Of a stretch of 64,000 bases of DNA, positions 1-64,000 are shown piece after piece. The stretch covers positions 768,218 to 832,217 of the forward strand of contig BQJC01000001.1 in the NCBI GenBank assembly GCA_021604505.1, in the 5' to 3' direction. The notes below the pieces were generated by a model. It was not told the origin of the DNA, searched no databases, and saw only the letters and a list, made by a program, of their open reading frames with translations. The translations under genes and the position numbers were made by a program. Source of the DNA: Nitrospinaceae bacterium. Lineage in GTDB: Bacteria > Nitrospinota > Nitrospinia > Nitrospinales > VA-1. Position 1 is the stretch's first letter; each line of letters opens with the position of its first letter.

Positions 1-1
1 T

Positions 2-508
2 GCCATTGCGGCGATCGGGTTTGGCCTGTTTTATCGCGATCAGATGGCGAACGTGAAGGATATGGAAATTTATTCCTCAGCCACCGTTTACATCGTTTTC
101 GCCGCCGCGGTGTGGGTTCTTTACATTTCCTGCCAGAAAATCCTCAGCCGTTCCTATGGCGCTCAATTATTGAATTTGATGGTGTATGGAGTGGCGGCCA
201 TGGTTCTGGTGGCCAAAGTCGAGTGGTCGGAATTCCTGGGAATCGGCTGGGTGGATTGGCTGTTGCTGGTTGTTTTGGGAATGAACACCCTGCTGGCCTA
301 CGGGGCTTTGGCGGAAGCAGTGAAATACATTCCGCTGACAATCATCAGCCCCATCATCACGATGAATCCAATGATCACCTTGTCAGCAATGCTTATTCTG
401 CCGCAGTTCAGCGCTGGCGCCCTTGTTCCGGAAATCATCGGACTGGAAGGCTATATAGGGGCGGTGGTGGCGGTTGTCGGAGTGGTCCTGGTGATTCTCA
501 AGAAATAA
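2..508 (+). CDS. EamA/DMT-family transporter, C-terminal part (5' end lies outside the window)
   Basis: The frame is open from the window edge. The protein is a hydrophobic multi-TM sequence with an EamA-like pattern (LLAYGALAEAVKYIP). Confidence 0.6.
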   Translation, partial: AIAAIGFGLFYRDQMANVKDMEIYSSATVYIVFAAAVWVLYISCQKILSRSYGAQLLNLMVYGVAAMVLVAKVEWSEFLGIGWVDWLLLVVLGMNTLLAYGALAEAVKYIPLTIISPIITMNPMITLSAMLILPQFSAGALVPEIIGLEGYIGAVVAVVGVVLVILKK

Positions 509-537
509 CCGTTTTTTCAGGTTAGGATAAGATGGAT

Positions 538-1527
538 TTATCCCGGCTTGATACCGGTGAGGACCCCGGTTGGAACGGCCTCGACACGAAAATGCTTAAT
601 CTCTGAAAACCCGTCCTTTTCCATCCAGCGCGTTTTCTCTTTTACAGGATGGGCTTTTCCGTTTTCCGTGAGCATCCCCATATTCAGGTTGAATAAAGCG
701 TCTTCAACCGGTGCGGTTTCTTCCGCGTCGGTACAAAAACCATGGATCACCAGGCGGCCGCCGGGTACCAATGAACCATAGGCTTTGCGGATTAGATTCT
801 GCCCCACATCTTCCCCATACATATGAATGACGTTGGCCATCAGGATCAAATCGTATCCCTCTCCAAAGTCGTCTTTGTTGAAATCACCTGGCAGGGTGTT
901 GACCCGGTCCGCCAGACCATAACGCTGGATGTAATCCTGCGCGACCGTCAGCACGGGAGGAATGTCGAAGATCGTGGCGCGCAGGTGATTGTGAAGCTTC
1001 GCCCATTCCAGCGAATAAGTTCCCGGTCCGCCGCCGACATCCAGCATCTTACGGGCATCGCCGATGGGAAGCTCGCGGGCCAGCATCCAGGTGGCCTTCA
1101 ATCCCTTATCGTGCATGGCGTCGATAAAGGCGCGCATTTCCTTGGGCTGGTTGCCCAACACCTCCATGATGCTTTTCACCATTTTTCCTGACCGGATGAA
1201 TTCCGGCAGATCCAGCCAGACCGATGACAGGTCGGCGGAAAGGTTGATCCACTGCTGCATCGAGTGGCCACCGTCTTTCGTCAGGTATTTCTGCCATTCC
1301 TCGGGTAAATGGAACGATTGGTTTTCCTTGGCCACGATTCCAAGAGCGGCAAGTCCGTTGAGCAGCCGTTCCGTGCCCTTCAAAGAAAGGTTCAATTTAT
1401 TGGCCACATCTTTAGCGGCAACAGGAGATTTCAATTCATCAAACACCTGAAGCTTGTTTGCGGTCATGAGCACACAGGCTCGTTGGTACCCATGCAGTAA
1501 ACTTCCTATTTCCTTGTCAATTTCCAT
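538..1527 (-). CDS. Class I SAM-dependent O-methyltransferase (family 2, with N-terminal dimerisation/winged-helix domain)
   Basis: Contains the SAM-binding motif LDVGGGPGTY, and the overall layout is typical of CrtF/plant-type O-methyltransferases. Confidence 0.8.
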   Translation of the reverse strand: MEIDKEIGSLLHGYQRACVLMTANKLQVFDELKSPVAAKDVANKLNLSLKGTERLLNGLAALGIVAKENQSFHLPEEWQKYLTKDGGHSMQQWINLSADLSSVWLDLPEFIRSGKMVKSIMEVLGNQPKEMRAFIDAMHDKGLKATWMLARELPIGDARKMLDVGGGPGTYSLEWAKLHNHLRATIFDIPPVLTVAQDYIQRYGLADRVNTLPGDFNKDDFGEGYDLILMANVIHMYGEDVGQNLIRKAYGSLVPGGRLVIHGFCTDAEETAPVEDALFNLNMGMLTENGKAHPVKEKTRWMEKDGFSEIKHFRVEAVPTGVLTGIKPG

Positions 1528-1536
1528 GGTTTTTCC

Positions 1537-1995
1537 TCATTGATTCCGGGATTTCATGGCTTTGTCGATTTCCCGTTCGGCCTCGCGTTTTTTGATCGTT
1601 GCGCGTTTGTCGTGCATTTTTTTGGCTTTGGCGAGGGACAGTTCCACCTTGGCCCGGCCGCCTTTGAAATAAATTTTAAGAGGGATGAGGTTGTATCCTT
1701 TTTCCTGAGTTTTGCCGATCAGCTTGGCGATTTCCTGCTTGTTGAGAAGCAGTTTTCTTTTGCGCATGGGATGGTGGCTGAACTGGCTGGCGGGGGCGTA
1801 GGGATTGATGTGGCAATTGTTGAGCCAGACTTCTCCGCGTTCGACGGTGGCATAGCTGTCCACCAGGTTGGCTTTACCGTCGCGCAGGGATTTGACTTCG
1901 GTTCCGCGCAGAACGATGCCGGCCTCGACCGATTCCTCGATGAAGTAGTTGTGCCGCGCCTTTTTGTTCTGGCAGATGACCTTGATGCCGTCCAT
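1537..1995 (-). CDS. smpB: SsrA-binding protein SmpB
   Basis: N-terminus reads KKARHNYFIEE..GIVLRGTEVKSLR, and the 152-aa length is typical of SmpB. Confidence 0.95.
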   Translation of the reverse strand: MDGIKVICQNKKARHNYFIEESVEAGIVLRGTEVKSLRDGKANLVDSYATVERGEVWLNNCHINPYAPASQFSHHPMRKRKLLLNKQEIAKLIGKTQEKGYNLIPLKIYFKGGRAKVELSLAKAKKMHDKRATIKKREAEREIDKAMKSRNQ

Positions 1996-2082
1996 GATTT
2001 ATCTTGGGATAATTTGACAGGGTTTGCAGGTAAAACCGTAACTTATCAGTTTAGGGGCGTAAGGTGAATTTGTCCAGTCTGC

Positions 2083-2868
2083 CTAATCTTTTTTGATCGT
2101 CAGCCGGGTTCCGAGACGGCATTTCAGTTTTTTAGCGGCGTTTCCCTCGCGGCAAAAGATTTCCACCTTATTCCAACTGTTGACCAGACAACCGATGTCC
2201 CCTTTAGCGCATTGCGAGTAATGCGAGGAAAAATCATGGATGCGGGTTTTAGAGATTTTAAGCGTTAAAGCCTCGTTGAGGTTAAAGGTAGAGTTTAATA
2301 GTTCAGAAGTGATGTTGGAGATACAATTTCCGAAGTGGTCGATATCAATGATTTCTCCGGTGATCGCATTTTTCTTGATCCCCGGTTGCGGGAGTTGAAG
2401 AATCTGAGGATCGGTGATTTTGCGGCCCATTTTGGACAAAGGCGTTCCTCTGGCGATCCATGCCGCGGCGGGAGCGAAAACATCACGTCCGTGAAAGGTG
2501 GATGAAATTCCCGGCAGAAAATATTTTTCGTTGTTTAACTCGTAGATTCGGGAAGAAGAATTGATCACAGGCGTCAGGACGCCGTTGTCGGGACCCACGA
2601 ACGTGGCGGATTTGTTTTTTACGGCGATGGGCCGTCGATCACTGCCCACCCCAGGGTCGACTACGACCAGGTGCACCGTATTTTTGGGAAAGTAAGAATG
2701 TGCGGCTTCCATTGTCAGCGCCGCCTGCACAATGTTTTGCGGTTCGATTTGGTGGGTGATGTCTATCACTTGGGCGGTGGGAGCGATGTTCAGAATCACC
2801 CCTTTCATGATCCCGATAAAGGCGTCTTTAAGACCAAAATCGCTGGTCAGGGTTAGGATGGCAGACAT
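2083..2868 (-). CDS. SAM hydroxide adenosyltransferase family protein (DUF62, chlorinase/fluorinase-like)
   Basis: Carries the LTSDFG..D.Y.G and VVVDPGVGS motifs. It overlaps mtaB by 16 nt. Confidence 0.85.
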   Translation of the reverse strand: MSAILTLTSDFGLKDAFIGIMKGVILNIAPTAQVIDITHQIEPQNIVQAALTMEAAHSYFPKNTVHLVVVDPGVGSDRRPIAVKNKSATFVGPDNGVLTPVINSSSRIYELNNEKYFLPGISSTFHGRDVFAPAAAWIARGTPLSKMGRKITDPQILQLPQPGIKKNAITGEIIDIDHFGNCISNITSELLNSTFNLNEALTLKISKTRIHDFSSHYSQCAKGDIGCLVNSWNKVEIFCREGNAAKKLKCRLGTRLTIKKD

Positions 2869-4178
2869 CCTAAAACCTGCTGTTCCGAAACGTCTTCAAT
2901 TTTTACCGGAACCAGTTGGTTCATCAGGCGGTCGCCTCCGGGAACCGAGACCGGGATGTAGTGTTCCGTGTGGCCTTTCAGATTCCCCGTCGCGGAGTCT
3001 CGCTGGTTCTCGAACAGCACGGTGACGGTCTCGCCTTTGAGCTGGCGGCGAAAGCGGATGGATTTTTCATGCGCCATGTCGGTCAGGATTTTATTGCGTT
3101 CTTTTTTCACGGTTTTAGGGAGGTTGCTTTTAAAGCCGTAGGCCTCGGTACCCTTGCGCGGCGAATAGGCGAACGCGTGCAGGTAGGTGAACGGCAGACT
3201 TTCGATGAGTTTTCGAGTGTTTTCAAAACGTTCGTCCGTTTCGCCGGGGAATCCAATAATGATATCCGCTCCCAGGCCCAACCGCGGAATTTTCTCCAGC
3301 GCCCGATGCACGGTGTCTAGATATTGCCCAGAAGTGTAGTTTCGCCGCATTTTGGCGAGAATATCATCGTCACCGCTTTGCAGGGGGATGTGCAGGTGCG
3401 GGCAGATTTTCTCTTCATCGGCGATCAGTTGTATCAGGTCGTCGTCGATTTCCATGGGGTTGATGGAACTCAAACGGATGCGAAAGTCACCGGGCAGGCG
3501 GACGATCTCGCGCACCAGTGAGGAAAACGTTTCCGGGTTTTCCTTTTCCATGCCGTAGGTGCCGAGGTTGATGCCGGTGAGGGTGATTTCCTTGAAGCCG
3601 GAATCGATGGCTTCTTTAACGTTGTTGAGGATGTTTTCCCGCTCATCGCTGATCGACTTGCCCCGCGCCCGGACAACGGTGCAGAAGGCGCATTTTTCGT
3701 CGCACCCGGTCTGCACCTTGATGAAGGCTTTGGTTTTTCCCTGAAACTTTGACACCGGGATGGTGCGGAACACTCTTTTTTTGTGAATGTCCGACATGAA
3801 GATTTCCGCTTTATCTTCTTTATTCCAGGGCGTCTCTGGGTTGAGCTTTTCCTTGATGACCCTGGCGATGTCCAGCTTGTTAGCATTGCCCAGCACGATA
3901 TCCAGACCCTGAATCTCAGCCGCTTCGTCGGGGGCCAGTTGCGCGTAACAACCCGTGAAAACCACCAGCGCCTGATCGTTGATGGCCAGCGATTTTTTCA
4001 CCGCCAGGCGCGAGCTGTAATCGCTGCGTTGCGTCACCGAACAGGTGTTGATCACGTAAACATCCGCCAGCTCTCTGGAGTCGACGATGGAAAACCCTTC
4101 CTGTTCCATCAGGGTTTGCATCTCCGCTGTGTCGTGTTGGTTGGTCCGGCAACCCAGAGTGGCGAAAGCGACTTTCAT
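2853..4178 (-). CDS. mtaB: MiaB-family radical-SAM methylthiotransferase, MtaB-like
   Basis: Has the N-terminal UPF0004 domain (TLGCRTNQ.D), the radical-SAM motif CDEKCAFC and a C-terminal TRAM-like region. Confidence 0.75.
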   Translation of the reverse strand: MKVAFATLGCRTNQHDTAEMQTLMEQEGFSIVDSRELADVYVINTCSVTQRSDYSSRLAVKKSLAINDQALVVFTGCYAQLAPDEAAEIQGLDIVLGNANKLDIARVIKEKLNPETPWNKEDKAEIFMSDIHKKRVFRTIPVSKFQGKTKAFIKVQTGCDEKCAFCTVVRARGKSISDERENILNNVKEAIDSGFKEITLTGINLGTYGMEKENPETFSSLVREIVRLPGDFRIRLSSINPMEIDDDLIQLIADEEKICPHLHIPLQSGDDDILAKMRRNYTSGQYLDTVHRALEKIPRLGLGADIIIGFPGETDERFENTRKLIESLPFTYLHAFAYSPRKGTEAYGFKSNLPKTVKKERNKILTDMAHEKSIRFRRQLKGETVTVLFENQRDSATGNLKGHTEHYIPVSVPGGDRLMNQLVPVKIEDVSEQQVLGCLPS

Positions 4179-4328
4179 AGCACTGTTATTTGAAGGTTTA
4201 TGATGGAAAACATTTTAGAACAAACAAATTATCATCTTAGAACAAGCATTTCTACAGAATCAACTCGAATTTCCCGCACGATGAAAATAAAACACCTTCC
4301 CTGCATTATTTCACAACAAAGCAAACGC

Positions 4329-4357
4329 TTGACCCTCCCTCTGGGGTTTGATAATAT
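4329..4357 (+). promoter_or_regulatory. Candidate sigma70-type promoter for the fis-like/glmU-like operon
   Basis: TTGACC (4329-4334), a 17-nt spacer, then TAATAT (4352-4357), about 90 nt upstream of the 4446 start. Confidence 0.35.
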
Positions 4358-4445
4358 CGGCCCACAAGAAATTTTTCGTGGTTAGAAGCTCCTGTTCGAT
4401 CCTTCCCAGGGTCGAATATTCTCCCGTTCCCGGACCTTCCGTACA

Positions 4446-4712
4446 ATGCAAAGCGTTAGCCGAAAAACAAGATCTTTCCTGGAGAAGTGGCTGGACATGA
4501 CGGTCAAGGACTATGTCAAGCACATGCGTAAAGATCAGGACGGTGATTTGTACGATCTCATCGTCGGTGGAGTCGAAAAACCCCTGATTGATATTGTGCT
4601 TAAGGAAACCAATGGCAATCAGACACACGCCGCCAATATTTTAGGAATCAACCGCAACACCTTACGCAAGAAAATCACCGATTTTAAAATCAAATGCCCC
4701 AAAAAAGTCTAG
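4446..4712 (+). CDS. Fis-family DNA-binding protein (HTH_8)
   Basis: The C-terminal sequence GNQTHAANILGINRNTLRKKI matches the Fis HTH, and the protein is small (88 aa). Confidence 0.75.
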   Translation: MQSVSRKTRSFLEKWLDMTVKDYVKHMRKDQDGDLYDLIVGGVEKPLIDIVLKETNGNQTHAANILGINRNTLRKKITDFKIKCPKKV

Positions 4713-5452
4713 CCGTCATCATTCTGGCCGCCGGGAAGGGGACCCGGATGAAATCCCCGCTTGCCAAAGTCCTGCAACCGTTGTCCGGGCGTCCACTCTT
4801 ATATTATGTCCTGGAGATCGTCAAACAGCTGAGTGCTGACCGGGTGAGCGTGGTGGTCGGGTTTCAATCCAAGGAGGTGAAAACTGCCTTTTCCGATCCC
4901 GGAATCGAGTTTGTTGAGCAAAAAGAACAACTTGGGACCGGCCATGCGGCCCAGCAAACCGAATCCTGTCTCGCTGATTTTTCCGGCGATATCCTTGTTT
5001 TGTGCGGCGACATGCCCTTGATCAAAGCCTCCACCTTAAAGAATCTGCTCAAAAAACACCGGGAGAGCGGGGCCTCCTGTACCCTGTTGACTCTGAAAGA
5101 TAACCAGGGAAAAATCAAGGATTTTGGCCGAATCATTCGGGATAAAGACCAATCGATCGTCCGGATTGTCGAAAACAAGGACGCCACACCCGCTGAGAAA
5201 AAGGTTGACGAATACAATTCCGGCGTTTATTGTTTTGATAAGAGCTTATTTTATAAAGCTTTACTTGCGGTCGACAACCGCAACTCGCAAAAAGAGTATT
5301 ACCTGACGGATACCATCCGTTTTTTTGTCGAAAACCAATACTCCGTCCAGTCGGTTCAAACTGAAGATTCCGACGAGATTTTCGGGATCAATTCTCCAGA
5401 AGACTTGCAGAAAGCGGAACAGTTATTAAGGGAAGGGGATGCTTCCCTTTAA
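4694..5452 (+). CDS. GlmU N-terminal-type sugar-1-phosphate uridylyltransferase, with no acetyltransferase domain
   Basis: Contains LAAGKGTRM, LGTGHA, CGDMPLI and EYYLTD motifs. The ORF ends at 252 aa, before any hexapeptide repeats. Confidence 0.75.
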   Translation: MPQKSLAVIILAAGKGTRMKSPLAKVLQPLSGRPLLYYVLEIVKQLSADRVSVVVGFQSKEVKTAFSDPGIEFVEQKEQLGTGHAAQQTESCLADFSGDILVLCGDMPLIKASTLKNLLKKHRESGASCTLLTLKDNQGKIKDFGRIIRDKDQSIVRIVENKDATPAEKKVDEYNSGVYCFDKSLFYKALLAVDNRNSQKEYYLTDTIRFFVENQYSVQSVQTEDSDEIFGINSPEDLQKAEQLLREGDASL

Positions 5453-5485
5453 TTTTTTGATCGACCCAATTCAGGATAAATATCT

Positions 5486-6694
5486 ATGAAAGCGGTTATT
5501 CTTGCTGGCGGACGAGCTTCCAAACTGGTTCCCTTTGCGCCAACCCGGCCCATCCCCATGTTGCGGCTTGCCGGCAGGACTCTGTTCGACAACTCTCTCG
5601 ATCTTTTACAAAAATCCGGCATCAGCGATATTTTTGTTGTGGTTGAACATCAGAAGGAAAAAATGATCGAGAGAATCGGTGAGCACCTCAACAATGGGTT
5701 GAACCTGCATTACATTGAACAGGGGGCCAGCAAAGGGATCGGCAACGCCATCTTAAAAGTGAAAAATAAAATCTCTCCGGGCGAGTACTTTCTCCTGATT
5801 TATGGGGACACGGTCACCTCGGCTAATATTTTCAGCAAGATTCAGCAATCGTTTCATTCCTTCAAATGCCCGGTGGCGTCGATTTGTCTACCGCCTTCAA
5901 ACCAGATGTTTGGTAACGTGTTTTTGAACGCGCACATGAAAATCACCAAGATCATCGAAAAACCCAAGGGAAACGATCTCGGCAATTACGTTCTTTCAGG
6001 CGCCTATATTCTACCGGAGTCTATCTTCAAGACCCTGGAATCCACCAAAGGTTCCATGGAAAAAGCCTTAAAGAAAATGGTGGAAGGCGAGGGCCTGATG
6101 GCATCGATGTGGGAAGATGAGTGGCTGGACATTGTTTATCCGTGGGAGATTTTGACGGCCAATAAAATCCTCATGGATTCCTGGGAAACTTCTTCCATTG
6201 CCAAATCCGCGGTGCTGGAATCAAATGTGACCATTCAGGGGACCGTGAGCATCGAAGACGATGTGGTCGTCAAGGCAGGGGCGATTCTGGAAGGGCCGTG
6301 CTCGATCGGCAAGGGAAGTTATATCGGCAACAATTCCCTGATAAGAAGTTACACCTCTCTTGGGCAGAATTGTTCCGTCGGTTATGGCGTGGAGCTTAAA
6401 AATTGCGTCGTTCTCGATAACACACATATCGGACGGTTATCTTTTATTGGCGACAGCGTGCTGGGTGAAAATGTGGATGTGGGCGCCGGGGTCATGACCG
6501 TAAACCGCTCCATCGATTGGAAACCCATTTCGGTCAAAAGCGGCCAGAAAAATATAGACACCGGGAGAGCTAAACTGGGAGCTTTCGTTGGCGACAACGT
6601 GGTGATTGGGGCGGGCAATTCCATTCAGCCGGGAACGGTGATTGCCCATGACAAAGTCCTGCCGGCCTGCTATTCGGTTAAAAGTGATAAATAA
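5486..6694 (+). CDS. Bifunctional-type sugar-phosphate nucleotidyltransferase with C-terminal left-handed beta-helix acyltransferase domain (archaeal GlmU-like)
   Basis: The N-terminus AVILAGGRASKL is nucleotidyltransferase-like, and the C-terminal third holds many hexapeptide repeats (e.g. GKGSYIGNNSLI, GDNVVIGAGNSI). Confidence 0.75.
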   Translation: MKAVILAGGRASKLVPFAPTRPIPMLRLAGRTLFDNSLDLLQKSGISDIFVVVEHQKEKMIERIGEHLNNGLNLHYIEQGASKGIGNAILKVKNKISPGEYFLLIYGDTVTSANIFSKIQQSFHSFKCPVASICLPPSNQMFGNVFLNAHMKITKIIEKPKGNDLGNYVLSGAYILPESIFKTLESTKGSMEKALKKMVEGEGLMASMWEDEWLDIVYPWEILTANKILMDSWETSSIAKSAVLESNVTIQGTVSIEDDVVVKAGAILEGPCSIGKGSYIGNNSLIRSYTSLGQNCSVGYGVELKNCVVLDNTHIGRLSFIGDSVLGENVDVGAGVMTVNRSIDWKPISVKSGQKNIDTGRAKLGAFVGDNVVIGAGNSIQPGTVIAHDKVLPACYSVKSDK

Positions 6695-6713
6695 TAAGAT
6701 TGGGTATCGATAG

Positions 6714-8534
6714 ATGTGTGGAATCAGCGGCGTAGTCGGTTTAAACAATATTTCTGATGAGTTGTACCAGGGAATCCGCAATCTGGAATACCGCGGCTAT
6801 GATTCCTGTGGTGTGGCCTTGATGAACAAGACTTCCTTGATCATCAAGAAAAACATCGGCGGCGTGGAAGAGTTTTTCCGCAAGGAAAATGTTTTATCCA
6901 TATCCAGTAAAATCGGCATTGCACACACCCGCTGGGCGACCCATGGCACCGTCACCAAAAACAACACCCATCCCTTCACTTCCTGCGACGGCAGCTTTGC
7001 TGTAGTGCACAACGGCATCATATCCAATTTCCGCCCATTAAAGGACAAGTTGATCCGCGAGGGCCACGAATTTGAATCCGATACCGATTCGGAAGTGATT
7101 CCGCATTTATTGGAAAAATATTACAAGCAAACCAAGAACCTGGAGAAAACCCTTCTCAAGGTTCTCAATGTTTTAGAAGGGACCTTTGCTCTGGCCTTCA
7201 TTTCTTCCAAGGCTCCCGGTCAGATATATTGCGCCAAACGTGAATCGCCCCTCATGCTCGGAATCGGGGACGAAACCAAGTACGTCGGCTCCGATTTCAA
7301 TGCCTTCATCGACCAAACCAAAAACGCCATCATCATAGATGACGGAGAATACGCAATCATCTCCCGGGACAGCTATGTGATCAAGGACTCGGTGACCGGG
7401 CAGGAGATCCAGAAAAACATCACTAAAATCGACTGGGACAGCGAAACTTCCAAAAAAGGCGGGTATCCCCACTACATGCTCAAGGAGATTTACGAACAGC
7501 CGCAGGTAGTGACCAATGCCTTGGAACAGGACACCGATTCGTTAGATGAACTGGCGGAGATGGTTTTTCAAAGTGAGAAGACCCAGCTGGTCGGGGTTGG
7601 GACCACCTTTTATGTCGCTTCCTATGGAAATTATATTTTTTCATCATTGGCGGGGGAGTTTTGTCCGCCCATCAGTTCGGACGAGTTCCCATCCCTTGCG
7701 AACGTGGATAAAAAAAGTCTGGTGATTGCCTTGTCCCAATCGGGAGAAACGTACGACACCCTGCATGCCCTCAAGTTTGCCAGGTCCAAGGGGGCCAAAA
7801 CAGCCGCCATCGTCAATGTGATGGGGTCTTCCATTTCCAGGTTCGTCGACAAAGCCATTCTTCAAGGCTCGGGTCCGGAAATTTGTGTGATCAGTACCAA
7901 AGCGGCGTTGTCGCAGATGCTGATTTTGACGTTGGTCGCCTTGCGGGTGGGGGTGAAAAAAAAGGTCCTGACCAAAAAGGAATTTACAAAATCCATGGCC
8001 GCTTTGGGCGAACTTCCCGGAATCATTCAGAGCATACTCAACGAACGCTCCGGGTTCATTCACCGCATCGCTCACAAATATTGTAAAACCAGACACTGGC
8101 TTTATCTCGGGCGCGGCATCTATTACCCGATCGCTTTGGAGTCCGCTTTAAAGATGAAGGAAGTGGCTTATGTTCACGCCGAGGGAATGCCGGGCGGATT
8201 TCTCAAACATGGAACCCTGGCGATGATCGATAAGGATATTTTTTCGATCGTCTTCATCCCTCCCAGGGAAGACAAGAAGCTCTATGAAGCCACCATTCAC
8301 AGTGTCGATGAGATACGCGCCCGTTCGGGATTTGTTCTGGGGATTCATTTCGACGAACGCGGAAAGAACAAGGATCTCTTCAGTGAGGAACTGATTCTAC
8401 CCAGTGTCCCGCCGTTGATTGCGCCGCTCATCCAAATGGTGATCGGGCAATTATTTTCTTATTTTACCGCCACCAGCCTCAAACGCAATGTGGACAAGCC
8501 CCGGTCCCTGGCAAAGTCGGTGACGGTCGGCTGA
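6714..8534 (+). CDS. glmS: Glutamine--fructose-6-phosphate aminotransferase
   Basis: Starts with the MCGI catalytic Cys N-terminus, has tandem SIS domains, and is 606 aa long. Confidence 0.95.
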   Translation: MCGISGVVGLNNISDELYQGIRNLEYRGYDSCGVALMNKTSLIIKKNIGGVEEFFRKENVLSISSKIGIAHTRWATHGTVTKNNTHPFTSCDGSFAVVHNGIISNFRPLKDKLIREGHEFESDTDSEVIPHLLEKYYKQTKNLEKTLLKVLNVLEGTFALAFISSKAPGQIYCAKRESPLMLGIGDETKYVGSDFNAFIDQTKNAIIIDDGEYAIISRDSYVIKDSVTGQEIQKNITKIDWDSETSKKGGYPHYMLKEIYEQPQVVTNALEQDTDSLDELAEMVFQSEKTQLVGVGTTFYVASYGNYIFSSLAGEFCPPISSDEFPSLANVDKKSLVIALSQSGETYDTLHALKFARSKGAKTAAIVNVMGSSISRFVDKAILQGSGPEICVISTKAALSQMLILTLVALRVGVKKKVLTKKEFTKSMAALGELPGIIQSILNERSGFIHRIAHKYCKTRHWLYLGRGIYYPIALESALKMKEVAYVHAEGMPGGFLKHGTLAMIDKDIFSIVFIPPREDKKLYEATIHSVDEIRARSGFVLGIHFDERGKNKDLFSEELILPSVPPLIAPLIQMVIGQLFSYFTATSLKRNVDKPRSLAKSVTVG

Positions 8535-8659
8535 TCGTTTACAGGTTTTTCCCTTCAACGCCCTATCCCCTGAAGCCAACCAATAAAGGGTTGCGAACGA
8601 TAATCCCCGTCTGTTAGAGTTCTCCTTTCCTGTCATCTTCATAAAAAGAAAATAAAACC

Positions 8660-10006
8660 ATGAATACAGTTCCAACTGCTTTAACCATTGCCGGGTCGGA
8701 CCCAAGCGGCGGGGCCGGAATACAGGCTGATCTTAAGACCTTTGCCGCGTTTAAAACTTTTGGCCAATCGGTCATCAGCTCTCTCACGATTCAAAATACA
8801 TTGGGTGTGCAAGGCACGTTCGATATTCCTGCCGACACGGTAGCGCAGCAGTTGAAAGCTTTGCTGGACGATAAAAAACCGCTTGCCGTGAAGACCGGCA
8901 TGTTGGGAAACGAAGCCGTGGTCGAATGTGTTGCCCGCCAAATCAAACGGGCACGAATCAAAAAACTGGTGGTCGATCCGGTGATTCGCTCATCCAGCGG
9001 AAAAACGCTTCTATCCAAACGCGGCGTTCAGGCGCTTAAGGATAACCTTTTACCCCTGGCTTTGGTGGTCACCCCAAATATAAAGGAAGCGGAAATCCTT
9101 TCCGGTGTACGAATAGCTCAGCCTTCCGACCGGTTGAAAGCCGCCCGCGCCATTTTAAAAACCGGAGTCAAAAGTGTTTTGATCACCGGCGGGCACCTGA
9201 AGGGAAACCCGGAAGACTTTTTTTATGACGGCGGGCGTCCCGTGAAACTTGTTGCCGAACGTTTGACCCGTGAAGATTTGCACGGCACCGGCTGTGTTTT
9301 TTCTGCGGCGGTCACAGCCGGGCTGGCACTGGGGAAGCCTTTGGCTCTCGTACTGTCGGAGGCCAAAGAGTTCATGAGGCAGGCGATTTTAGGCGGCGTT
9401 CGATCTGGGGAAGGGCAGGGCAGTGTGGAGCCACTCCATCCTCTATATCAAAATGAAGAGCGGTGGGATATTTTTCAACGCGTGTCACGCGCCGCGGAAG
9501 TTTTAAAAGAAGAAAAAATCGGCCACCTCGTTCCGGAAGTGCAGTCCAATCTGGGGATGGGGCTGACAGGAGCTAAAGAACATCAGGACGTGATCGGCTT
9601 TCCTGGACGAATCGTGAAATACGGACAAGATATCGTGACCCTTTCACCGCCGCAGTTTGGAGGTTCCAGGCATGTCGCCAATATTGTTTTGACTGCCATG
9701 CGCTACGATCCCGCCAAGCGCGCCGTGATGAATATCAAGTACACCCCCGAACTCATGAAAATATGCAAGCGGCTTAAGTTCAAGACGGCCACTTTCAACC
9801 GTGCGGATGAGCCAAAGCAGGTGAGGCACAAAGAAGGGTCATCGCTTGAATGGGGAACCGACACGGCGATCCGCAAAACCGGATTTGTTCCCGACATCAT
9901 TTATGACATCGGCGGGATGGGAAAGGAAGAGATGATCCGCGTGATCAGCGAAGACGTGGAATCTCTGGTCGACAAGGTTTTAAAAATTCACTGGCTGAGT
10001 AAATAA
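8660..10006 (+). CDS. thiD: Hydroxymethylpyrimidine/phosphomethylpyrimidine kinase fused to a ThiN-type thiamine-phosphate synthase domain (ThiDN)
   Basis: The N-terminal [18 protein letters not shown] motif is ThiD. The C-terminal ~180 aa, with VPEVQSNLG...GFPGRIV, resembles ThiN. Confidence 0.85.
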
Positions 10007-10027
10007 AGTTTATCGAAAAAACCTGCT

Positions 10028-11959
10028 TTACAGCAGAGTTTGATCGATCAACACATTGGATTTTTCCCTCAGGTTTTTGATCCAGTCATTGAAAGCCGTC
10101 GTAGATTTTTGCCTTTTCAGGCGGGCGGTGATGGTTTTGATCTGTTCCTCGGTGGGTTCGCCTGCAAGCTTACGGTCCTGAACCCGGAACAGGTAGTGTT
10201 TTCTGAAAGCCGAGGCGGAGGCCGCCTGTCCTTTTTCCAGAGAAAACGCCTTGTCCTTGATATTTTGAAAATCTCCAATGCCGGGAATGGAATCCACACG
10301 GCTGAAAAACGGAGTGTGCCTGATTATCATGTCCATTTCCTTGGCGATTTTATCGAGGTCGCTCCCACTGATGAGTTTTGCGGACAGAGCTTTAAATTTT
10401 TTCTCAGTGAACTCCTGATCGGCTTTCTTTTGGGCCGCTGCTTTGACTTCTTCCCGAATCGCGTCGAGTTCAGGGATGAAGGCCGGTTTTCTTTCTTTTA
10501 TCCTAAGAATAAAAGAAGCTTCAAACGTATTGATCGGTTCGCTGACCTGCCCGTCCGCCAGGGCGAAGGCGGTGTTGAAAAACTCGGGAACCATGCCGAT
10601 ATCTGAAATGTCGTGTTTCTTTCGACTGAAAAAGTCCGATGTTTTCACTTCGACTTTTTGATCGGCCGCGGCCTGGGAAAAATCGCTTCCCTTTTCGTTA
10701 GCTTTGTAAATCCGTTTGACGATGCGGCGCGCCTTTTGCCGCGATTTAGTTTCCTTGATTCCCTTAATCACTTCTTCTTTCACCTCGGAAAGCGGTTTGG
10801 TTCTGGCTTCCTGTTTTTCATCGAGGCGGATAATATGGTAGCCAAAGGGGGATTTGACCGGTTCGCTGATTTCTCCTATCTTCAGTTTTTCCAAGGCATC
10901 ATCAAACTCAGGAACCATGGTGCCGCGGTCAAATTCTCCGAGACTCCCTCCGTTGCTGGCCGAAGAAGGGTCGTCGGATAAATCTTTGGCGGTTTTTGCG
11001 AAGTCCGCGCCTTCGCGGATTTTTTTCAATGCCTGCTCGGCTTCGGTTTTGGCCGCTTCCTCGGATGCTTTTTGCCTGTCTTCTTCGCTGGCGGCTTCGT
11101 CAACTTGGGAAGGTTCCAATTGGAAAAGAATGTGGCTGGCCTTGTACTTTTTTTTCACTCGAAAATCGCCGAGTTTTGTTTCATAATATTCCTGCAGATC
11201 TTCTTCGGTGGGTTCTATTGCGTTCTCAAAGTTTTTTGGGCTCACCTTGACGTATTCAACCCGGACCTGGTCGGGAACCTCAAATTGCGTTTTGTTCTTT
11301 TCGAAAAATTTCTTCAGGTCTTCCTCATTGACAGGTTGAGTGTCCTTAAACTGGTCTTCTGAAAAAGCAAGGTAGTCCAGTTTGACCGCTTCGTTTTCAC
11401 TATGGAATGCTTCGGTGACCTCGCTGTTTGAAACCAGCGTGTTGGAAGTGATCATTTTCTCAAGCTTCTGAATCGTCAGCGCTTCCCGTTGGCTTTCTTC
11501 AAAATCCAGGTGAGACAATCGATTGAATTTGAGATAGTTATCGTAAAAGCTTTTGTTGAACACCTTGTCTTTCTGAAAGGCTGGAAAGCTTTGAATATGG
11601 TCGACCAGTTCCTCATCGCTTACCCGGATGTTGAGGTTGTCAGCTTCAAGGAGCAGGAGTTTTCGTTGAATGAGCGCATCGAGCGCCTGGGTTTTCAGAT
11701 CCAGCCGTTGAACCAGATCTTCCGAAAACTGGCTTTTGAACTGCTCGCGGTAAAAATTGACTAAATTGTTGAAGGTTTTATCGTATTCACTGTGCTGGAT
11801 GTCGATGCCTTCCACCGTGGCAACCACTCCTCCACGCGAGCCGGTGGAGCCGCCCATTCCCCATGAGTAAAAAATGGTGCCGACAAAGGCAAAGATTATC
11901 AGCCATAAAATGGTCTTGATCATCCAGGAATTGGCGTGTTGCCGGATAAGATTGAGCAT
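10028..11959 (-). CDS. ppiD: Periplasmic chaperone / peptidyl-prolyl isomerase, PpiD-like
   Basis: Has an N-terminal TM anchor, a SurA_N-like region and a parvulin domain (HILF...GGSLGEF..G.MV.EFD...G.HII). Confidence 0.8.
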   Translation of the reverse strand: MLNLIRQHANSWMIKTILWLIIFAFVGTIFYSWGMGGSTGSRGGVVATVEGIDIQHSEYDKTFNNLVNFYREQFKSQFSEDLVQRLDLKTQALDALIQRKLLLLEADNLNIRVSDEELVDHIQSFPAFQKDKVFNKSFYDNYLKFNRLSHLDFEESQREALTIQKLEKMITSNTLVSNSEVTEAFHSENEAVKLDYLAFSEDQFKDTQPVNEEDLKKFFEKNKTQFEVPDQVRVEYVKVSPKNFENAIEPTEEDLQEYYETKLGDFRVKKKYKASHILFQLEPSQVDEAASEEDRQKASEEAAKTEAEQALKKIREGADFAKTAKDLSDDPSSASNGGSLGEFDRGTMVPEFDDALEKLKIGEISEPVKSPFGYHIIRLDEKQEARTKPLSEVKEEVIKGIKETKSRQKARRIVKRIYKANEKGSDFSQAAADQKVEVKTSDFFSRKKHDISDIGMVPEFFNTAFALADGQVSEPINTFEASFILRIKERKPAFIPELDAIREEVKAAAQKKADQEFTEKKFKALSAKLISGSDLDKIAKEMDMIIRHTPFFSRVDSIPGIGDFQNIKDKAFSLEKGQAASASAFRKHYLFRVQDRKLAGEPTEEQIKTITARLKRQKSTTAFNDWIKNLREKSNVLIDQTLL

Positions 11960-12210
11960 TCAAGGAACTCCCTTAATTATAGAAATTGTTTTATAAAGCC
12001 ACTTACTATAATAAAACCATTGGATGAATCGCAACCGTTTATATTTCAAAAAAAATAAGAAGATTTTGATTCGATCCAAAAATGGCTGATTCGCCATCCA
12101 CCGTGTAAGCATTTAGCGGGATTTTGTGATGGAAATGGCAGGTTATTTGACTTGCAATTTATTCGCCATACTGATATAACGAAAAGCTTATCAAAAACAA
12201 TAGGTTATGA

Positions 12211-13263
<1,053 letters not shown>

Positions 13264-13265
13264 CT

Positions 13266-14081
13266 GTGCCCAGAAATGGAATCAAAGGCAAACGGTTAAT
13301 CACGCTTCTCTCCTTGCTCCTCCTGGTTTCGCTGGCATTAATGACCCTCAACATCAAGCGTGAAAAAGGCCCGTTCTTTTTCGAATCCCTGGTTGTCTGG
13401 GTGATTTCTCCTTTTCAGACGTTTTTTACCCAGACCGTATCTTCCATTTCAAATGTATTCGATCATTATTTTTTTGTGGTGAACACCTCCCAGGAAAATG
13501 AGATGCTTCGCGAGCAGATCGATCGACTCTCTCACGAAAAAAACAGCTTGATCGAGAAGATCAAGGAGCAGGAACGGGTCGCCAGTTTAATCCAGAATGA
13601 AGAACCCGAGGAAAGAAGGCTGGTGATCGCCAAGGTCATTGGTAAGGATGCGACCCAATGGTCTAATGTGGTTTTTATCAATAAAGGGACGGATGACGGC
13701 ATCCAGGAAAATCTCGCCGTGGTGACCAACGCCGGAGTCATCGGACACATCATTCAATCTTCGGGAGGCACATCCAAAGTGTTGCTGATCACCGACAGCC
13801 GCAGTGCGGTGGACTCTTTGTTTCAAGATTCCCGGTTTACCGGGGTCATCGTGGGAACCGGAGAAAACGTTGCGCAGATGAAGTATGTTCCAATGAATGC
13901 CGAAGTCCAGGTTGGCGACTCCGTGCTTTCCTCCGGGCTGGGGGGAACGTTTCCCAAAGGACTGAAAATTGGGATTGTGAGTCAGGTCGTCAAAAAAAAG
14001 CAAGGGTTGTTCCAGGATATCAAGGTCACGCCAAGCGCCGACTTTTCCCGCATGGAAGAAGTGATGGTTCTATTGCCTTAA
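13266..14081 (+). CDS. mreC: Rod-shape protein MreC
   Basis: Lies immediately after mreB. Has an N-terminal TM segment, a coiled coil, and beta-barrel domain motifs (G.V....GG.S.V.L..D). Confidence 0.85.
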   Translation: MPRNGIKGKRLITLLSLLLLVSLALMTLNIKREKGPFFFESLVVWVISPFQTFFTQTVSSISNVFDHYFFVVNTSQENEMLREQIDRLSHEKNSLIEKIKEQERVASLIQNEEPEERRLVIAKVIGKDATQWSNVVFINKGTDDGIQENLAVVTNAGVIGHIIQSSGGTSKVLLITDSRSAVDSLFQDSRFTGVIVGTGENVAQMKYVPMNAEVQVGDSVLSSGLGGTFPKGLKIGIVSQVVKKKQGLFQDIKVTPSADFSRMEEVMVLLP

Positions 14082-14181
14082 AAGCCCCTGGAAACAATTC
14101 AATTGGGACCACGAGCCAGCCCCCTGGAATGAGAGGCTGGCAGTTGTAACCTTAAAGGGTGTCTTTAAATCACGTTCCCCA

Positions 14182-14697
14182 ATGCCTTTTCTAATTCAGT
14201 TCATCATTTTATTGGTTCTTTTTTCTGCCCAGACCACAATTCTTGAAAATATTTCGATTGCCGGCGTCACCCCCGATCTGATTTTGATCTTCGTGGTTTT
14301 TTGCGGAATCAATATGCACGGAGGCCGGGGCGTGGGAATGGGGTTTGCCGTCGGATTCATCCAGGATTGCCTGTCCGGCGGGCTTCTCGGAGTCAACACG
14401 CTTTCCAAAAGCCTGATTGCCTTTATCTTTTCGGCCCTGAAGGATAAAATACTGGTCGAGGGACTGCTTTCCATCTTTTTGTTCATCATATTCGCTTCCA
14501 TGCTGGACGGAATGATCTTTTATCTCGTCATGGTCACCTTATTCAAGGGCGAAATTTCGGGAAGCTTTCTATTTTCATCGGTGCCGGTTTATGCCATATA
14601 CAATGGTTGTGTCGGCCCCATTCTGTTTTACATCCTGGATCTCAACAGGAGATGGATTCACCGTAGATTTTCCAACCCCTATTTACGGCAGTCATGA
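14182..14697 (+). CDS. mreD: Rod-shape protein MreD
   Basis: A small polytopic membrane protein located between mreC and mrdA. It overlaps the mrdA start by 4 nt. Confidence 0.75.
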   Translation: MPFLIQFIILLVLFSAQTTILENISIAGVTPDLILIFVVFCGINMHGGRGVGMGFAVGFIQDCLSGGLLGVNTLSKSLIAFIFSALKDKILVEGLLSIFLFIIFASMLDGMIFYLVMVTLFKGEISGSFLFSSVPVYAIYNGCVGPILFYILDLNRRWIHRRFSNPYLRQS

Positions 14698-16610
14698 GTG
14701 TATTTCGCTATAGCGCGGATGTTTCGGAAACCGTCCGGGGAAAAATCAAGATATTTGTGGTGCTGGTCATCATTGCCTTTTTATGTCTGTGGATGCGGAT
14801 TTGGTACCTGCAGATATTAAAGGGGGCGTACTTTCAGGCCAAATCCGAAAACAACCGCGTCCGGTTGACTGCCCTTCCTGCTTACCGGGGAACCATCAAG
14901 GACCGCAACGAAGAAACCCTCGTCAGCATCCGCCCGTCCTTCAATCTTTACGTCACACCGGAAGACGCGCAAAATCTACCCGAAACGCTGAAATGGTTGC
15001 AGGAAATCATTGAATTCGACAAAGATCAGGTGTTCCAACGGATCAAGGAAACGCCGCCTTTCAAACAGGTATTGATCAAAAGAGACATCGACCGCAAGCA
15101 GGTTGCCATTGTGGAAGAGAGCAAGATGCGGCTCCCAGGCATCGACATCAAAGTCGAGCCTCTTAGAAGCTACGTTTATGGCGACATGGCGACCCACGTT
15201 CTGGGGTATTTGGGAGAGATATCCAAGACCAAACTCGAAAGCCTGAACGACCCCAGCTTTGAGCAGGGAGACTTCATAGGCAAGAACGGATTGGAAATTA
15301 TTTATGAAACCATGTTGCGCGGCAAGAAGGGGTACAAGGAAGTAGAAGTCGATGTTTCCGGCCGCGAACTGCAAACCCTGAGAAAGCTTCCGCCCAAAAG
15401 CGGCAACACCCTGGTTCTGACGCTGGACCTTCGCGTGCAGAAAGTTTTGGAAGAAGTCATGACCGGAACGCCGGAGGATCCCATTTCCGGGTCCGTCGTG
15501 GCGATGAAAGTCCACACCGGCGAGATCATCGCCATCGCCAGCAAACCCTCCTTTGACTCCAACCTGTTCGCCGCGGGAATTTCCAGGGACAACTGGAAGA
15601 CGCTTGTGGAAGATGAACTCCATCCCCTGCAACACCGGACCATCAGCGGTCAATATCCCCCAGGCTCGACCTACAAAATCGTCACCGCCCTCGCGGGACT
15701 GGAAGAAAACATCGTCACACCCGAAACGACCTTTTACTGCCCAGGCCATTTTCGATTGGGACGGGGGAAGTACCGTTGCTGGAAACGCGGCGGGCACGGC
15801 ACCGTGGATCTTCATAAAGCCCTCGTGCAATCCTGCGACGTGTATTTTTATACCGTCGGCAACCGGCTGGGCATCGACAAACTGCACGAATACGCCAGAA
15901 TGCTCGGCCTGGGCGAATACACCGGAATCCAGTTGATGGGAGAAAAACGCGGGATCAACCCCAGCACAAAATGGAAACTCGCCAGCCGCAACGAACCCTG
16001 GTTGTTGGGCGAGACCATTTCCGCCTCCATCGGTCAGGGCTACAACCTGGTGACCCCCCTTCAGCAGGCGAAAATGATGGCCACCGTCGCCAATGGAGGC
16101 GTGGCGCTGAAACCCTATCTGGTGAAAAAAATCATCGACCCCGATGGCAAAACCATCAAGGAATTTCATGCCAAAGTAGAAAACAAAATCAAAGTGCATC
16201 CCGAATACCTGGAGCTCGTGAAAAAAGCTCTGTTGGGCGTGGTGAATGAGCCCAGGGGAACGGGCCGCCGGTCGCGCCTCAAAGACATCCAAGTGTCGGG
16301 AAAAACCGGAACCGCCCAGGTGGTCAAACTAAAAGTCACCGAAGACATCGAAGATGAAGATAAAATTCCCTACCACTTTCGCGACCACGCCTGGTTCGTG
16401 GCGTTCGCCCCCTATGAAAAACCGGAAATCGCGGTAGCGGTTTTAGTCGAACACGGAGGTCATGGCGGGGCCAGCGCGGCGCCCGTGGCAAAAAAAGTGA
16501 TGGAGGCCTACTTCAAACATTACCCGCCGTATGAATTGCTGGAAAAAGCCGAATCCATTGCAAATGGAGTGCAAGAGGTGGAAAAGGAAGAAAAGCCGTC
16601 CAACCCTTAA
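14694..16610 (+). CDS. mrdA: Penicillin-binding protein 2 (elongasome transpeptidase)
   Basis: Contains a PBP dimerisation domain and the transpeptidase motifs STYK, SCD and KTGTA. Confidence 0.92.
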   Translation: MSVFRYSADVSETVRGKIKIFVVLVIIAFLCLWMRIWYLQILKGAYFQAKSENNRVRLTALPAYRGTIKDRNEETLVSIRPSFNLYVTPEDAQNLPETLKWLQEIIEFDKDQVFQRIKETPPFKQVLIKRDIDRKQVAIVEESKMRLPGIDIKVEPLRSYVYGDMATHVLGYLGEISKTKLESLNDPSFEQGDFIGKNGLEIIYETMLRGKKGYKEVEVDVSGRELQTLRKLPPKSGNTLVLTLDLRVQKVLEEVMTGTPEDPISGSVVAMKVHTGEIIAIASKPSFDSNLFAAGISRDNWKTLVEDELHPLQHRTISGQYPPGSTYKIVTALAGLEENIVTPETTFYCPGHFRLGRGKYRCWKRGGHGTVDLHKALVQSCDVYFYTVGNRLGIDKLHEYARMLGLGEYTGIQLMGEKRGINPSTKWKLASRNEPWLLGETISASIGQGYNLVTPLQQAKMMATVANGGVALKPYLVKKIIDPDGKTIKEFHAKVENKIKVHPEYLELVKKALLGVVNEPRGTGRRSRLKDIQVSGKTGTAQVVKLKVTEDIEDEDKIPYHFRDHAWFVAFAPYEKPEIAVAVLVEHGGHGGASAAPVAKKVMEAYFKHYPPYELLEKAESIANGVQEVEKEEKPSNP

Positions 16611-17176
16611 CGGACGAAAATGTCCACGCTCGCCGCATTTTCGTGGCCGGATTCCAGAAGACGGTAGAGCAATCGGTAAGAGCCGCTTCTGACAAAACCC
16701 AACCGGATACTTTTATTATGCGGGAGTTTTTTCAACGAGAAAACTTCCTCGTTGCTGTCCACATGGCATAACGAAATATCCTGCAGAGAATCCTCGTGGT
16801 CATTTTTTAGAATGACGCCGGATTTGGGGGACACGAAAACAGGAGCCGGATGTTGACTAGCGTGTTTCATGTAAATGGTGGTGGACTTGAACCCGGTACC
16901 CCGGTTCAGATTGAACTTCCCCGTCCAGGGATGTTCCCAATAACTGAATTCAATAAACCGTTCATTGATGAACTGAGCAAAAACCCGGTTTTCGATCTGC
17001 CGTTCGGGGTCTTTCAAAAGTCGATTCACGTTAACACGCATTGAGGTTAATGAGGCACGTTCAATGTAAAACGAAGCGCTGGCGGCGGCAATCAGCATAA
17101 TTCCTAAAAAAAGTGTAGGAAAATTCCTAATAGGCCGGAAAAAAGTTGTGCGGGGCGGAGGGCTAACCCCCCTCAA
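16607..17176 (-). CDS. Hypothetical membrane-anchored protein (189 aa), no recognisable family
   Basis: A single N-terminal TM segment (FPTLFLGIMLIAAASASFYI) and a probable TTG start. Its stop codon overlaps the mrdA stop within the sequence TTAA. Confidence 0.5.
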   Translation of the reverse strand: MRGVSPPPRTTFFRPIRNFPTLFLGIMLIAAASASFYIERASLTSMRVNVNRLLKDPERQIENRVFAQFINERFIEFSYWEHPWTGKFNLNRGTGFKSTTIYMKHASQHPAPVFVSPKSGVILKNDHEDSLQDISLCHVDSNEEVFSLKKLPHNKSIRLGFVRSGSYRLLYRLLESGHENAASVDIFVR

Positions 17177-17178
17177 TT

Positions 17179-17292
17179 GCAGAAAAAGGGATGGAAGCGT
17201 ATTTTAACCATTGCCCGCCGTTTGAATCGGTGGAAACAGCCGAGACAAAAAACGCGCCCGTTCCTGCCGATGAGGGAAGTGAACCGCAGTAG
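17179..17292 (+). pseudogene. Displaced, diverged copy of the mrdA 3' end (encodes AEKGMEAYFNHCPPFESVETAET... followed by a stop)
   Basis: By manual alignment, 54 of 69 nt match mrdA 16488-16556. The frame is kept through to a stop at a similar distance. Confidence 0.6.
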
Positions 17293-17368
17293 TTTTCCTG
17301 TGCTTAGGCCCGAGAATGGAAAGGGTGGCGGCAAGATTTCCACGCGTTAAATAAAAGTAAATTTGTTT

Positions 17369-18460
17369 TCAGACCAATTTTAACTTTAGAAAGTCCTTAT
17401 CTTTCTTTTTAGATTCTTCTAATTGTTTAGGCAAACCAACTAAGCCAAATACAAGATTTTCAATTTCATAAACTGGAATATTTAATTGAGAAGCAATATC
17501 TTTTTTTGTGATTCGATCATTCCATAAATCTGTAAAAACCTTTTTCCATACGGTAGAAATTTCTCGCTCTATTTCATTGGGTTCTTTTGTTCGATATCCA
17601 TAACTACTTAGTTGAATACACAAGGTACGATAATTTCTTTCAGAAATGATTCCAAGTTTTTTCAACCTATATGTAAGGGCCATAACTGATACCCGCCATC
17701 TTTTCTTTGCATAAATCAATTGATCAATCGAAGTAATACAGGGAATTTTTGCAAGAATATCTGCTTCAGGCATGAGGAATGATGAAGCAAAATCATTTGC
17801 TTCAATTTCGACCTGCCTTCCTTGTTTAGGCCCCCCGTGCTTATGTAAAACTAAATGCCCTAACTCATGCGCGGCGTCAAAACGACTATGCTCCGCAGTT
17901 TTAAAAGTATTTAAAAAAACAAATGGAACATTTTTTTCCCAACAAGAAAACGCATCTACATTTTTTGTGTTTTCTGACAAGGAGAATACCCGCAGTCCTT
18001 TGGATTCTAAAAGCTGAACCATATTTCCAATTGGTTGCTCACCCAAGCACCAATGTTGTCGTAAAATTCTGGCAGCTACAGCTGGTTCACTTTCTTGCCC
18101 TAAATCCAATAGGTCAGGCTTCGGTAGCTCAAAACGTTCAGACACCCAATCCGAAAGTAAATATGCTAGTGACCCAGCTGCTAAAGCCGCATCTCTCTCT
18201 TTAGCGGTCATTGCAACCATACTTCTAAAACTGGCTGAGTCCTTATCTAACTCATCTAAATCATTTCCAAAAAAAAAGTCCTTAGGATATCTGAGGGCAG
18301 TAGCAATTTTTTCTATTGTTTCCTTTTTGGGAATATTATCTCCTCTTTCGATTCTGGTTATTTGAACCGGAGTTACTCCCACTAACTCTGCAAGAGCTTT
18401 ACTCGTTAGCCTACATCTCTTCCTTATCAGGCTGAATCTTTTATGGTTAAACATAGACAT
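17369..18460 (-). CDS. Fused XRE-family HTH / ImmA-IrrE (M78, COG2856) metallopeptidase
   Basis: The N-terminal HTH reads LTSKALAELVGVTPVQITRIERG, and the zinc motif is HELGH followed by E..NDFASSFLMP. I chose the ATG at 18460, which lies 1 nt after the upstream gene's stop. Confidence 0.85.
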   Translation of the reverse strand: MSMFNHKRFSLIRKRCRLTSKALAELVGVTPVQITRIERGDNIPKKETIEKIATALRYPKDFFFGNDLDELDKDSASFRSMVAMTAKERDAALAAGSLAYLLSDWVSERFELPKPDLLDLGQESEPAVAARILRQHWCLGEQPIGNMVQLLESKGLRVFSLSENTKNVDAFSCWEKNVPFVFLNTFKTAEHSRFDAAHELGHLVLHKHGGPKQGRQVEIEANDFASSFLMPEADILAKIPCITSIDQLIYAKKRWRVSVMALTYRLKKLGIISERNYRTLCIQLSSYGYRTKEPNEIEREISTVWKKVFTDLWNDRITKKDIASQLNIPVYEIENLVFGLVGLPKQLEESKKKDKDFLKLKLV

Positions 18461-18461
18461 C

Positions 18462-19106
18462 CTATTTTCGTGCAATATTAACTTCAAATTCCTTAAAATC
18501 ACCATCATCACCATCATCAAAATTTGACAATGAAAATTCAGGAAGATCTCCATCTCCATCTTGTAGGAGAAAAATTCTTTCTAAAAATCCAGAGAACTGA
18601 CCACAATCAACTGATTTCGGCAGGGACAACTCTGCTGAAATAATACCTTGATTTTCAGATACGCACAGATACCAAGCTGAAGTTTTATTTGCAGGCATTG
18701 CTCGATTTATTTCCTCCTCAGAAAATAAAATCCCTTGATTGTTAGAGACAGTCCGCTCAGACCCTGGACCTTTTTTTGACCTGGCTCTTGGTTCCCAATT
18801 CTTTTCGGATGCACGATCAACATTCTGAAAAATAATTTTTATTGTTGCTATAGAATTTACTATTCCCTCTACAGAATCTTTTCTATTGATTTGCCACCCT
18901 TGGGAACGAAGGATTTCCCTCAGAGACCTTGTTCCCGCAAAATATGCTAACGACCCTGGGGCATTTGCTGCATCATTATCGGTACAACTATTTCGAGCTA
19001 ATACAGCATCGTGGATTACCTTAATAAGATCGGAACGAACTAAACCCATTTTCTTCAATTTTTTACCAACTTCATCACTATCTTCTAATATCCTTGCCAG
19101 TTCCAT
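18462..19106 (-). CDS. Hypothetical protein (214 aa) with an acidic D/G-rich C-terminal tail; no family recognised
   Basis: An intact ORF with RBS GAGGTG upstream, tightly coupled to the ImmA-like gene. The sequence is AT-rich. Confidence 0.65.
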   Translation of the reverse strand: MELARILEDSDEVGKKLKKMGLVRSDLIKVIHDAVLARNSCTDNDAANAPGSLAYFAGTRSLREILRSQGWQINRKDSVEGIVNSIATIKIIFQNVDRASEKNWEPRARSKKGPGSERTVSNNQGILFSEEEINRAMPANKTSAWYLCVSENQGIISAELSLPKSVDCGQFSGFLERIFLLQDGDGDLPEFSLSNFDDGDDGDFKEFEVNIARK

Positions 19107-19135
19107 AAGACACCTCGTACGTTAATATTCGTGTG

Positions 19136-19164
19136 AATTTTTACATAAAAAATTAACATGGTCA
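19136..19164 (-). promoter_or_regulatory. Candidate promoter of the two-gene cassette
   Basis: On the minus strand: TTGACC (19164-19159), a 17-nt spacer ending in TGT, then AAAAAT (19141-19136). Confidence 0.3.
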
Positions 19165-19225
19165 AGAGATTCATGGTAATTTTTTCGTCATATCGAAACA
19201 GGTGGGAGGGATATAGGTTCTTCCA

Positions 19226-19348
19226 TCAAGCAGAAATCATCAGATCTTTATCGTGTAAACGCTTGATGCGGTCGCGGAGTTCGGCGGCTTTTTCAAACTC
19301 CAGATTTTTGGCCGCCGCGAACATTTGTTTCTCCAGCCGCGCAATCAA
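19226..19348 (-). pseudogene. Displaced duplicate of the uvrB 3' end (last 40 codons plus stop)
   Basis: Encodes [40 protein letters not shown] followed by a stop. It differs from uvrB 20203-20325 at 14 of 123 nt, mostly at synonymous sites. Confidence 0.85.
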
Positions 19349-19424
19349 AGAAAATCATCCACAAATAATCCAATGTGAGGATTGATGATTTTCGTTTTCG
19401 TCTTTTCTTTGAAATTGGCGGGTC

Positions 19425-19754
19425 TCAAGCCAATACAACGTCTTGGGGAGATTCCCCTTTTCTTCGACGGGTGACCTGAACCCTTACCTTTCGATCCAGC
19501 TTATTCAAAAATGCAAACAACCGTTCCTGGGAGAACAGTGTGTAGCGACCGTTCATCAGGTTCGATACTTCCGGTTGCTTGATCTCCAGGAGTTTGCCGA
19601 TCTCTCGTTGCTTGAGTTTTTTCTTTTCAAGGATCATCCGCACGGAATGACCGAGTTTGGCCCGTATTAAAAGTTCTTCGGAATCATCCAGTCCCAAATC
19701 TTCAAACACATTTCCAGAACTTTCTTCAAAGGCTATTTTTTCATTTTTCTTCAT
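19425..19754 (-). CDS. higA: XRE-family HTH antitoxin (HigA-like)
   Basis: Contains the HTH LKQREIGKLLEIKQPEVSNLMNG. It overlaps the upstream toxin gene by 4 nt. Confidence 0.85.
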   Translation of the reverse strand: MKKNEKIAFEESSGNVFEDLGLDDSEELLIRAKLGHSVRMILEKKKLKQREIGKLLEIKQPEVSNLMNGRYTLFSQERLFAFLNKLDRKVRVQVTRRRKGESPQDVVLA

Positions 19755-20113
19755 GATTGTTTTTCCTTTTCTATTGCCACGGCTTCCTTATAACGCCGAG
19801 CGATCATTTCGATATCCAGCTTGGCTGTTTTTCGGCCCTTGGGAGCTTTCTTCTGAAATGCATGCAGAACGTAAACCCGTTTGCCAATCTGCACCGCGTA
19901 AACTGTGCGGTAGGTGTTGGTTTCGAAGCGGGTGACGATTTCCAGGACTCCGCTGGCCACGCCCTTAAACGGCTTGGCTTGCGGAGGTTTTGTCCCTTTT
20001 TGAACGTCAAAAAGCGCGGCTCCAATGTCCTGCCGCGCTTCCCGTGGAAACGATTGAACCTGTTTTCGCGCATCTCCCACCCATACCACGGGTTTCAGAT
20101 TGTCTTCATCCAT
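19751..20113 (-). CDS. higB: RelE/ParE-superfamily toxin, Gp49/HigB-like (DUF891)
   Basis: Matches the pattern KPVVWVG...FP...R..IG..L..VQ.G..P...KP...V..GV.EI......YR.VY......VYVLHAFQKK. Confidence 0.8.
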   Translation of the reverse strand: MDEDNLKPVVWVGDARKQVQSFPREARQDIGAALFDVQKGTKPPQAKPFKGVASGVLEIVTRFETNTYRTVYAVQIGKRVYVLHAFQKKAPKGRKTAKLDIEMIARRYKEAVAIEKEKQS

Positions 20114-20123
20114 ACTGCCTTTT

Positions 20124-20152
20124 ATGATATAAGTATTTACTTATATTTTCAA
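20124..20152 (-). promoter_or_regulatory. higBA promoter with an embedded perfect palindromic operator
   Basis: On the minus strand: TTGAAA (20152-20147), a 17-nt spacer, then TATCAT (20129-20124). The region 20127-20146 is ATATAAGTA-aa-TACTTATAT. Confidence 0.5.
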
Positions 20153-20202
20153 GAAATATATTTTAACTTTCCTGGCGGCTTTGCATGAGGAAAGGTTTTA
20201 AC

Positions 20203-22194
20203 TCAAGCCGAGATCATCAGATCTTTGTCACGCAGGCGTTTGATCCGGTCGCGGAGTTCGGCGGCTTTTTCAAACTCCAGGTTCTTGGCCGCCGCGAACA
20301 TTTGTTTTTCCAGCCGCGAAATCAATTGATGGACGTTGCCGGTGTTGTTGTATTCCTCTTCCTCTTCGGCCACCAGCGGCACGACGGCAAATTTCTCTGC
20401 CTGGCTCAGGGATTCGCCCACGGATTTTACGATCGACGCGGGGGTGATGTTGTGTTTCTCGTTGTATTCCAGTTGAATCGTTCGCCGTCGGTTCATCTCG
20501 GTGATCGCCGCCTGCATGGAGCGGGTCACCGTGTCGGCGTACATGATGACTTTGCCCTCGACATGACGGGCCGCGCGGCCCGACGTTTGAATCAGCGAGG
20601 TCGTGGAACGCAAAAATCCCTCCTTGTCCGCATCGAGAATGGCGACGAGGGTCACTTCCGGAATGTCCAACCCTTCGCGCAACAGGTTGATGCCGATCAA
20701 GGCGTCGAATTCCCCGAGACGCAGTTCGCGGATGATCTGGCTCCGCTCCAGGGTCACGATGTCGGAATGCAGGTATTTCACCTTCAGCCCCAGTTCGGAA
20801 TAATGTTCCGTCAAGTCCTCCGAAAACCGTTTGGTGAGCGTGGTGATCAGAATGCGTTCCTCTTTTTCTGCCCGTTTTAATATCTCATGGTGCAGGTCGT
20901 CCACCTGGCCTTTGACCGGTTTTATCTCGACTTCGGGATCGACCAGCCCGGTCGGGCGCACGATCAATTCCACCACCTTGCCGTCTGACTTTTCGATTTC
21001 ATAAGGCCCCGGCGTCGCGGACACATAGATCACCTGGTTGACGTGCTCCTGGAATTCATGAAATTGCAGGGGCCGGTTGTCGAACGCCGAAGGCAGGCGG
21101 AATCCGTAGCGCACGAGGGTTTCCTTGCGCGAGCGGTCGCCCTTGTACATGCCCTGCAATTGCGGCAGGGTGACGTGGCTCTCGTCGATGACGAACAGCG
21201 AGTCGTCGGGAAAATAGTCCAGAAGCGTGGGCGGCGGTTCGCCTGCCGGGCGGTCCATCAGGTGGCGCGAGTAATTCTCGATGCCCTGGCAATAGCCCAC
21301 CTCCTTGATCATTTCCAGATCGAACATCGTCCGCTGATCGATGCGTTGCGCCTCGACCAGCAGGTTCTGGCTTTCAAAATAGTGCACGCGCTCTATGAGT
21401 TCCTCGCGGATGGCGGCAATGGCCTTGTTCAGCAGTTCCTTGGGGGTCGCGTAATGACTGGCCGGGTAAATGGCGATGCGGTCCAGATCGCGGATGCCTT
21501 TGCCCGTTAATGGGTCGAAAGCCTGAATGCGGTCGATCTGGTCGCCAAAAAACTCGATGCGCACGGCTTCGTTGCGTTCGTAGACCGGCAGCACTTCCAC
21601 CACATCGCCGCGCACCCGGAACGTGCCGCGCTGGAAGTCGATATCGTTGCGCTTGTACTGGATGTCCACCAGCTTTTTCAACACCTGTTCCCGGTCGATG
21701 GTCATGCCCCGTTCGGCAAACACCAGCATGCCGTGATAGGCTTCCGGCGATCCCAGTCCGTAGATGCAGGAGACGCTGGCGACGATCACCACATCCCGCC
21801 GTTCAAACAGCGAATGCGTGGCGGCGTGGCGCATTTTGTCGATTTCATCGTTGATGGAGGCGTCTTTTTCGATGTACGTGTCGGTATTGGCGAGATACGC
21901 TTCCGGTTGATAGTAATCGTAATAACTGACAAAATAGCCCACCGCGTTTTCCGGGAAAAAGGCTTTGAATTCGCTGTACAATTGCGCCGCCAGGGTTTTG
22001 TTATGCGCCAGGACCAGCGTCGGTTTTTGAATCTCCTGAATGACGTTGGCGATGGTGTAGGTTTTCCCGGACCCGGTCACCCCCAGAAGCGTTTGCCGGG
22101 GGGTCGCGGAATCGCAGTTTTTCACCAGTTGTTCGATGGCTTTGGGTTGATCGCCGGCAGGCTGGAACTCGGCGTGCAATTTGAACGGGGTCAT
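20203..22194 (-). CDS. uvrB: Excinuclease ABC subunit B
   Basis: Contains GVTGSGKT, helicase motifs, and a C-terminal UVR domain ([13 protein letters not shown]). Length 663 aa. Confidence 0.97.
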
Positions 22195-22593
22195 GGCAAA
22201 TTTCGGGTTGTTAAATGAAGGTTTTAAAATAACATAATTTATGTGGTAAATTAAGAAAACTGGAGCTTTGCGAATCAGCAGAATCCGCTGTTTCTCTCCT
22301 CAACTCCTTCGCGGAAGGCGAGCTTGCTCACGACGCGAAACGTTTTTCGAGGCCAGCGCACCGCTGGACGAAATAATCATATTCAATGGGTTTTGTTAAG
22401 AATAGAATTCTTCCCTGACCCCTGTGATTTAACATTAGCTCTCATGCCCGGAACGGGTACTTTAAAAAGGGGGAATCGAATGCTCCCCCCTTCAAGAAGG
22501 GAGCCGGGGGGATTTGTACCCTCCCAGCACCATCGGGGATGACCGTCTTGATGCAAAGGTCGCCTCGGGGTCAAAGAGAAAGAAAGGCAATTT

Positions 22594-23784
22594 GTGGATT
22601 CCAACGAGGAAATAATCAAGACCTTCCAGGCCGGTGATTCCACCATCACGCTGGTGGGCACCGCACACGTATCGCAAAAGAGCGTCGAACTGGTGGAAAG
22701 CGAGATCCAGAGCGGAAAATACGATTGCGTGGCGGTGGAGCTTTGTCAGCCCCGGTTTGAGAACCTGATCAACCGGTCGGGATGGAAAAATCAGGACATC
22801 TACCAGATTTTCCGGCAAAAGCGGGCGACTTTACTGCTCATCAACCTGGCGTTGTCCGCCTATCAAAAACGGTTGGCCGAAAAGGTCGGGGTGGAAGCCG
22901 GTCAGGAAATGGTGCGCGCGATTGAATTGTCCAAAGAGAAAGACCTCCGCCTGGAGGTCATCGACCGCAACATCACCACCACGCTTCAACGCCTGGTGAC
23001 CGGCGTTTCCTTCTGGCAGAAATTGAAGATCTTTTCAGGATTGGTGGCCGGTATATTCGTGGGCGAGGAAGTGAGCGAAAAGCAGATTGAAGAACTTAAA
23101 AAAGGCGACATGCTGCAAACCGTGGTCGAGGAATTTGGCGAGACCCTGCCGCAATTCAAGCAAGTCCTCATTGATGAACGCGACGAATACATGACGGGCA
23201 ATTTGCTTCGGCTCACGCAATCGCCGGACGCGCCAAAAAACATCCTTGCCGTTGTGGGGGCCGGGCACCTGATCGGCATGATGCCGGCGTTCTCCAACCC
23301 GCCCGATGAAAAGCGCTTGCAGGAGCTGGATGAAAAACCGCCTCCCAGCCGGGTCGGTTACTATATAGGCTGGACCATTTGCATCCTGATCCTCAGCATG
23401 TTTTACGTCGGTTACAGCCGTTCGCCGGAATTGGGCCTGCAACTGGTGATCACCTGGGTGGCGTTGAACGGCGGGTTGAGCGCTCTCGGAGCGGCGATTG
23501 GACTGGCGCATCCCCTGTCGATATTGACGGCTTTTGTGGCCGCGCCGCTCACCTCGCTGAACCCGACCATCGGCGCCGGAATGGTAGTCGGTCTGGTGGA
23601 GTCTTATCTGCGTAAACCCAAAGTCAGCGATTTCGAGGCCCTGCGTGAGGACATCGGCACCATGAAGATGTGGTGGAAGAACCGGGTGGTGCGGGTTCTG
23701 ATGATCTTTTTCTTTGCCAATATAGGCTCGGCAGTGGGGACTTACGTTGCCGGAGCCTCGATCGTCACACAGATTTTCGGGTGA
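22594..23784 (+). CDS. TraB/GumN-family protein
   Basis: The N-terminus reads ITLVGTAHVSQKSV, and there is a C-terminal polytopic membrane region. The start codon is GTG. Confidence 0.85.
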   Translation: MDSNEEIIKTFQAGDSTITLVGTAHVSQKSVELVESEIQSGKYDCVAVELCQPRFENLINRSGWKNQDIYQIFRQKRATLLLINLALSAYQKRLAEKVGVEAGQEMVRAIELSKEKDLRLEVIDRNITTTLQRLVTGVSFWQKLKIFSGLVAGIFVGEEVSEKQIEELKKGDMLQTVVEEFGETLPQFKQVLIDERDEYMTGNLLRLTQSPDAPKNILAVVGAGHLIGMMPAFSNPPDEKRLQELDEKPPPSRVGYYIGWTICILILSMFYVGYSRSPELGLQLVITWVALNGGLSALGAAIGLAHPLSILTAFVAAPLTSLNPTIGAGMVVGLVESYLRKPKVSDFEALREDIGTMKMWWKNRVVRVLMIFFFANIGSAVGTYVAGASIVTQIFG

Positions 23785-23790
23785 CGGGCC

Positions 23791-24732
23791 ATGGCCGATT
23801 CCCGTCCGCGGATCGCCGTCACCCCGCCGGCGTTTTGTAAATCGGCAACCCTTCGCGACGCACTCTGCAAATCGTTTCCGCAATCCATATTTAATGAAAA
23901 AAACCGCTACCTGACAGAACCCGAGCTGATCACTTTTTTACAGGATGCCGAGGGCGCCATCATCGGCCGCGACCCCGTCCATGAAAAGATGATAAAGGCT
24001 TTGCCCCGCCTGAAAATCATCGCCAAATACGGCGTCGGTCTCGACAACATCGACCAGGAGGCCCTGTGTCGTCACAATGTGAAATTCGGTTGGACTGGCG
24101 GGACCAACAGCCTTTCGGTGGCGGAGTTGACCTTAGGGTTCATGATCGGATTGTGTCACAACACGTTTTCCAGAGGATTCGCCTTAAAACAGAACGATTG
24201 GCAAAAAGACGGTGGCACTCAATTGACCGGGAAGACGGTGGGCATCATCGGCTGCGGCCACGCGGGGTCGGAAGTCGTCCGCCTGTTGGCCCCGTTCCAA
24301 TGCCGGATTCTAGTGCGCGACATCGTCGATAAAACCGGGTTTTGCCGGAACCATGCGGCTCAGGTGGCGAGTCTCGATGAAGTCATCGAACAGTCGGACA
24401 TTCTCACCCTGCACGTGCCGTTAACGGATGCGACCCGCAACCTGGTCGCCGAAAAAACCCTGGCACAAATGAAATCAACAGCTTTCTTAATCAATACCAG
24501 CCGCGGAGAGGTTGTCGATCAAAATGCGTTAAAGGCAAGCTTAAAAAATGGCGGTATTGCCGGCGCGGCGTTGGACGTGTTTTCTAAGGAACCTCCAGAA
24601 GATGCCGAATTTCTGGCCCTTCCCAACCTGATAGCAACCCCGCATATCGGTGGAAACACCGTTGAAGCGGTTGAGGCGATGGGGCGGGCCGCAATCGCCC
24701 ACCTCGAAGATTTCTTTAGAATGGAGAAATAA
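23791..24732 (+). CDS. D-isomer-specific 2-hydroxyacid dehydrogenase (phosphoglycerate dehydrogenase-like)
   Basis: Carries the NAD motif GIIGCGHAGSEV and the catalytic pattern R...E...H (TPHIGG). Confidence 0.85.
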   Translation: MADSRPRIAVTPPAFCKSATLRDALCKSFPQSIFNEKNRYLTEPELITFLQDAEGAIIGRDPVHEKMIKALPRLKIIAKYGVGLDNIDQEALCRHNVKFGWTGGTNSLSVAELTLGFMIGLCHNTFSRGFALKQNDWQKDGGTQLTGKTVGIIGCGHAGSEVVRLLAPFQCRILVRDIVDKTGFCRNHAAQVASLDEVIEQSDILTLHVPLTDATRNLVAEKTLAQMKSTAFLINTSRGEVVDQNALKASLKNGGIAGAALDVFSKEPPEDAEFLALPNLIATPHIGGNTVEAVEAMGRAAIAHLEDFFRMEK

Positions 24733-25005
24733 CTGATCCGCAAAACCCCTGAATACGCTCTTTTTCCCTTCAAAATCCCGCCTGCCGCTTGCCTCGCCCA
24801 TTTCTGAAATGGCTTGCAAATAAAACCTTTATTGATGGTAGTCCGAATATTTCTTTGGGCTAACTAATTAATTTTGTTTACTTTATGCATGTTTCCATGT
24901 AATTCTATATAAATTATTATATTGCTTCACCAGGATTAGTATTTAGCAATCCCTTGAGCGATATTTGATTAAAGTCACACCTTCTTCTTCAAGGAGACCC
25001 AATAA

Positions 25006-27120
25006 ATGGAACATGTGATGGGGAAAAGCGGATCTCAAACCCCTTTTATTTTTCGGATTTTTAAGAATGGGGGCAACGGTAAAACCAATCCCAGGGAACT
25101 TCAGAGCAAGATAGATGCGATCGATAAATCCCAGGCCGTGATCGAGTTTAATATGGACGGCACGATCATCACCGCCAACGAAAATTTTTTAAACGTGGTG
25201 GGTTATTCTCTGGAAGAGATCAAGGGCCAGCATCACCGCATGTTCTGTGAACCCTCCTACGCGAACAGCCCAGCCTACAGGGCGTTCTGGGAAAAGCTGA
25301 ACCGCGGAGAATACGATACCGGAGAATACAGGAGGTTGGGCAAAGGCGGTGTGGAAGCCTGGATTCAAGCATCTTATAATCCCATCATGGACTCTAAAGG
25401 CAGACCCTATAAGGTGGTGAAGTTCGCCAGCAATGTGACCCAGCAAAAACTGATGAACGCCGAGTATCAGGGAAAGGTGGACGCCATTGGGAAAGCCCAG
25501 GCCGTGATCGAGTTTAATATGGACGGCACGATCATCACCGCCAACGAAAACTTTTTAAACGTGGTGGGTTATTCTCTGGAAGAGATCAAGGGCCAGCATC
25601 ACCGCATGTTCTGTGAACCCTCCTACGCCAACAGCCAGGAATACAAGGCGTTCTGGGAGAAACTGAACCGTGGAGAATACGATACGGGGGAATACAGGAG
25701 GTTGGGCAAGGGCGGTGCGGAAGCCTGGATTCAGGCGACTTACAATCCGATTATGGACATGAACGGCAAACCCTTTAAGGTGGTGAAATTTGCCAGCAAT
25801 GTGACCCAGCAAAAACTGATGAACGCCGAGTATCAGGGAAAGGTGGACGCCATTGGGAAAGCCCAGGCCGTGATCGAGTTTAATATGGACGGCACGATCA
25901 TCACCGCCAACGAGAATTTTTTAAATGTGGTGGGTTATTCTCTGGAAGAGATCAAGGGCCAGCATCACCGCATGTTTTGTGAGCCGGACTACGCCAACAG
26001 CCAGGAATACAAGGCGTTCTGGGAGAAACTGAACCGTGGAGAATACGATACGGGGGAATACAGGAGGTTGGGCAAGGGCGGTGCGGAAGCCTGGATTCAG
26101 GCGTCCTATAACCCGATTATAGACATGAACGGCAAACCCTTTAAAGTGGTCAAATTTGCGACGAACATCAGTGAAAAAGTCCAAAAAGTGGCTCAAATCC
26201 TGGAAGTTGTCAATGCCGCCAGCGAAGGGGATTTGACCCGGGAGTTAAAAGTAGCCGGCACCGATGATGCGGGTCAGATTGGAGAAGGGTTGTCTAAACT
26301 CCTCGCCAATTTGAAAAAAATGATTGTCAGCTTTGCAACTCAATCCGATTCTCTGGCATCCTCTTCGGAAGAGTTGACAGCGGTCAGTCAGCAAATGGCG
26401 GGGAACGCGGAGGAGACAGCGGCGCAATCGGGTGTGGTGTCCGCCGCTTCCGAGCAGGTCAGTAAGAACGTGCAGACCGTGGCCACCGGCGCCGAGGAAA
26501 TGAGTGCCAGCATTAAGGAGATTGCGCAGAATGCCAGTGAAGCGTCGCGCGTAGCCAGTGAAGCGGTAAAAGTGGCGGAAACAACGAATGCAACCATCAG
26601 CAAACTGGGCGAGAGTTCGGCGGAGATCGGGCAGGTGGTCAAGGTCATCACATCCATCGCGGAGCAGACCAATCTTCTGGCGTTGAACGCCACGATTGAA
26701 GCGGCGAGAGCGGGCGAAGCCGGTAAAGGATTTGCGGTGGTGGCCAACGAGGTGAAGGACCTGGCCAATCAGACGGCCAAGGCGACGGAGGAGATCAGCG
26801 GCAAGATCAGCGCCATTCAGTCCGACACGCAGAACTCGGTCACCGCGATTGCAGAGATATCCGAGGTGATCAACAAGATCAACGATATTTCCAACACCAT
26901 AGCCAGCGCCGTTGAAGAGCAGACAGCGACCACAGCTGAAATCGGCCGCAATGTGTCTGAGGCCGCAAGAGGCACATCGGAAATCGCGCAAAATATCACG
27001 GGGGTGGCGCAAGCGGCGGAAAGCACGACCCAGGGCGCAACCGATACGCAATCAGCTTCCCGCGAGCTTTCGAAAATGGCATCGGAACTGCAAAATTTGA
27101 TCAGTCAGTTTAAAGTTTAA
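25006..27120 (+). CDS. Soluble methyl-accepting chemotaxis protein with three tandem PAS domains
   Basis: No TM segment is present. There are three PAS modules, then a HAMP-like linker, then the MCP signalling domain ([28 protein letters not shown]). Confidence 0.9.
25111..26170 (+). repeat. Intragenic tandem repeat, about 2.9 copies of 366 bp (one PAS module per copy)
   Basis: The string GCCGTGATCGAGTTTAATATGGACGGC recurs at 25134, 25500 and 25866. Units 2 and 3 are about 94% identical by manual count. Confidence 0.9.
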
Positions 27121-27461
27121 AGAGGCCAAAGGGACAGAAAAACCCTTTTACTTCTCACAACCCTGATTGTAGGAAGCACAGTGAAATCTTCCCTGATTGT
27201 AGATGAGGGAAATCGAATTGTGATCAAGAAGCTGGAAGTGGGACAATAAAAAATCAAAAGACGTTAAATGGAATGATAGAAATTAAGAAAAAATCAAAGG
27301 CTTCGAAAAAATCAGCTCAAAAAATGGCCCAGACGGGTTGATCTATAAAGGACCATGGATTCAATCGATACGAAAGTGCCGGTCGGTTGGAAAAAGGTTT
27401 TACGGTAAACCAGAGCAAATGGTTTGATTGAGAGACTTGGGAAAATATTTCTTGAGAAAAA

Positions 27462-27492
27462 GGGGCAATGGTTTCATTGCCCCTTTTTTTTT
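27462..27492 (+). terminator. Rho-independent terminator
   Basis: The stem GGGGCAATG/CATTGCCCC has a 4-nt loop and is followed by a run of T residues. Confidence 0.6.
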
Positions 27493-27625
27493 GCGCGAAA
27501 CCTCGAGTCTTTATCAGGGTTTATTATTAAAATAGACCTATGTACAATTATTGCAGTTGAGTAAACTCTCAAAGGGTTTTATGCGGTTTTCGAACCCATC
27601 TGTAATCTTGATGAAATGGTTGGCT

Positions 27626-28240
27626 ATGGATAACTCGCAAAATTTAGAAGATGGGTACAGCAGAGAAGACTGGCAGAAACATTACGCAGAGGATGACCTG
27701 CGTTGGGATTTAGGCCAGGTGGCTCCGCCATTTGTCCGCTTGTGGGAAGAGAAAAAACTCGGGCAGGGAAGGGCGATCATCCCCGGTTGTGGCCAAGGTC
27801 ATGAAGTCCTGTTTCTGGCGGCGAAGGGATTTCAGGTCACCGGGTTGGATTATGCTCCCGGTGCGGTGGATCTGCTTTCCCGGTCGCTGAAAGAAAAAGG
27901 GCTGAGCGCCGAGATCCTCCAGCAGGATTTTTTTGAGTTGGATGAAAAACATCACTCGCAATATGATCTCATGCTGGAGCAGGCGTTTTTTTGCGCCATT
28001 GTTCCCTCACAACGCTCTACGTATGTTGAAACCGCGACCAGGATTTTGAAAAAAGGTGGGTTGCTTGCTGCTTTGTTTTACGAAACCAACGAGGAAGGCG
28101 GTCCGCCTTTCAATACCACTCCGGCGGATATCCTCGAACACTTTTCCGATGAGTTTCATATTGAGGCTCTGGAAAAAACTCCCGATTCCGTAGAAAAAAG
28201 AAAAGATAAAGAATGGCTGGGCTTACTCAGGAAAAAGTGA
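27626..28240 (+). CDS. Thiopurine S-methyltransferase (TPMT)-family SAM methyltransferase
   Basis: Contains W..HY......WD, the SAM motif IPGCGQGHEV, and a C-terminal GPPF motif. The start is uncertain; ATG 27626 is preferred over TTG 27551. Confidence 0.78.
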   Translation: MDNSQNLEDGYSREDWQKHYAEDDLRWDLGQVAPPFVRLWEEKKLGQGRAIIPGCGQGHEVLFLAAKGFQVTGLDYAPGAVDLLSRSLKEKGLSAEILQQDFFELDEKHHSQYDLMLEQAFFCAIVPSQRSTYVETATRILKKGGLLAALFYETNEEGGPPFNTTPADILEHFSDEFHIEALEKTPDSVEKRKDKEWLGLLRKK

Positions 28241-28918
28241 TGTCTGCGTTTTTGGTGGAACCGTTCGTTGCAGGCATTCCATCCTGTCATTTTTAGGCGA
28301 GTTGATTTCCGGCGAAACCGCAACCCTCTTCATGAGATCAGCAGGGAAGGGCGCCAGCAGGGATTGCAGGGTCTTCAAATCCGAAGCGGGCGCGAGCCAG
28401 ACTTTATAATCACCGGGTGCCAGGATGACCGGCATGCGATGGTGAATGGGTTGCACCAGTGAATTGCAGTCGGTAGTGATGATTGAAAACGTTCGAAGAG
28501 AACCGCCGTCCTTTTTCCATTCCGACCAGATTCCCGCAAACGCGAATAGAGCCTCATCACGCAGAGTAAAATAGTGGGGTTGTTTTCCGGATTCGTTTTT
28601 TTTCCATTCGATGAACCCATCGGCGGGAACGAGGCATCTTTTGGTTTTGAAAGATTCTTTGAAACTGGGTTTTTCATGAACAGTTTCCGCCCGGGCGTTG
28701 ATCAGTCGCGATGCCATTTTGTCATCTTTGGCCCACGATGGGATCAACCCCCAGTGCATGGCTGCAAGCTCCCGATTTTCTTCCTGGACCGTGACAACCG
28801 GGCATTTCTGAGTGGGGGCGATGTTGTAGCGCGCCTTGTGGTCGAATTTTATTTCCATTTGACCAAAGTGGGATTTTATTGCTTTGGCAGTTTTCGTTAA
28901 AGTGTAGCGTCCGCACAT
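28223..28918 (-). CDS. SOS-response-associated peptidase (SRAP/YedK family)
   Basis: Starts with the N-terminal MCGRY catalytic Cys, and contains NARAET and HHRMP motifs. Confidence 0.9.
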   Translation of the reverse strand: MCGRYTLTKTAKAIKSHFGQMEIKFDHKARYNIAPTQKCPVVTVQEENRELAAMHWGLIPSWAKDDKMASRLINARAETVHEKPSFKESFKTKRCLVPADGFIEWKKNESGKQPHYFTLRDEALFAFAGIWSEWKKDGGSLRTFSIITTDCNSLVQPIHHRMPVILAPGDYKVWLAPASDLKTLQSLLAPFPADLMKRVAVSPEINSPKNDRMECLQRTVPPKTQTSLFPE

Positions 28919-29023
28919 AATCCAATAAAAAGGTTGATGTATTGGAAAAACCGCTTAAACCCGGTACTATGGATATAATAATAGCTTATTTTTTAAAAAC
29001 GTTATCATTGATTAAGTATAAAT

Positions 29024-30427
29024 ATGAAAGTCGATAAGAAAACCTATACAGGAATTTTCAGAGATGGCGGAGCAGGGAAGCTTGCCAAACGCCGCTTCCG
29101 CGACCGGCGCAAAAAATTGATGAACCGGGAGCGCAAATTGATGGTGATCACCGGGGTTCCCTATGGACCGGAAGGTGAGACGGTGTGGTCCTATGCCTAT
29201 TGCCCGACCTATCAGGAACCCGCCATGATGTATTTGACCGGGATCAACCAGCCCAACGTGGTTTTGGTCCTCGACCCGGATTCCAAAGAATCGGATGAGA
29301 TTCTTTTTGTGGCCGAAAAAGACCCGACCCATGAGTTTTGGAACGGCATTCGCTTTGGAGTGGGCGATATAAAAAGTGTGAGAGAAGTCCAAAGCGTCAC
29401 AGGCATAAAAGATGTCCGTGACATTCGCGAATTAAAGAATGTTCTTAAAGAACGGTTCCTGAAGCAGAAAAACAAACAATTGGGGACCCTGTGGATGGAA
29501 GGCGTCAAAAACGGTAAAAAGACGGAGGTGAAGACAGATCACAACTGGGACTTCAAGACCCAGGTGTCCCGTTGGGTCGGTTCGTGGAACGCCTCCGGCA
29601 ATGGATTGGTCAACATCATGAAAAGCCACTTTGACCTGAGACTGCCCCTCGACTCTTACGATGTGGACAACACGCAAAAAGCCAGCGATATTACCGGAAC
29701 CGCTTTCAAGACCACACTGAAAAACTTTAAAAAGTTCAGGAACGAATATCAGGTTCAGGGTTTTCTGGAAGGGCAGATGCTGATGAACTCCCCCTACGGC
29801 CTGAGTTTCCCATCCATCGTGGCGTCCGGGCGCAATGCCACGGTTCTGCATTACATGAAAAACGACGATGAATTTTCCCGTGATGAACTTGTGTTAATCG
29901 ACTTTGGAGTTCGTTGGATGACGATGCATGCCGATATTTCCCGGACGGTCCCCGCCTCCGGAAAGTTCAACCCCCTGCAGAAAATGCTCTATGAGATCGT
30001 TTTGAAGGCGCAAAAGACCGTGCAAAAAACGGCAAAAATGGGCGTGACCATCGATACCTTGAACGATTGTTGCTGGGGGTCGGTCAATGGCGATCTGGAA
30101 AACGTGTTTCGCAAAGCCGGAGGAAAATTCAAACTCAAATATTACGACCGGCCCCACGGCGTCAGCCACCTGATGGGGGAGCAGGAACACGATGGCGATC
30201 CCTTTCGCAACTATTTGTCGGAGCCGATGAAAGCCGGCTGGCTGATCAGCAACGAACCGGGGCTATATGGAGAGTTCAAGATCAAGCTGAATGGCAGGAC
30301 ATACGATGAAGAAATCGGCATCCGCATTGAGGACAACCTGTTGATCACCGAAACGGGTTGCAGAAACATGTCGCGGAAAATTCCCAAGTCCGTCGCAGAA
30401 ATCGAACGATTGATGACGGGAAAGTAG
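29024..30427 (+). CDS. Xaa-Pro aminopeptidase (M24B family)
   Basis: Has a creatinase-like N-terminal domain and the M24 metal ligands (D..G.....D....H...E...E pattern; HGVSHLMG, EPG, IRIED). Confidence 0.85.
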   Translation: MKVDKKTYTGIFRDGGAGKLAKRRFRDRRKKLMNRERKLMVITGVPYGPEGETVWSYAYCPTYQEPAMMYLTGINQPNVVLVLDPDSKESDEILFVAEKDPTHEFWNGIRFGVGDIKSVREVQSVTGIKDVRDIRELKNVLKERFLKQKNKQLGTLWMEGVKNGKKTEVKTDHNWDFKTQVSRWVGSWNASGNGLVNIMKSHFDLRLPLDSYDVDNTQKASDITGTAFKTTLKNFKKFRNEYQVQGFLEGQMLMNSPYGLSFPSIVASGRNATVLHYMKNDDEFSRDELVLIDFGVRWMTMHADISRTVPASGKFNPLQKMLYEIVLKAQKTVQKTAKMGVTIDTLNDCCWGSVNGDLENVFRKAGGKFKLKYYDRPHGVSHLMGEQEHDGDPFRNYLSEPMKAGWLISNEPGLYGEFKIKLNGRTYDEEIGIRIEDNLLITETGCRNMSRKIPKSVAEIERLMTGK

Positions 30428-30469
30428 AGGATGTAATGTCAGTATATTCGAAATTCCTTCCGAAGTTTC

Positions 30470-31816
30470 CTAATCGTCATGATTTATTGAAGGATCGATA
30501 ATCAGGCGTTGCGCGTACCTGAAGCGGATGCCCCCTTCCGGGCGGTTGGATAGCGTGATGGTTCCTCCGAGCCGTTGCGCGATTTCCTGACTGATGGCCA
30601 GTCCAAGTCCATTGCCAGGCCGTGGATTTCCCCGGGTGCGGTAAAAGGGTTCCATCACCTGTTGCAACTCATTTTCGGGTATCCCGCTACCGGTGTCGTC
30701 GACACAAAATATTGCTTTTCCTTGCTCGGCAAACAGACTGATATCGACCTTGCCGCCTTCAGGAGTGTAGCGGATCGCATTGTCAATGGCATTGCGGACC
30801 AATTGACCGAGCCGTCCTTCCTGATCCAGCAGATCAATGGAGTCCTGTCTCGTCACCCCCAGATCAACTTTTGCGGATTCTGCCATCGGGTAAAGATCTG
30901 CGATGGCATCTTGCACCACCTTGTTAAGTGACACAACTTCCGTCGGACCCTCATGATCGCTTTGTAAGCGAGCGAGATCAAGCAACTGACTGACCAACCC
31001 ACTGACACGGTCCAAACCCTGTCGCAAAAGTTTCTGTCGTTCCATGCGATCCGTCTCGGAATTGGCTTTCTCGGTATTTTCCACAAGCAGGGATAACGCC
31101 GTTACCGGGGTCCGCAATTCGTGAGCCGCATCGGCAATGAATCGATACTGTTTTTGCATCGCTTGCTGGATTCTTTCCAGCAATACATTGATTGACGAAA
31201 CGAACGGGAAAATTTCTACAGGGATAGCCGTTTCTGGCAATGGCTTAAGCCCGGTGACATCCTGCTGATCCAGGCTTGCTGCTAGTGACTTTAAGGGATT
31301 GAGTCTGTTTCGAATGATTAAATGGATTATGACAAGCATCACAATTACCAATAACACAATTGGCAAAAAGACATTGAGACTGCTGATTAAGGCAATATCA
31401 TCGCGTAACTCGGTTTTCTGCGCAATGGCATAACGCTGGCCGCTGGATGTCAGCTTGAAGGTAAAAACCCGGTACTGCTCGTCATCCAGAGTGATTGTTT
31501 GCAGCCCGTTCCTGAGATTTGCCGGTAATTGTGGCAATGCTTGTGGGGAATTCACATCCAGCCTGCGAATAAGAACCGCTTCATCCTCTACATCTTCTGC
31601 ATCAGGAGGTGACGGTGTGTTTTCATTAAGTTGGCCGGTTTTAACCAGAATCGCTATTTCCCGGAGGGTACCGTCCTGATGTTCGCGGGCTTCATGAAAT
31701 GTGATACCACTGGCGACCAGGCCGGCGACAAGTGCAAAAGCCAAAGCCGTCCAAATAATCCAGCCACTGAGGTCGCGTTGCAAAGATTGGCGGGTTTTCA
31801 CTTGCTCACCATCCAT
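30470..31816 (-). CDS. Sensor histidine kinase (QseC/PmrB-like)
   Basis: Two TM segments flank a periplasmic loop. Contains the H-box AAHELRTP plus N and G boxes (GLGLAI). Confidence 0.85.
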   Translation of the reverse strand: MDGEQVKTRQSLQRDLSGWIIWTALAFALVAGLVASGITFHEAREHQDGTLREIAILVKTGQLNENTPSPPDAEDVEDEAVLIRRLDVNSPQALPQLPANLRNGLQTITLDDEQYRVFTFKLTSSGQRYAIAQKTELRDDIALISSLNVFLPIVLLVIVMLVIIHLIIRNRLNPLKSLAASLDQQDVTGLKPLPETAIPVEIFPFVSSINVLLERIQQAMQKQYRFIADAAHELRTPVTALSLLVENTEKANSETDRMERQKLLRQGLDRVSGLVSQLLDLARLQSDHEGPTEVVSLNKVVQDAIADLYPMAESAKVDLGVTRQDSIDLLDQEGRLGQLVRNAIDNAIRYTPEGGKVDISLFAEQGKAIFCVDDTGSGIPENELQQVMEPFYRTRGNPRPGNGLGLAISQEIAQRLGGTITLSNRPEGGIRFRYAQRLIIDPSINHDD

Positions 31817-32454
31817 CCCAACCCGCGGACATTCTTAATGACGTCTTTTCCAAGTTTTTTTCGTAAGCCATGAATAATGAACTCTACGGCATTGCTGGCC
31901 ACTTCTTCATTCCATCCATAGATACGTTCCTCCAGAACGTCCCTGGCCAGAATAGCTCCAGGTCGAAGCAGTAATGCGTCCAACAGGGCATACTCTCTTG
32001 CGGATAATACGTGCGACTGTTTATCTCGAGTGGCCTCCCGCGTAGCGGGATTGAGAGAGATATCGCCATTGGATAGCAGTGGGTCCGCCAGCCCATGGTT
32101 GCGGCGCACAACGGCCCGCATGCGCGCCAGTAATTCTTCGATGGAGAAAGGCTTGACCAGGTAATCATCCGCACCGTAATCCAGCCCCATGATTCTGTCT
32201 TTTACAGAATCGCGTGCGGTTATGATGATGGTGGGAACAGCATTTTTCTTTTGACGCAATTCACGTAAAACGTCCATTCCGTCTTTACGTGGCAGGCCAA
32301 GATCCAGCAATACCAGGCCATAATTCTGGGTCTGGGTTGAAGACAATGCGGTAGCACCGTCCTGCACCCAGTCGACGGCAAAAGCGGCGTCCTTCAGTGC
32401 CTGCTTCACAGCATTGCCAATTAGCGGGTCATCCTCAACGAGAAGAATGCGCAT
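31798..32454 (-). CDS. OmpR-family response regulator
   Basis: Has a canonical receiver (DLVLLDLGLP, KPF) and a winged-helix output domain (VRGLGW). Confidence 0.9.
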   Translation of the reverse strand: MRILLVEDDPLIGNAVKQALKDAAFAVDWVQDGATALSSTQTQNYGLVLLDLGLPRKDGMDVLRELRQKKNAVPTIIITARDSVKDRIMGLDYGADDYLVKPFSIEELLARMRAVVRRNHGLADPLLSNGDISLNPATREATRDKQSHVLSAREYALLDALLLRPGAILARDVLEERIYGWNEEVASNAVEFIIHGLRKKLGKDVIKNVRGLGWMVSK

Positions 32455-32711
32455 GGCCTATTCATCAATTAAAGTATTTTCAACATAAATACTCTGGCGC
32501 ATAATGGGCCCATAGAGTCGTACGGTCTGGGGGACGGTTGCTGAATGAAACCTGTACCAAGGATATTATCACAAATAGCAAATGGATAAAAAACCCTGGG
32601 CGATAGCGTTAAAGCTCCAGCCATCTCCTCAAAACTCGCGTCGATGAAGCTTAGGCGCTCCGCATTGCTGGGGTCATCTGAAAAGACATGAAACGGATTA
32701 CCCGGTCACTT

Positions 32712-33422
32712 TTACCTTTTCGGCCTCCATTCTCGCGCCAGCCTCTGAGCTTCTGCAGTTTCCAAAGGCGTCATGCGCTTCTCAACAGAGACCCTGTTTC
32801 GAACAGCATTCCTATTTCCCGTCACTCCGGAAAGATTGAACCACATATAGGCTTGAACGTAGTCTTGCGGAGTTCCCAGTCCATTGAGATGCATCAGTCC
32901 CAGATTCCATTGAGCTTCGGTTTGTCCTTGATCCGCTGCTAATTTGTACCACCTGAGTGCTTCCTTGTAATCCTTTTGAACCCCCAGTCCATTGCGGTAC
33001 ATCCAGCCAAGGTTGGATTGGGCCTCTGCCTGCCCCTGGTCTGCCGCCAGTCGATACCACTTAAGAGCTTCCTTGTAATCCGGACGGATTCCATGTCCAT
33101 GGGAATATATCAACCCCAGGTTAAATTGGGCTAAAGCTTCTTCCTGTTCAGCGGCAATCTTAAATTTTTGGACGGCAGTTTTAATATCTCCCTTGATATA
33201 GGCTTCAACACCAGCTTGAAAGTCTGTATCAGGTTCGGTGTATGCCATTGACGGAACAAGGAGGGATAGAAAAACAAGTGTTATACAGAAATTATTTATT
33301 TTCCTGGAATGAAATGGAGAAATTTGAACGGCTTTAAAGGTGATATCAATCGTGTTTATAACGCTGTGGAGCGCCGCACGGCTATGGTTTAGTTTAATAG
33401 GCTTTATCATAATTTTTCTCAA
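32712..33422 (-). CDS. Sel1-repeat (SLR) protein, secreted
   Basis: Four or five Sel1 repeats (A.FNLG.MY..G.GV..DY.EA..WY..AA.QG) and an internal signal-like segment. The true start is uncertain. Confidence 0.78.
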   Translation of the reverse strand: MRKIMIKPIKLNHSRAALHSVINTIDITFKAVQISPFHSRKINNFCITLVFLSLLVPSMAYTEPDTDFQAGVEAYIKGDIKTAVQKFKIAAEQEEALAQFNLGLIYSHGHGIRPDYKEALKWYRLAADQGQAEAQSNLGWMYRNGLGVQKDYKEALRWYKLAADQGQTEAQWNLGLMHLNGLGTPQDYVQAYMWFNLSGVTGNRNAVRNRVSVEKRMTPLETAEAQRLAREWRPKR

Positions 33423-33514
33423 GGGCAGGCCATCTGGTATTTCCGGATGGCCAAGATGAAAAATAAAGGTATCCGATGCATCGGAGCAACCTGGTTCCGA
33501 TCATCATCTTTTTC

Positions 33515-33853
33515 CTATTTGTCGTCATCCTCATCGTCATCATTATCTTCTTTTTCGTGCTTCAGAATTTCTCCAGAGTTTGCATCAATCTTAAGCTCAT
33601 TCACCTCGCTGTTTTTGGCCAGAACTTCCACTTCCCACACCGTTTGTCCATCGTCATTCTCAAATTCAACACTCACAACATTGCCAGGAATCTGCTGCAA
33701 GGCTATTTCAATGGCCTTGTTCAATGAAACTTTAGCCTGAGTAACCGCCTCAACATTTTCAGACTCGGAATTTTTTGCCTGAACGATATAAGCAGTTCCT
33801 GCAAAGGAGCTGACAATTAATATTGCAATAGTGATTGTTTTCAAGTGCTTCAT
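33515..33853 (-). CDS. PepSY-domain protein with a poly-acidic C-terminal tail
   Basis: Has a signal peptide and a PepSY pattern (A...AL...PG.V..VE.E..DG..VWEVE). The tail is EDNDDDEDDDK. Confidence 0.72.
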   Translation of the reverse strand: MKHLKTITIAILIVSSFAGTAYIVQAKNSESENVEAVTQAKVSLNKAIEIALQQIPGNVVSVEFENDDGQTVWEVEVLAKNSEVNELKIDANSGEILKHEKEDNDDDEDDDK

Positions 33854-34173
33854 AATGTGCCTCCAGGAAGATCGTTAACTAGGTAAGCATTTAAGTTTGC
33901 TTATAATGGAGATTAAACTAACCAACTTAGCTAAAACTTAGTATGTGTTCTACGTGTGCAAATAGTGGGTTTATTAAGGCGAAAAGTTTAAGGATAGTTT
34001 GACAGAACTTTCCTTAAAGAAGTTCAGCGCCTGGAAAATTTCGAAATACATATCAAACTTGTATCCGTAAATGACCGTTATTGTTCGATGACGGTCTTTC
34101 AGTGCTTTAGAACGTTTTTAGATTGGATGGGGACGAATACAGAAGGGCAACTGCTACAGGGGCAAGCTTGTGA

Positions 34174-34632
34174 TCAAATTTCCTTGAGGGTTTCCAGAAC
34201 TTCTTCGACGTGGCCTTTCACTTTCACTTTTGGGTAAATCTTTCGGATCACGCCTTGTTTGTCTATAACGAAGGTACTGCGGACGATCCCCATAAATTTT
34301 TTCCCATACATGCTTTTTTCCTGCCAGACGCCATACTTATTAACCACTTTTTGGTCCACGTCTGAAATCAGGTCGAAAGGTAGATCGTGCTTGGCAATGA
34401 ATTTTTGATGTCTTTCAGGCGAGTCGATACTGACTCCCAGAACAACCGTGTTTTTAAATTTTTTGAGATTGTCTTTAAAATCACAGGCTTCGGTGGTGCA
34501 TCCTGGTGTCATGTCTTTCGGATAAAAATACAAGACCACATTTTTTTTACCCTTAAAAGAACTTAATTTTACCTTCTTTTCGTTTTGGTCTATGGCGGTG
34601 AAGTCCGGTGCCTTGTTGCCCTCTTTAAGCAT
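34174..34632 (-). CDS. bcp: Thioredoxin-dependent peroxiredoxin Bcp
   Basis: Contains the [15 protein letters not shown] active site. Confidence 0.9.
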
Positions 34633-34655
34633 GAATGTATTTTACGCTCCTTGGA

Positions 34656-35117
34656 TTATTCGCCGAGTTTAGCTAGCAGGGCGGTGGCTTTCTCGTTCAC
34701 CGCGGTGACTCGTTCCAGTATTTTTTTGGGGGGGCTCCGGTCGGGGTTCATGTTGAACACCATTCGTCCCTGGCCGATCAATTCCTGGATTTCATCGAAA
34801 AAGGCAGGGGTGGGAGTTTTGCCATCCTCGCACATTTCCTCAAAGATACTGATGGCCCGCCTTATTTTACCATCGGTTTGCAACCCGAGAACAGACTTTT
34901 CTTTCAGTCCAGAGGTTTGCTCCATGAATCCCCACAATCCACCTTTTCCCTGAATAACATTATAACTTCCTATTAAACTTTTTTTTCCTTCTTTGCATAT
35001 GTCAGCCGCGAAAGCGGTTGCGAACCCATAGATCGAGAAAACACAGAGCATCAAAACTATAAACCGTGGCTTTTTGGGCAAAAATCTAGGTCGGGGGAAT
35101 ATGTTGTGAGAAAACAT
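34656..35117 (-). CDS. Hypothetical secreted protein
   Basis: Has a signal peptide (VLMLCVFSIYGFATAFA). I recognise no family. Confidence 0.5.
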   Translation of the reverse strand: MFSHNIFPRPRFLPKKPRFIVLMLCVFSIYGFATAFAADICKEGKKSLIGSYNVIQGKGGLWGFMEQTSGLKEKSVLGLQTDGKIRRAISIFEEMCEDGKTPTPAFFDEIQELIGQGRMVFNMNPDRSPPKKILERVTAVNEKATALLAKLGE

Positions 35118-35323
35118 ATGTTGCGCTCCTTGGCTGAATTTCCCCCTATCTGACAGGGAATTTTGGGTCGTGGGAAGTCAATATGTGTTCAAGACTAACA
35201 GGAAAGGAAAAATAAAGTCAAACTTAAATAAGGAGTGGGGACGGAGGACGCGGAGGGGGTAAAATCCAGCGTATGGGGCTTTACTAAAATTCGGCCATTC
35301 GATATGGGTTTTTCAAAGGATTT

Positions 35324-36940
35324 CTACGGCACCAACTCCTGAAAATCCTTGTTTTCTCGAAGGATTTCAAAAACCGGGTGGGCTTTGATCTGAGTTTTCA
35401 TCTCCGGGTTCCGCCGGACGATCCATTCGATGTTTTTTAAGCCGCCGCGCAAATCGCCTTTTTTGACATAAGCCTGCGCGAGGAGAAAACGATGCGCGAC
35501 AATGTGGTTGTGAGCCGGATGGGTGACCAGCAACCGCTCCAAAATGGATATGGCGCGTTCGTTATTTCCCGATTGGTAATAAGCCGTCGCTGAATTCAGG
35601 ATGCTGTCGAGATACTGAGGGTCCATTCGGGTCACCATGGAATAGATGGCGATCGCGCGGTCGTACATTTTGTAATGGGCAAAAATCTCCCCCTTGCGGT
35701 TGAGGGCATGTGTGGGTTTGATGAAGAGTTCATTCGGGTTCTGCAGGGAAGGGTCGCCAGCCGCGGCATCGGGAAATTGCGCCAGGGTGATTTTTGAAAT
35801 ATCTCCTGGATCGCCTAAAGATTGAGCCTTTTCGTAGAAATCACGCGCTTCCTGCAGTTTCCCCTGAATGACGCGGATGTCTCCCAGTTCCTGAAAAGCT
35901 TTTCCCTTTAAATCATCCTTGTCTTTAACCAGTTCAATGAAGTTGTGGATAACTTTTTCACCGAGATCGAGGCGAAACAGGACACTGCACATGCCGATCA
36001 GGATTTCCTGAACTTTCAAGTCGTCCGGTTTGAGACGGGCGGCGGTTTGCACTTCAATCAGGGACAACCCGTATTCCCCCGATTGATAAAAGGATTGCGA
36101 CCTGCTCAGGTGGTACAAGTGCGGCGTGATTTTAGGGTTGAGTTTGTCCTCGGCGTTTTTATTGACGTAGTCCAGAAGGAGGTTTGCTGAAGCCACCTTG
36201 GGGTGCTCCCGCCGGGTTTCCAGGATTTGAAAAATGTATTTTTTAGCCAGCTCCGGTTTTCTCTGTGTCGCATATAAATAGGCTATTTCATAAGCCGCAT
36301 CCAGATTCTCCGGATCAAGGGACAAGGCTTGCAGGAAGTATTTTTCAGCCTCGGCGTTTTGATCCAGGTATAAAGAAATCATCCCCATCTCAAGAGGGTA
36401 TTGCGGGTTGTTCGGTTCGAGCTTTGCGGTGGTTTGCAATTCTTTGAGGGCCATTGGCATTTTTCCCTGAATCGCAAGAGTCTGGGCGTATTCGTAATGG
36501 GCTTCTGGAGTCTGGTGATGCTGGTTGACGGAAATGAGGCAAGCCCGTTCAGACAACTCGATATTTCCCAGACTTCGGTAGATTTGGCAAAAGCCAAAAT
36601 GCACCGCCGGATGTTTCTGCTGTTGCCGGCTTCCTTCCATGACCAGATTGAGAGCTTTGACGTAGTCCCCCATTTCGTTGTGCAGTAAGCCTTTTAATAT
36701 GACGGCTGTTGTTTCCCTGGGAGAGTTTTTGATTTTTTCATCGAGAATAGCCATCGCCTCCTTGAGTTTTTTCTCACGCACCAGTTCGCGTACTTTTTCA
36801 TAATCGGGATCTTCGTGGTCTTTGGTCCCTTCCAGGTACCAATGCGAAATGGCTTTTCCGGGAAACGTAGCTTCTGCCACTGGCAAAAAATAAACAAAGG
36901 CGATCAAGCCAAAAATTGTCATCAAACAGTTGCGTTTCAT
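35324..36940 (-). CDS. TPR-repeat protein, secreted
   Basis: Has a signal peptide and many TPR-like A..Y...G helical pairs. Confidence 0.75.
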   Translation of the reverse strand: MKRNCLMTIFGLIAFVYFLPVAEATFPGKAISHWYLEGTKDHEDPDYEKVRELVREKKLKEAMAILDEKIKNSPRETTAVILKGLLHNEMGDYVKALNLVMEGSRQQQKHPAVHFGFCQIYRSLGNIELSERACLISVNQHHQTPEAHYEYAQTLAIQGKMPMALKELQTTAKLEPNNPQYPLEMGMISLYLDQNAEAEKYFLQALSLDPENLDAAYEIAYLYATQRKPELAKKYIFQILETRREHPKVASANLLLDYVNKNAEDKLNPKITPHLYHLSRSQSFYQSGEYGLSLIEVQTAARLKPDDLKVQEILIGMCSVLFRLDLGEKVIHNFIELVKDKDDLKGKAFQELGDIRVIQGKLQEARDFYEKAQSLGDPGDISKITLAQFPDAAAGDPSLQNPNELFIKPTHALNRKGEIFAHYKMYDRAIAIYSMVTRMDPQYLDSILNSATAYYQSGNNERAISILERLLVTHPAHNHIVAHRFLLAQAYVKKGDLRGGLKNIEWIVRRNPEMKTQIKAHPVFEILRENKDFQELVP

Positions 36941-36973
36941 AGGGTATAGGGCTTTCTCAATATACAGGTTTTT

Positions 36974-37537
36974 CTATGGGTTTAAGTTTCGGACGGCTCG
37001 CACCGCACGACGGGCTTTTTTTCTTTTAGAGCTGTTGAACTTCTGCCCGGTATTGAAAACCACGCCGAAGGCATTATAATTGCCGTTGTTTTCGCCTGTC
37101 CAAAGCGTGCCGCTTCCTTCCTTGGCAAAAATAGGGTCCATCCGCAGATTCATTTCACGGCCCACTTGCTTGCCGTTAAACTTTTCCGGTTCAAACAAGG
37201 TGGTCAGCTCTGCAATCGTTGGCAGTCGCCAGTCCAGATAATCGGCGAACCGTTCCTGATTCAGCTCTTCGATATAGTCAAACGCCTGGAACCAGTTCAA
37301 CCAGTGGCCTTTATACTGGTAAGAGTCTTCTTTCATCCATTGAAGCCCGGTCTTCGTATCGGTGATGGTCTTGTCGCCGTTATCGATGAATCGCTTATCC
37401 TTGGAATATTTCAAAGGGGCCGCTGAAACCAGTCCGGCAGAAACCGTTCCCAAAATTATCAGACTCAATAGATAAATTAAGGGAAATCGCAGATCAGGAA
37501 TTTTGGATAATATCCATCTGTATTTATCTGTGTTCAT
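36974..37537 (-). CDS. DUF1566 (Lcl C-terminal-like) domain protein, membrane-anchored
   Basis: Contains ITDTKTGLQWMKEDS...DWRLPTI.EL, characteristic of DUF1566. Confidence 0.7.
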   Translation of the reverse strand: MNTDKYRWILSKIPDLRFPLIYLLSLIILGTVSAGLVSAAPLKYSKDKRFIDNGDKTITDTKTGLQWMKEDSYQYKGHWLNWFQAFDYIEELNQERFADYLDWRLPTIAELTTLFEPEKFNGKQVGREMNLRMDPIFAKEGSGTLWTGENNGNYNAFGVVFNTGQKFNSSKRKKARRAVRAVRNLNP

Positions 37538-37578
37538 CGGCAGCTCTTAAGAATCTAATTCATCCATATGGAAGCGGG

Positions 37579-39021
37579 TTATCTGGGAGCGAGTTTGTCT
37601 TTTAGCAACTGGTTGACCAGAGCCGGGTTCGCCTGACCCTTGCTGGCTTTCATGACCTGGCCGACGAAATATCCAAACAGTTTGTCTTTGCCGTTCCGGT
37701 AACCTTCCAGTTGTTCCGGGTTTGCGGCCAGAATTTCATCGATCATTTTGCCGATCGCTGAACTGTCTGAAATTTGCGTCAAGCCCTTTTGTTTGACGAT
37801 GGCTTCCGCAGGTTTTCCGGACTGGTACATCTCCTCAAAAACCGTTTTTGCCATTTTGCCGCTGATGGTGCCCTTGTCGATCAATTTTAAAAGATCGGTC
37901 AAAGCTTTGGGAGCCACCGGGCAATTTTCGATGTCCCGGTCGTCATTTTTTAACTCCCTGAGCAGATCTCCCATGATCCAGTTACTGATGGCCTTGGGTT
38001 GGGCAAATAGAGAGATGCATTCTTCATAGTAATTTGCAAGAGCGAGTGAAGATGTCAGCACACCCGCGTCGTATTCCGGGATTTCATATTCTTGAACAAA
38101 CCGTTGCCTTTTTTGTTCCGGGAGTTCGGGGATGGTTTGCCGGATCCGGTCGACCCACTCAGGGTCCATCGCCAGCCGCACCAGATCCGGCTCCGGAAAA
38201 TACCGGTAGTCGTGCGCCTCTTCCTTACTGCGCATCGAGCGTGTCACTCCCTTATCGGAATCGTAAAGCCGGGTTTCCTGGATCACCTTGTCTCCCTGGT
38301 CCAGAACCTGGGTCTGGCGGTCGACTTCATATTCGATGGCTTTTTGCACGAATCGGAACGAGTTCAGGTTTTTAAGTTCCGTCCGGGTACCAAATTCTTT
38401 TTGTCCTGCGGGACGAAGCGAGATATTGGCGTCGCACCGTAAACTGCCTTCCTCCATATTGCAATCGCTCACGTCGGTGTATTCGAGGATGGCCTTCAAC
38501 TGCGTCAGATACTCCCTGGCCTCTTCCGGAGACCGGAGTTCTGGTTCGCTGACGATTTCTATGAGAGGCGTTCCGGTGCGGTTTAAATCCACATAGCTTT
38601 TTCCCGGCGAGTCCATGTTTTCCCCGTGAATCAATTTTCCTGCGTCCTCTTCCATATGGATACGGGTCAGGCCGATGCGCTTTTTATTCCCGTCCACTTC
38701 AATGTTGATGTGGCCGTCCACTCCGATGGGAAGGTTGAACTGGGAAATTTGATAGCCCTTGGGCAGATCCGGATAGAAATAATTTTTCCGGTCAAAAAAG
38801 TTTTGCGGGTTGATTTGGCAATGCGTCGCCAGGCAGGCTTTCATGGCGTATTCGACCGCCTGCTTGTTCAGCACCGGCAGAACCCCTGGCATCCCCAGGC
38901 AAATCGGGCAGGTGTTTTCGTTGGCCGGGCGGCCAAACTCCGTAGAACAGGAGCAAAAAATTTTCGTTTGCGTCTTCAATTGGGCGTGCACTTCCAACCC
39001 AATCACGGTTTCATACTTCAT
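37579..39021 (-). CDS. gatB: Asp/Glu-tRNA amidotransferase subunit B
   Basis: The N-terminus [18 protein letters not shown] and the C-terminal YqeY-like domain are both present. Confidence 0.95.
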
Positions 39022-39166
39022 GGATGCGAATTTTTGAAATTTTTACAGCCACCGGCGGTTTGCGCGGCCGGAAAGTGCGGAAATTTATAATTTTAAAGTG
39101 GTTAATGTGCGTCCAGCTATTGTAAATGCCCCCAAAGGAGCAGTCAACCCCGATAAAAACCCGCGG

Positions 39167-39907
39167 TCACATGGCTGTATAACCGCCATCGACGGGAAGA
39201 ACGGTCCCGGTAATGAACGTCGATTCATCGCTCGCCAAAAAGAGACAGGCCTGGGCCACGTCCTCCGGCTGGCCGAATCGGCCAATCGGATAATTTTTGC
39301 TCCACTCTTTCATCAATGCCTCGTCGTGCATGAGATCTTCGGTCATTTCCGTGGCGATCAAACCGGGGCAAATGGCATTGGAGCGGATTTGGGACGGGCC
39401 ATACTCGACCGCGAGCGAACGGCTGAACTGGTTCAACGCTCCTTTCGACGTATTGTATGCCGCCACATTTGGAGTGCCGACGAGACCCAGGATCGAGCTG
39501 ATGTGAATGAGACTTCCGGATTTCTGCCGGATCATGTGGGGAAGCACTTCCCGGGTCAGTTTAAACACACAAGTCAAGTTCACCTTGAGGACGCTGTCCC
39601 AGTCCCCGTCTTTAGTTTCGTGCACCGGGGACCCGGTGAACACTCCGGCGTTGTTGACTAGAATATCGATCTTCCCATAGGCGTCGACAGCGGTCTTGAC
39701 CAGCCGTTGGATATCTTCATCGCAGGTGATATCCCCTGAAACCGCCAGAGCCCGGTCGCCTATTTCTTGGACGGCTTCGTCCAACCGGGCTTTTCTTCGG
39801 CCAAAAATCACCGACCGCGCGCCTTCACGGCAAAAAAGCCGGGCACAGCTCAATCCGATTCCACTGCCGCCCCCGGTGATGACTGCCGTTTTATTTTCCA
39901 GCCGCAT
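39167..39907 (-). CDS. Short-chain dehydrogenase/reductase (FabG-like)
   Basis: Contains TGGGSGIG, NNAG and the catalytic YNTSK. The ATG at 39907 has RBS AGGAAG; the longer annotated ORF is an upstream extension. Confidence 0.88.
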   Translation of the reverse strand: MRLENKTAVITGGGSGIGLSCARLFCREGARSVIFGRRKARLDEAVQEIGDRALAVSGDITCDEDIQRLVKTAVDAYGKIDILVNNAGVFTGSPVHETKDGDWDSVLKVNLTCVFKLTREVLPHMIRQKSGSLIHISSILGLVGTPNVAAYNTSKGALNQFSRSLAVEYGPSQIRSNAICPGLIATEMTEDLMHDEALMKEWSKNYPIGRFGQPEDVAQACLFLASDESTFITGTVLPVDGGYTAM

Positions 39908-40069
39908 AGGGTCTTCCTTAGTTTTTGATCTCTGTTGCAACGTATGTATAATGTTTACATGGATCGATTGAAAATTCCCCGGACCCAGGAGGCAGAATAT
40001 AACATGATAATCCACCCGCCCGAAAAAAAACCCGATGGATTTTCTTTCATCTAATCAAAGGGTTGGATT

Positions 40070-40324
40070 ATGGATACGATGAAGATTATTTATTATATTT
40101 TTGGAGCTTTTATTGGATTTGTTTGCGGTAGCATCATTAATCTGATTTTTTACTGGCTGGACCAATCCGGGGTCAAATTTGCGGAAAATCTGATACAAAA
40201 TTACGGGGCCTTTGGCCGGTTTCTTTTGGAAATGCTCAATGCCTTGCCCTTCTTCGGATTGGCATTGGGAATCATCATGGTCAAGCTTTTATTCGGAAAT
40301 GAACTGGATCAAAGACGCGACTGA
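40070..40324 (+). CDS. Small hypothetical membrane protein (2 TM)
   Basis: Hydrophobic ORF of 84 aa. No family recognised. Confidence 0.45.
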   Translation: MDTMKIIYYIFGAFIGFVCGSIINLIFYWLDQSGVKFAENLIQNYGAFGRFLLEMLNALPFFGLALGIIMVKLLFGNELDQRRD

Positions 40325-40403
40325 ATCCCGTTTTTCCGCGGCTCGATTTTAAATGGTAAAATAATCAACGGGCTTTGTCTGGACAATAATATGGAAAGTA
40401 AGA

Positions 40404-40610
40404 ATGCCGAAAAAGTTTAACGAAAATTTAGTCAAGGCGATGGAGGCCACTCAGGAAGCCGTCAAGATCTGTAAACAGGCGATGGTCGATGCCAATGACG
40501 ATAGTTGCCGGGCCATGTACCAGGCCATATTGAAGGACTGTGAAAAGCACGTCGCGATGCTTAAAGACGAAATGGATCTGCACAAGGTGCAAAAAAAGTG
40601 GGATTCATAA
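40404..40610 (+). CDS. Small helical Cys-containing protein (68 aa), first gene of the metal-sensor operon
   Basis: Its TAA stop abuts the ATG of the downstream response regulator. It has three Cys residues and no signal peptide. Confidence 0.55.
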   Translation: MPKKFNENLVKAMEATQEAVKICKQAMVDANDDSCRAMYQAILKDCEKHVAMLKDEMDLHKVQKKWDS

Positions 40611-41279
40611 ATGCGTATTTTGATCGTTGAAGACGAGAAAAAAGTAGCCGCTTTTATAAAAAAAGGGCTGGAAGAAGAGACTTACGCCGTCGATGTGGCT
40701 TATGACGGAGAAGAAGGCCTGTTTTTAGGTCTGGAGAACAAATACGACCTGATCATATTGGACTTGATGCTTCCCGCCATCGATGGGATGGAGGTGCTCT
40801 CCAGGCTTCGGGAAAAAAAGGTGGACACACCGATTCTTTTGCTCACCGCGAAGGATTCAGTTGAAGACAAGGTGACCGGATTGAACACCGGCGCCGATGA
40901 TTATCTGACCAAGCCGTTTGCATTTTCCGAACTTCTGGCTCGTATCCGGGTGTTATTGCGCCGTGGTAAAGCCGAAACCAAGACGGTCCTGCAGATCGAC
41001 GGGCTGACTCTGGATCTGGTGAGTCACAAAGTGAACCGCGATGGAGAAGAAATTGAGCTGACCGGAAAAGAATACAGCCTGTTGGAATACTTCATGCGCA
41101 ATCAGGGAAAGGTGTTGACTCGAACCATGATCGCCGAGCACGTCTGGGATTATAATTTCGATACGTTCACCAATGTGATCGATGTTTATGTGAATCACTT
41201 GCGGAAAAAGATCGATAAAAATTACCCGGACAAGCTTCTGCATACCCTTCGGGGCGTCGGATACATCATGAAAGAATAG
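40611..41279 (+). CDS. Heavy-metal response regulator (CusR/CopR-like, OmpR family)
   Basis: Contains MRILIVEDE.K......GL, DLIILDLMLP and a winged-helix output domain (LHTLRGVGY). Confidence 0.88.
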   Translation: MRILIVEDEKKVAAFIKKGLEEETYAVDVAYDGEEGLFLGLENKYDLIILDLMLPAIDGMEVLSRLREKKVDTPILLLTAKDSVEDKVTGLNTGADDYLTKPFAFSELLARIRVLLRRGKAETKTVLQIDGLTLDLVSHKVNRDGEEIELTGKEYSLLEYFMRNQGKVLTRTMIAEHVWDYNFDTFTNVIDVYVNHLRKKIDKNYPDKLLHTLRGVGYIMKE

Positions 41280-41281
41280 TT

Positions 41282-42712
41282 ATGGCCTTAAACTCCATCC
41301 AGACCCGGTTGACGGCATGGTATGTGGTTTTGCTGGGGATCGTTCTGATCCTGTTCAGCTTCTTTCTATATTATTTTCTCTCACAACGCCTTTACGAAAG
41401 CGTCGACAATTCCCTCAAAGTATCTGCAACCGTTGTGGCCCGCTCGGCGACAATGAAATTCACCCAACCGCCCTTGCCGGGTCTCGAGCAGTTCTTTGAG
41501 CAGTTTCTGGGTTATGGCAATCTGAACAAGTTTTACCGGATCTACGACGGTTCCGGCAACGTCGGTTCCCGTTCCAAAAATGTCGATGCTTCGAAATTTC
41601 CCCTCACCCAACTCGCCTATTCAGATGCCTTAAAAGGCCAGACCACCTACGAGACCTTCAATATCGACGGGATTCATCCGATCCGGGTGATCACCCAACC
41701 TGTTTTGCGGGGCAAGGACCTGGTGAATCTGGTGCAGGTCGGTACATCTCTCGAATCAGTGCGCGAAACCTTGAAAAATCTGAAAATTTTCCTGCTCACC
41801 GCCGTTCCCCTGGTGCTTTTGGCGGCCACCTTATTTGGACGGTTCATAGCGCGGCGCGCGTTGAAACCGGTTTCAAGAATCATTCAGACCGCCCGGGATG
41901 TTGGCGGCGGCGCCGATCTCAGCAAACGCATTCCCGTCCCCGAATTGCAGGACGAAATCGGACAACTGGCCAGAACGTTCAACGACATGATGGACCGTCT
42001 GGAAAGTTCCTTTTCCCAGATCCGGCAGTTCAGCAGTGACGCTTCTCATGAGCTCAGAACGCCACTCACCGTGCTTCAGGGGCAGAATGAACTGATTCTC
42101 AACAAAGAACGGCAAGCCAAGGAGTATCAGGAGGTCATATCCAGCAATCTTGAGGAAATCAATTACATGTCGAAAGTTCTGGAAGACCTGTTTGTGTTGT
42201 CGCGGTCCGATGAAAATCAGGTTCAGCTGGAATGCAAACCCATAAACTTAAGAGAGGTGATCGACGAGGTCTTCAACCACGCACAAGCCCTGGCGAACGA
42301 CAAAAATATTACCATCACCGTCGCTTTCCTGGAGCCGGTCGAAATCAACGGCGACCCGGTGCGGCTCAGGCAGATGGTCTGGAATATTTTGCACAATGCG
42401 ATCAAATACACGCAACCGGGCGGCCAGATAAAGATTTCCCTGGAAGACCAGGAGGACTCCGCTTTTTTGACCATTCAGGATACCGGCCTTGGCATTCCCG
42501 AGGAAGACCTTCCCCATATCTTCAATCGGTTTTTCCGGGTCGATAAAGCCCGGTCACGTCAGGAGGGGGGGAGCGGACTGGGATTGAGTATCTGCAAACA
42601 CATCGTCGAAGCCCATAAAGGCCACATTGAGGTCGAAAGTAAAGTCGGCGCCGGCACCAAATTCAAAATCCGCCTCCCCAAGATTTCCACTCTGAAATCT
42701 TCAAAAGCCTGA
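41282..42712 (+). CDS. Heavy-metal sensor histidine kinase (CusS/CopS-like)
   Basis: The N-terminus SIQTRLTAWY is typical of the family. Also has HAMP, the H-box DASHELRTPL, and G boxes. Confidence 0.85.
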   Translation: MALNSIQTRLTAWYVVLLGIVLILFSFFLYYFLSQRLYESVDNSLKVSATVVARSATMKFTQPPLPGLEQFFEQFLGYGNLNKFYRIYDGSGNVGSRSKNVDASKFPLTQLAYSDALKGQTTYETFNIDGIHPIRVITQPVLRGKDLVNLVQVGTSLESVRETLKNLKIFLLTAVPLVLLAATLFGRFIARRALKPVSRIIQTARDVGGGADLSKRIPVPELQDEIGQLARTFNDMMDRLESSFSQIRQFSSDASHELRTPLTVLQGQNELILNKERQAKEYQEVISSNLEEINYMSKVLEDLFVLSRSDENQVQLECKPINLREVIDEVFNHAQALANDKNITITVAFLEPVEINGDPVRLRQMVWNILHNAIKYTQPGGQIKISLEDQEDSAFLTIQDTGLGIPEEDLPHIFNRFFRVDKARSRQEGGSGLGLSICKHIVEAHKGHIEVESKVGAGTKFKIRLPKISTLKSSKA

Positions 42713-42746
42713 CTTTTCATTCAAAGGCCGGAGGTGCGAATTCACT

Positions 42747-44258
42747 TCAATGAATCTGCACAATCACGTTTTTGACCTGGGTGTAAGATTCCAGGGCGTG
42801 CACTCCCATTTCCCGTCCGTATCCGCTTTGCTTGTACCCGCCAAACGGGGCGGCGGCGTCGAAAATGTTGTGGCAGTTGACCCACACGGTTCCGGCTTTG
42901 AGTCCCTGCGCCACTTTATGGACTTTGTTGATGTCCTGCGTCCACACGCTTGCGGCCAGCCCATAGATGGTGTCGTTGCCGCGGGCGATGACCTCCTCAA
43001 TATCGTCAAAGGGAGAGGCGACGACCACCGGACCGAATATTTCCTCCTGAACGATTTTCATGCTGGTTTCTATATCCGAGAAAACGGTAGGCTCCACATA
43101 ACAGCCACTCTCCATATCTCCACCCGGAGCCTTGCCGCCGGCCATGGCTTTGGCTCCCTGGGACTCTCCGGAACGAATGTAATTTAACACCCGGTCCTGT
43201 TGTTCTCGGGATACCAAAGGACCCATGTCGACATCGGGATGCATTCCAGGCCCGAGTTTGATGTTCTTTGCATGGTCCGAAACGCGCTCCACCAGTTCCT
43301 GGTAGACTTTTTGATGCACCATAAGCCGCGATCCCGCTGCGCAGCATTGGCCGTGGTTGAAGAAAATCGCGCCGGAAACGCCGAGGGCCGCCGTTTCCAG
43401 ATCGGCGTCTGGAAAAACGATGCTCGGAGACTTTCCACCCAACTCCAAAGAGACGCGCTTCAAATTTCCCACAGAGGCCTTGACGATTTCGTGGCCGACT
43501 TCCGTACTTCCAGTAAAAGCCACCTTGTCGACCTGTAGATGTTGCGCGAGGTGTGCCCCGGCGTCGCCAAATCCCGTCACCACGTTGACCACGCCATCCG
43601 GAAACCCGGCTTCTGAAAACAGGCCCGCCAGCATCAATGCGGAAAGAGGCGTTTGCTCCGCCGGTTTCAGGACCACGCAGTTTCCCGCCGCCAGGGCGAC
43701 GCCCAGTTTCCATGCGGCCATGAGCAGGGGAAAATTCCACGGGATGATTTGCCCGACCACACCCATCGGCTCCCTCAACGTGAAATCAAAGAAATGGCCG
43801 CCGGGAGCGTAGGGAACCGAAAGGTCGATGGTCTCGCCGTGTATTTTTGTGGCCAGCCCGGCATAATAACGGAAATGATCGATGGTGAGCGGCACGTCCG
43901 CAACAGTGGCTATTTTCAGAGGTTTGCCGTTGTCCAGAGTTTCCAGCTGGGCAAACTCCTCGGTTCTCTCTTCGATGAGGTCCGCCAGTTTCCAAAGCAG
44001 TTTTCCGCGTTCCGAGGCGGTGATTTTTCTCCAGGGCCCGGAGTCAAAAGCCTTGCGGGCGGCGCTCACGGCACGATCGATATCTTCCTTCCCGCCTTTC
44101 GGTACCCGGCATAACACCGCATTGTTTGAGGGGTCGACAGTTTCAAAGGTTTCACCGCTGGCCGCATCGACGCGTTTTCCGTCGATCAACAACTTTTGCG
44201 GAGTGCCTAAAAATGTTTGAGTGGCGCTGGACGGTTCCTGCATGGTGGCGCTGGTCAT
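42747..44258 (-). CDS. NAD(P)-dependent aldehyde dehydrogenase
   Basis: Contains FTGST.VG, ELGGKSP, and the catalytic Cys in GQCCAAGSR. The ATG at 44258 has RBS AGGGAG. Confidence 0.9.
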   Translation of the reverse strand: MTSATMQEPSSATQTFLGTPQKLLIDGKRVDAASGETFETVDPSNNAVLCRVPKGGKEDIDRAVSAARKAFDSGPWRKITASERGKLLWKLADLIEERTEEFAQLETLDNGKPLKIATVADVPLTIDHFRYYAGLATKIHGETIDLSVPYAPGGHFFDFTLREPMGVVGQIIPWNFPLLMAAWKLGVALAAGNCVVLKPAEQTPLSALMLAGLFSEAGFPDGVVNVVTGFGDAGAHLAQHLQVDKVAFTGSTEVGHEIVKASVGNLKRVSLELGGKSPSIVFPDADLETAALGVSGAIFFNHGQCCAAGSRLMVHQKVYQELVERVSDHAKNIKLGPGMHPDVDMGPLVSREQQDRVLNYIRSGESQGAKAMAGGKAPGGDMESGCYVEPTVFSDIETSMKIVQEEIFGPVVVASPFDDIEEVIARGNDTIYGLAASVWTQDINKVHKVAQGLKAGTVWVNCHNIFDAAAPFGGYKQSGYGREMGVHALESYTQVKNVIVQIH

Positions 44259-44476
44259 GATGGATCTCCCTTTGTTAGCCAAAAAAGGACAAATGCTTCC
44301 AGAGAATCATTCATGAAATGATCCCCAAAGTCATGGATTTAAAAAAACGAAAACAGGTACCCATATTATAGGCAAAACCCGAAATTCAGGCCAGATCAAA
44401 TTCGCCAGAATGAAAAGGGTGATTGTGTCTGGAGTTTTTGAAAATGCAGGCCATCCAAGGGGAATGGTTGACCGGG

Positions 44477-45247
44477 CTATTTGGGAAGGGTGGGTTCGGC
44501 GCAGGTCACATAAACTTTCAAATCGATGGGTTTGGAGCTCTTGTTGTTGACCAGGGAGGTTTCCCATGAATTGATGTTCGATGGATAATTGCTCTCAACG
44601 GAACATCCTGAACATCCTGTGGATTTGTACCCTCCGCCCAGCAAAATTTTTCCGGGCGAACAGCTCATCAACACGGATCTCTTTTGCCCAGGGGCGATTT
44701 TGAAACTTTTACTCTCCAGCATTTCCCAGCCCGACACTCCATTGAGAGCGGACGATTTGCCGGCGATCTGCTTTCCGGGAGGGCCCTTGAGGCCGATCGG
44801 CCCTTGCAATCCCCGCGGGCCCATGGGTCCGGGAATTCCTGGTTCGCCTGGGTCGCCTTTATCGCCCTTGGGGCCAGGCAATCCTTTGATTTGCCCCTTG
44901 GAAATCATTTCCGTTAGAGCGGCATTTACGGTTTTCGCATCGATTTTTGGATTTTTGTTGGCGGTTTGTTGTTTTTTTGATATGGATTGGATTTCACTTT
45001 GGAGCGCTTTTTCAACTTTATGATTCAAGAAATCTGAGTACGTTAAATATCCCAAAGTAAGGGCGGCTCCAAAAACGAAACACAGGGTGACTATGAATAA
45101 GTCCAAAAAGGCAAAACTAAACCCTTCCTTTTCAGGCGGTGGCGGTAGATATTGCTTCTTTTCCATCGGGTCGCCCATTTTTTTCATGGCGGGTTCTGCC
45201 TCATAATTTTTTGAAGGGACCCATTTTTTCTTTGCGTATTTGTTCAT
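44477..45247 (-). CDS. Membrane-anchored protein with a collagen-like Gly-X-Y repeat and a Cys-containing C-terminal globular domain
   Basis: Has a TM segment ([24 protein letters not shown]) and 12 uninterrupted GXY triplets encoded at 44774-44884. Confidence 0.7.
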
Positions 45248-45294
45248 TGTTTATCGTTTCAAAATAGCAAACCAGATCAAGCTCCTTTCCGGTG

Positions 45295-46419
45295 TTAATT
45301 TTTATTCAACGGAAAGGAGACGATCATGCCTCCCATTAAATCATCCAGTTGAAAATCCCGTTTAGGGCTTTTGGGATGGGCGTTGTGGCAGTCCACACAC
45401 GCCTTACTCACAGCAAAATCCGGATAAACCGCCTGAAAATAGGTCGATCTTCCGCGCTTCAATTTGCCCATATAAGGCCGCAGTGGGTCGATGTTTACAG
45501 CCACCAGGGCGTTGCGTTCAAACTCATTTGCGGCGCTGTTATTGAAACTGATCGGCCAGAGGCTGATCAGTCTCAAATTCAATCCCGCCTTATTTTTTCT
45601 CGCCAAAAGGCCCGTATTCAATAAATATTGCGCCGGTAAAGGAAGCGCGTTTTCGTCCGCCCAGGCTTCCTTGGTTTCAACCTTATTAAGAGTCTTCATG
45701 CGTTTTACGATGAATTTGGTGTAAACGAAACGGTCGGATTCTAAAACCGCATGCAGGTAGTCAGACACGATCGGCGAAGGAACCGCAAATACATCGTTTT
45801 CCGTTGAGATTCCCTGCTCATTCAGTGGCACGTGGCTGAGCGGAATATTGATTAAAATTCCTCCCAGCACGCTTCCCATTTTGAAATCTTTTTTGGGCGA
45901 CTTTGGATGGGCGTTGTGACATTGAAAGCAGGATTCCGCAGTGGCTGTGTCCGGGTAAAGCGCCTTAAAATTCCATCTCCCGCGCTTTTTTTCCACCCAC
46001 GTGAACGGTTTTTTCGTGTCATTGGTGAGGCTGCGAAGCCCCAGTGTCTCCAGGTCCGATCGCGGTAAATTCCGGGTGTTGATCGGCGTCAAGCTCACCA
46101 GCCGGATTTTTAATCCTATCCCCAGATCGTTGGAGTGCTGGGCGGAAAGCTTTAGAAATTGCGCCGGGAGCGGAAGAGCGTTCTCCTTTTCCCAGTTTTC
46201 TGAGGTTTTTAATGAAATCGCTTTATTCAGACGTCCGACAATTTGTTTGGAATAAAACTCGCGGCTGGCAACGATCACCGAGTGGATATAATCCGTTGCC
46301 ACCTTGGCGGGAATGTCGTCTGCGCTCTGGCCTTCAGCGGTTGGAACCAAAACAGGATGGCCACAAACAAATAACGTAAAAACAAAAATGGATAAAGCTT
46401 GAAGCGTCGGTCGTTTCAT
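45295..46419 (-). CDS. Secreted di-haem c-type protein made of two tandem Tll0287-like (DUF3365) modules
   Basis: Has a signal peptide and two CxxCH motifs (CFQCHNAHPKSPKKDF and CVDCHNAHPKSPKRDF), one closing each half of an internally duplicated sequence. Confidence 0.75.
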   Translation of the reverse strand: MKRPTLQALSIFVFTLFVCGHPVLVPTAEGQSADDIPAKVATDYIHSVIVASREFYSKQIVGRLNKAISLKTSENWEKENALPLPAQFLKLSAQHSNDLGIGLKIRLVSLTPINTRNLPRSDLETLGLRSLTNDTKKPFTWVEKKRGRWNFKALYPDTATAESCFQCHNAHPKSPKKDFKMGSVLGGILINIPLSHVPLNEQGISTENDVFAVPSPIVSDYLHAVLESDRFVYTKFIVKRMKTLNKVETKEAWADENALPLPAQYLLNTGLLARKNKAGLNLRLISLWPISFNNSAANEFERNALVAVNIDPLRPYMGKLKRGRSTYFQAVYPDFAVSKACVDCHNAHPKSPKRDFQLDDLMGGMIVSFPLNKN

Positions 46420-46794
46420 AACAACCCCCGGGTTTGGGACATTTTAGGACGGTGTTGATTGCTTTAAACTTTACGCCCAGATGAACCAAAAATAAAATTA
46501 ATATCCTGTGATTTTGGTCACAAAAAATGAACTTTAATCATTAAATAAATGCAAAATTTGCACCAATTCAGTGCCCCGGGAATTCAAAGGTTTTACTTTT
46601 CAGGAATGGCAGATTTTGTTTCGAGTTGCGAAAAATCAGACAGGCTAATATAAAGTGAGACAAAAAGAGTCGCTGATTGGATTGCCCGCTGATCCGGGTG
46701 AAGAGGACGGGGTTTGAATGATTGGAAGTTTATAAAGAAGGCAAGGATGTTGGCGCGAAAGCGGGGTTGGCGGGTTTTGCTCTCTCGCGGGAAA

Positions 46795-47250
46795 TTATTG
46801 AATCCATACCAGAGGAAGGTGAACCCAGCCGCGGTCGCCGGCGCTATCCTCTATTTGGACCCATTTCCCTTTAGTTTGCAGGACCTTCATGGAAAAGTAT
46901 TTGTCCACGGGACTCCACGAGAGTTGCTCGTGTTTGGTTCCGGGGCCTTTTCGCAAATTGGTTTTGTTATCCTTGATGACCGCGCATTTGAATTTTTTGG
47001 TGGTCAGTTTTTTATGCACCCAGTAAATATCCCCATCGACATCCTGAACCCGGTACCAGTCTCCCTTTTTCTTGAGTTCCTTGAAGGGCATGTATTTAAA
47101 AACCTGCCACAGTTTTTCATAATGGGTGCCGGGTCCTTGCCTGAGGTTGGCGGTGTTGTTGTTAATGCATAGAGCTTCCGCCTTGGATTGTGGAAAAAGA
47201 AAAAGGCCCGAAAATAGAATGAAAAAAATAATGGGGAACGATTTGGTCAT
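46795..47250 (-). CDS. Secreted protein with two bacterial SH3 domains
   Basis: Has a signal peptide and two copies of the N.R.GPGT.....W........K.G.W..V pattern. The start is uncertain (ATG 47250 or TTG 47286). Confidence 0.7.
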   Translation of the reverse strand: MTKSFPIIFFILFSGLFLFPQSKAEALCINNNTANLRQGPGTHYEKLWQVFKYMPFKELKKKGDWYRVQDVDGDIYWVHKKLTTKKFKCAVIKDNKTNLRKGPGTKHEQLSWSPVDKYFSMKVLQTKGKWVQIEDSAGDRGWVHLPLVWIQ

Positions 47251-47577
47251 TTTTTTGGAATTTAAGAGAAAAGGTTGCCGATGCAAAACGATGGATTAAA
47301 AAACTTCTGAAAAAAGCCCGGAGAACAACAGGAGTATCTAATAATGCTTGAAGTCAGAATCGAGGAAAGTGACGGGCTTTATTTCAGGATTTTAAGTTTG
47401 AAAAACCAGAAGAAAAACTTTAAATTATTTAACTTAGTCAATTATATCAAATATTTCCAGGGAAATCCCGTTTTCTTTTTGAGCCGCTTTTCCTAAATTA
47501 TATCACGGGTGTTACTTATGTCATACCAGCATGGAATCCTTCCGCCAATACAAAAAAAGGAATGAAAAGGTGGCATT

Positions 47578-48711
47578 TTGATTTTCCTGATCACGGGGCT
47601 TCAGTTAATTTTGGTTTCCGGCGTGGTCCTATATTTGACCCTTAATCTCATTCATCTGGTTCGAGTGGAATCGGTGCGCGGACCGTTGCGTTCATCCCCC
47701 TTTCTTTCAGTATGTGTCCCGGCCCGCGACGAAGCGCGTGACATCAAAGCCTGCCTCACCTCTCTGCTGAACCAGGAGTACCCCCATTTTGAAGTGATTG
47801 TCGTAGACGACCATTCGACCGACGGTACGGGAGACATCATTGAGTCTCTCGCCACTGAGTTTCCCAATCTAATTCACCTTGAAGGTCAGGCATTGCCCTC
47901 CGGTTGGCTGGGAAAGCCCTTCGCCCTGCATCAGGCGGTTCGGAAAGCCAAGGGAGAGGTTTTGATTTTCACCGACGCCGATCCTGTTTTTCAGCCTCAT
48001 GCCCTGACCAGCGCGGTTCATGCCATGACCACGAAAGATCTCGATATGATGACGCTGATGCCGGGAACGGAGTTCGTGTCGTTCTGGGAGCGGGCGGTTC
48101 AGCCGGTGGTATTCGCTTTCATCGCCGCGCTCAGCCGCTTTAAAAAGATCAACAGCCCGAATTCCACCAGCGCCATGGGCTTTGGTGCGTTCATCATGGT
48201 CAACAAGAAAGTTTACGAACGCATCGGCGGTCATGAGAGCGTTAAGGGAGAGGTGTTGGAAGATGTCATGCTGGCCAAAACCGCAAAAAGGGCAGGGTGC
48301 AAACTGCTGGCGGCAGATGCCAAATCGATTTTTTCGATCCGCATGTATCATAGTTTGCGGGAAATCTGGACCGGGTGGCGAAAAAATATTTTCATCGCCA
48401 TGAAAAAGTCAGTTTTACGCACCCTGTACTATATTTGCATGATCCTCGGGTTCTTGGTGACCCCGAATCTGGTTTTACTATGGAATATTTTTGAGGCAAC
48501 GGGGATCATAGCTTCCGGAATGGCCCTGATTTCCTTCCTGATGATGGCGGGAACTTCCATCCACTTGTGCGATGAAATCCGGCTTGAGCGTTGGAACGCG
48601 TTTCTTTTCCCCCTGGGCGCTTTTATAATGACAGCGATCATGCTGAACTCCATGTTTCAAGTTCTTTTTAACAAGCAAACCGAATGGCGGGGGAGAAATT
48701 ACCCCGCCTGA
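47578..48711 (+). CDS. Family-2 glycosyltransferase, membrane-integrated (CrtQ / ceramide-glucosyltransferase-like architecture)
   Basis: Has an N-terminal TM segment, VCVPARDE...VIVVDD.STDGT, the DAD motif in FTDADP, C-terminal TM segments, and ends in EWRGRNY. Confidence 0.8.
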   Translation: MIFLITGLQLILVSGVVLYLTLNLIHLVRVESVRGPLRSSPFLSVCVPARDEARDIKACLTSLLNQEYPHFEVIVVDDHSTDGTGDIIESLATEFPNLIHLEGQALPSGWLGKPFALHQAVRKAKGEVLIFTDADPVFQPHALTSAVHAMTTKDLDMMTLMPGTEFVSFWERAVQPVVFAFIAALSRFKKINSPNSTSAMGFGAFIMVNKKVYERIGGHESVKGEVLEDVMLAKTAKRAGCKLLAADAKSIFSIRMYHSLREIWTGWRKNIFIAMKKSVLRTLYYICMILGFLVTPNLVLLWNIFEATGIIASGMALISFLMMAGTSIHLCDEIRLERWNAFLFPLGAFIMTAIMLNSMFQVLFNKQTEWRGRNYPA

Positions 48712-49644
48712 ATGGTCCTTATGGAAAATTACCCGCGTTTATTCATTAAAGCCGGACTGATCTACGCTCTGATCGGTGCGGTTCTGGGGATGGCGATGGC
48801 CATCGAACCTTCTCTTTCGGGCCGAATCCGCTTCGTCCACATCCACCTGAATCTCCTGGGGTTCATGACCATGTTTGTGGCCGGTGTCGCGTTTCATGTT
48901 CTGCCCCGTTTCAACGCCCGTCCCGTTCCCTGGCCGGAAGGCGTCAAATACCAGTTCTACCTGCAAAACATCGGGCTGATCGGGATGATGGCAATGCATG
49001 TCTCAGGCGTGGCGTGGAAAGGCGGCGGGTTCCGTGCGCTTTTTATCCTGTTCGCGGTTTCCGCGGGAATCGCCATCTTTTTCATGTTCTACAACCTTTA
49101 TTTTGTTCTTTCACCCGCCAAATCTTCGGAGCCGCCTGGCGAAATCACCAAAGACATGAAAGTGGCGGCGGTACTCGATCAATTCCCGCAGACCATGCCC
49201 GTGTTCATGCAAAACGGGTTCACGTCGCTCGCCAACCCCGCCGCAAGAAGGACGTTCGCCAAAGTCGTCAGCATCGAAAAAGCCTGCGAGAAACACGATG
49301 TCGATTGCGCCGAGTTTTTAACTAAGATAAACGCGGTCCTCTCCGGCAAGCCGCAATCGCCGTCTCCCGCCACCCCCGCCCCTGCGCAGAGGGATAAACC
49401 CGCCGGTAAAGAGATTCAGAAAGGCGAAACCTGCCAGGCGGACACGAGGGTAGGAAGCTTGATCAAAGCCTATCCCGAAACCAAGCCCGTTTTTGAAAAA
49501 CATTACGGCGAAGGCTGTTTCTCCTGCCCCGGTCAGGTGTTTGAGACCGTCCAGGAAACCGCCCACATGCACAACATCGATCCCGGTCTCATTCTCAACG
49601 AGATCAACCAGGTGATTGCAGAGAAAACCAGAAAACAAATCTGA
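48712..49644 (+). CDS. Fusion protein: 4-TM His-containing membrane domain plus two DUF1858 (hybrid-cluster-protein-associated redox disulfide-type) domains
   Basis: The ATG directly abuts the GT2 gene's TGA stop. The domain motifs are VLDQFPQTMPVFMQNGF and IKAYPETKPVFEKHYGEGCFSCPG. Confidence 0.7.
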   Translation: MVLMENYPRLFIKAGLIYALIGAVLGMAMAIEPSLSGRIRFVHIHLNLLGFMTMFVAGVAFHVLPRFNARPVPWPEGVKYQFYLQNIGLIGMMAMHVSGVAWKGGGFRALFILFAVSAGIAIFFMFYNLYFVLSPAKSSEPPGEITKDMKVAAVLDQFPQTMPVFMQNGFTSLANPAARRTFAKVVSIEKACEKHDVDCAEFLTKINAVLSGKPQSPSPATPAPAQRDKPAGKEIQKGETCQADTRVGSLIKAYPETKPVFEKHYGEGCFSCPGQVFETVQETAHMHNIDPGLILNEINQVIAEKTRKQI

Positions 49645-49681
49645 CAGGATTAACAGGGCGAAAAATCCCCCCTCACCTTAA

Positions 49682-49703
49682 TCCTCTCCCCCAAGGGGGA
49701 GAG
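49682..49703 (+). terminator. GC-rich hairpin downstream of the 48712-49644 gene (no clear T-tract)
   Basis: The sequence CCTCTCCCCC-AA-GGGGGAGAGG is a perfect palindrome. Confidence 0.35.
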
Positions 49704-49715
49704 GGGGCATATGTT

Positions 49716-49777
49716 TGTCATTGCGAGCTTAATCCAGAAACCACTGGATCGCCGCGCCGCTTTGCGGCTCGCGATGA
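49716..49777. repeat. Nested palindromic intergenic element (REP/MITE-like)
   Basis: Outer arms GTCATTGCGAGC and GCTCGCGATGAC (one mismatch) enclose the inner hairpin ATCCAG-aaacca-CTGGAT. Confidence 0.4.
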
Positions 49778-49846
49778 CGATCAGGGTAGCATTTTCACTC
49801 ATCTGTTTTATTTGTGATTCCTTTCCGGTAGAAAAGCCTTTCAGAA

Positions 49847-50182
49847 TTGCAAAAGGGTAGAGCGGTGGAAAAAGAATCTTTCAAGGAATTCGTTCTCGAT
49901 CAATTGCATCTGTTGGAGCGGGTCGACTGCAAGGCCATGTTCGGCGGCTACGGTCTTTATCAAGCCGGTGCATTCTTCGCGATCATCGCCGATGGCCGGC
50001 TTTATTTTAAGACGGGTGAAGCCACCGTTTCCGACTACCTCGACCGGGACATGAAACCCTTTCAACCCAATTCCAAGCAGACCCTGAAGAATTATTACGA
50101 AGTGCCCGCGGAGATTCTGGAGGATGACGAGCAACTCGCAATGTGGGCTCGGAAAGCGGTTGCTGTAACAAGACAGTTGTAA
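49847..50182 (+). CDS. TfoX N-terminal-domain protein
   Basis: Contains KAMFGGYGLY..G.FFAII.DG.LYFK. The start may be TTG 49847 or GTG 49865. Confidence 0.72.
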   Translation: MQKGRAVEKESFKEFVLDQLHLLERVDCKAMFGGYGLYQAGAFFAIIADGRLYFKTGEATVSDYLDRDMKPFQPNSKQTLKNYYEVPAEILEDDEQLAMWARKAVAVTRQL

Positions 50183-50415
50183 TAATTCGGACTTTATCTG
50201 ATTAAAGTGTTGCGTTGACCGGTTGAAGTCACAACCCAAAGCGGACGTTGGTTGGTTACGAGGAATAGAATCATAGTTTATACCAATGGCATCTATAGAA
50301 TGTTGTCTACGAATAACCACTCATTAGGGTATCACCCATGCCTAAACTATTAGGCTTTTAAATTGTGAAAAATCTGATTTTAATAATTTAAATGAAAATA
50401 TTTGAGGTTTTTATA

Positions 50416-51033
50416 ATGAATATTCTCTCACCACTTTTAATCGCACTTCTTCTTTCTGGATGCTTCGCTCAAACACTTAATAAAAGCCACGCCAATAGAT
50501 ATTATTCTTATGCGGTCCAGAGTGAAAAAGAGGGAAATTGGTTTGAAGCCCGAAAGGGATTCGCGCGCGCTTGGACAAATGTTACCCTGGCACATGGTGG
50601 AGATGAAGCGATTGCAGCGGTTGCCTACGAATATGGTCGTACATCAGGCGTGATTTGTGATTGGGAAGAAGCAGAAAGAGGCCTCCTGGAGTCCTATAAA
50701 TTCCACAAAAATACTCATAGTCCTACTTTGGTAGAGTTGGCAAGAATGTATCATGCCCATGGAGACCTAAATAAGTCTGAGGAATTTTTTCATTTAGCTA
50801 AAGAAGCGTTAGAAAAAAATCCCGCCACACTTAATATGTTTCCTATTGATTTCGCCAATTTTCTTGCAGAATTTGCGGCAGTTCTAAGCTCATTAGGCAA
50901 ACTTAAAGAAGCGGAGCAAATAGTAAAAAGTGAAAAAGAAGTCCGAAATAAATACAAGGGAAATTCCACCTTTCAAAATCCCACTCCATATGGAAGGTTT
51001 TGCCACCAAAACCCTCGCCATAAGCCAACATAA
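50416..51033 (+). CDS. Hypothetical lipoprotein with TPR-like helical repeats
   Basis: Has the lipobox LLLSGC after a short signal peptide and RBS GAGG upstream. The region is AT-rich. Confidence 0.55.
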   Translation: MNILSPLLIALLLSGCFAQTLNKSHANRYYSYAVQSEKEGNWFEARKGFARAWTNVTLAHGGDEAIAAVAYEYGRTSGVICDWEEAERGLLESYKFHKNTHSPTLVELARMYHAHGDLNKSEEFFHLAKEALEKNPATLNMFPIDFANFLAEFAAVLSSLGKLKEAEQIVKSEKEVRNKYKGNSTFQNPTPYGRFCHQNPRHKPT

Positions 51034-51144
51034 ATCGCCCAAATACCAAGTGTATCAAACAAATTCTCCTAATTTTAGCATTGCTGTGATTTAAAGTAGA
51101 ATCACATACAAATATTGATAGCTCTTTCAGAAGAGGAACTAAAA

Positions 51145-51699
51145 ATGGTGAAGAGTAAATTTTTTATTTTAACAATTTTTTTATTATTTATTTCCAATTG
51201 TGCAACTTCCTATGGGCCTGGAAGAATTGATATTAAGGATACATTCAGTATTGACTTTGAAAATACTTGGAAATCTCCACACGACCCCAAGAGTGATTAT
51301 CTTTTGCTGACAAGTGCCGATGGAAAATCAGAGTTTAAGATGGAATTTTTTTCTGGGCTAGAGGACGGTAAACCATTGTATTATTGGACTAAAGGAAATA
51401 ATTTTAGAAAAAATATGACCAACAAACAGATAGCCTTATTGTATTCAGATGCAATGGCAATTACTGGTTTTGAAAATGAAGTTTCCAAAATTGAACCGAG
51501 TAAGATAGGGCCTTTTGATGGGTTTATGTTTGAAGTTAAAATGAATAAAAAAGGGAAGAATGTTAGGAGTTTGGTCGCAGGAATGGTAATTGATGAAAAA
51601 CTTTTTTTGATTCAATTTGAGGTTGAGGAAGAAAAATTATTCCTTAAACACATTGGGTTTTTCAAGGCAATGCTTGCATCGATTAAAAGTATTGAATAA
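51145..51699 (+). CDS. Hypothetical lipoprotein
   Basis: Has a signal peptide with lipobox FISNC and RBS AGAGGA upstream. The region is AT-rich and no family is recognised. Confidence 0.55.
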   Translation: MVKSKFFILTIFLLFISNCATSYGPGRIDIKDTFSIDFENTWKSPHDPKSDYLLLTSADGKSEFKMEFFSGLEDGKPLYYWTKGNNFRKNMTNKQIALLYSDAMAITGFENEVSKIEPSKIGPFDGFMFEVKMNKKGKNVRSLVAGMVIDEKLFLIQFEVEEEKLFLKHIGFFKAMLASIKSIE

Positions 51700-51845
51700 T
51701 TTCAAGGTGTAGCATTTAAAGTAAAAAGCTAAGAGATTCTTTCTGCAGCCGAATGTCCGCTATTGGCTGCGGTCTTTCAGGACCCGAGAACGTCTGACAC
51801 TGTCTTTTATATTGGAGTCAACTACTACCACTTAGTGTACTTTTC

Positions 51846-52655
51846 TTATTTCTTCTTAGCATCCTGCCAATATTTCTCCATTTCATCGAGTGGCGTGTCC
51901 TTTAACACTTTGCCCTTTTTGGCCACTTCCCGTTCGATATGTTGAAACCGCTGGATGAATTTATTGTTGGTTTTTCTCAGGGCTTCCTCGGCGTCGATTT
52001 TTTTGTGGCGGGCGATGTTGACCAGGACGAACAGGATGTCGCCCAGTTCACTGGCGATGTCGTCATCTTTGCCTGACAACACGGCTTCCTTGAACTCGGC
52101 GATTTCTTCATCGAGTTTGTCGAACACCGCCGTGATCTGATCCCAGTCGAATCCGTTCTTCGCGGCTTTTTTCTGCAGTTTCTGCGCGCGCAATAATCCG
52201 GGAAGGTGTTTGGGAATGCCGTCGAGCACCGATTCACGTTTGGAATGATTGTCTTCGGTCTTTTTGATTTCCTCCCATTGGTCGACCACCTCATCGGGGG
52301 TGTCCAGTTTTCCATCCTTGAAAACGTGCGGGTGCCGGCGCACCATTTTTTCGCTGATCGAGTCGATGACATCGGAGATATCGAATTCTTTATTTTGCGC
52401 TGAAATTTTGGCGTGGAATAAAATCTGATACAACAGGTCGCCCAGCTCATCTTTGATGTCCTGTGGATTGCCTGCATCGAGGGCTTCGAGGGTTTCGTAA
52501 ACCTCTTCCACCAGATAGGGTTTGAGCGTGTCGTGGGTCTGCACCTTATCCCACGGACAGCCGTTTTCGCTCATCAGCGTGTCGACGATTGCGGTCAGTT
52601 TTTTAAAAGCGGTACCAGGGTCGTTCATTCGTTCTCCTATGGGGTCCAGCGTCAC
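51846..52655 (-). CDS. mazG: Nucleoside triphosphate pyrophosphohydrolase MazG
   Basis: Contains CPWD..QTH.SL..YL.EE.YE and tandem MazG domains with EL.GD.LF. Confidence 0.9.
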   Translation of the reverse strand: MTLDPIGERMNDPGTAFKKLTAIVDTLMSENGCPWDKVQTHDTLKPYLVEEVYETLEALDAGNPQDIKDELGDLLYQILFHAKISAQNKEFDISDVIDSISEKMVRRHPHVFKDGKLDTPDEVVDQWEEIKKTEDNHSKRESVLDGIPKHLPGLLRAQKLQKKAAKNGFDWDQITAVFDKLDEEIAEFKEAVLSGKDDDIASELGDILFVLVNIARHKKIDAEEALRKTNNKFIQRFQHIEREVAKKGKVLKDTPLDEMEKYWQDAKKK

Positions 52656-52660
52656 GCTGG

Positions 52661-53797
52661 TTAATTCATAAATTCGAGAATCACAGAATCCGCCAGGAAC
52701 AACCCCTTGGGTGACAACGCGATCCGGTTTTTATCCAGGGTGATGAGGTTTTTTTCCAGAAGCGGGGGCAGTACATCATCGAACACATTTTCGAACGAGG
52801 TTTGAAACCGCTCTTCAAACGGTTGGATGGCCATGCCCTGAAGCAGTCGCAAACCGAGCATGAGGGTTTCGCCCATCGCCCGGCGCGGCTCGAGCTGTTC
52901 CGAAAACTCGACGGCGTTTCCTTTATTTTCAATTTCCCGGATGTAGCGGGAAGGCAGATTGCAGTTTTTGAATCTTGCGCCGTTCATGTAAGAGGATGCG
53001 CCGGCGCCCAGCCCCAGGCTGTCTCCGTTGTTCCAGTAGATCAGATTGTGCCGGCATTCCTTTCCCGGTTTGCAGAAATTGGATATCTCGTAGTGCCGGT
53101 AACCGGCGTCCGTCAAGGTTTGAATGGTTTTCTTGTAAAACTCCAGTTGAAAATCGTCCGGCGGCATGACCAGTTTTCCGCGGGCGTGTAATTTGTGAAA
53201 GGCGGTTTCCGGTTCGATGGTCAAATTGTAAGTGGACAGGTGCTGAGGATGTTTGCCGAGAGCCTGAGCCAGATTGTCTTCCCAGAGTTCCATCGTTTGG
53301 CCGGGCAGGGCGAACATCAAATCCAGCGACAGATTGTCGAATCCCGCTTCTCGGGCCCGTTCGACGGTCAGGTGGATCTCATCGATGCTGTGTATCCGGT
53401 CGAGCAATTTCAGCTCGTCCTCATGAAACGATTGCACCCCGATACTGATTCGGTTATAACCGGCGGACCGCATGCGCTGAAGCGGCTCGAGGGCGACTGT
53501 GGCCGGGTTGGCCTCAAAAGTGATCTCGCAATCGCCGGAGACATTAAATAGGGTTCGGAGTTTTGCCAATAAATCTTCCAGCAGATGAACCGGCAGGGTG
53601 GTGGGGGTGCCGCCGCCAAAAAAAAGGGTGGTGACTTCCTTCTCAGCCGCTGGACCCTGGGCGTAATGCCGCATTTCCCGGATCAGGGCGTTTGCGTACG
53701 ACTCCATTTCTTCCGTATTGATATTGTGGGAGTTAAAATCGCAATAGCCGCATTTGTGCAGGCAATAAGGAATATGAATGTATAAACCGAAGTTCAT
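52661..53797 (-). CDS. hemW: Radical-SAM haem chaperone HemW (HemN-like, oxygen-independent coproporphyrinogen oxidase family)
   Basis: The sequence GLYIHIPYCLHKCGYCDF begins right after the ATG at 53797. The longer 491-aa ORF is an artefactual upstream extension. Confidence 0.88.
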   Translation of the reverse strand: MNFGLYIHIPYCLHKCGYCDFNSHNINTEEMESYANALIREMRHYAQGPAAEKEVTTLFFGGGTPTTLPVHLLEDLLAKLRTLFNVSGDCEITFEANPATVALEPLQRMRSAGYNRISIGVQSFHEDELKLLDRIHSIDEIHLTVERAREAGFDNLSLDLMFALPGQTMELWEDNLAQALGKHPQHLSTYNLTIEPETAFHKLHARGKLVMPPDDFQLEFYKKTIQTLTDAGYRHYEISNFCKPGKECRHNLIYWNNGDSLGLGAGASSYMNGARFKNCNLPSRYIREIENKGNAVEFSEQLEPRRAMGETLMLGLRLLQGMAIQPFEERFQTSFENVFDDVLPPLLEKNLITLDKNRIALSPKGLFLADSVILEFMN

Positions 53798-53912
53798 GAT
53801 AAAATGGGGTGTTGGTATGAAACGGACTAAAAAATCCCTGCTCCGCCAGCGATCACCCATTATACGGGAAAATCTATCCGCGGAACCACCCCGACACCTA
53901 TGGATTACTTGA

Positions 53913-54815
53913 TTGAAAGTTAAAACGCCATTCAAATCCGGATACGCGAGCCTCATCGGCAGGCCCAATGTCGGAAAATCCACCCTTTTGAACCGCTTGG
54001 TTGCCCAAAAGATCGCGGCGATGTCTGCCAAGCCGCAGACCACCCGCAACAAAATCACCGGTGTCGTGCATCTTCCCGGCGGCCAGATCATTCTCGTGGA
54101 CACGCCGGGAATCCACCAGTCCACCACCAAACTCAATCAGGCCATGGTGAAGGCCAGTTTGAGCACCTATGGGGATGTCGATTTGATCCTGCTGCTGGTC
54201 GACGCCAGCAAGGGTTTCAGCCCGGAGGACGAATATGTCCTGGAATCCATGCGCGGGGTGGAAACGCCGAAAATTCTGATTATCAACAAAATCGATCTGG
54301 TCGCAAAACCTGAGCTTCTGGGATTGATCCAGCGGATGCATGAAACGGCGGCATTTATGGAAATCATTCCCATTTCCGCCCTCAAAAGAGACGGGCTGGA
54401 GCTTCTCATCACGTTGATTCTCAAGTATTTGCCCGACGGCCCGCAATATTTCCCGGAAAGCATGATCACCGATTCTCCCGAGGAATTTTTGATCGCGGAA
54501 ATCATCAGGGAAAAAATTATCAACCAGACGCATTTTGAGGTTCCTTATTCCGTTGCCGTGGTTGTGGAACAAGTTGAAGAAACGGAAAAGGGCGGATTGG
54601 TCATTGATGCTACCGTCTATGCCGAGAAAGCTTCGCAAAAAAAGATATTGATCGGAGAGAAAGGGTCCATGCTGAAAAAAGTGGGAAGTCTGGCCCGTAA
54701 AGAAATCGAGAAACGTTTTGCCGTCAAAGTGTATCTAAATCTATTCGTAAAAGTAAAAACCCATTGGCGCGAAGATGAGCGGTATATAAAGGAATTTGGT
54801 TACTTGCATGATTAA
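53913..54815 (+). CDS. era: GTPase Era
   Basis: Contains KSGYASLIGRPNVGKSTLLN, DTPG and NKID motifs, plus a C-terminal KH domain. The start codon is TTG. Confidence 0.93.
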   Translation: MKVKTPFKSGYASLIGRPNVGKSTLLNRLVAQKIAAMSAKPQTTRNKITGVVHLPGGQIILVDTPGIHQSTTKLNQAMVKASLSTYGDVDLILLLVDASKGFSPEDEYVLESMRGVETPKILIINKIDLVAKPELLGLIQRMHETAAFMEIIPISALKRDGLELLITLILKYLPDGPQYFPESMITDSPEEFLIAEIIREKIINQTHFEVPYSVAVVVEQVEETEKGGLVIDATVYAEKASQKKILIGEKGSMLKKVGSLARKEIEKRFAVKVYLNLFVKVKTHWREDERYIKEFGYLHD

Positions 54816-55572
54816 TCTGAAAACCCAGGAAGAAGTTGACGTCATGCGGGAATCCTGCCAGCTGGCGGCGGAGGTTCTCGTGATGATCGAGCCTTACGTC
54901 AAGCCGGGAGTGACAACTGATCGCTTGAACGATATCTGCCATGACTACATCGTTAGCCACGGTGCGATTCCCTCTCCGCTGAATTACAGAGGATTTCCGA
55001 AGAGTATCTGCTCGTCGGTCAATGAGGAAATCTGCCACGGCATTCCCTCCAGCCGCAAGCTTAGAAACGGGGACATCGTGAATCTGGATATCACCACCTA
55101 CTTTAAGGAGTTTCACGGCGACACCAGCCGGACCTTTTTTGTCGGCTCTCCAAGGAAACGAACCAGCAAATTAGTGGAAACCTGCCGGGAAGCTTTGCAA
55201 AGGGGGATTCAGGCGGTGCGGCTTGGCGGAAGAACAGGAGATATCGGCCACGCGATCCAGGAATTTGTCGAACCCCTTGGATATTCGGTGGTGCGTGAGT
55301 TTTGCGGTCACGGCATCGGCAAAAATTTCCATGAAGAACCGCAGATCCTCCACTTTGGCAACCCCGGAGATGGCGTGGAAATAAAAAAGGGCATGGTGTT
55401 CACCATCGAACCCATGATCAACCAGGGGGGCGCCGACTTAAGAATTCTCTCCGACAAATGGACGGCAGTCACCCAGGACGGTTCCCTGTCCGCGCAGTTT
55501 GAACACACCCTGCACGTCGGGGAAAACGGCGTTGAAGTGCTCACCCGCCTTGATGGGAAAACGGTCTTTTAA
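54808..55572 (+). CDS. map: Type I methionine aminopeptidase
   Basis: Contains HGIP, D.V..D, FHGD, GHGIG, FTIEP and EHT motifs. It overlaps the end of era by 8 nt. Confidence 0.93.
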   Translation: MINLKTQEEVDVMRESCQLAAEVLVMIEPYVKPGVTTDRLNDICHDYIVSHGAIPSPLNYRGFPKSICSSVNEEICHGIPSSRKLRNGDIVNLDITTYFKEFHGDTSRTFFVGSPRKRTSKLVETCREALQRGIQAVRLGGRTGDIGHAIQEFVEPLGYSVVREFCGHGIGKNFHEEPQILHFGNPGDGVEIKKGMVFTIEPMINQGGADLRILSDKWTAVTQDGSLSAQFEHTLHVGENGVEVLTRLDGKTVF

Positions 55573-55860
55573 AAAATCTTTAAAAAAAAATTCTTCTTAC
55601 TATTGATACGGGTTTTCGATACCCGTTCGGCCTCCGTTTCCAAACCCGAATTCCCCTTGGATTTAAGCCTGTTGCAAGACGGCGGCTTTTTTTTCAAACA
55701 AACCGGTGGAATGCAATTGATATCAGTTTTCATTCTTGGGGTTGGTCGTAACCTTTGAAAAAATAATGTCTTGCAAGATTTTTTCCGGTTGCTAAAATGA
55801 TCTCTGGTTGACTGTGTTGTCACAAAAATTCGATGATGAATTTATAAAAAAGGGGGCATT

Positions 55861-56331
55861 ATGCAAGGCGACAAAAGCGTCATCGATGCGCTGAACGATG
55901 TTTTGATGGCGGAACTCACCGCCATCAATATGTATTATATTCATTACAAAATGCAGGAAAACTGGGGCTATAACAAACTGGCGCACCATGCGAAAGAAGA
56001 AACCATGGGAGAGATGAAACACGCCGACAAAATGATCGAACGCATTTTGTATCTGGACGGAACGCCCGATATGGCGAAATACGATACCATCCTGGTGGGC
56101 GGCACCTGCGAAGAGCAATTAAAAAACCAGTACACCCTGGAAACAAAGCATGTGGCCCGCTTACAAAAACACATAGCCCTTTGTATTCAGAAGAGCGACT
56201 TTGGAAGTAAGGAAATTCTGGACGGCATTCTGGAAGATACTGAAGAAAGCTGCGATTGGCTGGAAACCCAGTTTCAACGCATCAAGGACATCGGTATTGA
56301 AAATTATCTCACCGAACACATGCATGAGTGA
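55861..56331 (+). CDS. bfr: Bacterioferritin
   Basis: Contains MQGDKSVIDALNDVL..ELTAIN.Y..H, the haem-ligand Met context (EMKHADK), and ferroxidase residues. Confidence 0.92.
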   Translation: MQGDKSVIDALNDVLMAELTAINMYYIHYKMQENWGYNKLAHHAKEETMGEMKHADKMIERILYLDGTPDMAKYDTILVGGTCEEQLKNQYTLETKHVARLQKHIALCIQKSDFGSKEILDGILEDTEESCDWLETQFQRIKDIGIENYLTEHMHE

Positions 56332-56390
56332 GGTGAACGTCCGCTTTTTTTAAATTGGAAAAATCAGCGCTACGGGAAAAGGAGGGGAGG

Positions 56391-56840
56391 TCATAGAGAA
56401 CCTTCCCTCCTTTTTTTTTGGCATTTGGAACAAGTCCCGTAAATTTCCATCCGATGTTGATTCAGGGTGAATCCGTAAGACTGACAAATTTCGAGCTGAT
56501 ATTTTTCAATCAGCGGATGTTCGAACTCAACGATTTCCCGGCACTGCAGGCAAATGAGATGATCGTGGTGGCCCTGACGATATAACTGCTCAAAAGTTTT
56601 TTGCCCCGCCCCAAGAATATTTTCCCTGGCCAATCCGCATTCCACAAATAGATTCATGGTTCGATACACCGTAGCGATGCCTATGGATGCGTCTTTTTTC
56701 TGCACTTCCAGAAACAAGCTCTCCACCTCAACATGCCCTTCGCTCTCCAAAAAGACCTCTAAAATCGTCTGGCGTTGCGGAGTGAAGCGAAGGTTGCTCT
56801 CGCGCAAATAGCTTTTTAGAATTTCATACTCATTAAACAT
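56391..56840 (-). CDS. fur: Fur-family transcriptional regulator
   Basis: Contains TPQR..IL, ATVYR.L, HHDH and C..C...C..C motifs. Confidence 0.9.
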   Translation of the reverse strand: MFNEYEILKSYLRESNLRFTPQRQTILEVFLESEGHVEVESLFLEVQKKDASIGIATVYRTMNLFVECGLARENILGAGQKTFEQLYRQGHHDHLICLQCREIVEFEHPLIEKYQLEICQSYGFTLNQHRMEIYGTCSKCQKKRREGSL

Positions 56841-56874
56841 AGAATCCGTTGCGGTAAATTTAGTGGTAAATTAA

Positions 56875-56890
56875 AATGATAATCATTCTT
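56875..56890. promoter_or_regulatory. Fur box in the fur / ferredoxin divergent region
   Basis: AATGATAATCATTCTT matches 14 of 16 positions of AATGATAATCATTATC. It lies 35-50 nt upstream of the fur start. Confidence 0.6.
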
Positions 56891-57021
56891 GTTATTTTAT
56901 TGAAAAAATCAAATAAAAAATGTCTTGCGACGGGAGCAGGGGAGGTTAATGAGGCTGGGAAATCAGTAAATTATTGTTAATAAAGCATTTAAAAAATTAT
57001 TGAAAGATCGAAAAAAACTGT

Positions 57022-57069
57022 TTGACAAGAAAGGCTTTGTTGCTTTATATTATATTGAAAATCGTTATC
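57022..57069 (+). promoter_or_regulatory. Promoter of the ferredoxin-like gene with an overlapping Fur box
   Basis: TTGACA (57022-57027), an 18-nt spacer, then TATATT (57046-57051). GAAAATCGTTATC (57057-57069) matches 11 of 13 positions of GATAATCATTATC. Confidence 0.5.
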
Positions 57070-57090
57070 AACTTTATGGGTGGCGACGAG

Positions 57091-57360
57091 ATGAAAAAGC
57101 AATCGATTTCCAGGGATATAAAAGTTTGCTCGGGAGCCGGGTGCAAAGCCTGGTCCTCTGAGAGGATAGCCAGGGAGTTGGAGGGTTTGGAAATGGAAGG
57201 GTACAGGGTTTGCCGGGTGGCCTGCATGAAAAAGTGTGGAGGCGGAGCAACGGTGCAGGCATTAAGTTCCGGGGAGTTGCTCAAAATGCGTGATCCGGAT
57301 GAAGCGATTGACGTCTTGATTAGAGAGATCCCGTCTTTACTGCCCCCAGTCTTTTCTTAA
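57091..57360 (+). CDS. Small thioredoxin-like [2Fe-2S] ferredoxin-type protein (NuoE-like Cys pattern)
   Basis: The Cys spacing is C-x4-C ... C-x3-C-x3-C (VCSGAGC ... VCRVACMKKCGGG). The ATG at 57091 is preferred over TTG 57022, which sits inside the -35 box. Confidence 0.55.
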   Translation: MKKQSISRDIKVCSGAGCKAWSSERIARELEGLEMEGYRVCRVACMKKCGGGATVQALSSGELLKMRDPDEAIDVLIREIPSLLPPVFS

Positions 57361-57395
57361 AAACCAGCCACTTTATATTTTTTTCTTTCACTATT

Positions 57396-57411
57396 GATAA
57401 TGAATTTCATT
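57396..57411. promoter_or_regulatory. Fur-box-like site upstream of the DUF2325 gene
   Basis: GATAATGAATTTCATT matches 13 of 16 positions of GATAATGATAATCATT. Confidence 0.45.
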
Positions 57412-57494
57412 TTAAAAAAATTAACGGAAGGTATCGGTAACCAACAGGCGGGTCAGCTGGCGCAGAGCTTACCCCTGATTAACAGGAGGGTTTC

Positions 57495-57785
57495 ATGAGC
57501 ATTGCAATTCTGGGTGGGTTGGACCGGCTGAAAAAATCCTATGAACAGAAGGGGAGAGATCTCGGCTACAGCGTCAAGGTGTTCAGCCAAAGGGTCCCCA
57601 ATATGGCGCAGCGCTTGACCGGGGTGCATGGGATCGTGATTTTTACCGGAACGGTTGCCCACCACATGGTCGAGGACGCCCGGCGGGTGGCTCGCAAGCA
57701 CAATATTCCCATAGGCCGGACCCAGTCCAGCAGTGTATCGGCTTTCAAAAGGTGTCTTTCCGATATCTCTCTTGCCAGGAGTTGA
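57495..57785 (+). CDS. DUF2325-domain protein
   Basis: Matches the pattern ILGG......Y...G...G.....F...........L.G...VIFTG.V.H......R..A.K..IP, with RBS AGGAGG upstream. Confidence 0.7.
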   Translation: MSIAILGGLDRLKKSYEQKGRDLGYSVKVFSQRVPNMAQRLTGVHGIVIFTGTVAHHMVEDARRVARKHNIPIGRTQSSSVSAFKRCLSDISLARS

Positions 57786-57788
57786 AAA

Positions 57789-58196
57789 ATGGACGCCAAT
57801 CAAAAAAACATATTGTTAATTGATGGAAATAAGAAGGAGCGTTTACCGATCGCTGTCATGTTGACTCGATTTGGCTATAAGGTGCGGATGGTTACCTATG
57901 GAAAAGAAGCGTGGGATTGTCTGCAGTCGGAGGTTTTTGACTTAACCATTGTGAACCATGTCCTGGGAGACATGTCGGGGATGAAATTTTTAGGTCAAAG
58001 TAAAAAAGATAATAATGCCAAAGTTATCTATCTCTCCGATAAAGGGAGTATTGAAGAGTTCATTCAGGTCGTCAATCTGGGGGCCTTTGAATACGTTCGA
58101 AAACCCATCAGTCCTGTCCAGTTTGCTGTTATCGTTTGCGACTTCTTTATCGAAAATCTTGCGGAGTATCAAATTAACTCCAGCGCGTGCTCTTGA
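57789..58196 (+). CDS. Stand-alone receiver-domain protein lacking the phospho-acceptor Asp (Asp-less receiver)
   Basis: The fold is CheY-like (ILLIDG..., VIYLSD, RKP). The D57-equivalent residue is Asn (DLTIVNHVLGDMSG) and the D13-equivalent is Gly. Confidence 0.72.
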   Translation: MDANQKNILLIDGNKKERLPIAVMLTRFGYKVRMVTYGKEAWDCLQSEVFDLTIVNHVLGDMSGMKFLGQSKKDNNAKVIYLSDKGSIEEFIQVVNLGAFEYVRKPISPVQFAVIVCDFFIENLAEYQINSSACS

Positions 58197-58306
58197 ATGG
58201 CGGAATACTTTCGAGGTCTTGAAGATTCTCATTACCTTTTTTGGGAAAAAATAACAATGAGGCAGAGAAAAACCGGGGGTTGGTAATTTGACTCCTGGGT
58301 CTGGAG

Positions 58307-58339
58307 GACAGAGGGGAGTTGCGCCCCCTCTGTCTTTTC
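58307..58339 (+). terminator. Rho-independent terminator after the receiver gene
   Basis: A 10-bp stem GACAGAGGGG/CCCCTCTGTC is followed by TTTTC. Confidence 0.6.
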
Positions 58340-58623
58340 AAGGTCATTTTTTCCGCCAGGCCATTCGCATTGAGCATAAAAAAGAGGAAAGAATATGAAA
58401 ATGATAATTGTCCTCAAATTTATCGCTCCTGTTTCTTAAAAGTTGAAAATTTTCACGTATGCGCAGAGTTTCAATAAGTTATTGAAATGCTTATTTAAAT
58501 TTTACCTTTCAATGAGTTTTCAGCGTTTTTTGGTTGCTATATTCTTTAAATACAGCGATAAAACAAAATTTTTAGTTGACAGAAGTCGTTCTTTTATATA
58601 GATTGTCTTTCTTTTTTAATATA

Positions 58624-58639
58624 AATGATAACCATTTTC
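58624..58639. promoter_or_regulatory. Fur box upstream of the porin gene
   Basis: AATGATAACCATTTTC matches 14 of 16 positions of AATGATAATCATTATC. It lies downstream of a TTGACA at 58576-58581. Confidence 0.55.
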
Positions 58640-58707
58640 AATAAGATTGTTCTAATTTCAAGTTCGTGGATTTGCTTTAAACCTTTAAAGAAGAGGAGAA
58701 AGAATAA

Positions 58708-60006
58708 ATGCGGAAAAAACTTTTAATAACCGCCGTGATGGCTCTTTCGGCCATGATCTGGTGCGCACCGGCATTCGCGGTGGATTTGGATTCGCTTCAG
58801 CGTCAAATCAACGTTCTTACCGATGAACTTGACCGAATGAAACTTGGCGGAGGCGGAGCGGGAACCGAACATGACCGCGTAAAGGTTCACGGTTATGGCG
58901 AATTGCATTTCAACCATCGCCCCGAGGCGGATGCCGGGCGGACGGAAATCGACCAGCATCGCTTTGTCATCGGAGTGCATGCTCTGTTGACGGATTGGAT
59001 TCATCTGAATGCCGAAATCGATTTTGAGCATGCGGCTCAGGAGTTGGAATTTGAATTCGCCTACCTGGATTTTCTTCTCGATCCCAAAATCAATGCCCGG
59101 GCAGGTGTGATGCTGATTCCGGTTGGTTTTTTAAACGAATTTCACGAGCCCAATCTGTTCTGGAGCGTCGAACGTCCGGAATTGCAGAATAAAATCATTC
59201 CGACCACCTGGTCCGGAGCGGGAGCGGGGATTTTCGGGACGCCCATCGAAGGCGTGAATTACCGTCTTTATGCGGTCAATTCCGTGCAGTCCGTTCGTCA
59301 GGCAGGGTTTTCGACCGGATCGGGTTCCGGGGGCAGTGGCGGTCAAGCCGGACGGTTCCGGTCTTCAAGCGGTATCAGAAGCGGACGTCAGCAGATCAAT
59401 TCCCTCATTGCCGAAGACTTTGCGGCGACAGGACGGCTGGAATTGACCAAGTTGTTCCCCGGTCTGCAACTCGGGTTTTCTTTTTATGCAGGCAACACCA
59501 CGCATGACCTGCTCCCCAACGATGAAGGCGGGTTTACTTTCCTGGTAGAAGGCGATGTTAAATACCGATGGCAGTGGTTCGATATGAACGCCACCATTGT
59601 CAATATCGATGTCGATGACGCCAACGCTTTGAATGCTTTTTGTACGAGTCAAAATGCCATCACTGCAGGCACATGTACGGCTGACATTGGAGACAATATA
59701 TTCGGCTGGAACGTTCAGGCGGGTGTCCACCTTCCTCAGTTGTTGGGAATGAACACCTCGCATGACCTGGTTCCCTGGTTCATGTTCGAGCATATCCGAC
59801 CGCAGGACACCGTTCCGACATCGACCGCTCAAACACCGGGCGTCAACTTTGATGTTTATACGTTCGGATTGGCTTATTTGCCCGCTCCTTCGGTTGCGAT
59901 CAAAGCCGATTTTCAGCTTTTCGATTTTGAAAACGCCAATTTTTCTCCAGGCAGTGTAGGTCAATACAAAAGCCAGTTTAATTTGGGAATCGCTTACATG
60001 TATTGA
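58708..60006 (+). CDS. Outer-membrane beta-barrel porin (OprO/P-like or related) with an N-terminal coiled-coil segment
   Basis: Has a signal peptide ending in AFA, alternating beta-strand patterning, and a C-terminal aromatic end (GIAYMY). Confidence 0.72.
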   Translation: MRKKLLITAVMALSAMIWCAPAFAVDLDSLQRQINVLTDELDRMKLGGGGAGTEHDRVKVHGYGELHFNHRPEADAGRTEIDQHRFVIGVHALLTDWIHLNAEIDFEHAAQELEFEFAYLDFLLDPKINARAGVMLIPVGFLNEFHEPNLFWSVERPELQNKIIPTTWSGAGAGIFGTPIEGVNYRLYAVNSVQSVRQAGFSTGSGSGGSGGQAGRFRSSSGIRSGRQQINSLIAEDFAATGRLELTKLFPGLQLGFSFYAGNTTHDLLPNDEGGFTFLVEGDVKYRWQWFDMNATIVNIDVDDANALNAFCTSQNAITAGTCTADIGDNIFGWNVQAGVHLPQLLGMNTSHDLVPWFMFEHIRPQDTVPTSTAQTPGVNFDVYTFGLAYLPAPSVAIKADFQLFDFENANFSPGSVGQYKSQFNLGIAYMY

Positions 60007-60030
60007 TCTTTTATTTGAATCTCGCCCACA

Positions 60031-60092
60031 ATTCCTGGCGCTCTGAACATCTGTCTCTCCTCCAAAGGGTTCAAAGCGTCAGGAATTTTTTT
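60031..60092 (+). terminator. Long-stem rho-independent terminator after the porin gene
   Basis: A 17-nt stem ATTCCTGGCGCTCTGAA / TTCAAAGCGTCAGGAAT (two G-U type mismatches) is followed by T7. Confidence 0.65.
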
Positions 60093-60217
60093 CCTTCCTC
60101 AATGAAATGGTTTTATAATACTCTTTCAGCCTTATTGAAACTGAGTTAATCCAATAGAAATAGATAATTATGGCAAATCACCTGGCAAGCTCCTTTAAGA
60201 CGAGGGGCGGGTTTTTC

Positions 60218-60778
60218 ATGTCCTCCCTGGTTTTGATCGGGCTTTTGGGAGCAGGTCTCATTTTTCCTGCATCCTCTTCCCTGGCTGTGGAAAAGGAGTT
60301 TGACCCGCAGGTGTATCTCACCAAAAAGCAGGCATTGGAAATTGCCTTTCCGGGAGCGGATAAAATCGATAAAGAACGCCAATGGCTGACCGAAGAGCAA
60401 AAGCAGGCCATCGGAAAAATTGCCCTCATGAAGATCAGGGAAAACCGGTTCACCTATTATGTGGGGAAAAAGGCAGGAAAGCCAATGGGCTATATGGTGA
60501 TCGACCACATCATTGGAAAATCGTTTCCCATCACCTTCATGACCGTTCTCAACGTCGACGGGACGGTCCGCGATGTGGAAGTCATGGTTTACCGGGAGCC
60601 ACGCGGGTGGGAGGTGAGGTATCCTACGTTCATGAGCCAGTTTTTTGGCAGAAATGCACAATCCGATTTCAGGGAAATCAATTCCATCACCGGAGCGACC
60701 CTTTCCGTCAGGGCGATCACCACGGGGGTAAAAAAAGCGGTGGCGGCTTACCAGGTGCTTTATCTGGATGCAAAATAA
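60218..60778 (+). CDS. Periplasmic FMN-binding-domain protein (FMN_bind, RnfG/NqrC/NosR-type flavinylation motif)
   Basis: Has a signal peptide (LVLIGLLGAGLIFPASSSLA) and the motif INSITGATLSVRAIT. Confidence 0.75.
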   Translation: MSSLVLIGLLGAGLIFPASSSLAVEKEFDPQVYLTKKQALEIAFPGADKIDKERQWLTEEQKQAIGKIALMKIRENRFTYYVGKKAGKPMGYMVIDHIIGKSFPITFMTVLNVDGTVRDVEVMVYREPRGWEVRYPTFMSQFFGRNAQSDFREINSITGATLSVRAITTGVKKAVAAYQVLYLDAK

Positions 60779-60948
60779 TGACTGCGGATCACGACCTGCG
60801 GGGCAAAGGCATGGATGAGGAAGGCAAGAGCGAATCCGAAAAACAAACCAAACGAAAAGTACTTAATATTTATCTGCTGATCTTCGGTGTCCTTTTGGCG
60901 GGTGTGTCCTTTGCATGGCACATTTTATCCCTGCTATTTAAGGAATGA
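60778..60948 (+). CDS. Possible small single-TM protein (56 aa)
   Basis: Its ATG overlaps the FMN-binding gene stop (TAATG). It has a charged N-terminus followed by one hydrophobic helix. It is not listed separately in the ORF track because it sits inside a longer spurious frame. Confidence 0.4.
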   Translation: MTADHDLRGKGMDEEGKSESEKQTKRKVLNIYLLIFGVLLAGVSFAWHILSLLFKE

Positions 60949-60958
60949 CCTCACCTTC

Positions 60959-61804
60959 ATGACTCCCTCCCGGCATCAGAAGAAAAAACCTTTCCTCATA
61001 AAAAAAGCCTCCGGTGAAATAGAACCCTTTTCCAGGGAAAAACTGGAACGATCCCTCTCCATGACCGGTGCCTCCCGAGTACTCGTCGAACGAGTGATCG
61101 ATCGCGTGGCAAAGAAAGTCAGTTCCGGCATATCGACGCAAAAGCTTTTCCGAATGGCGTTTCAGCTGTTACAAAAAGAAGCACGCTATCTGGCGGCCCG
61201 CTACAGTTTGAAACGCGCGGTCATGAGCCTGGGGCCCAGCGGCTATCCCTTTGAAAAGTTTGTCGGCGCATTGATGCAAAAGCAGGGCTACGAAACCCAG
61301 GTCGGTGTCATTCTTGAAGGTGCCTGCACAACTCATGAGGTGGATGTCGTTGCCATAAAAAAAAATCACCGGCGTCTGGTGGAGTGCAAATACCATAATC
61401 ACGAAGGGATAAAATGCGACGTTAAAGTGCCGCTTTATGTCTACGCCCGGTCGCTGGACCTTAAAAACAACTCCCCCAGTGAACTGGTCAACGAGTTCTG
61501 GCTGGTCACCAATACCAAATTCACCGCCGATGCCGTCAGGTACGGCAGTTGCGTCGGTCTCAATTTATTGAGCTGGGATTATCCCGAGGGCCGGAGCTTG
61601 AAACTGATGATCGAAAAAGAGGAAGTCCACCCCATCACCTGCCTGACAACGCTCAAGAGAAATCAGAAGAACAAGCTTTTAAAAAATAATGTCGTGCTTT
61701 GCCATGAGATCTTGGACAACCCGAACCTGCTGAGGGAAATTTCCTTGAAAGAGGCGCAAATCAAGCGGGTCGTCAAAGAAGTGACCGATTTGATCGAATT
61801 ATGA
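60959..61804 (+). CDS. ATP-cone domain fused to an Mrr-like (PD-(D/E)xK) restriction-endonuclease-fold domain
   Basis: The N-terminus IKKASGEIEPFSREKLERSL is ATP-cone-like. The core EVDVVA...LVECKY is an Mrr_cat-like nuclease motif. Confidence 0.72.
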   Translation: MTPSRHQKKKPFLIKKASGEIEPFSREKLERSLSMTGASRVLVERVIDRVAKKVSSGISTQKLFRMAFQLLQKEARYLAARYSLKRAVMSLGPSGYPFEKFVGALMQKQGYETQVGVILEGACTTHEVDVVAIKKNHRRLVECKYHNHEGIKCDVKVPLYVYARSLDLKNNSPSELVNEFWLVTNTKFTADAVRYGSCVGLNLLSWDYPEGRSLKLMIEKEEVHPITCLTTLKRNQKNKLLKNNVVLCHEILDNPNLLREISLKEAQIKRVVKEVTDLIEL

Positions 61805-61818
61805 TATTAAGTTTGCTG

Positions 61819-62805
61819 TCAGAGCATAGATTCGATGGCATCGGCCACCCGATAGATTCCCTGGCCATCGACCAGCTCTTTTCCCCTACGGCTCATGCTT
61901 TCCAGTTGAGTTCTCGAGACCTCCAGCGTTTCTAAAATTATATTCGGGTCAAAATCCTCCGGCAGCCCCAAATCCACAGCCGCTCCCAGGCGGTCGAGTG
62001 GCAGGGATTTCTCCCGCTGATGCGAGACCTGGTTGATAACAAACGCCGGTGTGCCGACGGCCAGCGATTCGTGCAGAGTGACGCCGCCGCTGCAAAAAAC
62101 CGCATCGTGGTTGAAGAGCAGTTCCGCCATATTGCCGGCATTGCGCAAAATTTTAACCGATGGCATCGAAGCCGTGAGGGCCTGCAGCGTTTCAATTTCT
62201 TTGAATCCCGGACCGACGACGAAGGTGATGGATAGTTCATTGGGCCATTGCCGGAGAACTTCAGCGAGTTTCAGGGATAAATGATTAGGGTCGGTTCCAC
62301 CCATTGTGACCAAAAGGGATTCCAGAGCCGGAGAGAAGGTTTTCTCCCGTTCGTGATATTCCCCGAACTCCTCAGCCAGAACGGAATAAGCCAGACCGAA
62401 AAGCGATTGCACTCCCGGCTTCACTTGCCTGCTCTCTTTAGGCTCAAGATTGCAATCGATCAACAGGTCGACACCATCTCTGCCTTTCCCCAGGTTTTCA
62501 AAACTCACAATTTTTTTGACTTGATGCCGCAAAGAGGCAATGAATTCTTTTGTCGTGTCCTGAAGATCCAGAATGATCAAATCGAAATCGGTGCCACTTC
62601 CCTCCGGCAGACCTTCTTTTTGATCCACGTTATGTGGGGAAAAACCTTCCGATTTTAAAAGATCGATTGAAGGGGCATGATCCGAAATGAAAAACCGGAT
62701 TTTCATCCCTCGGTTGCGCAGAACTTTCGCCAGGTGAAGTTGCCGATAGACATGCCCCATTCCGCTTGTGAAGGATGCCTTACAGCGTATCGCGATTTCA
62801 GTCAT
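61819..62805 (-). CDS. PseG/SpsG-like glycosyltransferase-28-fold protein
   Basis: The N-terminus reads GMGHV.R...LA..L, and the C-terminus reads GGVTLHESLAVGTP. Confidence 0.68.
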   Translation of the reverse strand: MTEIAIRCKASFTSGMGHVYRQLHLAKVLRNRGMKIRFFISDHAPSIDLLKSEGFSPHNVDQKEGLPEGSGTDFDLIILDLQDTTKEFIASLRHQVKKIVSFENLGKGRDGVDLLIDCNLEPKESRQVKPGVQSLFGLAYSVLAEEFGEYHEREKTFSPALESLLVTMGGTDPNHLSLKLAEVLRQWPNELSITFVVGPGFKEIETLQALTASMPSVKILRNAGNMAELLFNHDAVFCSGGVTLHESLAVGTPAFVINQVSHQREKSLPLDRLGAAVDLGLPEDFDPNIILETLEVSRTQLESMSRRGKELVDGQGIYRVADAIESML

Positions 62806-62811
62806 TGAAGA

Positions 62812-63753
62812 TCAAAAGACGCGGTGGACATTGATTCGCTTTAGAATTTCACGGTCCGAAAACCGGACGGCGGACTTTTCCATTTTTCTTCCCGCCAGCG
62901 CCGCCGGCAGACGTTTCAAAGCCATGAAAAACGCCACCCAGAATCGTGATTTGAGACGAAACAGATCGCGAAGCAGAAACAGGGGAATGAAAACCATAAA
63001 CTCGAAGGTCATCTTGCCGTCCAGAATATTCTTCCACACGAACAGATAGTTGTTACGCGCCGAGATCAAACCGATCTGACGGCGTTTTTCCTGGCGCTTG
63101 ATGGTGGATTGGACTTTGTGATAGGCGATTGAGGCCGGTTCATAAGCCACCTTCCAGCCGCGTTTCAAGGCCCGGTAAGACAGGTCGATCTCTTCGTAAT
63201 ACAAAGGGTGGTACAAAAGATCGAACCCGCCCAGTTCCAGATAACGTTTGCGGTCCACCATGAAGGCGCCGCCGCAGGCGAACAGCGTCTGGCTGGTGTC
63301 GTCAGGACTTTTTTCATAAAGATAAAAATGCCCGTTTTTGAAATAGCCTCCCCGGTTGCCGTAAAGGAAGGTGGTCTGATCAAAAGCAAAGATTTTTCCG
63401 CTCACCGCAAACACATCGCTGGCGTCAAAATGCCGCGCAAGATGAAACAGAGCTTTTTCGTCCAGTTTGATGTCGTTGTTCATCGGCATCACGATGGAGG
63501 ACCCGGCGAGTTCCACCGCGTAATTGTTGGCTCCTTGAAAGCCGAGATTGTGCGGCGTTTTTTCCCGCCGGACGCTGGGAAATTCCTTCGCGAGAATTTC
63601 CAGGCTGTCGTCGGCACTGCAATCGTCGATGACCAGCACCTCATACGAATGAGCCGTGTCATACTCCACCGCGGCAAGAACCGAAGGCAGACATTCTCTC
63701 AACAGCTCCCGGCCATTCCAGTTAGTGATGATGAGGGTGACATCCGGTTTCAT
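62812..63753 (-). CDS. Family-2 glycosyltransferase
   Basis: Contains VTLIITNWNG...VLVIDDCSADDS and a DxD-type region. Confidence 0.85.
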   Translation of the reverse strand: MKPDVTLIITNWNGRELLRECLPSVLAAVEYDTAHSYEVLVIDDCSADDSLEILAKEFPSVRREKTPHNLGFQGANNYAVELAGSSIVMPMNNDIKLDEKALFHLARHFDASDVFAVSGKIFAFDQTTFLYGNRGGYFKNGHFYLYEKSPDDTSQTLFACGGAFMVDRKRYLELGGFDLLYHPLYYEEIDLSYRALKRGWKVAYEPASIAYHKVQSTIKRQEKRRQIGLISARNNYLFVWKNILDGKMTFEFMVFIPLFLLRDLFRLKSRFWVAFFMALKRLPAALAGRKMEKSAVRFSDREILKRINVHRVF

Positions 63754-63759
63754 AAAATC

Positions 63760-64000
63760 CTATGTTTGTAAAAAGCGATCAATGATTTTTATGATTTCAT
63801 CTTCACCCTTTAAAGGCACTTTCCCTTCAACGGATAACGTCAGCGCTTTCTGGATACCTTCCGCCCAGTCGCAGGAAAAGAATTTTTGAGAATCCATGAT
63901 CCATCCCACCTGCTTCTTTGTCATATAATCCCGCATTGCCTCAAATTCGTGAAAGCTCTCCCGGGAACAGGAGAGCACCGGTTTCCCGTGGGCAAATGCC
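63760..64000 (-). CDS. C-terminal part of a probable group-1 glycosyltransferase (the gene continues beyond the window)
   Basis: The frame is open to the window edge. The sequence HGKPVLSCSRESFHEF resembles the GT1 C-terminal region. Confidence 0.5.
   Translation of the reverse strand, partial: AFAHGKPVLSCSRESFHEFEAMRDYMTKKQVGWIMDSQKFFSCDWAEGIQKALTLSVEGKVPLKGEDEIIKIIDRFLQT

Follow-up and report, generated by a model that had tools for sequence, protein, structure and literature searches.

Why the end of a housekeeping gene should occur a second time just downstream of that gene is the question raised by the interval between mrdA and uvrB in the window, by which we mean the whole stretch of 64,000 nucleotides analysed here. 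An earlier, sequence-only reading had proposed that an orphan, membrane-anchored gene of 189 codons (ORF189) was inserted as cargo into the 3' region of mrdA together with a replacement terminus, mirroring a similar arrangement at uvrB. The features of the interval are collected in Table 1, in which the former ORF189 appears as ORF140; loci in other genomes and assemblies are designated L001 and so on.

Table 1. Features of the mrdA-uvrB interval, in positions of the window, with strand and supporting evidence.
Feature	Position	Strand	Evidence or remark
mrdA (PBP2), intact, 638 aa	14694..16610	+	Pfam PBP_dimer + Transpeptidase; 78-86% aa identity to Nitrospinaceae PBP2
mrdA live tail, last 123 nt	16488-16610	+	repeat copy is 16488-16552
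ORF140-family gene (earlier ORF189)	16607..17041	-	homologues at matching position in 6 relatives; family alignment; AF2
Conserved non-coding 5' leader/promoter region of ORF140 gene	17042..17178	-	alignment with 6 relatives
mrdA 3'-end relic, last 37 codons + stop	17179..17292	+	5' side cut by junction 17178/17179
mrdA relic, proximal part	17179-17243		82% to live tail
mrdA relic, distal part	17244-17292		different distal tail
Spacer, relic stop to RosmerTA	17293..17352	.	alignment: partial homology to L005 spacer at corresponding place
RosmerTA module (predicted)	17353..19166	-	PADLOC, Pfam, BLAST to L005, dS, GC, promoter scan
RmrA (HTH + M78 peptidase)	17369-18460	-	PADLOC, Pfam
RmrT	18462-19106	-	PADLOC
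Promoter-like site of RosmerTA	19165-19137	-	promoter scan
Spacer, "type-2" uvrB-downstream kind (cf. L003, L005, L007)	19167..19225	.	~50% identical to L005
uvrB 3'-end relic, 40 codons + stop	19226..19348	-	89% identical to 20203-20325
HigBA-like toxin-antitoxin pair (predicted)	19425..20113	-	Pfam
HTH_37 antitoxin	19425-19754	-	Pfam 3.7e-21
Gp49/HigB-like toxin	19751-20113	-	Pfam Gp49 2.4e-20
uvrB, intact, convergent with mrdA	20203..22194	-	ORF list; collinear with relatives' uvrB

The second copy of the mrdA end is real. A repeat search returned its first part as a 65-nt direct repeat of the live tail (53/65 nt identical, in place of the 54 of 69 nt counted by hand in the earlier reading), the two copies lying 691 nt apart, and the local alignment of the two tails scores 70 while shuffled controls give 16.1 +/- 2.3 with a maximum of 29 (0/2000 reach 70). 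BLAST against the whole 64-kb window gives the copy an E of 3.5e-13, and when the last 150 nt of each of the 89 ORFs of at least 150 aa were searched against the entire window, the only gene-tail relics found were this one and that of uvrB (E 5.9e-42), which bears out the parallel that had been drawn. As described before, the copy stays in frame, reading AEKGMEAYFNHCPPFESVETAETKNAPVPADEGSEPQ up to a stop at 17290-17292, a distance comparable to that in the live gene; it shares 14/23 aa with the live tail, the number already reported, and the match fits the clade consensus PPFESVE.AE. The similarity breaks off at 17243/17244, with the distal 49 nt of both tails unalignable, and exact matches between the copies reach 8 nt at most, so that a word size of 9 finds no seed. 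Five amino-acid changes in the relic are absent from every relative's tail, its distal tail (...PPFESVETAETKNAPVPADEGSEPQ; PPFESVE[TK]AETKNAPVPADEGSEPQ) occurs in no sampled live PBP2, and a terminator and promoter scan gave no relic-specific signal. This segment is a true relic of an mrdA 3' end, without function and part of no other conserved gene, and it marks a recombination or insertion event, parallel to that which left the uvrB relic.

Between the two copies lies a single gene on the opposite strand, and its stop codon does share TTAA with that of mrdA, both as read from the ORFs. A word-indexed homologue search with ORF189 matched nothing beyond the gene itself; an HMMER search found 10 relatives, and homologues of 138-140 aa, 42-58% identical to residues 50-189, follow mrdA immediately, on the opposite strand, in L001, L003, L004, L006, L007 and L008/L009, which places the gene there in 6 of 8 close relatives within the Nitrospinaceae. 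The gene, which we call ORF140, is thus no orphan, and is the clade's resident syntenic neighbour of mrdA; it has probably never moved. The 4-nt stop overlap is ancestral, and TTAA is no insertion scar, because L003, L006, L007 and L008 have it as well. The membrane anchor fares no better: all relatives aligned have in-frame stops within about 5-15 codons of the ORF140 start, and in a multiple alignment with 6 relatives conservation extends in blocks to about 130 nt upstream (in the window to about 17160), by which the transmembrane extension is to be judged a spurious, over-extended reading of a conserved non-coding leader. Translation would begin at the GTG at 17029 (about 140 aa, aligned with the relatives' ATG) or at the ATG at 17041 (144 aa). 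The AF2 model of the ORF140 product has a pLDDT of 75 overall and of at least 80 over residues 71-144, and its top Foldseek matches are amicyanins (E 9e-4 to 5e-3, TM 0.45-0.64), a weak but consistent signal suggesting that the protein adopts a cupredoxin-like fold, a Greek-key beta-sandwich. In the family alignment only N80, F116 and G120 (plus M1) are invariant; of the cupredoxin copper ligands (His/Cys/His/Met), no His, Cys or Met is conserved there. A caution for annotation follows, in that "orphan" reflected the limited reach of a search, "membrane anchor" an over-extended ORF, and the stop overlap an ancestral feature.

The DNA that bears clear signs of horizontal acquisition is instead the RosmerTA module, on the relic's far side from ORF140. 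This predicted toxin-antitoxin/defence module (RmrT/RmrA) is recognised through PADLOC profiles PDLC03946 for RmrA (E 5.2e-157, profile positions 1-350 of 357), which also carries the Pfam domains HTH_3 and Peptidase_M78, and PDLC03932 for RmrT (E 2.4e-45, profile positions 7-208 of 209), and the RmrT gene stands immediately upstream of that for RmrA (start 18460), the two abutting in one operon. Its GC content is 36.8%, against 53-57% in the flanks, and relative to its counterpart in L005 it shows 89-93% nucleotide identity and a dS of 0.25-0.28, compared with 72-84% and 0.82-1.14 for core genes, so that the shared module is younger than the core. The shared block ends sharply on the right, at about 19166, and this edge stands 53-54 nt from the uvrB stop in both the window and L005. 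The spacer that follows this edge differs from that of L005 to a degree corresponding to core-age divergence. Searching with RmrT for a donor haplotype found L005 and tiny contigs, and nothing else. On the other side of the uvrB relic, the predicted toxin and antitoxin genes overlap by 4 nt (19751-19754) in an order that fits a type II HigBA-like pair. A segment after the mrdA relic (17305-17335) was considered as a remnant of the ORF140 3' end, about 58% similar by hand count, and was dropped as not significant.

In L005 a second piece of the relic accompanies the module. Positions 10701-10738 of that locus are homologous to the distal tail of the relic (29/38 nt, 76%), a match reached by 0-1 of 3000 shuffles, and a gapped alignment of 17210-17322 with L005 10668-10773 scores 53 vs 27.6 +/- 5.1. 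The homology is short, 38 nt ungapped with a z of about 5-7. The piece lies at the corresponding end of the L005 RosmerTA copy, beyond that locus's resident genes, and its 76% fits the neutral expectation at the age of the island (pS 0.21-0.23) and not at that of the core (pS 0.5-0.59). The backbone of L005 is L004/L006-like on both sides, with the last 150 nt of uvrB 91% identical to L006 and PNPOx about 90%, and the foreign part therefore consists of the island plus the relic piece, the DNA switching straight after the PNPOx stop. The sequence-only reading holds in part: a recombination or insertion event is supported, ORF189 as an orphan cargo is not.

The uvrB relic informs the interpretation of both ends. 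It differs from the live tail at 14 nt, with 10 codons changed synonymously and 2 non-synonymously, and since the differences are mostly synonymous, the copies would have diverged as working alleles in different lineages and not in place. In the window and in L007 the uvrB relics have the topology anchor gene, new tail, cargo, old tail. The break-points, counted from the gene end, are -114 in the window and about -85 in L005 for mrdA, and -123 in the window and -94 in L007 for uvrB; because they differ between genomes, there is no fixed att core. As for a source, scans for PBP2 across genome and metagenome contigs, in which the matches listed were mostly from distant taxa, gave family-level synteny: among the matches listed, mrdA and uvrB lie next to each other in convergent orientation across the family, with a gap of just 25 nt in L170, and for this reason a donor carrying mrdA'-RosmerTA-uvrB' seems plausible. 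No genome was found with the relic-type tail as its live mrdA end.

These observations are, in our judgement, somewhat better than evenly explained by the relic being the end of a foreign mrdA allele, which would have been brought in along with RosmerTA when homology-facilitated or illegitimate recombination took place in a hotspot formed by the convergent genes; both the direction of transfer and the mechanism are what we infer from the comparisons above. The interval between the core genes mrdA and uvrB would serve as an exchange hotspot for accessory genes in the Nitrospinaceae clade, and the last 114 nt of a xenologous mrdA allele would be physically part of a block (mrdA tail', spacer, RmrA, RmrT) drawn from a donor haplotype in which RosmerTA sat directly between mrdA and uvrB. 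The recombination that brought the block in would have included at least one illegitimate joint, at 17178/17179, about 149 nt upstream of the resident ORF140. Two routes may be considered: in the first, homology-facilitated illegitimate recombination (HFIR) anchored on the uvrB side would have been followed by a second such event that brought in HigBA and the present uvrB tail; in the second, a single 2.17-kb donor fragment (17179-19348) would have been inserted between ORF140 and higA. The mrdA relic would then be a passenger fragment without function, decaying neutrally.

Some features sit less easily with a passenger fragment. The non-homologous junction at 17178/17179 is clear, and a homologous crossover was not located by sliding-window identity: comparison of mrdA and uvrB with 6-8 relatives gave no break-point in the window, because the relatives are all about 75-86% identical, and with L005 as the reference only the L004/L006-like backbone was seen, to the very end of uvrB. 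The direction of transfer is not readable in the window itself. By symmetry, the topology of the two uvrB relics would also suit cargo plus replacement terminus at mrdA, the three clearly delimited relics (114, 123 and 94 nt) are similar in length, as a random passenger end would not predict, and simple anchoring at uvrB leaves the sharp right edge unexplained.

In the main rival account, which is possible if rather doubtful, the relic is instead the genome's own former working terminus, displaced when ORF140 and a new tail were re-imported, and it is in this form that the replacement terminus of the earlier reading could still apply. The ancestor would have been mrdA(tail')-RosmerTA-uvrB(tail'), with ORF140 lost by an ordinary double-crossover when the island entered, and a fragment comprising the mrdA 3' part, ORF140 and its 149-nt leader would later have been taken up from a relative through a homologous joint inside mrdA and an illegitimate one at position -114 of the old tail. 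ORF140 would thereby have been restored and the old tail left as a relic, with HigBA and the new uvrB tail arriving likewise on the opposite side. The cargo then lies between live gene and relic as it does for the uvrB relics, the similar relic lengths and the relic's open frame up to its stop agree, and HFIR is well established as a route (PMC3240628; PMC5361080 and references therein). ORF140 can also be lost, since L005 retains only a remnant of about 35 nt after its mrdA stop. The cost of this account is one extra event per lineage, with ORF140 lost and then regained at its exact ancestral place including the 4-nt overlap, and an independent repeat in L005 (ORF140 remnant plus PNPOx) despite its L004/L006-like flanks; moreover, no break-point shows in mrdA, and ORF189 gives no sign of recent transfer, its closest homologue being 58% identical.

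A broader generalisation, which we regard as improbable, is that the 3' ends of convergent essential genes, here mrdA and uvrB, form a general recombinase-free landing pad, and that small defence/TA modules pass from one Nitrospinaceae lineage to another with gene-end copies of about 100 nt as homology arms and replacement termini. If so, the relics (94-123 nt) would have a function as components of a cassette-like exchange system instead of being accidental scars.

Very little favours the scar of a site-specific integrative element, one that carried an integrase, targeted the mrdA 3' end, supplied a replacement end and was later mostly deleted. A live hybrid gene end with a displaced relic does recall icd/icdC of E. 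coli K-12, but neither the span of 16.6-20.2 kb nor the flanks, which are collinear with L001, contain an integrase, excisionase, transposase or tRNA; the five named ORFs between 16607 and 20113 show no recombinase when scanned with Pfam, PADLOC, NCBIfam and PHROGs, and searches of the interval for Rfam families and tRNAs stayed within noise. The supposed element would be 691 bp long, with the clade's resident gene as its content, the varying break-points leave no common core, and no identical core exceeds 8 nt. Slighter still are the prospects of an in-place tandem duplication of the mrdA tail, alone or together with ORF140, whose second copy then decayed. The direct repeats and the five private amino-acid changes of the relic would suit it, but the similarity stops after 65 nt, beyond which the distal tails are unrelated and that of the relic matches the L005 piece, no second ORF140 copy was traced, and the uvrB relic differs mainly at synonymous sites. 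Duplication of the whole interval was rejected, as it should place the uvrB relic before the mrdA relic, the reverse of the actual order. Chance similarity or mis-assembly is negligible: metagenome-assembled genomes such as this one can contain chimeric joins at repeats, but the shuffled controls, the whole-window E and the in-frame agreement with the clade consensus speak against chance, and an assembly artefact is excluded because in two short-read assemblies made independently (Logan DRR328264 and DRR328265, represented by loci L172 and L173) the sequence is 100% identical to that of the window, and L172 (12759-19298) extends across the 17178/17179 junction.

The mrdA relic is, then, a recombination scar of a known kind and not a new insertion system or mechanism, and its closest parallels can be set out in turn. 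The icd 3' end of E. coli K-12 is the integration site of e14 and phage 21, which provide a replacement end, and there, too, a live gene with a substituted 3' end is followed by a displaced pseudo-3'-end with many silent differences. The icd case is integrase-mediated, however; it has a defined crossover core, and a whole prophage separates the copies, whereas our locus shows none of these features. The RosmerTA (RmrT/RmrA) defence/toxin-antitoxin system is discussed in PMC10440598, and our predicted module shares with the described and modelled systems (PADLOC models; PMC10440598) the two-gene operon, the HTH and M78 zinc-peptidase of RmrA and the upstream position of RmrT; it differs in lying at a chromosomal junction of convergent genes, in a marine nitrite oxidiser, and outside any recognisable mobile element.

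HFIR has been described in Acinetobacter, Streptococcus pneumoniae, Pseudomonas stutzeri and E. coli (PMC3240628; de Vries and Wackernagel, 2002, and Prudhomme et al., 2002, both cited in PMC5361080). Our locus resembles it in the homology joint that would lie in a conserved gene on one side with an illegitimate joint on the other, in the foreign genes trapped beside the anchor, in the variable break-points and in the dispensability of mobile-element genes, the difference being that here the process is deduced from genome comparison only. For the orphan immunity-gene arrays of the Vibrio cholerae T6SS and the orphan 3' ends of Rhs/CDI loci, HFIR has been proposed as the cause (PMC5361080). There, as here, modules enter beside a conserved gene, displacing the earlier 3' part downstream, where it survives as a fossil, and successive events give nested arrays; those loci, however, exchange toxin tips and immunity genes under selection, whereas the anchors here are housekeeping genes (PBP2, UvrB), the modules are of the TA/defence kind, and the mrdA relic would probably be a passenger fragment instead of a working end that was displaced. 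The mrdA-uvrB interval thus offers a clean natural example of defence/TA modules accumulating between convergent housekeeping genes without mobile-element genes, in uncultured marine nitrite oxidisers, with fossil gene ends that record the order and source of the events.

Both flanks of the mrdA-uvrB region of the window, which comes from the Nitrospinaceae metagenome-assembled genome NPINA01, are collinear with the related locus L001 (4689-16556 and 20180-24717), so that the variable stretch is 16557-20179. The two genes are convergent neighbours throughout the Nitrospinaceae, with a gap of 25 nt in L170 and with a single small gene, here called ORF140, separating them in L008; differing small genes occupy the interval between ORF140 and uvrB in other relatives. 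Domain and profile scans and a tRNA scan found no recombinase, transposase or tRNA in the interval.

Features of the mrdA-uvrB region in the window
Feature	Position	Strand
mreB, mreC, mreD	upstream of mrdA, in that order	
mrdA (PBP2)	14694-16610	+
ORF189	16607-17176	-
mrdA-tail copy (relic)	17179-17292	+
Low-GC gene pair (RosmerTA)	17369-19106	-
uvrB-tail copy (relic)	19226-19348	-
HigA/HigB-like pair	19425-20113	-
uvrB	20203-22194	-

The mrdA tail repeat described in the sequence-only reading is real and statistically solid. A repeat search aligned 16488-16552 with 17179-17243 (53/65 nt identical), and the relic stays in frame, sharing 14 of 23 aa with the live tail, to a stop at 17290-17292; past 17243 no alignment between the two tails is possible. 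The shuffled-control alignment which that reading had proposed gave a local score of 70 vs. 16.1 ± 2.3 for shuffles (0/2000 reached 70). When the last 150 nt of all 89 long ORFs were compared with the whole window, only two relics emerged, of mrdA (E 3.5e-13) and uvrB (E 5.9e-42). Two independent short-read assemblies of the same organism (Logan DRR328264 and DRR328265; L172, window 12759-19298, and L173, 17922-19298) are identical to the window sequence and L172, the longer one, crosses the mrdA-relic junction, which means that there is no mis-join. Both contigs stop at 19298 within the uvrB relic, where the repeat breaks short-read assembly, as expected.

The 189-aa reading downstream of mrdA (ORF189) had been taken for an orphan, membrane-anchored cargo gene, and none of these attributes holds. 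While a word-indexed homologue search returned only the gene itself, HMMER recovered ten relatives among 1.8 billion representatives (best 58% identical), and a 138-140-aa homologue directly follows mrdA on the opposite strand in L001, L003, L004, L006, L007 and L008/L009, the close relatives compared having PBP2 78-86% identical. The TTAA stop overlap pointed out in the sequence-only reading recurs as the same 4-nt overlap in L003, L006, L007 and L008 and is therefore ancestral. As to which gene normally lies downstream of mrdA, rodA is the neighbour in none of the Nitrospinaceae loci examined, and in the close relatives ORF140 is the usual one. Only residues 50-189 of ORF189 are covered by any homologue, in-frame stops precede the homologues' starts, and the DNA under the supposed TM helix aligns with a leader of ~130 nt upstream kept in all seven genomes; the gene accordingly encodes 140 aa if it starts at GTG 17029, the position matching the relatives' ATG, or 144 aa if it starts at ATG 17041.

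This leader (window 17042-17160, minus strand, with equivalents in L001, L003, L004, L006, L007 and L008) includes the conserved blocks TTTCCTACAC, ATTAGGAAT, TGCCGATTG, TTAGCATG and CTGATAAACTT, has no Rfam match and may be a promoter or regulatory leader. The ORF140 product is predicted to be a beta-sandwich (AlphaFold model, pLDDT 75) with amicyanins as the best solved-structure matches (E ~1e-3, TM 0.45-0.64), and family alignment A1 contains no conserved copper ligands; the family (window 16607-17029) is read as small, cupredoxin-like proteins that lack such ligands. All close homologues seen sit beside mrdA within this clade of Nitrospinaceae. An N-terminus resembling a signal peptide occurs in some of the distant members (P0126, P0128, P0129) but in none of those linked to mrdA.

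The mobile DNA is instead the low-GC pair on the far side of the mrdA relic from ORF140. PADLOC identifies it as RosmerTA (RmrA E 5e-157, RmrT E 2e-45), and 17353-19166 holds a complete RmrT plus RmrA defence/TA module, with a GC content of 36.8% vs. 53-57% in mrdA and uvrB. The mechanical RmrA call (396 aa) is too long, the true start being at 18460 (363 aa). L005 (GCA_029261595.1) holds the same module, there beside uvrB, at ~90% nucleotide identity vs. 72-84% for core genes. The corresponding dS values of 0.25-0.28 for RmrA/RmrT and 0.82-1.14 for mreB, mreD, mrdA and uvrB place the common ancestor of the RosmerTA copies at an age ~4 times younger than that of the host genomes.

The relic is tied to this module, since the L005 stretch from the stop of the resident PNPOx gene to the RosmerTA left end is homologous to the window relic plus spacer. 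The gapped alignment scores 53 vs. 27.6 ± 5.1, with unrelated controls at 21-29, and the distal relic tail, which reads TKNAPVPADEGSEPQ* in the window and AEIVPYHADKGSEGDG in L005, matches at 29/38 nt ungapped (reached by 0-1 of 3000 shuffles); this distal tail was found in 0/120 retrieved live PBP2 sequences. The 76% identity between relic and L005 equals the neutral-site expectation at island age (pS 0.21-0.23) and is well above the core neutral level (pS 0.5-0.59), whereas the spacer right of the island (~50%) and the uvrB tail (~81%) show core-age divergence. Both L005 flanks are L004/L006-like, right through the final 150 nt of uvrB, and its sequence switches immediately past the PNPOx stop. 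The foreign segment in L005 would comprise the island and the relic piece, the latter probably having come in as a passenger. At L005 10655-10779 this decayed mrdA-tail piece lies with PNPOx on one side and RosmerTA on the other. A ~35-nt remnant of the ORF140 3' end directly after the L005 mrdA stop (9956-9995) indicates that ORF140 was deleted there.

On the uvrB side, relic and live tail differ at 14 nt (89% identity), with 10 synonymous and 2 non-synonymous codon differences, so the two copies were functional alleles of different lineages while they diverged. The HigBA-like pair sits between them; downstream, the live gene has a "type-1" spacer, a kind shared with L001, L004, L006 and L008, and the relic a "type-2" spacer, shared with L003, L005 and L007. 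L007 (ENA ERZ25072490 ctg196501) has its own independent, frameshifted uvrB-tail relic of 94 nt (7759-7852), immediately past the stop codon of a Galaxin-repeat gene (535 aa), with cargo of 182 + 535 aa separating it from live uvrB. The L007 uvrB is called as two ORFs (278 + 385 aa, overlap 4099-4102), either through a frameshift or a long-read error. Relic break-points lie at uvrB -123 and -94 and mrdA -114 and ~-85; these differences, together with the missing recombinase, transposase and tRNA, favour illegitimate joints over a site-specific att core.

The explanation we lean towards, with modest confidence, is that ORF140 is resident and that a donor-haplotype block mrdA'-RosmerTA-uvrB' entered through an illegitimate joint at 17178|17179, the 114-nt mrdA' end being carried in as a passenger. 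The joint lies ~149 nt upstream of ORF140, nearly the same distance as that between the uvrB-relic stop of L007 and its ORF139 (147 nt), and may for this reason lie where uvrB once ended. The right side could have recombined in uvrB, a later like event bringing HigBA and the present uvrB tail, or the whole 2.17-kb piece 17179-19348 could have been inserted in a single step; both routes are compatible with the data.

The main alternative, though we consider it rather doubtful, is that the relic is the former working end of the window's own mrdA, displaced by re-import of ORF140 and a new tail from a relative. The topology underlying the earlier proposal of cargo with a replacement terminus survives in this form, while its cargo is a resident neighbour and its relic groups with RosmerTA. 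In its favour, both uvrB relics show the identical topology, and the three clearly delimited relics are alike in length (114, 123 and 94 nt), but the scenario adds the loss of a resident gene and its return in the exact ancestral configuration, which would have to be repeated in L005, and mrdA shows no break-point, in a comparison where the relatives are too distant for a strong test. An integrase scar is unlikely given that the interval has no recombinase and the break-points differ between genomes; tandem duplication in place is unlikely as well, as is chance similarity or mis-assembly. The observation made from the sequence therefore stands and its interpretation needs correction.

In icd/icdC with e14, a live end is accompanied by a displaced pseudo-end, and an integrase and core define the system; the window locus recalls it in appearance but is without these defining elements. 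The process here resembles homology-facilitated illegitimate recombination (PMC3240628), and the footprints are like those proposed for the orphan immunity arrays of the V. cholerae T6SS and for the orphan 3' ends of Rhs/CDI systems (PMC5361080). The locus is a further example of a scar left by recombination, of an already known type, at a hotspot for accessory genes.

What the first reader, a model, noticed from the sequence alone, without database searches (positions are those of the whole stretch)
16607..20202. Integrase-less insertion hot spot between convergent mrdA and uvrB carrying three independent small cargo modules
Reading the relics as the ancestral gene ends gives an original layout of mrdA pointing right, an AT-rich cassette, and uvrB pointing left. 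Two further insertions then occurred, one at each flank: ORF189 at mrdA and higBA at uvrB. The three modules differ in base composition, and each has its own apparent promoter. I recognise no integrase, transposase, recombinase, tRNA or long inverted repeats anywhere in the 3.6 kb. This suggests either a cargo-exchange mechanism supplied in trans or repeated homologous-recombination imports from relatives with different cargo. The region behaves like a miniature variable defence/TA islet anchored on conserved gene ends.
Basis: inference. Interest (0 to 1): 0.62.

Follow-up and report, generated by a model that had tools for sequence, protein, structure and literature searches.

The report
Variable defence slot with gene-tail scars
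Between two conserved housekeeping genes of an uncultured marine Nitrospinaceae bacterium lies a small slot whose contents, here a Rosmer anti-phage system and a HigBA toxin-antitoxin pair, differ in every related genome and were most likely swapped in by ordinary recombination that left duplicated gene ends as scars, so it is a clean example of a known phenomenon, not a new kind of mobile element.

Summary
The sequence features are real. A 123-nt copy of the uvrB 3' end (89% identical) and a 114-nt diverged copy of the mrdA 3' end bracket an AT-rich two-gene cassette. The 3.6 kb holds no recombinase, tRNA or long inverted repeat.

The cassette is a Rosmer (RmrT/RmrA) anti-phage system. The uvrB-proximal pair is HigB/HigA. 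ORF189 is not cargo: a roughly 140-aa homologue abuts mrdA in 8 of 9 related Nitrospinaceae loci, and the ninth keeps a remnant.

Only Rosmer is compositionally foreign. ORF189 and higBA lie within background.

The interval is hypervariable: nine relatives carry nine different contents and none has an integrase. One relative (L167) has the same Rosmer cassette abutting a functional uvrB. Synonymous divergence is 0.25-0.28 for Rosmer against 0.8-2.1 for 11 core genes, so the cassette was exchanged recently. L167 also keeps a piece of the same mrdA relic, so that relic travels with the cassette.

Best explanation: cargo turnover by recombination with related DNA, anchored in a conserved flank and closed by an illegitimate joint (homology-facilitated illegitimate recombination, "3'-end displacement"). 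This is a new member of a known kind (a core-gene-flanked defence hotspot). Interest is modest.

The parts
14694..16610 (+). mrdA (penicillin-binding protein 2), the left conserved anchor. Its last 123 nt (16488-16610) are the resident copy of the duplicated tail.
   Evidence: Pfam PBP_dimer and Transpeptidase. 100% identical to a GenBank Nitrospinaceae MAG protein.
16607..17176 (-). ORF189, a homologue of a clade-conserved ORF of about 140 aa that converges on and overlaps the mrdA stop codon. The true start is probably ATG 17038 or GTG 17029 (143 or 140 aa). It is resident, not cargo.
   Evidence: tblastn gives 42-48% aa identity to the ORF at the same position in L161, L163, L164, L165, L166 and L168, and a 140-aa ORF is called at the same position in L172-L174. 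Start codons align. No Pfam or PADLOC family.
17039..17165 (-). Upstream region of the ORF140 homologue, conserved among relatives. It contains the palindrome TTCCTA-N10-TAGGAA. The conserved block ends about 13 nt before the mrdA relic.
   Evidence: Alignment A1.
17179..17292 (+). Relic of a diverged mrdA 3' end: 38 codons in an intact frame ending in a stop (AEKGMEAYFNHCPPFESVETAETKNAPVPADEGSEPQ*). It is the left scar of the Rosmer segment.
   Evidence: Three private changes at otherwise invariant sites, all at second codon positions. The distal part is also present next to Rosmer in L167.
17293..17368 (.). Spacer between the mrdA relic and the rmrA stop. Clear homology with L167 resumes at 17353.
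17369..18460 (-). rmrA, the Rosmer antitoxin-like gene: XRE-type HTH plus an ImmA/IrrE M78 metallopeptidase domain (HELGH motif at residue 198).
   Evidence: PADLOC RmrA 5e-157 and Pfam HTH_3 + Peptidase_M78. Motif. 92% aa identity to the L167 copy.
18462..19106 (-). rmrT, the Rosmer toxin-like gene (214 aa). Its stop lies 1 nt before the rmrA start.
   Evidence: PADLOC RmrT 2.4e-45. 86% aa identity to the L167 copy.
19107..19225 (-). Spacer holding the rmrT promoter-like site (19165-19137, TTGACC-17-AAAAAT). Next to the relic stop it carries a uvrB-downstream flank of the type seen in L163 and L167.
19226..19348 (-). Relic of a uvrB 3' end (40 codons plus stop, UVR domain, frame intact). 14 differences from the resident tail cause only 2 amino-acid changes.
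19349..19424 (-). 76-nt segment of unknown origin between the uvrB relic and the higA stop. It has an AU-rich hairpin followed by a U-tract (possibly the higBA terminator; the fold is not better than shuffles). The junction 19348/19349 is an illegitimate joint.
   Evidence: Junction reproduced in L171.
19425..19754 (-). higA-like antitoxin (HTH_37).
   Evidence: Pfam 3.7e-21.
19751..20113 (-). higB-like toxin (Gp49/RelE-ParE superfamily), upstream of the antitoxin and overlapping it by 4 nt.
   Evidence: Pfam 2.4e-20. Overlap ATGA.
20114..20175 (-). higBA promoter-operator region (TTGAAA-17-TATCAT at 20152-20124; palindrome TATAAGTATTTACTTATA at 20128-20145). The unit 19427-20175 (promoter plus two genes) recurs at another locus in another Nitrospinota genome.
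   Evidence: 84.6% nt identity to L169 6864-7609.
20176..20202 (-). Native uvrB downstream flank (GTTAAAA...TGCAAA), shared with L161, L164 and L168 and cut short by the higBA unit.
20203..22194 (-). uvrB, the right conserved anchor. Its last 123 nt (20203-20325) are the resident copy of the duplicated tail.
   Evidence: Pfam UvrB_inter, UvrB, UVR and Helicase_C.

Best explanation
The space between the mrdA/ORF140 block and uvrB is a core-gene-flanked variable slot in this Nitrospinaceae clade. I propose that cargo is replaced by recombination with DNA from related lineages, not by a dedicated mobile element. In this genome the cargo is a Rosmer RmrT/RmrA anti-phage module and a HigB/HigA toxin-antitoxin module.

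Incoming DNA is anchored by RecA-type homologous pairing in a conserved flank (uvrB or mrdA) and closed on the other side by an illegitimate joint. This is homology-facilitated illegitimate recombination, the same logic as '3'-end displacement' in Rhs, CDI and T6SS loci. Such events leave truncated gene tails from the donor or the recipient as scars.

Inferred history:
1. A genome existed with mrdA' - Rosmer - uvrB'.
2. The Rosmer segment, carrying a piece of the mrdA' tail on its left, spread to other lineages, including this one and L167.
3. In this genome the uvrB' tail next to Rosmer was separated from uvrB. Either a higBA unit arrived with a fresh uvrB tail, or the segment was inserted with both tails attached. 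The order cannot be decided.

Shown: the anatomy, the variability of the slot, the recent exchange of Rosmer, and the absence of recombinase genes. Inferred: the recombination mechanism and the order of events.
For: 1. Slot variability. The mrdA-> <-uvrB pairing is conserved across Nitrospinaceae, with gaps of 46-860 bp in distant members. Nine closer relatives (mrdA 78-86% aa identity) carry nine different contents:
- nothing;
- unknown ORFs;
- PNPOx plus an aldo-keto reductase;
- Rosmer;
- an AriA-like ATPase;
- an ABC transporter.
Sources.

2. Recent exchange. W 17353-19337 aligns with L167 at 89.5% nt identity, against 78-83% for the flanking genes. dS is 0.25 for RmrA and 0.28 for RmrT, against 0.82-2.06 for 11 core genes.

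3. The tails are diverged functional alleles, not in-situ duplicates. The uvrB relic has 14 nt differences, an intact frame and only 2 amino-acid changes. Each tail copy carries a native-looking downstream flank of a different allelic type found in relatives.

4. The mrdA relic travels with Rosmer. L167 12701-12738 matches W 17246-17283 (alignment score 31 against shuffles at 16.1 +/- 2.3; 0 of 500 reach it). In L167 the uvrB side of the cassette is seamless, which is the one-sided-homology pattern.

5. No recombinase. None is present in any of the 10 versions of the slot, and none was recognised in the 64-kb window. Viral contigs carry no uvrB-tail motif and no close RmrA or HigB.

6. Other illegitimate scars in the same slot. 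L167 keeps an ORF140 3' remnant. The higBA unit cuts a conserved element downstream of uvrB.

7. The cargo units are bare 'promoter plus two genes' blocks with no terminal repeats, found in different flanks.

8. The same model has been proposed for orphan 3' fragments and orphan immunity genes in V. cholerae T6SS, Rhs and CDI loci (PMC5361080).
Against: - No parental sequences are available, so microhomology at the two illegitimate joints (17178/17179 and 19348/19349) cannot be checked.
- No recombination breakpoint is detectable inside mrdA or uvrB at the available resolution.
- The higBA unit is flanked by a direct repeat with a 35-nt perfect core, which is also what a site-specific or Campbell-type integration would produce.
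- Both relics begin at a codon boundary, exactly 41 codons before the stop of the resident copy. This is an unexplained coincidence.
- Natural competence or another DNA-uptake route is not established for this organism.
- Only nine relatives could be examined, all from metagenomes.
Confidence: 0.6

Rival explanations
1. Campbell-type integration without a dedicated recombinase. A 977-bp donor fragment (uvrB tail, 27 nt, higB, higA, 76 nt) circularised and then integrated by a single homologous crossover in the uvrB tail. This duplicated the tail on both sides of higBA.
For: The structure is exactly tail - higBA - tail, with start-to-start spacing of 977 bp. The 35-nt identical core (19269-19303 = 20246-20280) is long enough for RecA-dependent exchange by general knowledge of minimal homology lengths. 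Short-read contigs break in this core.
Against: It cannot explain the mrdA relic, whose longest identical run with the resident tail is 8 nt and which is also found next to Rosmer in L167. It needs a circularisation step for which there is no evidence. It differs from the best explanation only in the topology of one event.
Confidence: 0.12
2. Cassettes mobilised in trans. The conserved 3' ends of uvrB and mrdA act as attachment sites for a tyrosine or serine recombinase encoded elsewhere. Recombinase-less cargo units carrying a gene-tail attP are inserted one after another, as with CIME elements, satellite islands or integron cassettes.
For: Direct repeats of the target gene's 3' end flank higBA, with a perfect 35-nt core. 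The functional gene is restored by the proximal copy. The relic boundaries are codon-precise at 41 codons. The higBA unit occurs at a second locus in another genome.
Against: - None of the 10 slot variants contains a recombinase, and none was recognised in the 64 kb.
- Eight relatives with different cargo have no tail relics at all, which is not expected from serial att-mediated insertion.
- The higBA copy in L169 is not flanked by any uvrB-like sequence.
- The mrdA repeat lacks an identical core.
- No viral contig carries the uvrB-tail motif.
Confidence: 0.08
3. Decayed integrative islands. Complete islands with integrases once inserted into the uvrB and mrdA 3' ends and later lost everything except small cargo and the att scars.
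For: Gene-tail duplication is the classic footprint of integration into a gene's 3' end (general knowledge). Relative L163 has a degenerate tRNA-Lys-like sequence in the slot, which could be debris from an island.
Against: It requires precise loss of the integrase while both scars are kept, twice over. ORF189, the supposed cargo at mrdA, is a conserved resident gene. No integrase remnant is seen in any variant. The mrdA relic belongs with the Rosmer cassette in two lineages.
Confidence: 0.06
4. Assembly chimera. Two co-existing strains, one with Rosmer next to uvrB and one with higBA next to uvrB, were merged through the shared uvrB tail.
For: The source is a MAG. The repeat has a 35-nt identical core at which k-mer assemblies branch.
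Against: The junction 19348/19349 joins position -123 of a uvrB tail to unrelated sequence. A second assembler recovers it at 100% identity (L171). A chimera would switch inside shared sequence and would not create such a joint. The mrdA-relic junction is likewise recovered (L170). Caveat: both assemblies probably use the same reads.
Confidence: 0.04

Closest known systems
Core-gene-flanked defence hotspots (for example cDHS1 and cDHS2 of Pseudomonas aeruginosa, PMC10250203)
   Same: A variable region bounded by the same conserved core genes in all genomes. [quoted passage not shown] The paper proposes transfer by homologous recombination through the conserved flanks.
   Different: This slot is far smaller (1-4 kb against a median of 26 kb). 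It lies in an uncultured Nitrospinaceae clade and between convergent gene ends. Here the exchange leaves visible scars (truncated gene tails), whereas flank-mediated replacement is expected to leave none. Only 3 of 10 variants carry recognisable defence genes.
3'-end (C-terminal) displacement arrays of Rhs, CDI and Vibrio cholerae T6SS effector-immunity loci, attributed to homology-facilitated illegitimate recombination (PMC5361080; Rhs work cited there as PMC2935791)
   Same: Incoming DNA brings a new 3' end plus cargo. It is anchored by homology in the conserved upstream part and pushes the old 3' fragment and old cargo downstream as orphans. No integrase is involved.
   Different: In those loci the displaced 3' ends encode polymorphic toxin domains and the process diversifies the gene itself. 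Here the displaced ends are tails of housekeeping genes (uvrB, mrdA) and are mere by-products. The direction of the event is not resolved here.
Integrative islands and cis-mobilisable elements that insert into the 3' end of a gene and duplicate it (general knowledge)
   Same: A direct repeat of the target gene's 3' end flanks the inserted DNA, and the gene stays intact.
   Different: No integrase is present in the element, in the slot of any relative, or in the window. Relics are absent from relatives with other cargo.
RosmerTA anti-phage systems (RmrT toxin plus RmrA HTH/ImmA-protease antitoxin; PMC10440598 and references therein)
   Same: A two-gene toxin-first operon. RmrA has an HTH plus an M78 peptidase domain with HExxH. 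Matches to PADLOC RmrA and RmrT models are strong.
   Different: Anti-phage activity is untested. The nearest homologues outside this Nitrospinaceae pair are 67% identical or less.
HigB/HigA type II toxin-antitoxin modules
   Same: The toxin (Gp49/RelE-ParE superfamily) is encoded upstream of an HTH antitoxin with a 4-nt overlap. A palindromic operator overlaps the promoter.
   Different: Function is untested. It is assigned from Pfam domains and gene order only.

Membership tests
Core-gene-flanked variable/defence hotspot | The same conserved flanking genes in all related genomes | tested here: met
   mreBCD-mrdA and uvrB-traB flank the interval in L081-L087 and in L161, L163, L164, L165, L167, L168 and L172.
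Core-gene-flanked variable/defence hotspot | Contents differ between related genomes | tested here: met
   Nine relatives carry nine different contents. Interval length ranges from 967 to 3824 bp.
Core-gene-flanked variable/defence hotspot | Enrichment for defence systems | tested here: inconclusive
   Rosmer in W and L167 and an AriA-like ATPase in L172. The other variants carry unknown ORFs or metabolic genes. The sample is too small for an enrichment test.
Homology-facilitated illegitimate recombination / 3'-end displacement | An orphan 3' fragment of the conserved gene lies beyond a new 3' end plus cargo | tested here: met
   uvrB tail relic 19226-19348 lies beyond higBA. mrdA tail relic 17179-17292 lies beyond ORF189.
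Homology-facilitated illegitimate recombination / 3'-end displacement | Duplicated ends derive from different alleles (import), not from local duplication | tested here: met
   11% nt divergence, mostly synonymous. The downstream flanks are of two allelic types seen in relatives.
Homology-facilitated illegitimate recombination / 3'-end displacement | One homologous junction and one illegitimate junction with microhomology | not testable with these tools
   Parental sequences are unknown. L167 shows the expected one-sided pattern: seamless at uvrB, scar on the left.
Integrase-mediated island at a gene's 3' end | Integrase or recombinase gene within or next to the element | tested here: not met
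   No such family was found in any ORF of the interval, in any relative's slot, or among window ORFs checked by Pfam or by eye.
Integrase-mediated island at a gene's 3' end | Direct repeats (attL/attR) with an identical core flanking the insert | tested here: inconclusive
   Met for higBA (35-nt core). Not met for the mrdA repeat (longest identical run 8 nt).
Integron cassette array | intI gene and attC recombination sites bounding each cassette | tested here: not met
   No integrase. The higBA unit ends at its stop codon with no imperfect-palindrome site shared between W and L169. The folds of the flanks are not better than shuffles.
RosmerTA defence system | Adjacent RmrT and RmrA (HTH plus M78 peptidase with HExxH) | tested here: met
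   PADLOC RmrA 5e-157 and RmrT 2.4e-45. Pfam HTH_3 + Peptidase_M78. HELGH motif at residue 198. 1-nt gap between the genes.
RosmerTA defence system | Protects against phage; toxin neutralised by antitoxin | not testable with these tools
   Requires experiments.
HigBA type II TA | RelE/ParE-superfamily toxin upstream of an HTH antitoxin in one operon | tested here: met
   Gp49 2.4e-20 and HTH_37 3.7e-21. Toxin first, with a 4-nt overlap.

The most novel reading that the evidence does not exclude
The last 40 or so codons of housekeeping genes such as uvrB and mrdA serve as attachment sites for a recombinase encoded elsewhere in Nitrospinaceae genomes. Bare 'promoter plus two genes' defence/TA units carrying a copy of the gene tail would then be inserted and stacked there. 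This would be an integron-like or satellite-like cassette system that targets protein-coding 3' ends. The 35-nt perfect core and the codon-precise boundaries at -41 codons would be its footprints.
Probability: 0.07. Interest if true: 0.7.

Novelty: new member of a known kind. Interest (0 to 1): 0.33.

Why it matters
It gives a compact, well-resolved example of how small defence and toxin-antitoxin modules move between related genomes of an uncultured, ecologically important marine nitrite oxidiser without any mobile-element machinery. The truncated gene tails act as natural markers of where imported DNA ended. One relic travels with the Rosmer cassette in two lineages.

For annotation practice, duplicated 3' gene ends around small cassettes should not automatically be read as att sites. 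A gene that looks like cargo in one genome (ORF189) can be a conserved resident.

It does not reveal a new mechanism.

Tried and rejected
1. Both large-collection scans were saturated by generic motifs and returned no close relatives. These were genome contigs with uvrB and metagenome contigs with mrdA. They did establish that mrdA-uvrB adjacency is Nitrospinaceae-specific and mostly 'empty' in distant members.
2. An exact look-up of the window's UvrB found nothing.
3. Sliding-window identity along uvrB and mrdA against 5-6 relatives showed no recombination breakpoint, so the direction of the events could not be set.
4. Counting private substitutions to date the relics gave small numbers. The mrdA relic has 3 of 31, all at second codon positions. 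The uvrB relic has 3 of 81. This is suggestive only.
5. The junction-flanking segments (76 nt, 60 nt, 80 nt) have no homologue in any fetched locus.
6. No Rfam family matched in 12000-26000 or in the L163 slot.
7. Viral contigs had no uvrB-tail motif and no close RmrA or HigB.
8. The 76-nt segment folded as a terminator is not better than shuffles.
9. In-situ tandem duplication followed by decay is rejected. The differences are mostly synonymous and the flanks are of different allelic types.
10. The idea that the equal 123-nt tail lengths reflect a measuring mechanism is rejected as weak. The relic's own mrdA tail is 114 nt, not 123.
11. A literature search for uvrB as an attB site found nothing.

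Full report
**What is there**

The window comes from a GenBank MAG annotated as a Nitrospinaceae bacterium. Its PBP2 is 100% identical to a protein on a 1.6-Mb contig, and the five interval proteins are GJL77723-GJL77727, locus tags NPINA01_07120-07160.

The gene order is as follows:

| Feature | Coordinates | Strand |
|---|---|---|
| mreB, mreC, mreD, mrdA | 12241-16610 | + |
| ORF189 | 16607-17176 | - |
| mrdA 3'-end copy | 17179-17292 | + |
| 363-aa gene (rmrA) | 17369-18460 | - |
| 214-aa gene (rmrT) | 18462-19106 | - |
| uvrB 3'-end copy | 19226-19348 | - |
| higA | 19425-19754 | - |
| higB | 19751-20113 | - |
| uvrB | 20203-22194 | - |

- **uvrB repeat.** It is 123 nt long and 109/123 identical (E 1.6e-42), with a 35-nt perfect core at 19269-19303 = 20246-20280.
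- **mrdA repeat.** It is 65 nt at 82% identity (E 9e-14) and continues as an intact 38-codon reading frame to a stop.
- **What is absent.** No ORF in the interval matches a recombinase or transposase family. The window has no tRNA and no long inverted repeat. No Rfam family matches.
- **Assembly check.** Contigs assembled by another pipeline from run DRR328264 reproduce both odd junctions at 100% identity and break inside the 35-nt core. The joints are therefore not products of one assembler, although the reads are probably the same.

**What the modules are**

The AT-rich pair is a Rosmer system. PADLOC gives RmrA 5e-157 and RmrT 2.4e-45. RmrA has an XRE-type HTH and an M78 ImmA/IrrE peptidase domain with HELGH. 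RosmerTA systems are toxin-antitoxin-like anti-phage modules with an ImmA-protease antitoxin (PMC10440598).

The uvrB-proximal pair is HigB/HigA-like: Gp49 toxin first, then an HTH_37 antitoxin, with a 4-nt overlap. A palindromic operator lies in a sigma-70-like promoter.

ORF189 has no family. Only the Rosmer cassette is compositionally foreign:

| Module | GC | Position relative to background (0.489 +/- 0.034) |
|---|---|---|
| Rosmer cassette | 0.372 | 0.5th percentile; tetranucleotide distance in the top 0.35% |
| ORF189 module | 0.477 | within background |
| higBA | 0.458 | within background |

**Comparison with relatives**

The two large scans were swamped by generic motifs. They still showed that mrdA-> <-uvrB is a Nitrospinaceae arrangement, with only 46-860 bp between the genes in members at about 62% PBP2 identity.

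Closer relatives (PBP2 78-86% identical) were reached through a protein search and exact look-ups. Their slot contents:

| Locus | Contents between mrdA and uvrB |
|---|---|
| L165/L166 | ORF140 only |
| L163 | ORF140 + a 156-aa ORF |
| L161 | ORF140 + four unknown ORFs (GC 0.39) |
| L164 | ORF140 + PNPOx + aldo-keto reductase + DUF4124 |
| L168 | ORF138 + PNPOx + two unknown ORFs |
| L172 | ORF140 + a 494-aa AAA_15/21 ATPase matching PARIS AriA models (2e-24) |
| L173 | ORF140 + ABC transporter + reductase |
| L167 | PNPOx + RmrA + RmrT directly abutting uvrB |

None of these slots contains a recombinase family, and none contains mrdA or uvrB tail relics.

**ORF189 is not cargo**

A 138-140-aa ORF is called in the same position in L161, L163-L166, L168 and L172-L174, converging on mrdA. 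tblastn gives 42-48% identity to ORF189 for L161, L163-L166 and L168, and the L172/L173 slots align with this block at the nucleotide level. Its stop overlaps the mrdA stop in the window, L163, L165, L166, L168 and L172-L174.

L167 keeps the last roughly 10 codons of it (..SVDIVVS*) between mrdA and PNPOx. The aligned start codons suggest the real protein is 140-143 aa. The conserved block ends about 13 nt before the mrdA relic.

**Rosmer was exchanged between lineages, and the mrdA relic travels with it**

W 17353-19337 aligns continuously with L167 12780-14771 at 89.5% identity. This covers rmrA, rmrT, the promoter spacer and the uvrB tail. The flanking mrdA and uvrB are 78-83% identical.

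Synonymous divergence is 0.25 (RmrA) and 0.28 (RmrT), against 0.82-2.06 for 11 core genes. The cassette therefore shares an ancestor several-fold more recently than the genomes do. Outside this pair the nearest RmrA is 67% identical.

The 141 nt to the left of rmrA in L167 are not shared with the PNPOx-bearing relatives. They contain a significant match to the distal part of the window's mrdA relic: 29/38 identical, score 31 against 16.1 +/- 2.3 in shuffles, with 0 of 500 shuffles reaching it.

So the relic is a passenger on the Rosmer segment. It records a source genome in which Rosmer lay directly between mrdA and uvrB. It is not this genome's own displaced gene end.

In L167 the cassette is seamless on the uvrB side and scarred on the other. 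That is the pattern of an import anchored by homology on one side only.

**The uvrB side**

The relic and the resident tail differ at 14 positions. The frame is intact and only two residues change (S/A, which is polymorphic among relatives, and R/H).

Each copy is followed by a native-looking uvrB downstream flank of a different type. The relic has the L163/L167 type. The resident copy has the GTTAAAA..TGCAAA type of L161, L164 and L168. They are therefore two diverged functional alleles brought together recently, not a local duplication.

The relic tail is closest to the resident tail and to L161 (88%), and less close to L167 (81%).

The higBA unit (19427-20175: promoter, operator and two genes, ending at the higA stop codon) is 84.6% identical to a unit in another Nitrospinota genome. 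There it lies between HtrA-like protease genes and a Shedu-type SduA_C gene, with no uvrB-like flank and no terminal repeats. In the window it cuts into a conserved element downstream of uvrB.

**Mechanism**

Every reading needs at least two illegitimate joints (17178/17179 and 19348/19349). The most economical account is recombination with DNA from related lineages. It is anchored by homology in a conserved flank and closed by an illegitimate joint on the other side.

This is homology-facilitated illegitimate recombination. It is the mechanism proposed for orphan 3' fragments and orphan immunity genes in Rhs, CDI and V. cholerae T6SS loci (PMC5361080). It is also compatible with the flank-mediated transfer suggested for core defence hotspots in P. 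aeruginosa (PMC10250203).

I could not decide between two orders of events:
- Rosmer arrived first with a seamless uvrB junction, as in L167, and higBA plus a new tail then displaced the old tail.
- The segment mrdA'tail-Rosmer-uvrB'tail was inserted in one step beside a pre-existing higBA.

No breakpoint is visible inside the flanking genes, and the relic ages are not resolvable.

For higBA alone, a Campbell-type single crossover of a circularised 977-bp fragment through the 35-nt core would give the same structure.

A recombinase acting in trans on the gene tails is not excluded by a 64-kb window, but it has no positive support:
- no recombinase in ten slot variants;
- none recognised among the window's ORFs (27 checked by Pfam, the rest read by eye);
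- no relics in relatives with other cargo;
- no identical core in the mrdA repeat;
- no uvrB-tail motif in viral contigs.

**Verdict**

The count of three independent cargo modules, the role of ORF189, the origin of the mrdA relic and the compositional claim need correction.

The locus is a new member of a known kind: a core-gene-flanked variable/defence slot with displacement-type scars. It is a neat teaching example in an uncultured marine nitrite oxidiser, but not surprising to a specialist.

Noticed in passing
window 25006-27120 (repeats 25101-26132): A chemoreceptor-type protein (MCP signalling domain at the C-terminus) contains three tandem 366-nt repeats, 86-89% identical, each encoding a PAS-like sensor module. 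They look like recent internal duplications.
   Followed up: partly
L163 12453-12522: A 70-nt tRNA-Lys(CUU)-like sequence lies in the variable slot of a relative. It has matching acceptor strands, a T-loop GGTTCGATCC, a CCA end and a shortened D-arm. Neither ARAGORN nor Rfam calls it. It may be a tRNA pseudogene or debris from a tRNA-targeting island.
   Followed up: partly
L161 15698-15733, L164 15368-15403, L168 15197-15232; window 20176-20202: A conserved element of about 36 nt (TGCAAATTTAAGGACGGCTTCCGGCCAAAAGCGGAC) lies 18-50 nt downstream of the uvrB stop in three relatives with different cargo. In the window the higBA unit truncates it after TGCAAA. Its function is unknown and it has no Rfam match.
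   Followed up: no
L167 11957-11990 and 12025-12654: L167 keeps only the last roughly 10 codons of the ORF140 homologue (overlapping the mrdA stop). The rest is replaced by a PNPOx gene. The PNPOx module is about 89% identical between L167 and each of L164 and L168, and ends exactly at its stop codon. It appears to be another separately exchanged unit.
   Followed up: partly
window 16488/17179 and 20325/19348: Both relics begin at a codon boundary exactly 41 codons (123 nt) before the end of the resident gene copy. The mrdA relic's own tail is only 38 codons, so I treat this as coincidence, but it is unexplained.
   Followed up: partly
window 17100-17135 and homologous positions in L161, L163, L165, L168: A conserved palindrome (TTCCTA-N10-TAGGAA, then TTCCTAATAGG) lies upstream of the ORF140 homologues. 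It is possibly an operator or a terminator.
   Followed up: no
window 16607-17176: The ORF is probably over-called both here (189 aa) and in GenBank (163 aa). The relatives' start codon aligns with ATG at 17038 or GTG at 17029, giving 143 or 140 aa. The protein evolves fast (42-48% identity where PBP2 is 79-86%).
   Followed up: partly
L169 6923-8411: In another Nitrospinota genome the same higBA unit sits beside a gene with a Shedu SduA_C domain, which suggests a defence neighbourhood at an unrelated locus.
   Followed up: no
L172 5575-7059: A lone 494-aa AAA_15/AAA_21 ATPase matching PARIS AriA/AriAB models (2e-24) occupies the slot in one relative. No AriB-like partner was called.
   Followed up: no
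window 60887-61804: A protein combining an ATP-cone, an Mrr_cat restriction-endonuclease fold and an AF1548-like C-terminal domain. This is an unusual regulatory-nuclease architecture.
   Followed up: no
window 22304-22356 and L169 3500-3553: A 54-nt intergenic match (83%) links the uvrB-traB divergent promoter region to an unrelated intergenic region of another Nitrospinota genome. It may be a shared regulatory motif.
   Followed up: no

Follow-up and report, generated by a model that had tools for sequence, protein, structure and literature searches.

The closest described relatives of the locus reported here belong to RosmerTA, a toxin–antitoxin anti-phage system described by Millman et al. 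(2022, bioRxiv 10.1101/2022.05.11.491447) and Ernits et al. (2023, PMC10440598). In Escherichia coli OLC-716, the system protects against phage, and its delta-rmrA version is not transformable (Millman et al., 2022), which indicates that the partner protein RmrT is toxic. RmrA itself is an ImmA-type antitoxin node that is paired with many different toxins (Ernits et al., 2023). For one of these pairs, RmrT(D5)/RmrA of the Gordonia phage Kita, a narrow anti-phage activity has been demonstrated (PMC10440598), and in Streptococcus pneumoniae, the sliding clamp DnaN is the target of the Rosmer-family toxin–antitoxin pair RipA/RipB (Spr1630/Spr1629; Maziero et al., 2025, PMC12795458). Furthermore, rmrA proved essential to three Pectobacteriaceae, and an essential role of clpX is confined to the strains that carry Rosmer. 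In S. thermophilus, two distant homologues of the system performed poorly against most of the phages tested. Reported Rosmer defence is thus narrow, so that a role in addiction alone has to be considered as well.

Here, we analyse a two-gene cassette within a 64-kb stretch of DNA (the window) from an uncultured marine Nitrospinaceae bacterium. A preliminary description had proposed it to be an undescribed module, in which an orphan protein is coupled to a fused regulator-protease. Judged by homology, the cassette is instead a new copy of the published RosmerTA system; it is real and laterally acquired, yet represents no new type of module.

Results

A RosmerTA cassette in a Nitrospinaceae chromosome

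The cassette sits between uvrB and mrdA and consists of two minus-strand genes in the same orientation. As had been noted before, they lie just one nucleotide apart, the single spacer base G (18461) separating the stop codon of rmrT from the start codon of rmrA:

18462..19106, minus strand: rmrT, 214 aa, stop codon TAG at 18462-18464; predicted soluble acidic toxin of RosmerTA
17369..18460, minus strand: rmrA, 363 aa, start codon ATG at 18458-18460, stop codon TGA at 17369-17371; predicted antitoxin, an XRE helix-turn-helix (HTH) fused to an M78/ImmA-IrrE-type zinc peptidase and a conserved C-terminal region
19111..19116, minus strand: GAGGTG, putative Shine-Dalgarno sequence of rmrT, found by sequence inspection and kept in the sister genome (L001)

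The longest reading frame of rmrA reaches 18559 (396 aa), its extra part overlapping rmrT. Because all homologues begin at the MxxFN position, we place the true start at 18460. The AT-richness of the cassette, previously estimated by eye, is borne out by calculation: its GC content is 37.2 % (rmrT 37.8 %, rmrA 36.8 %) versus 48.7 % for the whole window, which corresponds to z = -3.06 and places it among the lowest 0.6 % of same-size windows. Likewise, GC3 is 0.25 in rmrT and 0.28 in rmrA versus 0.75 in uvrB and 0.66 in mrdA.

Each of the two proteins has a homologue in the experimentally verified pair of E. coli OLC-716. RmrA matches the PADLOC model PDLC03946 end to end (E=3.8e-157) and shares 49 % identity with the verified RmrA over 341 aa (E=2e-106). 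RmrT matches two PADLOC RmrT models only, both end to end, namely PDLC03932 (E=2.4e-45) and PDLC03935 (E=2.9e-33), the latter being the best PADLOC model of the verified E. coli toxin. In a direct comparison with that toxin, hhalign yields 99.1 % (E=5.3e-19) over 203 columns, i.e. the full length, and BLASTP an E-value of 5e-10. The OLC-716 locus encodes WP_000286846.1, which is distinct from WP_001179380.1, the clpP-essentiality toxin of E. coli E101.

Given this homology, the cassette can no longer be called undescribed. The preliminary description was nevertheless right in kind when it saw a two-gene accessory defence or toxin–antitoxin module in foreign DNA, and the 214-aa protein is indeed best read as the toxin and the HTH-M78 protein as its controller. 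We consider it very probable that the locus is a laterally acquired RosmerTA toxin–antitoxin module of the abortive-infection type with anti-phage function.

The RmrT family and its pairing with RmrA

RmrT is one member of a family comprising at least 1,501 sequence clusters. Across the 16 independent loci examined, an rmrA gene of full length comes directly after rmrT without exception; these loci come from four phyla and cover Nitrospinota, Alpha-, Beta- and Gammaproteobacteria, Bacteroidota and Actinomycetota; one viral contig likewise carries rmrT and then a full-length rmrA. In all but one of the 16 loci, the rmrT stop and the rmrA start lie between -8 and +12 nt apart, and the divergence of toxin and antitoxin co-varies (rho = 0.83). 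Hence, the 214-aa protein is not an orphan, and its co-occurrence with ImmA-type genes, the lack of which had been suggested to refute the proposed module, is complete among these loci. Their neighbouring genes, by contrast, differ in every case: only the unit of promoter, rmrT and rmrA is conserved, and no downstream operon is shared across the 16 loci.

The family is also found on 24 plasmids, 12 of them conjugative. As to the neighbours of single loci, L005 adjoins a type ISP restriction-modification enzyme, while L006 and L007 adjoin integrase or IS elements. Searches with RmrT returned no match in 50,697 phage records and one in 2.9 million viral contigs.

The plasmid-borne members bear on an alternative reading, in which the cassette is a pure addiction or stabilization module, a selfish toxin–antitoxin pair that kills the cell upon its loss and has no meaningful anti-phage role in the host. 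The architecture and tight coupling of the two genes are those of a classic type II toxin–antitoxin operon, the cassette adjoins a second such pair, higBA, the antitoxin was essential in every case tested, and the poor performance of the S. thermophilus homologues points in the same direction. However, the sister-subfamily system of OLC-716 and the phage Kita system have both been verified as phage-defensive, and several loci, such as the three named above, adjoin defence or mobile genes. We regard an exclusive addiction role as rather unlikely; addiction and defence are not mutually exclusive.

A candidate promoter and operator palindrome upstream of rmrT

Upstream of rmrT, a promoter scan and the comparison of loci point to the following elements:

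19137..19165, minus strand: sigma-70 promoter candidate of rmrTA, with the -35 element TTGACC at 19160-19165, a 17-nt spacer and the extended -10 element TGTAAAAAT at 19137-19145
19119..19159, minus strand: palindromic operator candidate, with the arms ATGTTAAT at 19152-19159 and ATTAACGT at 19119-19126

The promoter region is conserved in the sister genome, and in the other seven loci with inspected upstream sequence, TTGAC likewise precedes the palindrome; the verified E. coli locus (L019) has neither. The -10 element and the probable start of transcription lie between the two arms, and the palindrome overlaps the promoter. The pattern GTTAAT-N16-34-ATTAAC occurs once in the window, versus 0.10 expected occurrences, and is found in 9 of the 16 independent loci, across phyla and always 10-60 nt upstream of rmrT. 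Its arms are spaced by about three helical turns, which is unusual for a single HTH dimer. In any case, the palindrome offers a direct handle for testing the autoregulation of RmrA.

RmrA combines an XRE helix-turn-helix with an intact protease site

The preliminary description had recognized RmrA as a fusion of an XRE HTH and an M78 peptidase, and profile searches agree:

18275..18427, minus strand: HTH, residues 12-62 (Pfam HTH_3, E=9.5e-12)
18224..18232, minus strand: S-F-R motif in the linker between HTH and protease, residues 77-79, invariant in 18 of 18 sequences
17660..18007, minus strand: M78 peptidase domain, residues 152-267 (Pfam Peptidase_M78, E=1.9e-22)
17855-17869, minus strand: HELGH zinc-peptidase motif, residues 198-202
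17768-17809, minus strand: EIEANDFASSFLMP (E218...FLMP), residues 218-231

H198, E199, H202, E218 and L229-M230-P231 are invariant in 18 RmrA sequences, and the HExxH...E site of the M78/COG2856 type is intact. The SFR motif is also present in the verified E. coli RmrA, one of these 18 sequences, and an FR is aligned in PDB entry 9VZY; the motif is a candidate cleavage or docking site. Over its full length, RmrA matches the phage family phrog_2439.

In profile comparisons, the HTH matches chains of P22 C2, HipB, ImmR, CapH and DdrO, and the protease domain matches CapP (7T5T, E=4.3e-10). These relationships, together with the intact catalytic site and the finding that single-stranded DNA activates the CapP switch (PMC13228613), could be taken to mean that RmrA is a fused ImmR/ImmA- or CapH/CapP-like repressor-protease that controls other genes, with RmrT as its sensor, co-factor or anti-repressor. 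Yet across the 16 loci there is no conserved neighbour to be controlled besides the two-gene unit with its own promoter, the candidate operator lies on precisely this promoter, and the transformation defect of the homologous E. coli system without rmrA is at odds with such a role. We thus deem a regulatory switch of this kind improbable and favour the toxin–antitoxin reading, in which the partner gene encodes a toxin.

RmrT is a predicted globular protein with no match in the domain libraries searched

RmrT, encoded next to rmrA, lacks an HTH. The 214-aa protein found no match in Pfam, NCBIfam or PHROG. When the whole set of 107 family members was scanned against Pfam and NCBIfam, no library family was matched by more than two of them, and none of the 107 matched an NCBIfam model. 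Similarly, nothing was found with the RmrT profile among PDB sequences, or with its AlphaFold2 model in Foldseek searches of PDB and BFVD. We also considered a PD-(D/E)XK nuclease, following low-probability hits to the restriction enzyme 3NDH, to DUF2800 and to Cas4-like proteins, but rejected this fold because the TM scores are 0.2-0.3 and the probabilities <0.5.

The model itself is confident, with a mean pLDDT of 90.4 and a pTM of 0.84, and predicts a globular alpha/beta protein. Confidence drops only at residues 121-140 (pLDDT 75-82) and in the tail, residues 181-214 (53-75). The earlier notion of a probably disordered centre finds no support, residues 91-120 having a pLDDT of 97. RmrT has a pI of 5.0 and a maximal Kyte-Doolittle hydropathy of 1.01 (19-residue window; family median 0.92), and neither this analysis nor the AlphaFold2 model predicts a transmembrane segment or a membrane-localized region. 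Two segments deserve attention:

18465..18554, minus strand: acidic low-confidence tail, residues 185-214, ending in the basic dipeptide R213-K214
18723..18737, minus strand: loop motif Q124-G-I-L-F128, resembling a clamp-binding motif

The D/G-rich acidic sequence of the tail is present in the closest relatives only. The proposal that the tail mimics nucleic acid finds no support and is rejected because of this lack of conservation. The C-terminus behaves differently: in the alignment, the last column is 100 % K/R and the penultimate 95 % R/K. In the loop, L127 is conserved to 77 %, F128 to 78 % and Q124 to 52 %. Of the 107 family members, 41 carry the strict pattern Q..[LM]F at one constant offset, whereas shuffling the loops yields it 0.7 times on average and 4 times at most. 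The evidence linking this QxxLF loop to a clamp-binding motif is weak, and we treat it as a lead only. Speculatively, this RmrT subfamily could resemble the S. pneumoniae toxin RipA in attacking the replication sliding clamp, using the loop motif that reads QxxLF in the window protein and QLKLDL in the verified E. coli one, and the basic C-terminus behind the disordered acidic tail could serve as a handle for control by RmrA and/or ClpX. We regard this scenario as a long shot; if true, sliding-clamp targeting would be a widespread Rosmer effector strategy beyond S. pneumoniae.

Signs of lateral exchange at the uvrB-mrdA interval

The cassette has a dS of 0.25-0.28 versus 0.82-1.15 for the flanking genes. 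The synonymous divergence of the promoter-rmrT-rmrA unit is thus 3-4 times below that of its flanks, which argues for lateral exchange. At the same time, dN/dS values of 0.28 for rmrT and 0.15 for rmrA indicate purifying selection on both genes. The adjacent higBA pair was inserted later and lies between the copies of a duplicated 123-nt segment from the 3' end of uvrB, with the Rosmer genes outside this bracket. Of the earlier view that the cassette lies in an insertion hot spot next to higBA, the higBA insertion and the signs of lateral Rosmer exchange thus stand, while the site as a hot spot is to be read from a comparison of two genomes only.

Conceivably, the cassette could be a remnant of the immunity region of a prophage or integrative element that is no longer functional, as its DNA is AT-rich and foreign, RmrA matches a phage family end to end, and the nearby duplicated uvrB 3' end resembles an att-site scar. 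But this duplication brackets higBA instead of the Rosmer genes, and within the window no phage, integrase or transfer gene is adjacent to the cassette. Moreover, neither open reading frame is disrupted and purifying selection acts on both, the catalytic residues are preserved, as is the promoter/operator region, and RmrT is practically missing from the phage records and viral contigs searched. A defunct remnant is accordingly very improbable.

Discussion

Proposed mode of action

Based on the literature on homologues, RmrT would be a toxin, RmrA would neutralize it, and the pair would defend against phages. In the working model that we propose, rmrT and, after it, rmrA are transcribed from a single sigma-70 promoter, and the translation of the two genes may be coupled through the 1-nt gap. 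The XRE HTH of RmrA would bind the palindromic operator flanking the -10 element and thereby repress the operon. RmrA would also hold the soluble, acidic RmrT inactive, be it by binding, by proteolysis via its intact zinc-peptidase site or by both, possibly with the help of an AAA+ protease of the host, for instance ClpX. This control may then be lifted upon phage infection or some other insult; judging from ImmA, IrrE and CapP, it is probably the protease domain that senses the signal and acts as the switch. Once freed, RmrT would arrest or kill the cell ahead of the release of phage progeny.

Significance

One gene of the cassette, which is entered as a 'hypothetical protein' in the deposited Nitrospinaceae metagenome-assembled genome, can now be annotated as part of RosmerTA, and the other, of a kind usually labelled 'XRE family regulator', as its antitoxin. 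This extends the range of the Rosmer family to Nitrospinota and illustrates that Rosmer cassettes can occupy core housekeeping intervals with no mobility genes nearby. The low synonymous divergence shows how far the exchanged unit extends, namely over the promoter and both genes, and the predicted RmrT structure, combined with the list of conserved residues, suggests targets for mutagenesis in the toxin family. We found no earlier report of the palindromic operator, the low-dS unit, the RmrT fold or the QxxLF loop.

Comparison with known systems

The E. coli OLC-716 system is the closest verified counterpart. As in the window, the toxin gene comes first and is tightly coupled to the antitoxin gene (239 + 370 aa versus 214 + 363 aa), and its RmrA shares the HTH, the SFR linker, the M78 domain and the C-terminal region. 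Its toxin, however, belongs to a sister subfamily, with only 27 % identity over the N-terminal half, whereas the best model of the window RmrT is PDLC03932; it also has a longer insertion in the loop, which carries QGELIL and QLKLDL. Unlike the window, the OLC-716 locus lacks the GTTAAT...ATTAAC operator, and it is situated in a P4-satellite-like region instead of between housekeeping genes.

RipA/RipB resembles the cassette in that the antitoxin RipB is an XRE HTH fused to an ImmA-type zinc protease and that RipA, like RmrT, is a toxin without a known domain. RmrA matches the corresponding NCBIfam family NF052239 (spr1629) over residues 3-296, spanning HTH and protease, with 138.5 bits (E=2.9e-40), far below the equivalog cut-off of 335; as the match ends at residue 296, the C-terminal part of RmrA differs from the spr1629 family. 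Among the Rosmer systems compared, ClpX dependence and DnaN targeting have been demonstrated for RipAB alone. The pair of phage Kita shares the ImmA-type RmrA node and the two-gene architecture, but its toxin is membrane-localized and depolarizes the membrane (PMC10440598), while the window RmrT is acidic and globular and lacks a hydrophobic segment. With one Rosmer toxin depolarizing membranes and another acting on DnaN, mechanisms are not transferable between them.

A more distant relative of RmrA is PDB 9VZY, a 393-aa 'HTH cro/C1-type domain-containing protein', for which no publication was found. It aligns with RmrA residues 8-280 (E=4.3e-9), spanning HTH, linker and protease, and is the sole solved chain found with the whole fused HTH-protease architecture.

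Lastly, the CapP/CapH, ImmA/ImmR and IrrE/DdrO switches share the M78/COG2856 core (HExxH and a downstream glutamate) with RmrA, include an XRE-type HTH partner and are linked to mobile and defence loci, as is RosmerTA. Activation by single-stranded DNA or DNA damage is a trait described for CapP (PMC13228613) and IrrE. The ImmA, IrrE and CapP switches control an adjacent ICE, a DNA-repair regulon or CBASS, whereas RosmerTA has no conserved controlled neighbour. Finally, while these proteases act on a separate, adjacently encoded repressor as their substrate, RmrA unites HTH and protease in one polypeptide, and the place of the repressor gene next to it is taken by a toxin gene.

Identity of the cassette

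The AT-rich cassette between uvrB and mrdA consists of two genes:

18462-19106, minus strand: rmrT, toxin gene, 214 aa, stop codon TAG at 18462-18464
17369-18460, minus strand: rmrA, antitoxin gene, 363 aa, start codon ATG at 18458-18460, stop codon TGA at 17369-17371

Both products match PADLOC models of the RosmerTA anti-phage system end to end: the 214-aa protein those of RmrT (PDLC03932, E=2.4e-45; PDLC03935, E=2.9e-33) and the 363-aa protein that of RmrA (PDLC03946, E=3.8e-157). As reference sequences, we used the experimentally verified system of E. coli OLC-716, from Table S2 of Millman et al. (2022). The window RmrA is 49 % identical to the verified antitoxin over 341 residues (E=2e-106). 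For the toxin, BLASTP aligns the N-terminal 108 residues (27 %, E=5e-10) and a profile comparison with hhalign the full length (99.1 %, E=5e-19, 203 columns); furthermore, PDLC03935, a full-length match for the window RmrT, is also the best PADLOC model of the verified toxin. By homology, these matches place the locus in the RosmerTA families of toxins and antitoxins; its toxin falls in a sister subfamily. The preliminary description was thus right in kind in proposing a defence or toxin-antitoxin function, but the module it regarded as undescribed belongs to a published, experimentally validated system, and standard defence annotation tools would label it. The preprint describes a ΔrmrA mutant as not transformable (Millman et al. 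2022, bioRxiv 10.1101/2022.05.11.491447). The cassette is the first RosmerTA member that we can point to in Nitrospinota.

The verified pair (WP_000286846.1 and WP_000483388.1) is also found in E. coli 2011C-4251 (NZ_CP027388.1, 3962784-3964625), in a P4-satellite-like region with a DNA primase family protein and an Icd-like protein. Of 5,426 complete E. coli genomes, 10 carry it; for its members, the RefSeq annotation goes no further than 'hypothetical protein' and 'helix-turn-helix domain-containing protein', respectively.

Gene organization and composition

The single-nucleotide separation of the two genes, one base (G at 18461), was read correctly from the sequence, as was their AT-richness: the cassette has a GC content of 37.2 % versus 48.7 % for the window (z = -3.06, lowest 0.6 % of same-size windows), and GC3 is 0.25 and 0.28 for the Rosmer genes versus 0.75 for uvrB and 0.66 for mrdA. 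An alternative rmrA start at 18559, from a mechanical ORF list, was rejected; it would overlap rmrT, and all homologues begin at the MxxFN position. In Pfam, the 363-aa protein shows the expected fusion of an XRE helix-turn-helix (HTH_3, residues 12-62) to an M78 peptidase (Peptidase_M78, 152-267), while the 214-aa protein has no match. RmrT is acidic (pI 5.0), whereas RmrA is basic (pI 9.1).

Distribution and pairing

A word-indexed search returned only six relatives of RmrT, the exact match being annotated as 'hypothetical protein' in a Nitrospinaceae MAG. An exhaustive profile search yielded at least 1,501 cluster representatives (636 with E<=1e-10), almost all of which are 205-225 aa long and match end to end, so that the protein can no longer be called an orphan. 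The loci come from metagenome assemblies, ten GTDB species genomes, one viral contig and five plasmids of Alpha- and Betaproteobacteria and Streptomyces.

The arrangement is the same in each of the 16 independent loci and in the viral contig: a full-length RmrA homologue directly follows rmrT on the same strand, bearing out the conserved co-occurrence with an HTH-ImmA fusion; in 15 of the 16, the distance from rmrT stop to rmrA start is -8 to +12 nt. RmrA evolves more slowly (41-62 % identity versus 26-45 % for RmrT), and the divergences of the two proteins co-vary (Spearman 0.83, p=6e-5). The settings are mobile or defence-like, including conjugative plasmids, integrase and IS elements, and a type ISP restriction-modification enzyme; across the loci examined, no neighbour other than rmrA is conserved.

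Two plasmid loci may be singled out for their neighbours. On Agrobacterium pAtCFBP7129a, a DprA gene immediately follows the Rosmer pair; DprA-like proteins serve as the antitoxins in two defence systems, ShosTA and PsyrTA. On Paracoccus p7 (L005), a gene for a zincin-like metallopeptidase lies on one side of the pair and one for type ISP restriction-modification on the other.

Candidate promoter and operator

Two elements lie upstream of rmrT:

upstream of rmrT: candidate promoter with -35 TTGACC, 17-nt spacer and extended -10 TGTAAAAAT
upstream of rmrT: palindrome ATGTTAAT...ATTAACGT, candidate operator

The left arm of the palindrome falls within the promoter spacer, and the right arm lies just past the likely transcription start, abutting the Shine-Dalgarno sequence of rmrT. 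In the 64-kb window, GTTAAT-N16-34-ATTAAC has a single match (0.10 expected). The pattern is shared by 9 of the 16 independent loci, in different phyla, always 10-60 nt upstream of rmrT, with one off-target match in ~150 kb. Three further loci (L003, L005 and L016) have variant arms in unchanged geometry; from the verified E. coli locus, unlike that of the window, the pattern is missing. On comparative grounds, the case for a candidate family-specific operator is good; it would most simply be bound by the RmrA HTH. The spacing of its arms, ~31-34 bp, is not typical of one HTH dimer.

The antitoxin RmrA

Across 18 sequences, the HExxH motif (198-202), E218 and the FLMP motif of RmrA are invariant, which speaks for an active protease and against a degenerate scaffold; likewise invariant is an S-F-R motif (77-79) between HTH and protease. 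The nearest solved relatives by profile are CapP (7T5T, protease core, E=4e-10) and 9VZY.

Chain A of 9VZY, a 393-aa 'HTH cro/C1-type domain-containing protein', aligns to RmrA residues 8-280 (E=4e-9), spanning HTH, linker and protease. We found no publication on this entry, with which a fused HTH-M78 antitoxin-like protein may have been solved for the first time.

History of the locus

In the sister Nitrospinaceae genome (L001), the same site reads uvrB, 120-nt spacer, rmrT, rmrA, mrdA-mreDCB, without higBA. In the window, the 3'-terminal 123 nt of uvrB form a direct repeat (20203-20325 and 19226-19348, 89 % identical), which encloses:

19425-20113: higBA, HigB(Gp49)/HigA(HTH_37) pair, between the two uvrB 3' copies

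Since the remnant copy, together with the spacer downstream of it, is orthologous to the true uvrB end of L001, higBA looks like a small, later insertion that entered uvrB at its 3' end and restored the gene end; no integrase is present.

Judged by dN/dS between window and L001 (rmrT 0.28, rmrA 0.15), purifying selection acts on both Rosmer genes. At synonymous sites they differ 3-4 times less from L001 than their surroundings do: dS is 0.28 and 0.25, as against 0.82-1.15 in the flanking uvrB, mrdA, mreD, mreB and traB. Comparing window 17369-19165 with L001 7940-9744, nucleotide identity is 89-93 % from promoter to rmrA stop, versus 77-83 % in flanking genes and 64-68 % in the immediate flanks. 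The unit thus appears younger than the host split, and, once the hosts had separated, seems to have been exchanged at this site laterally or by gene conversion. There is a small chance that the low dS is instead a rate effect caused by composition. No mobility gene is visible that would account for the putative exchange.

Between rmrA and mrdA lies a candidate gene, a 189-aa ORF (16607-17176, minus strand) with an opposite-strand 4-nt overlap with the mrdA stop and no Pfam, NCBIfam, PADLOC or PHROG match; a PNPOx-family gene takes its position in L001. A second strongly low-GC stretch (~49800-51700, minimum 36.5 % in a 1.7-kb window), between the genes for a DUF1858 protein and MazG, holds three ORFs (159, 213 and 194 aa) with no defence-model match and only weak TPR matches.

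The toxin RmrT and its relation to known Rosmer toxins

The AlphaFold2 model of RmrT is confident (pLDDT 90.4, pTM 0.84), less so only in a loop (residues 121-140) and in the tail (~185 onwards), and predicts three N-terminal helices followed by a mixed alpha/beta core. The protein has no transmembrane segment. Conserved polar residues (D45, R60, R63, E80, Q94-N95-x-D97, S110-x-K112, E159 at 100 %, E176-R177) suggest a putative functional site. In the tail, a basic C-terminal dipeptide is conserved, but the acidic D/G sequence is not.

According to the literature, Rosmer toxins are mutually unrelated and have different modes of action. That of phage Kita is described as depolarising membranes (Ernits et al. 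2023, PMC10440598); because the window RmrT, by contrast, has no hydrophobic segment, a membrane mechanism is unlikely for its subfamily. S. pneumoniae RipA (Spr1630) is described as acting on the hydrophobic pocket of DnaN, with a ClpX-dependent antitoxin, RipB (Maziero et al. 2025, PMC12795458). In strains with such modules, clpP or clpX becomes essential.

Of 107 members of the RmrT family, 41 have Q-x-x-L-F in the flexible loop, always at the same position (shuffled loops: mean 0.7, maximum 4). L127 and F128 are 77-78 % conserved, Q124 only 52 %, and the LF pair could be a mere structural anchor; clamp binding by this candidate motif is a long shot, which we regard as a lead. QGELIL and QLKLDL occur in the equivalent loop of the verified E. 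coli toxin; like Q-x-x-L-F, they resemble beta-clamp-binding motifs.
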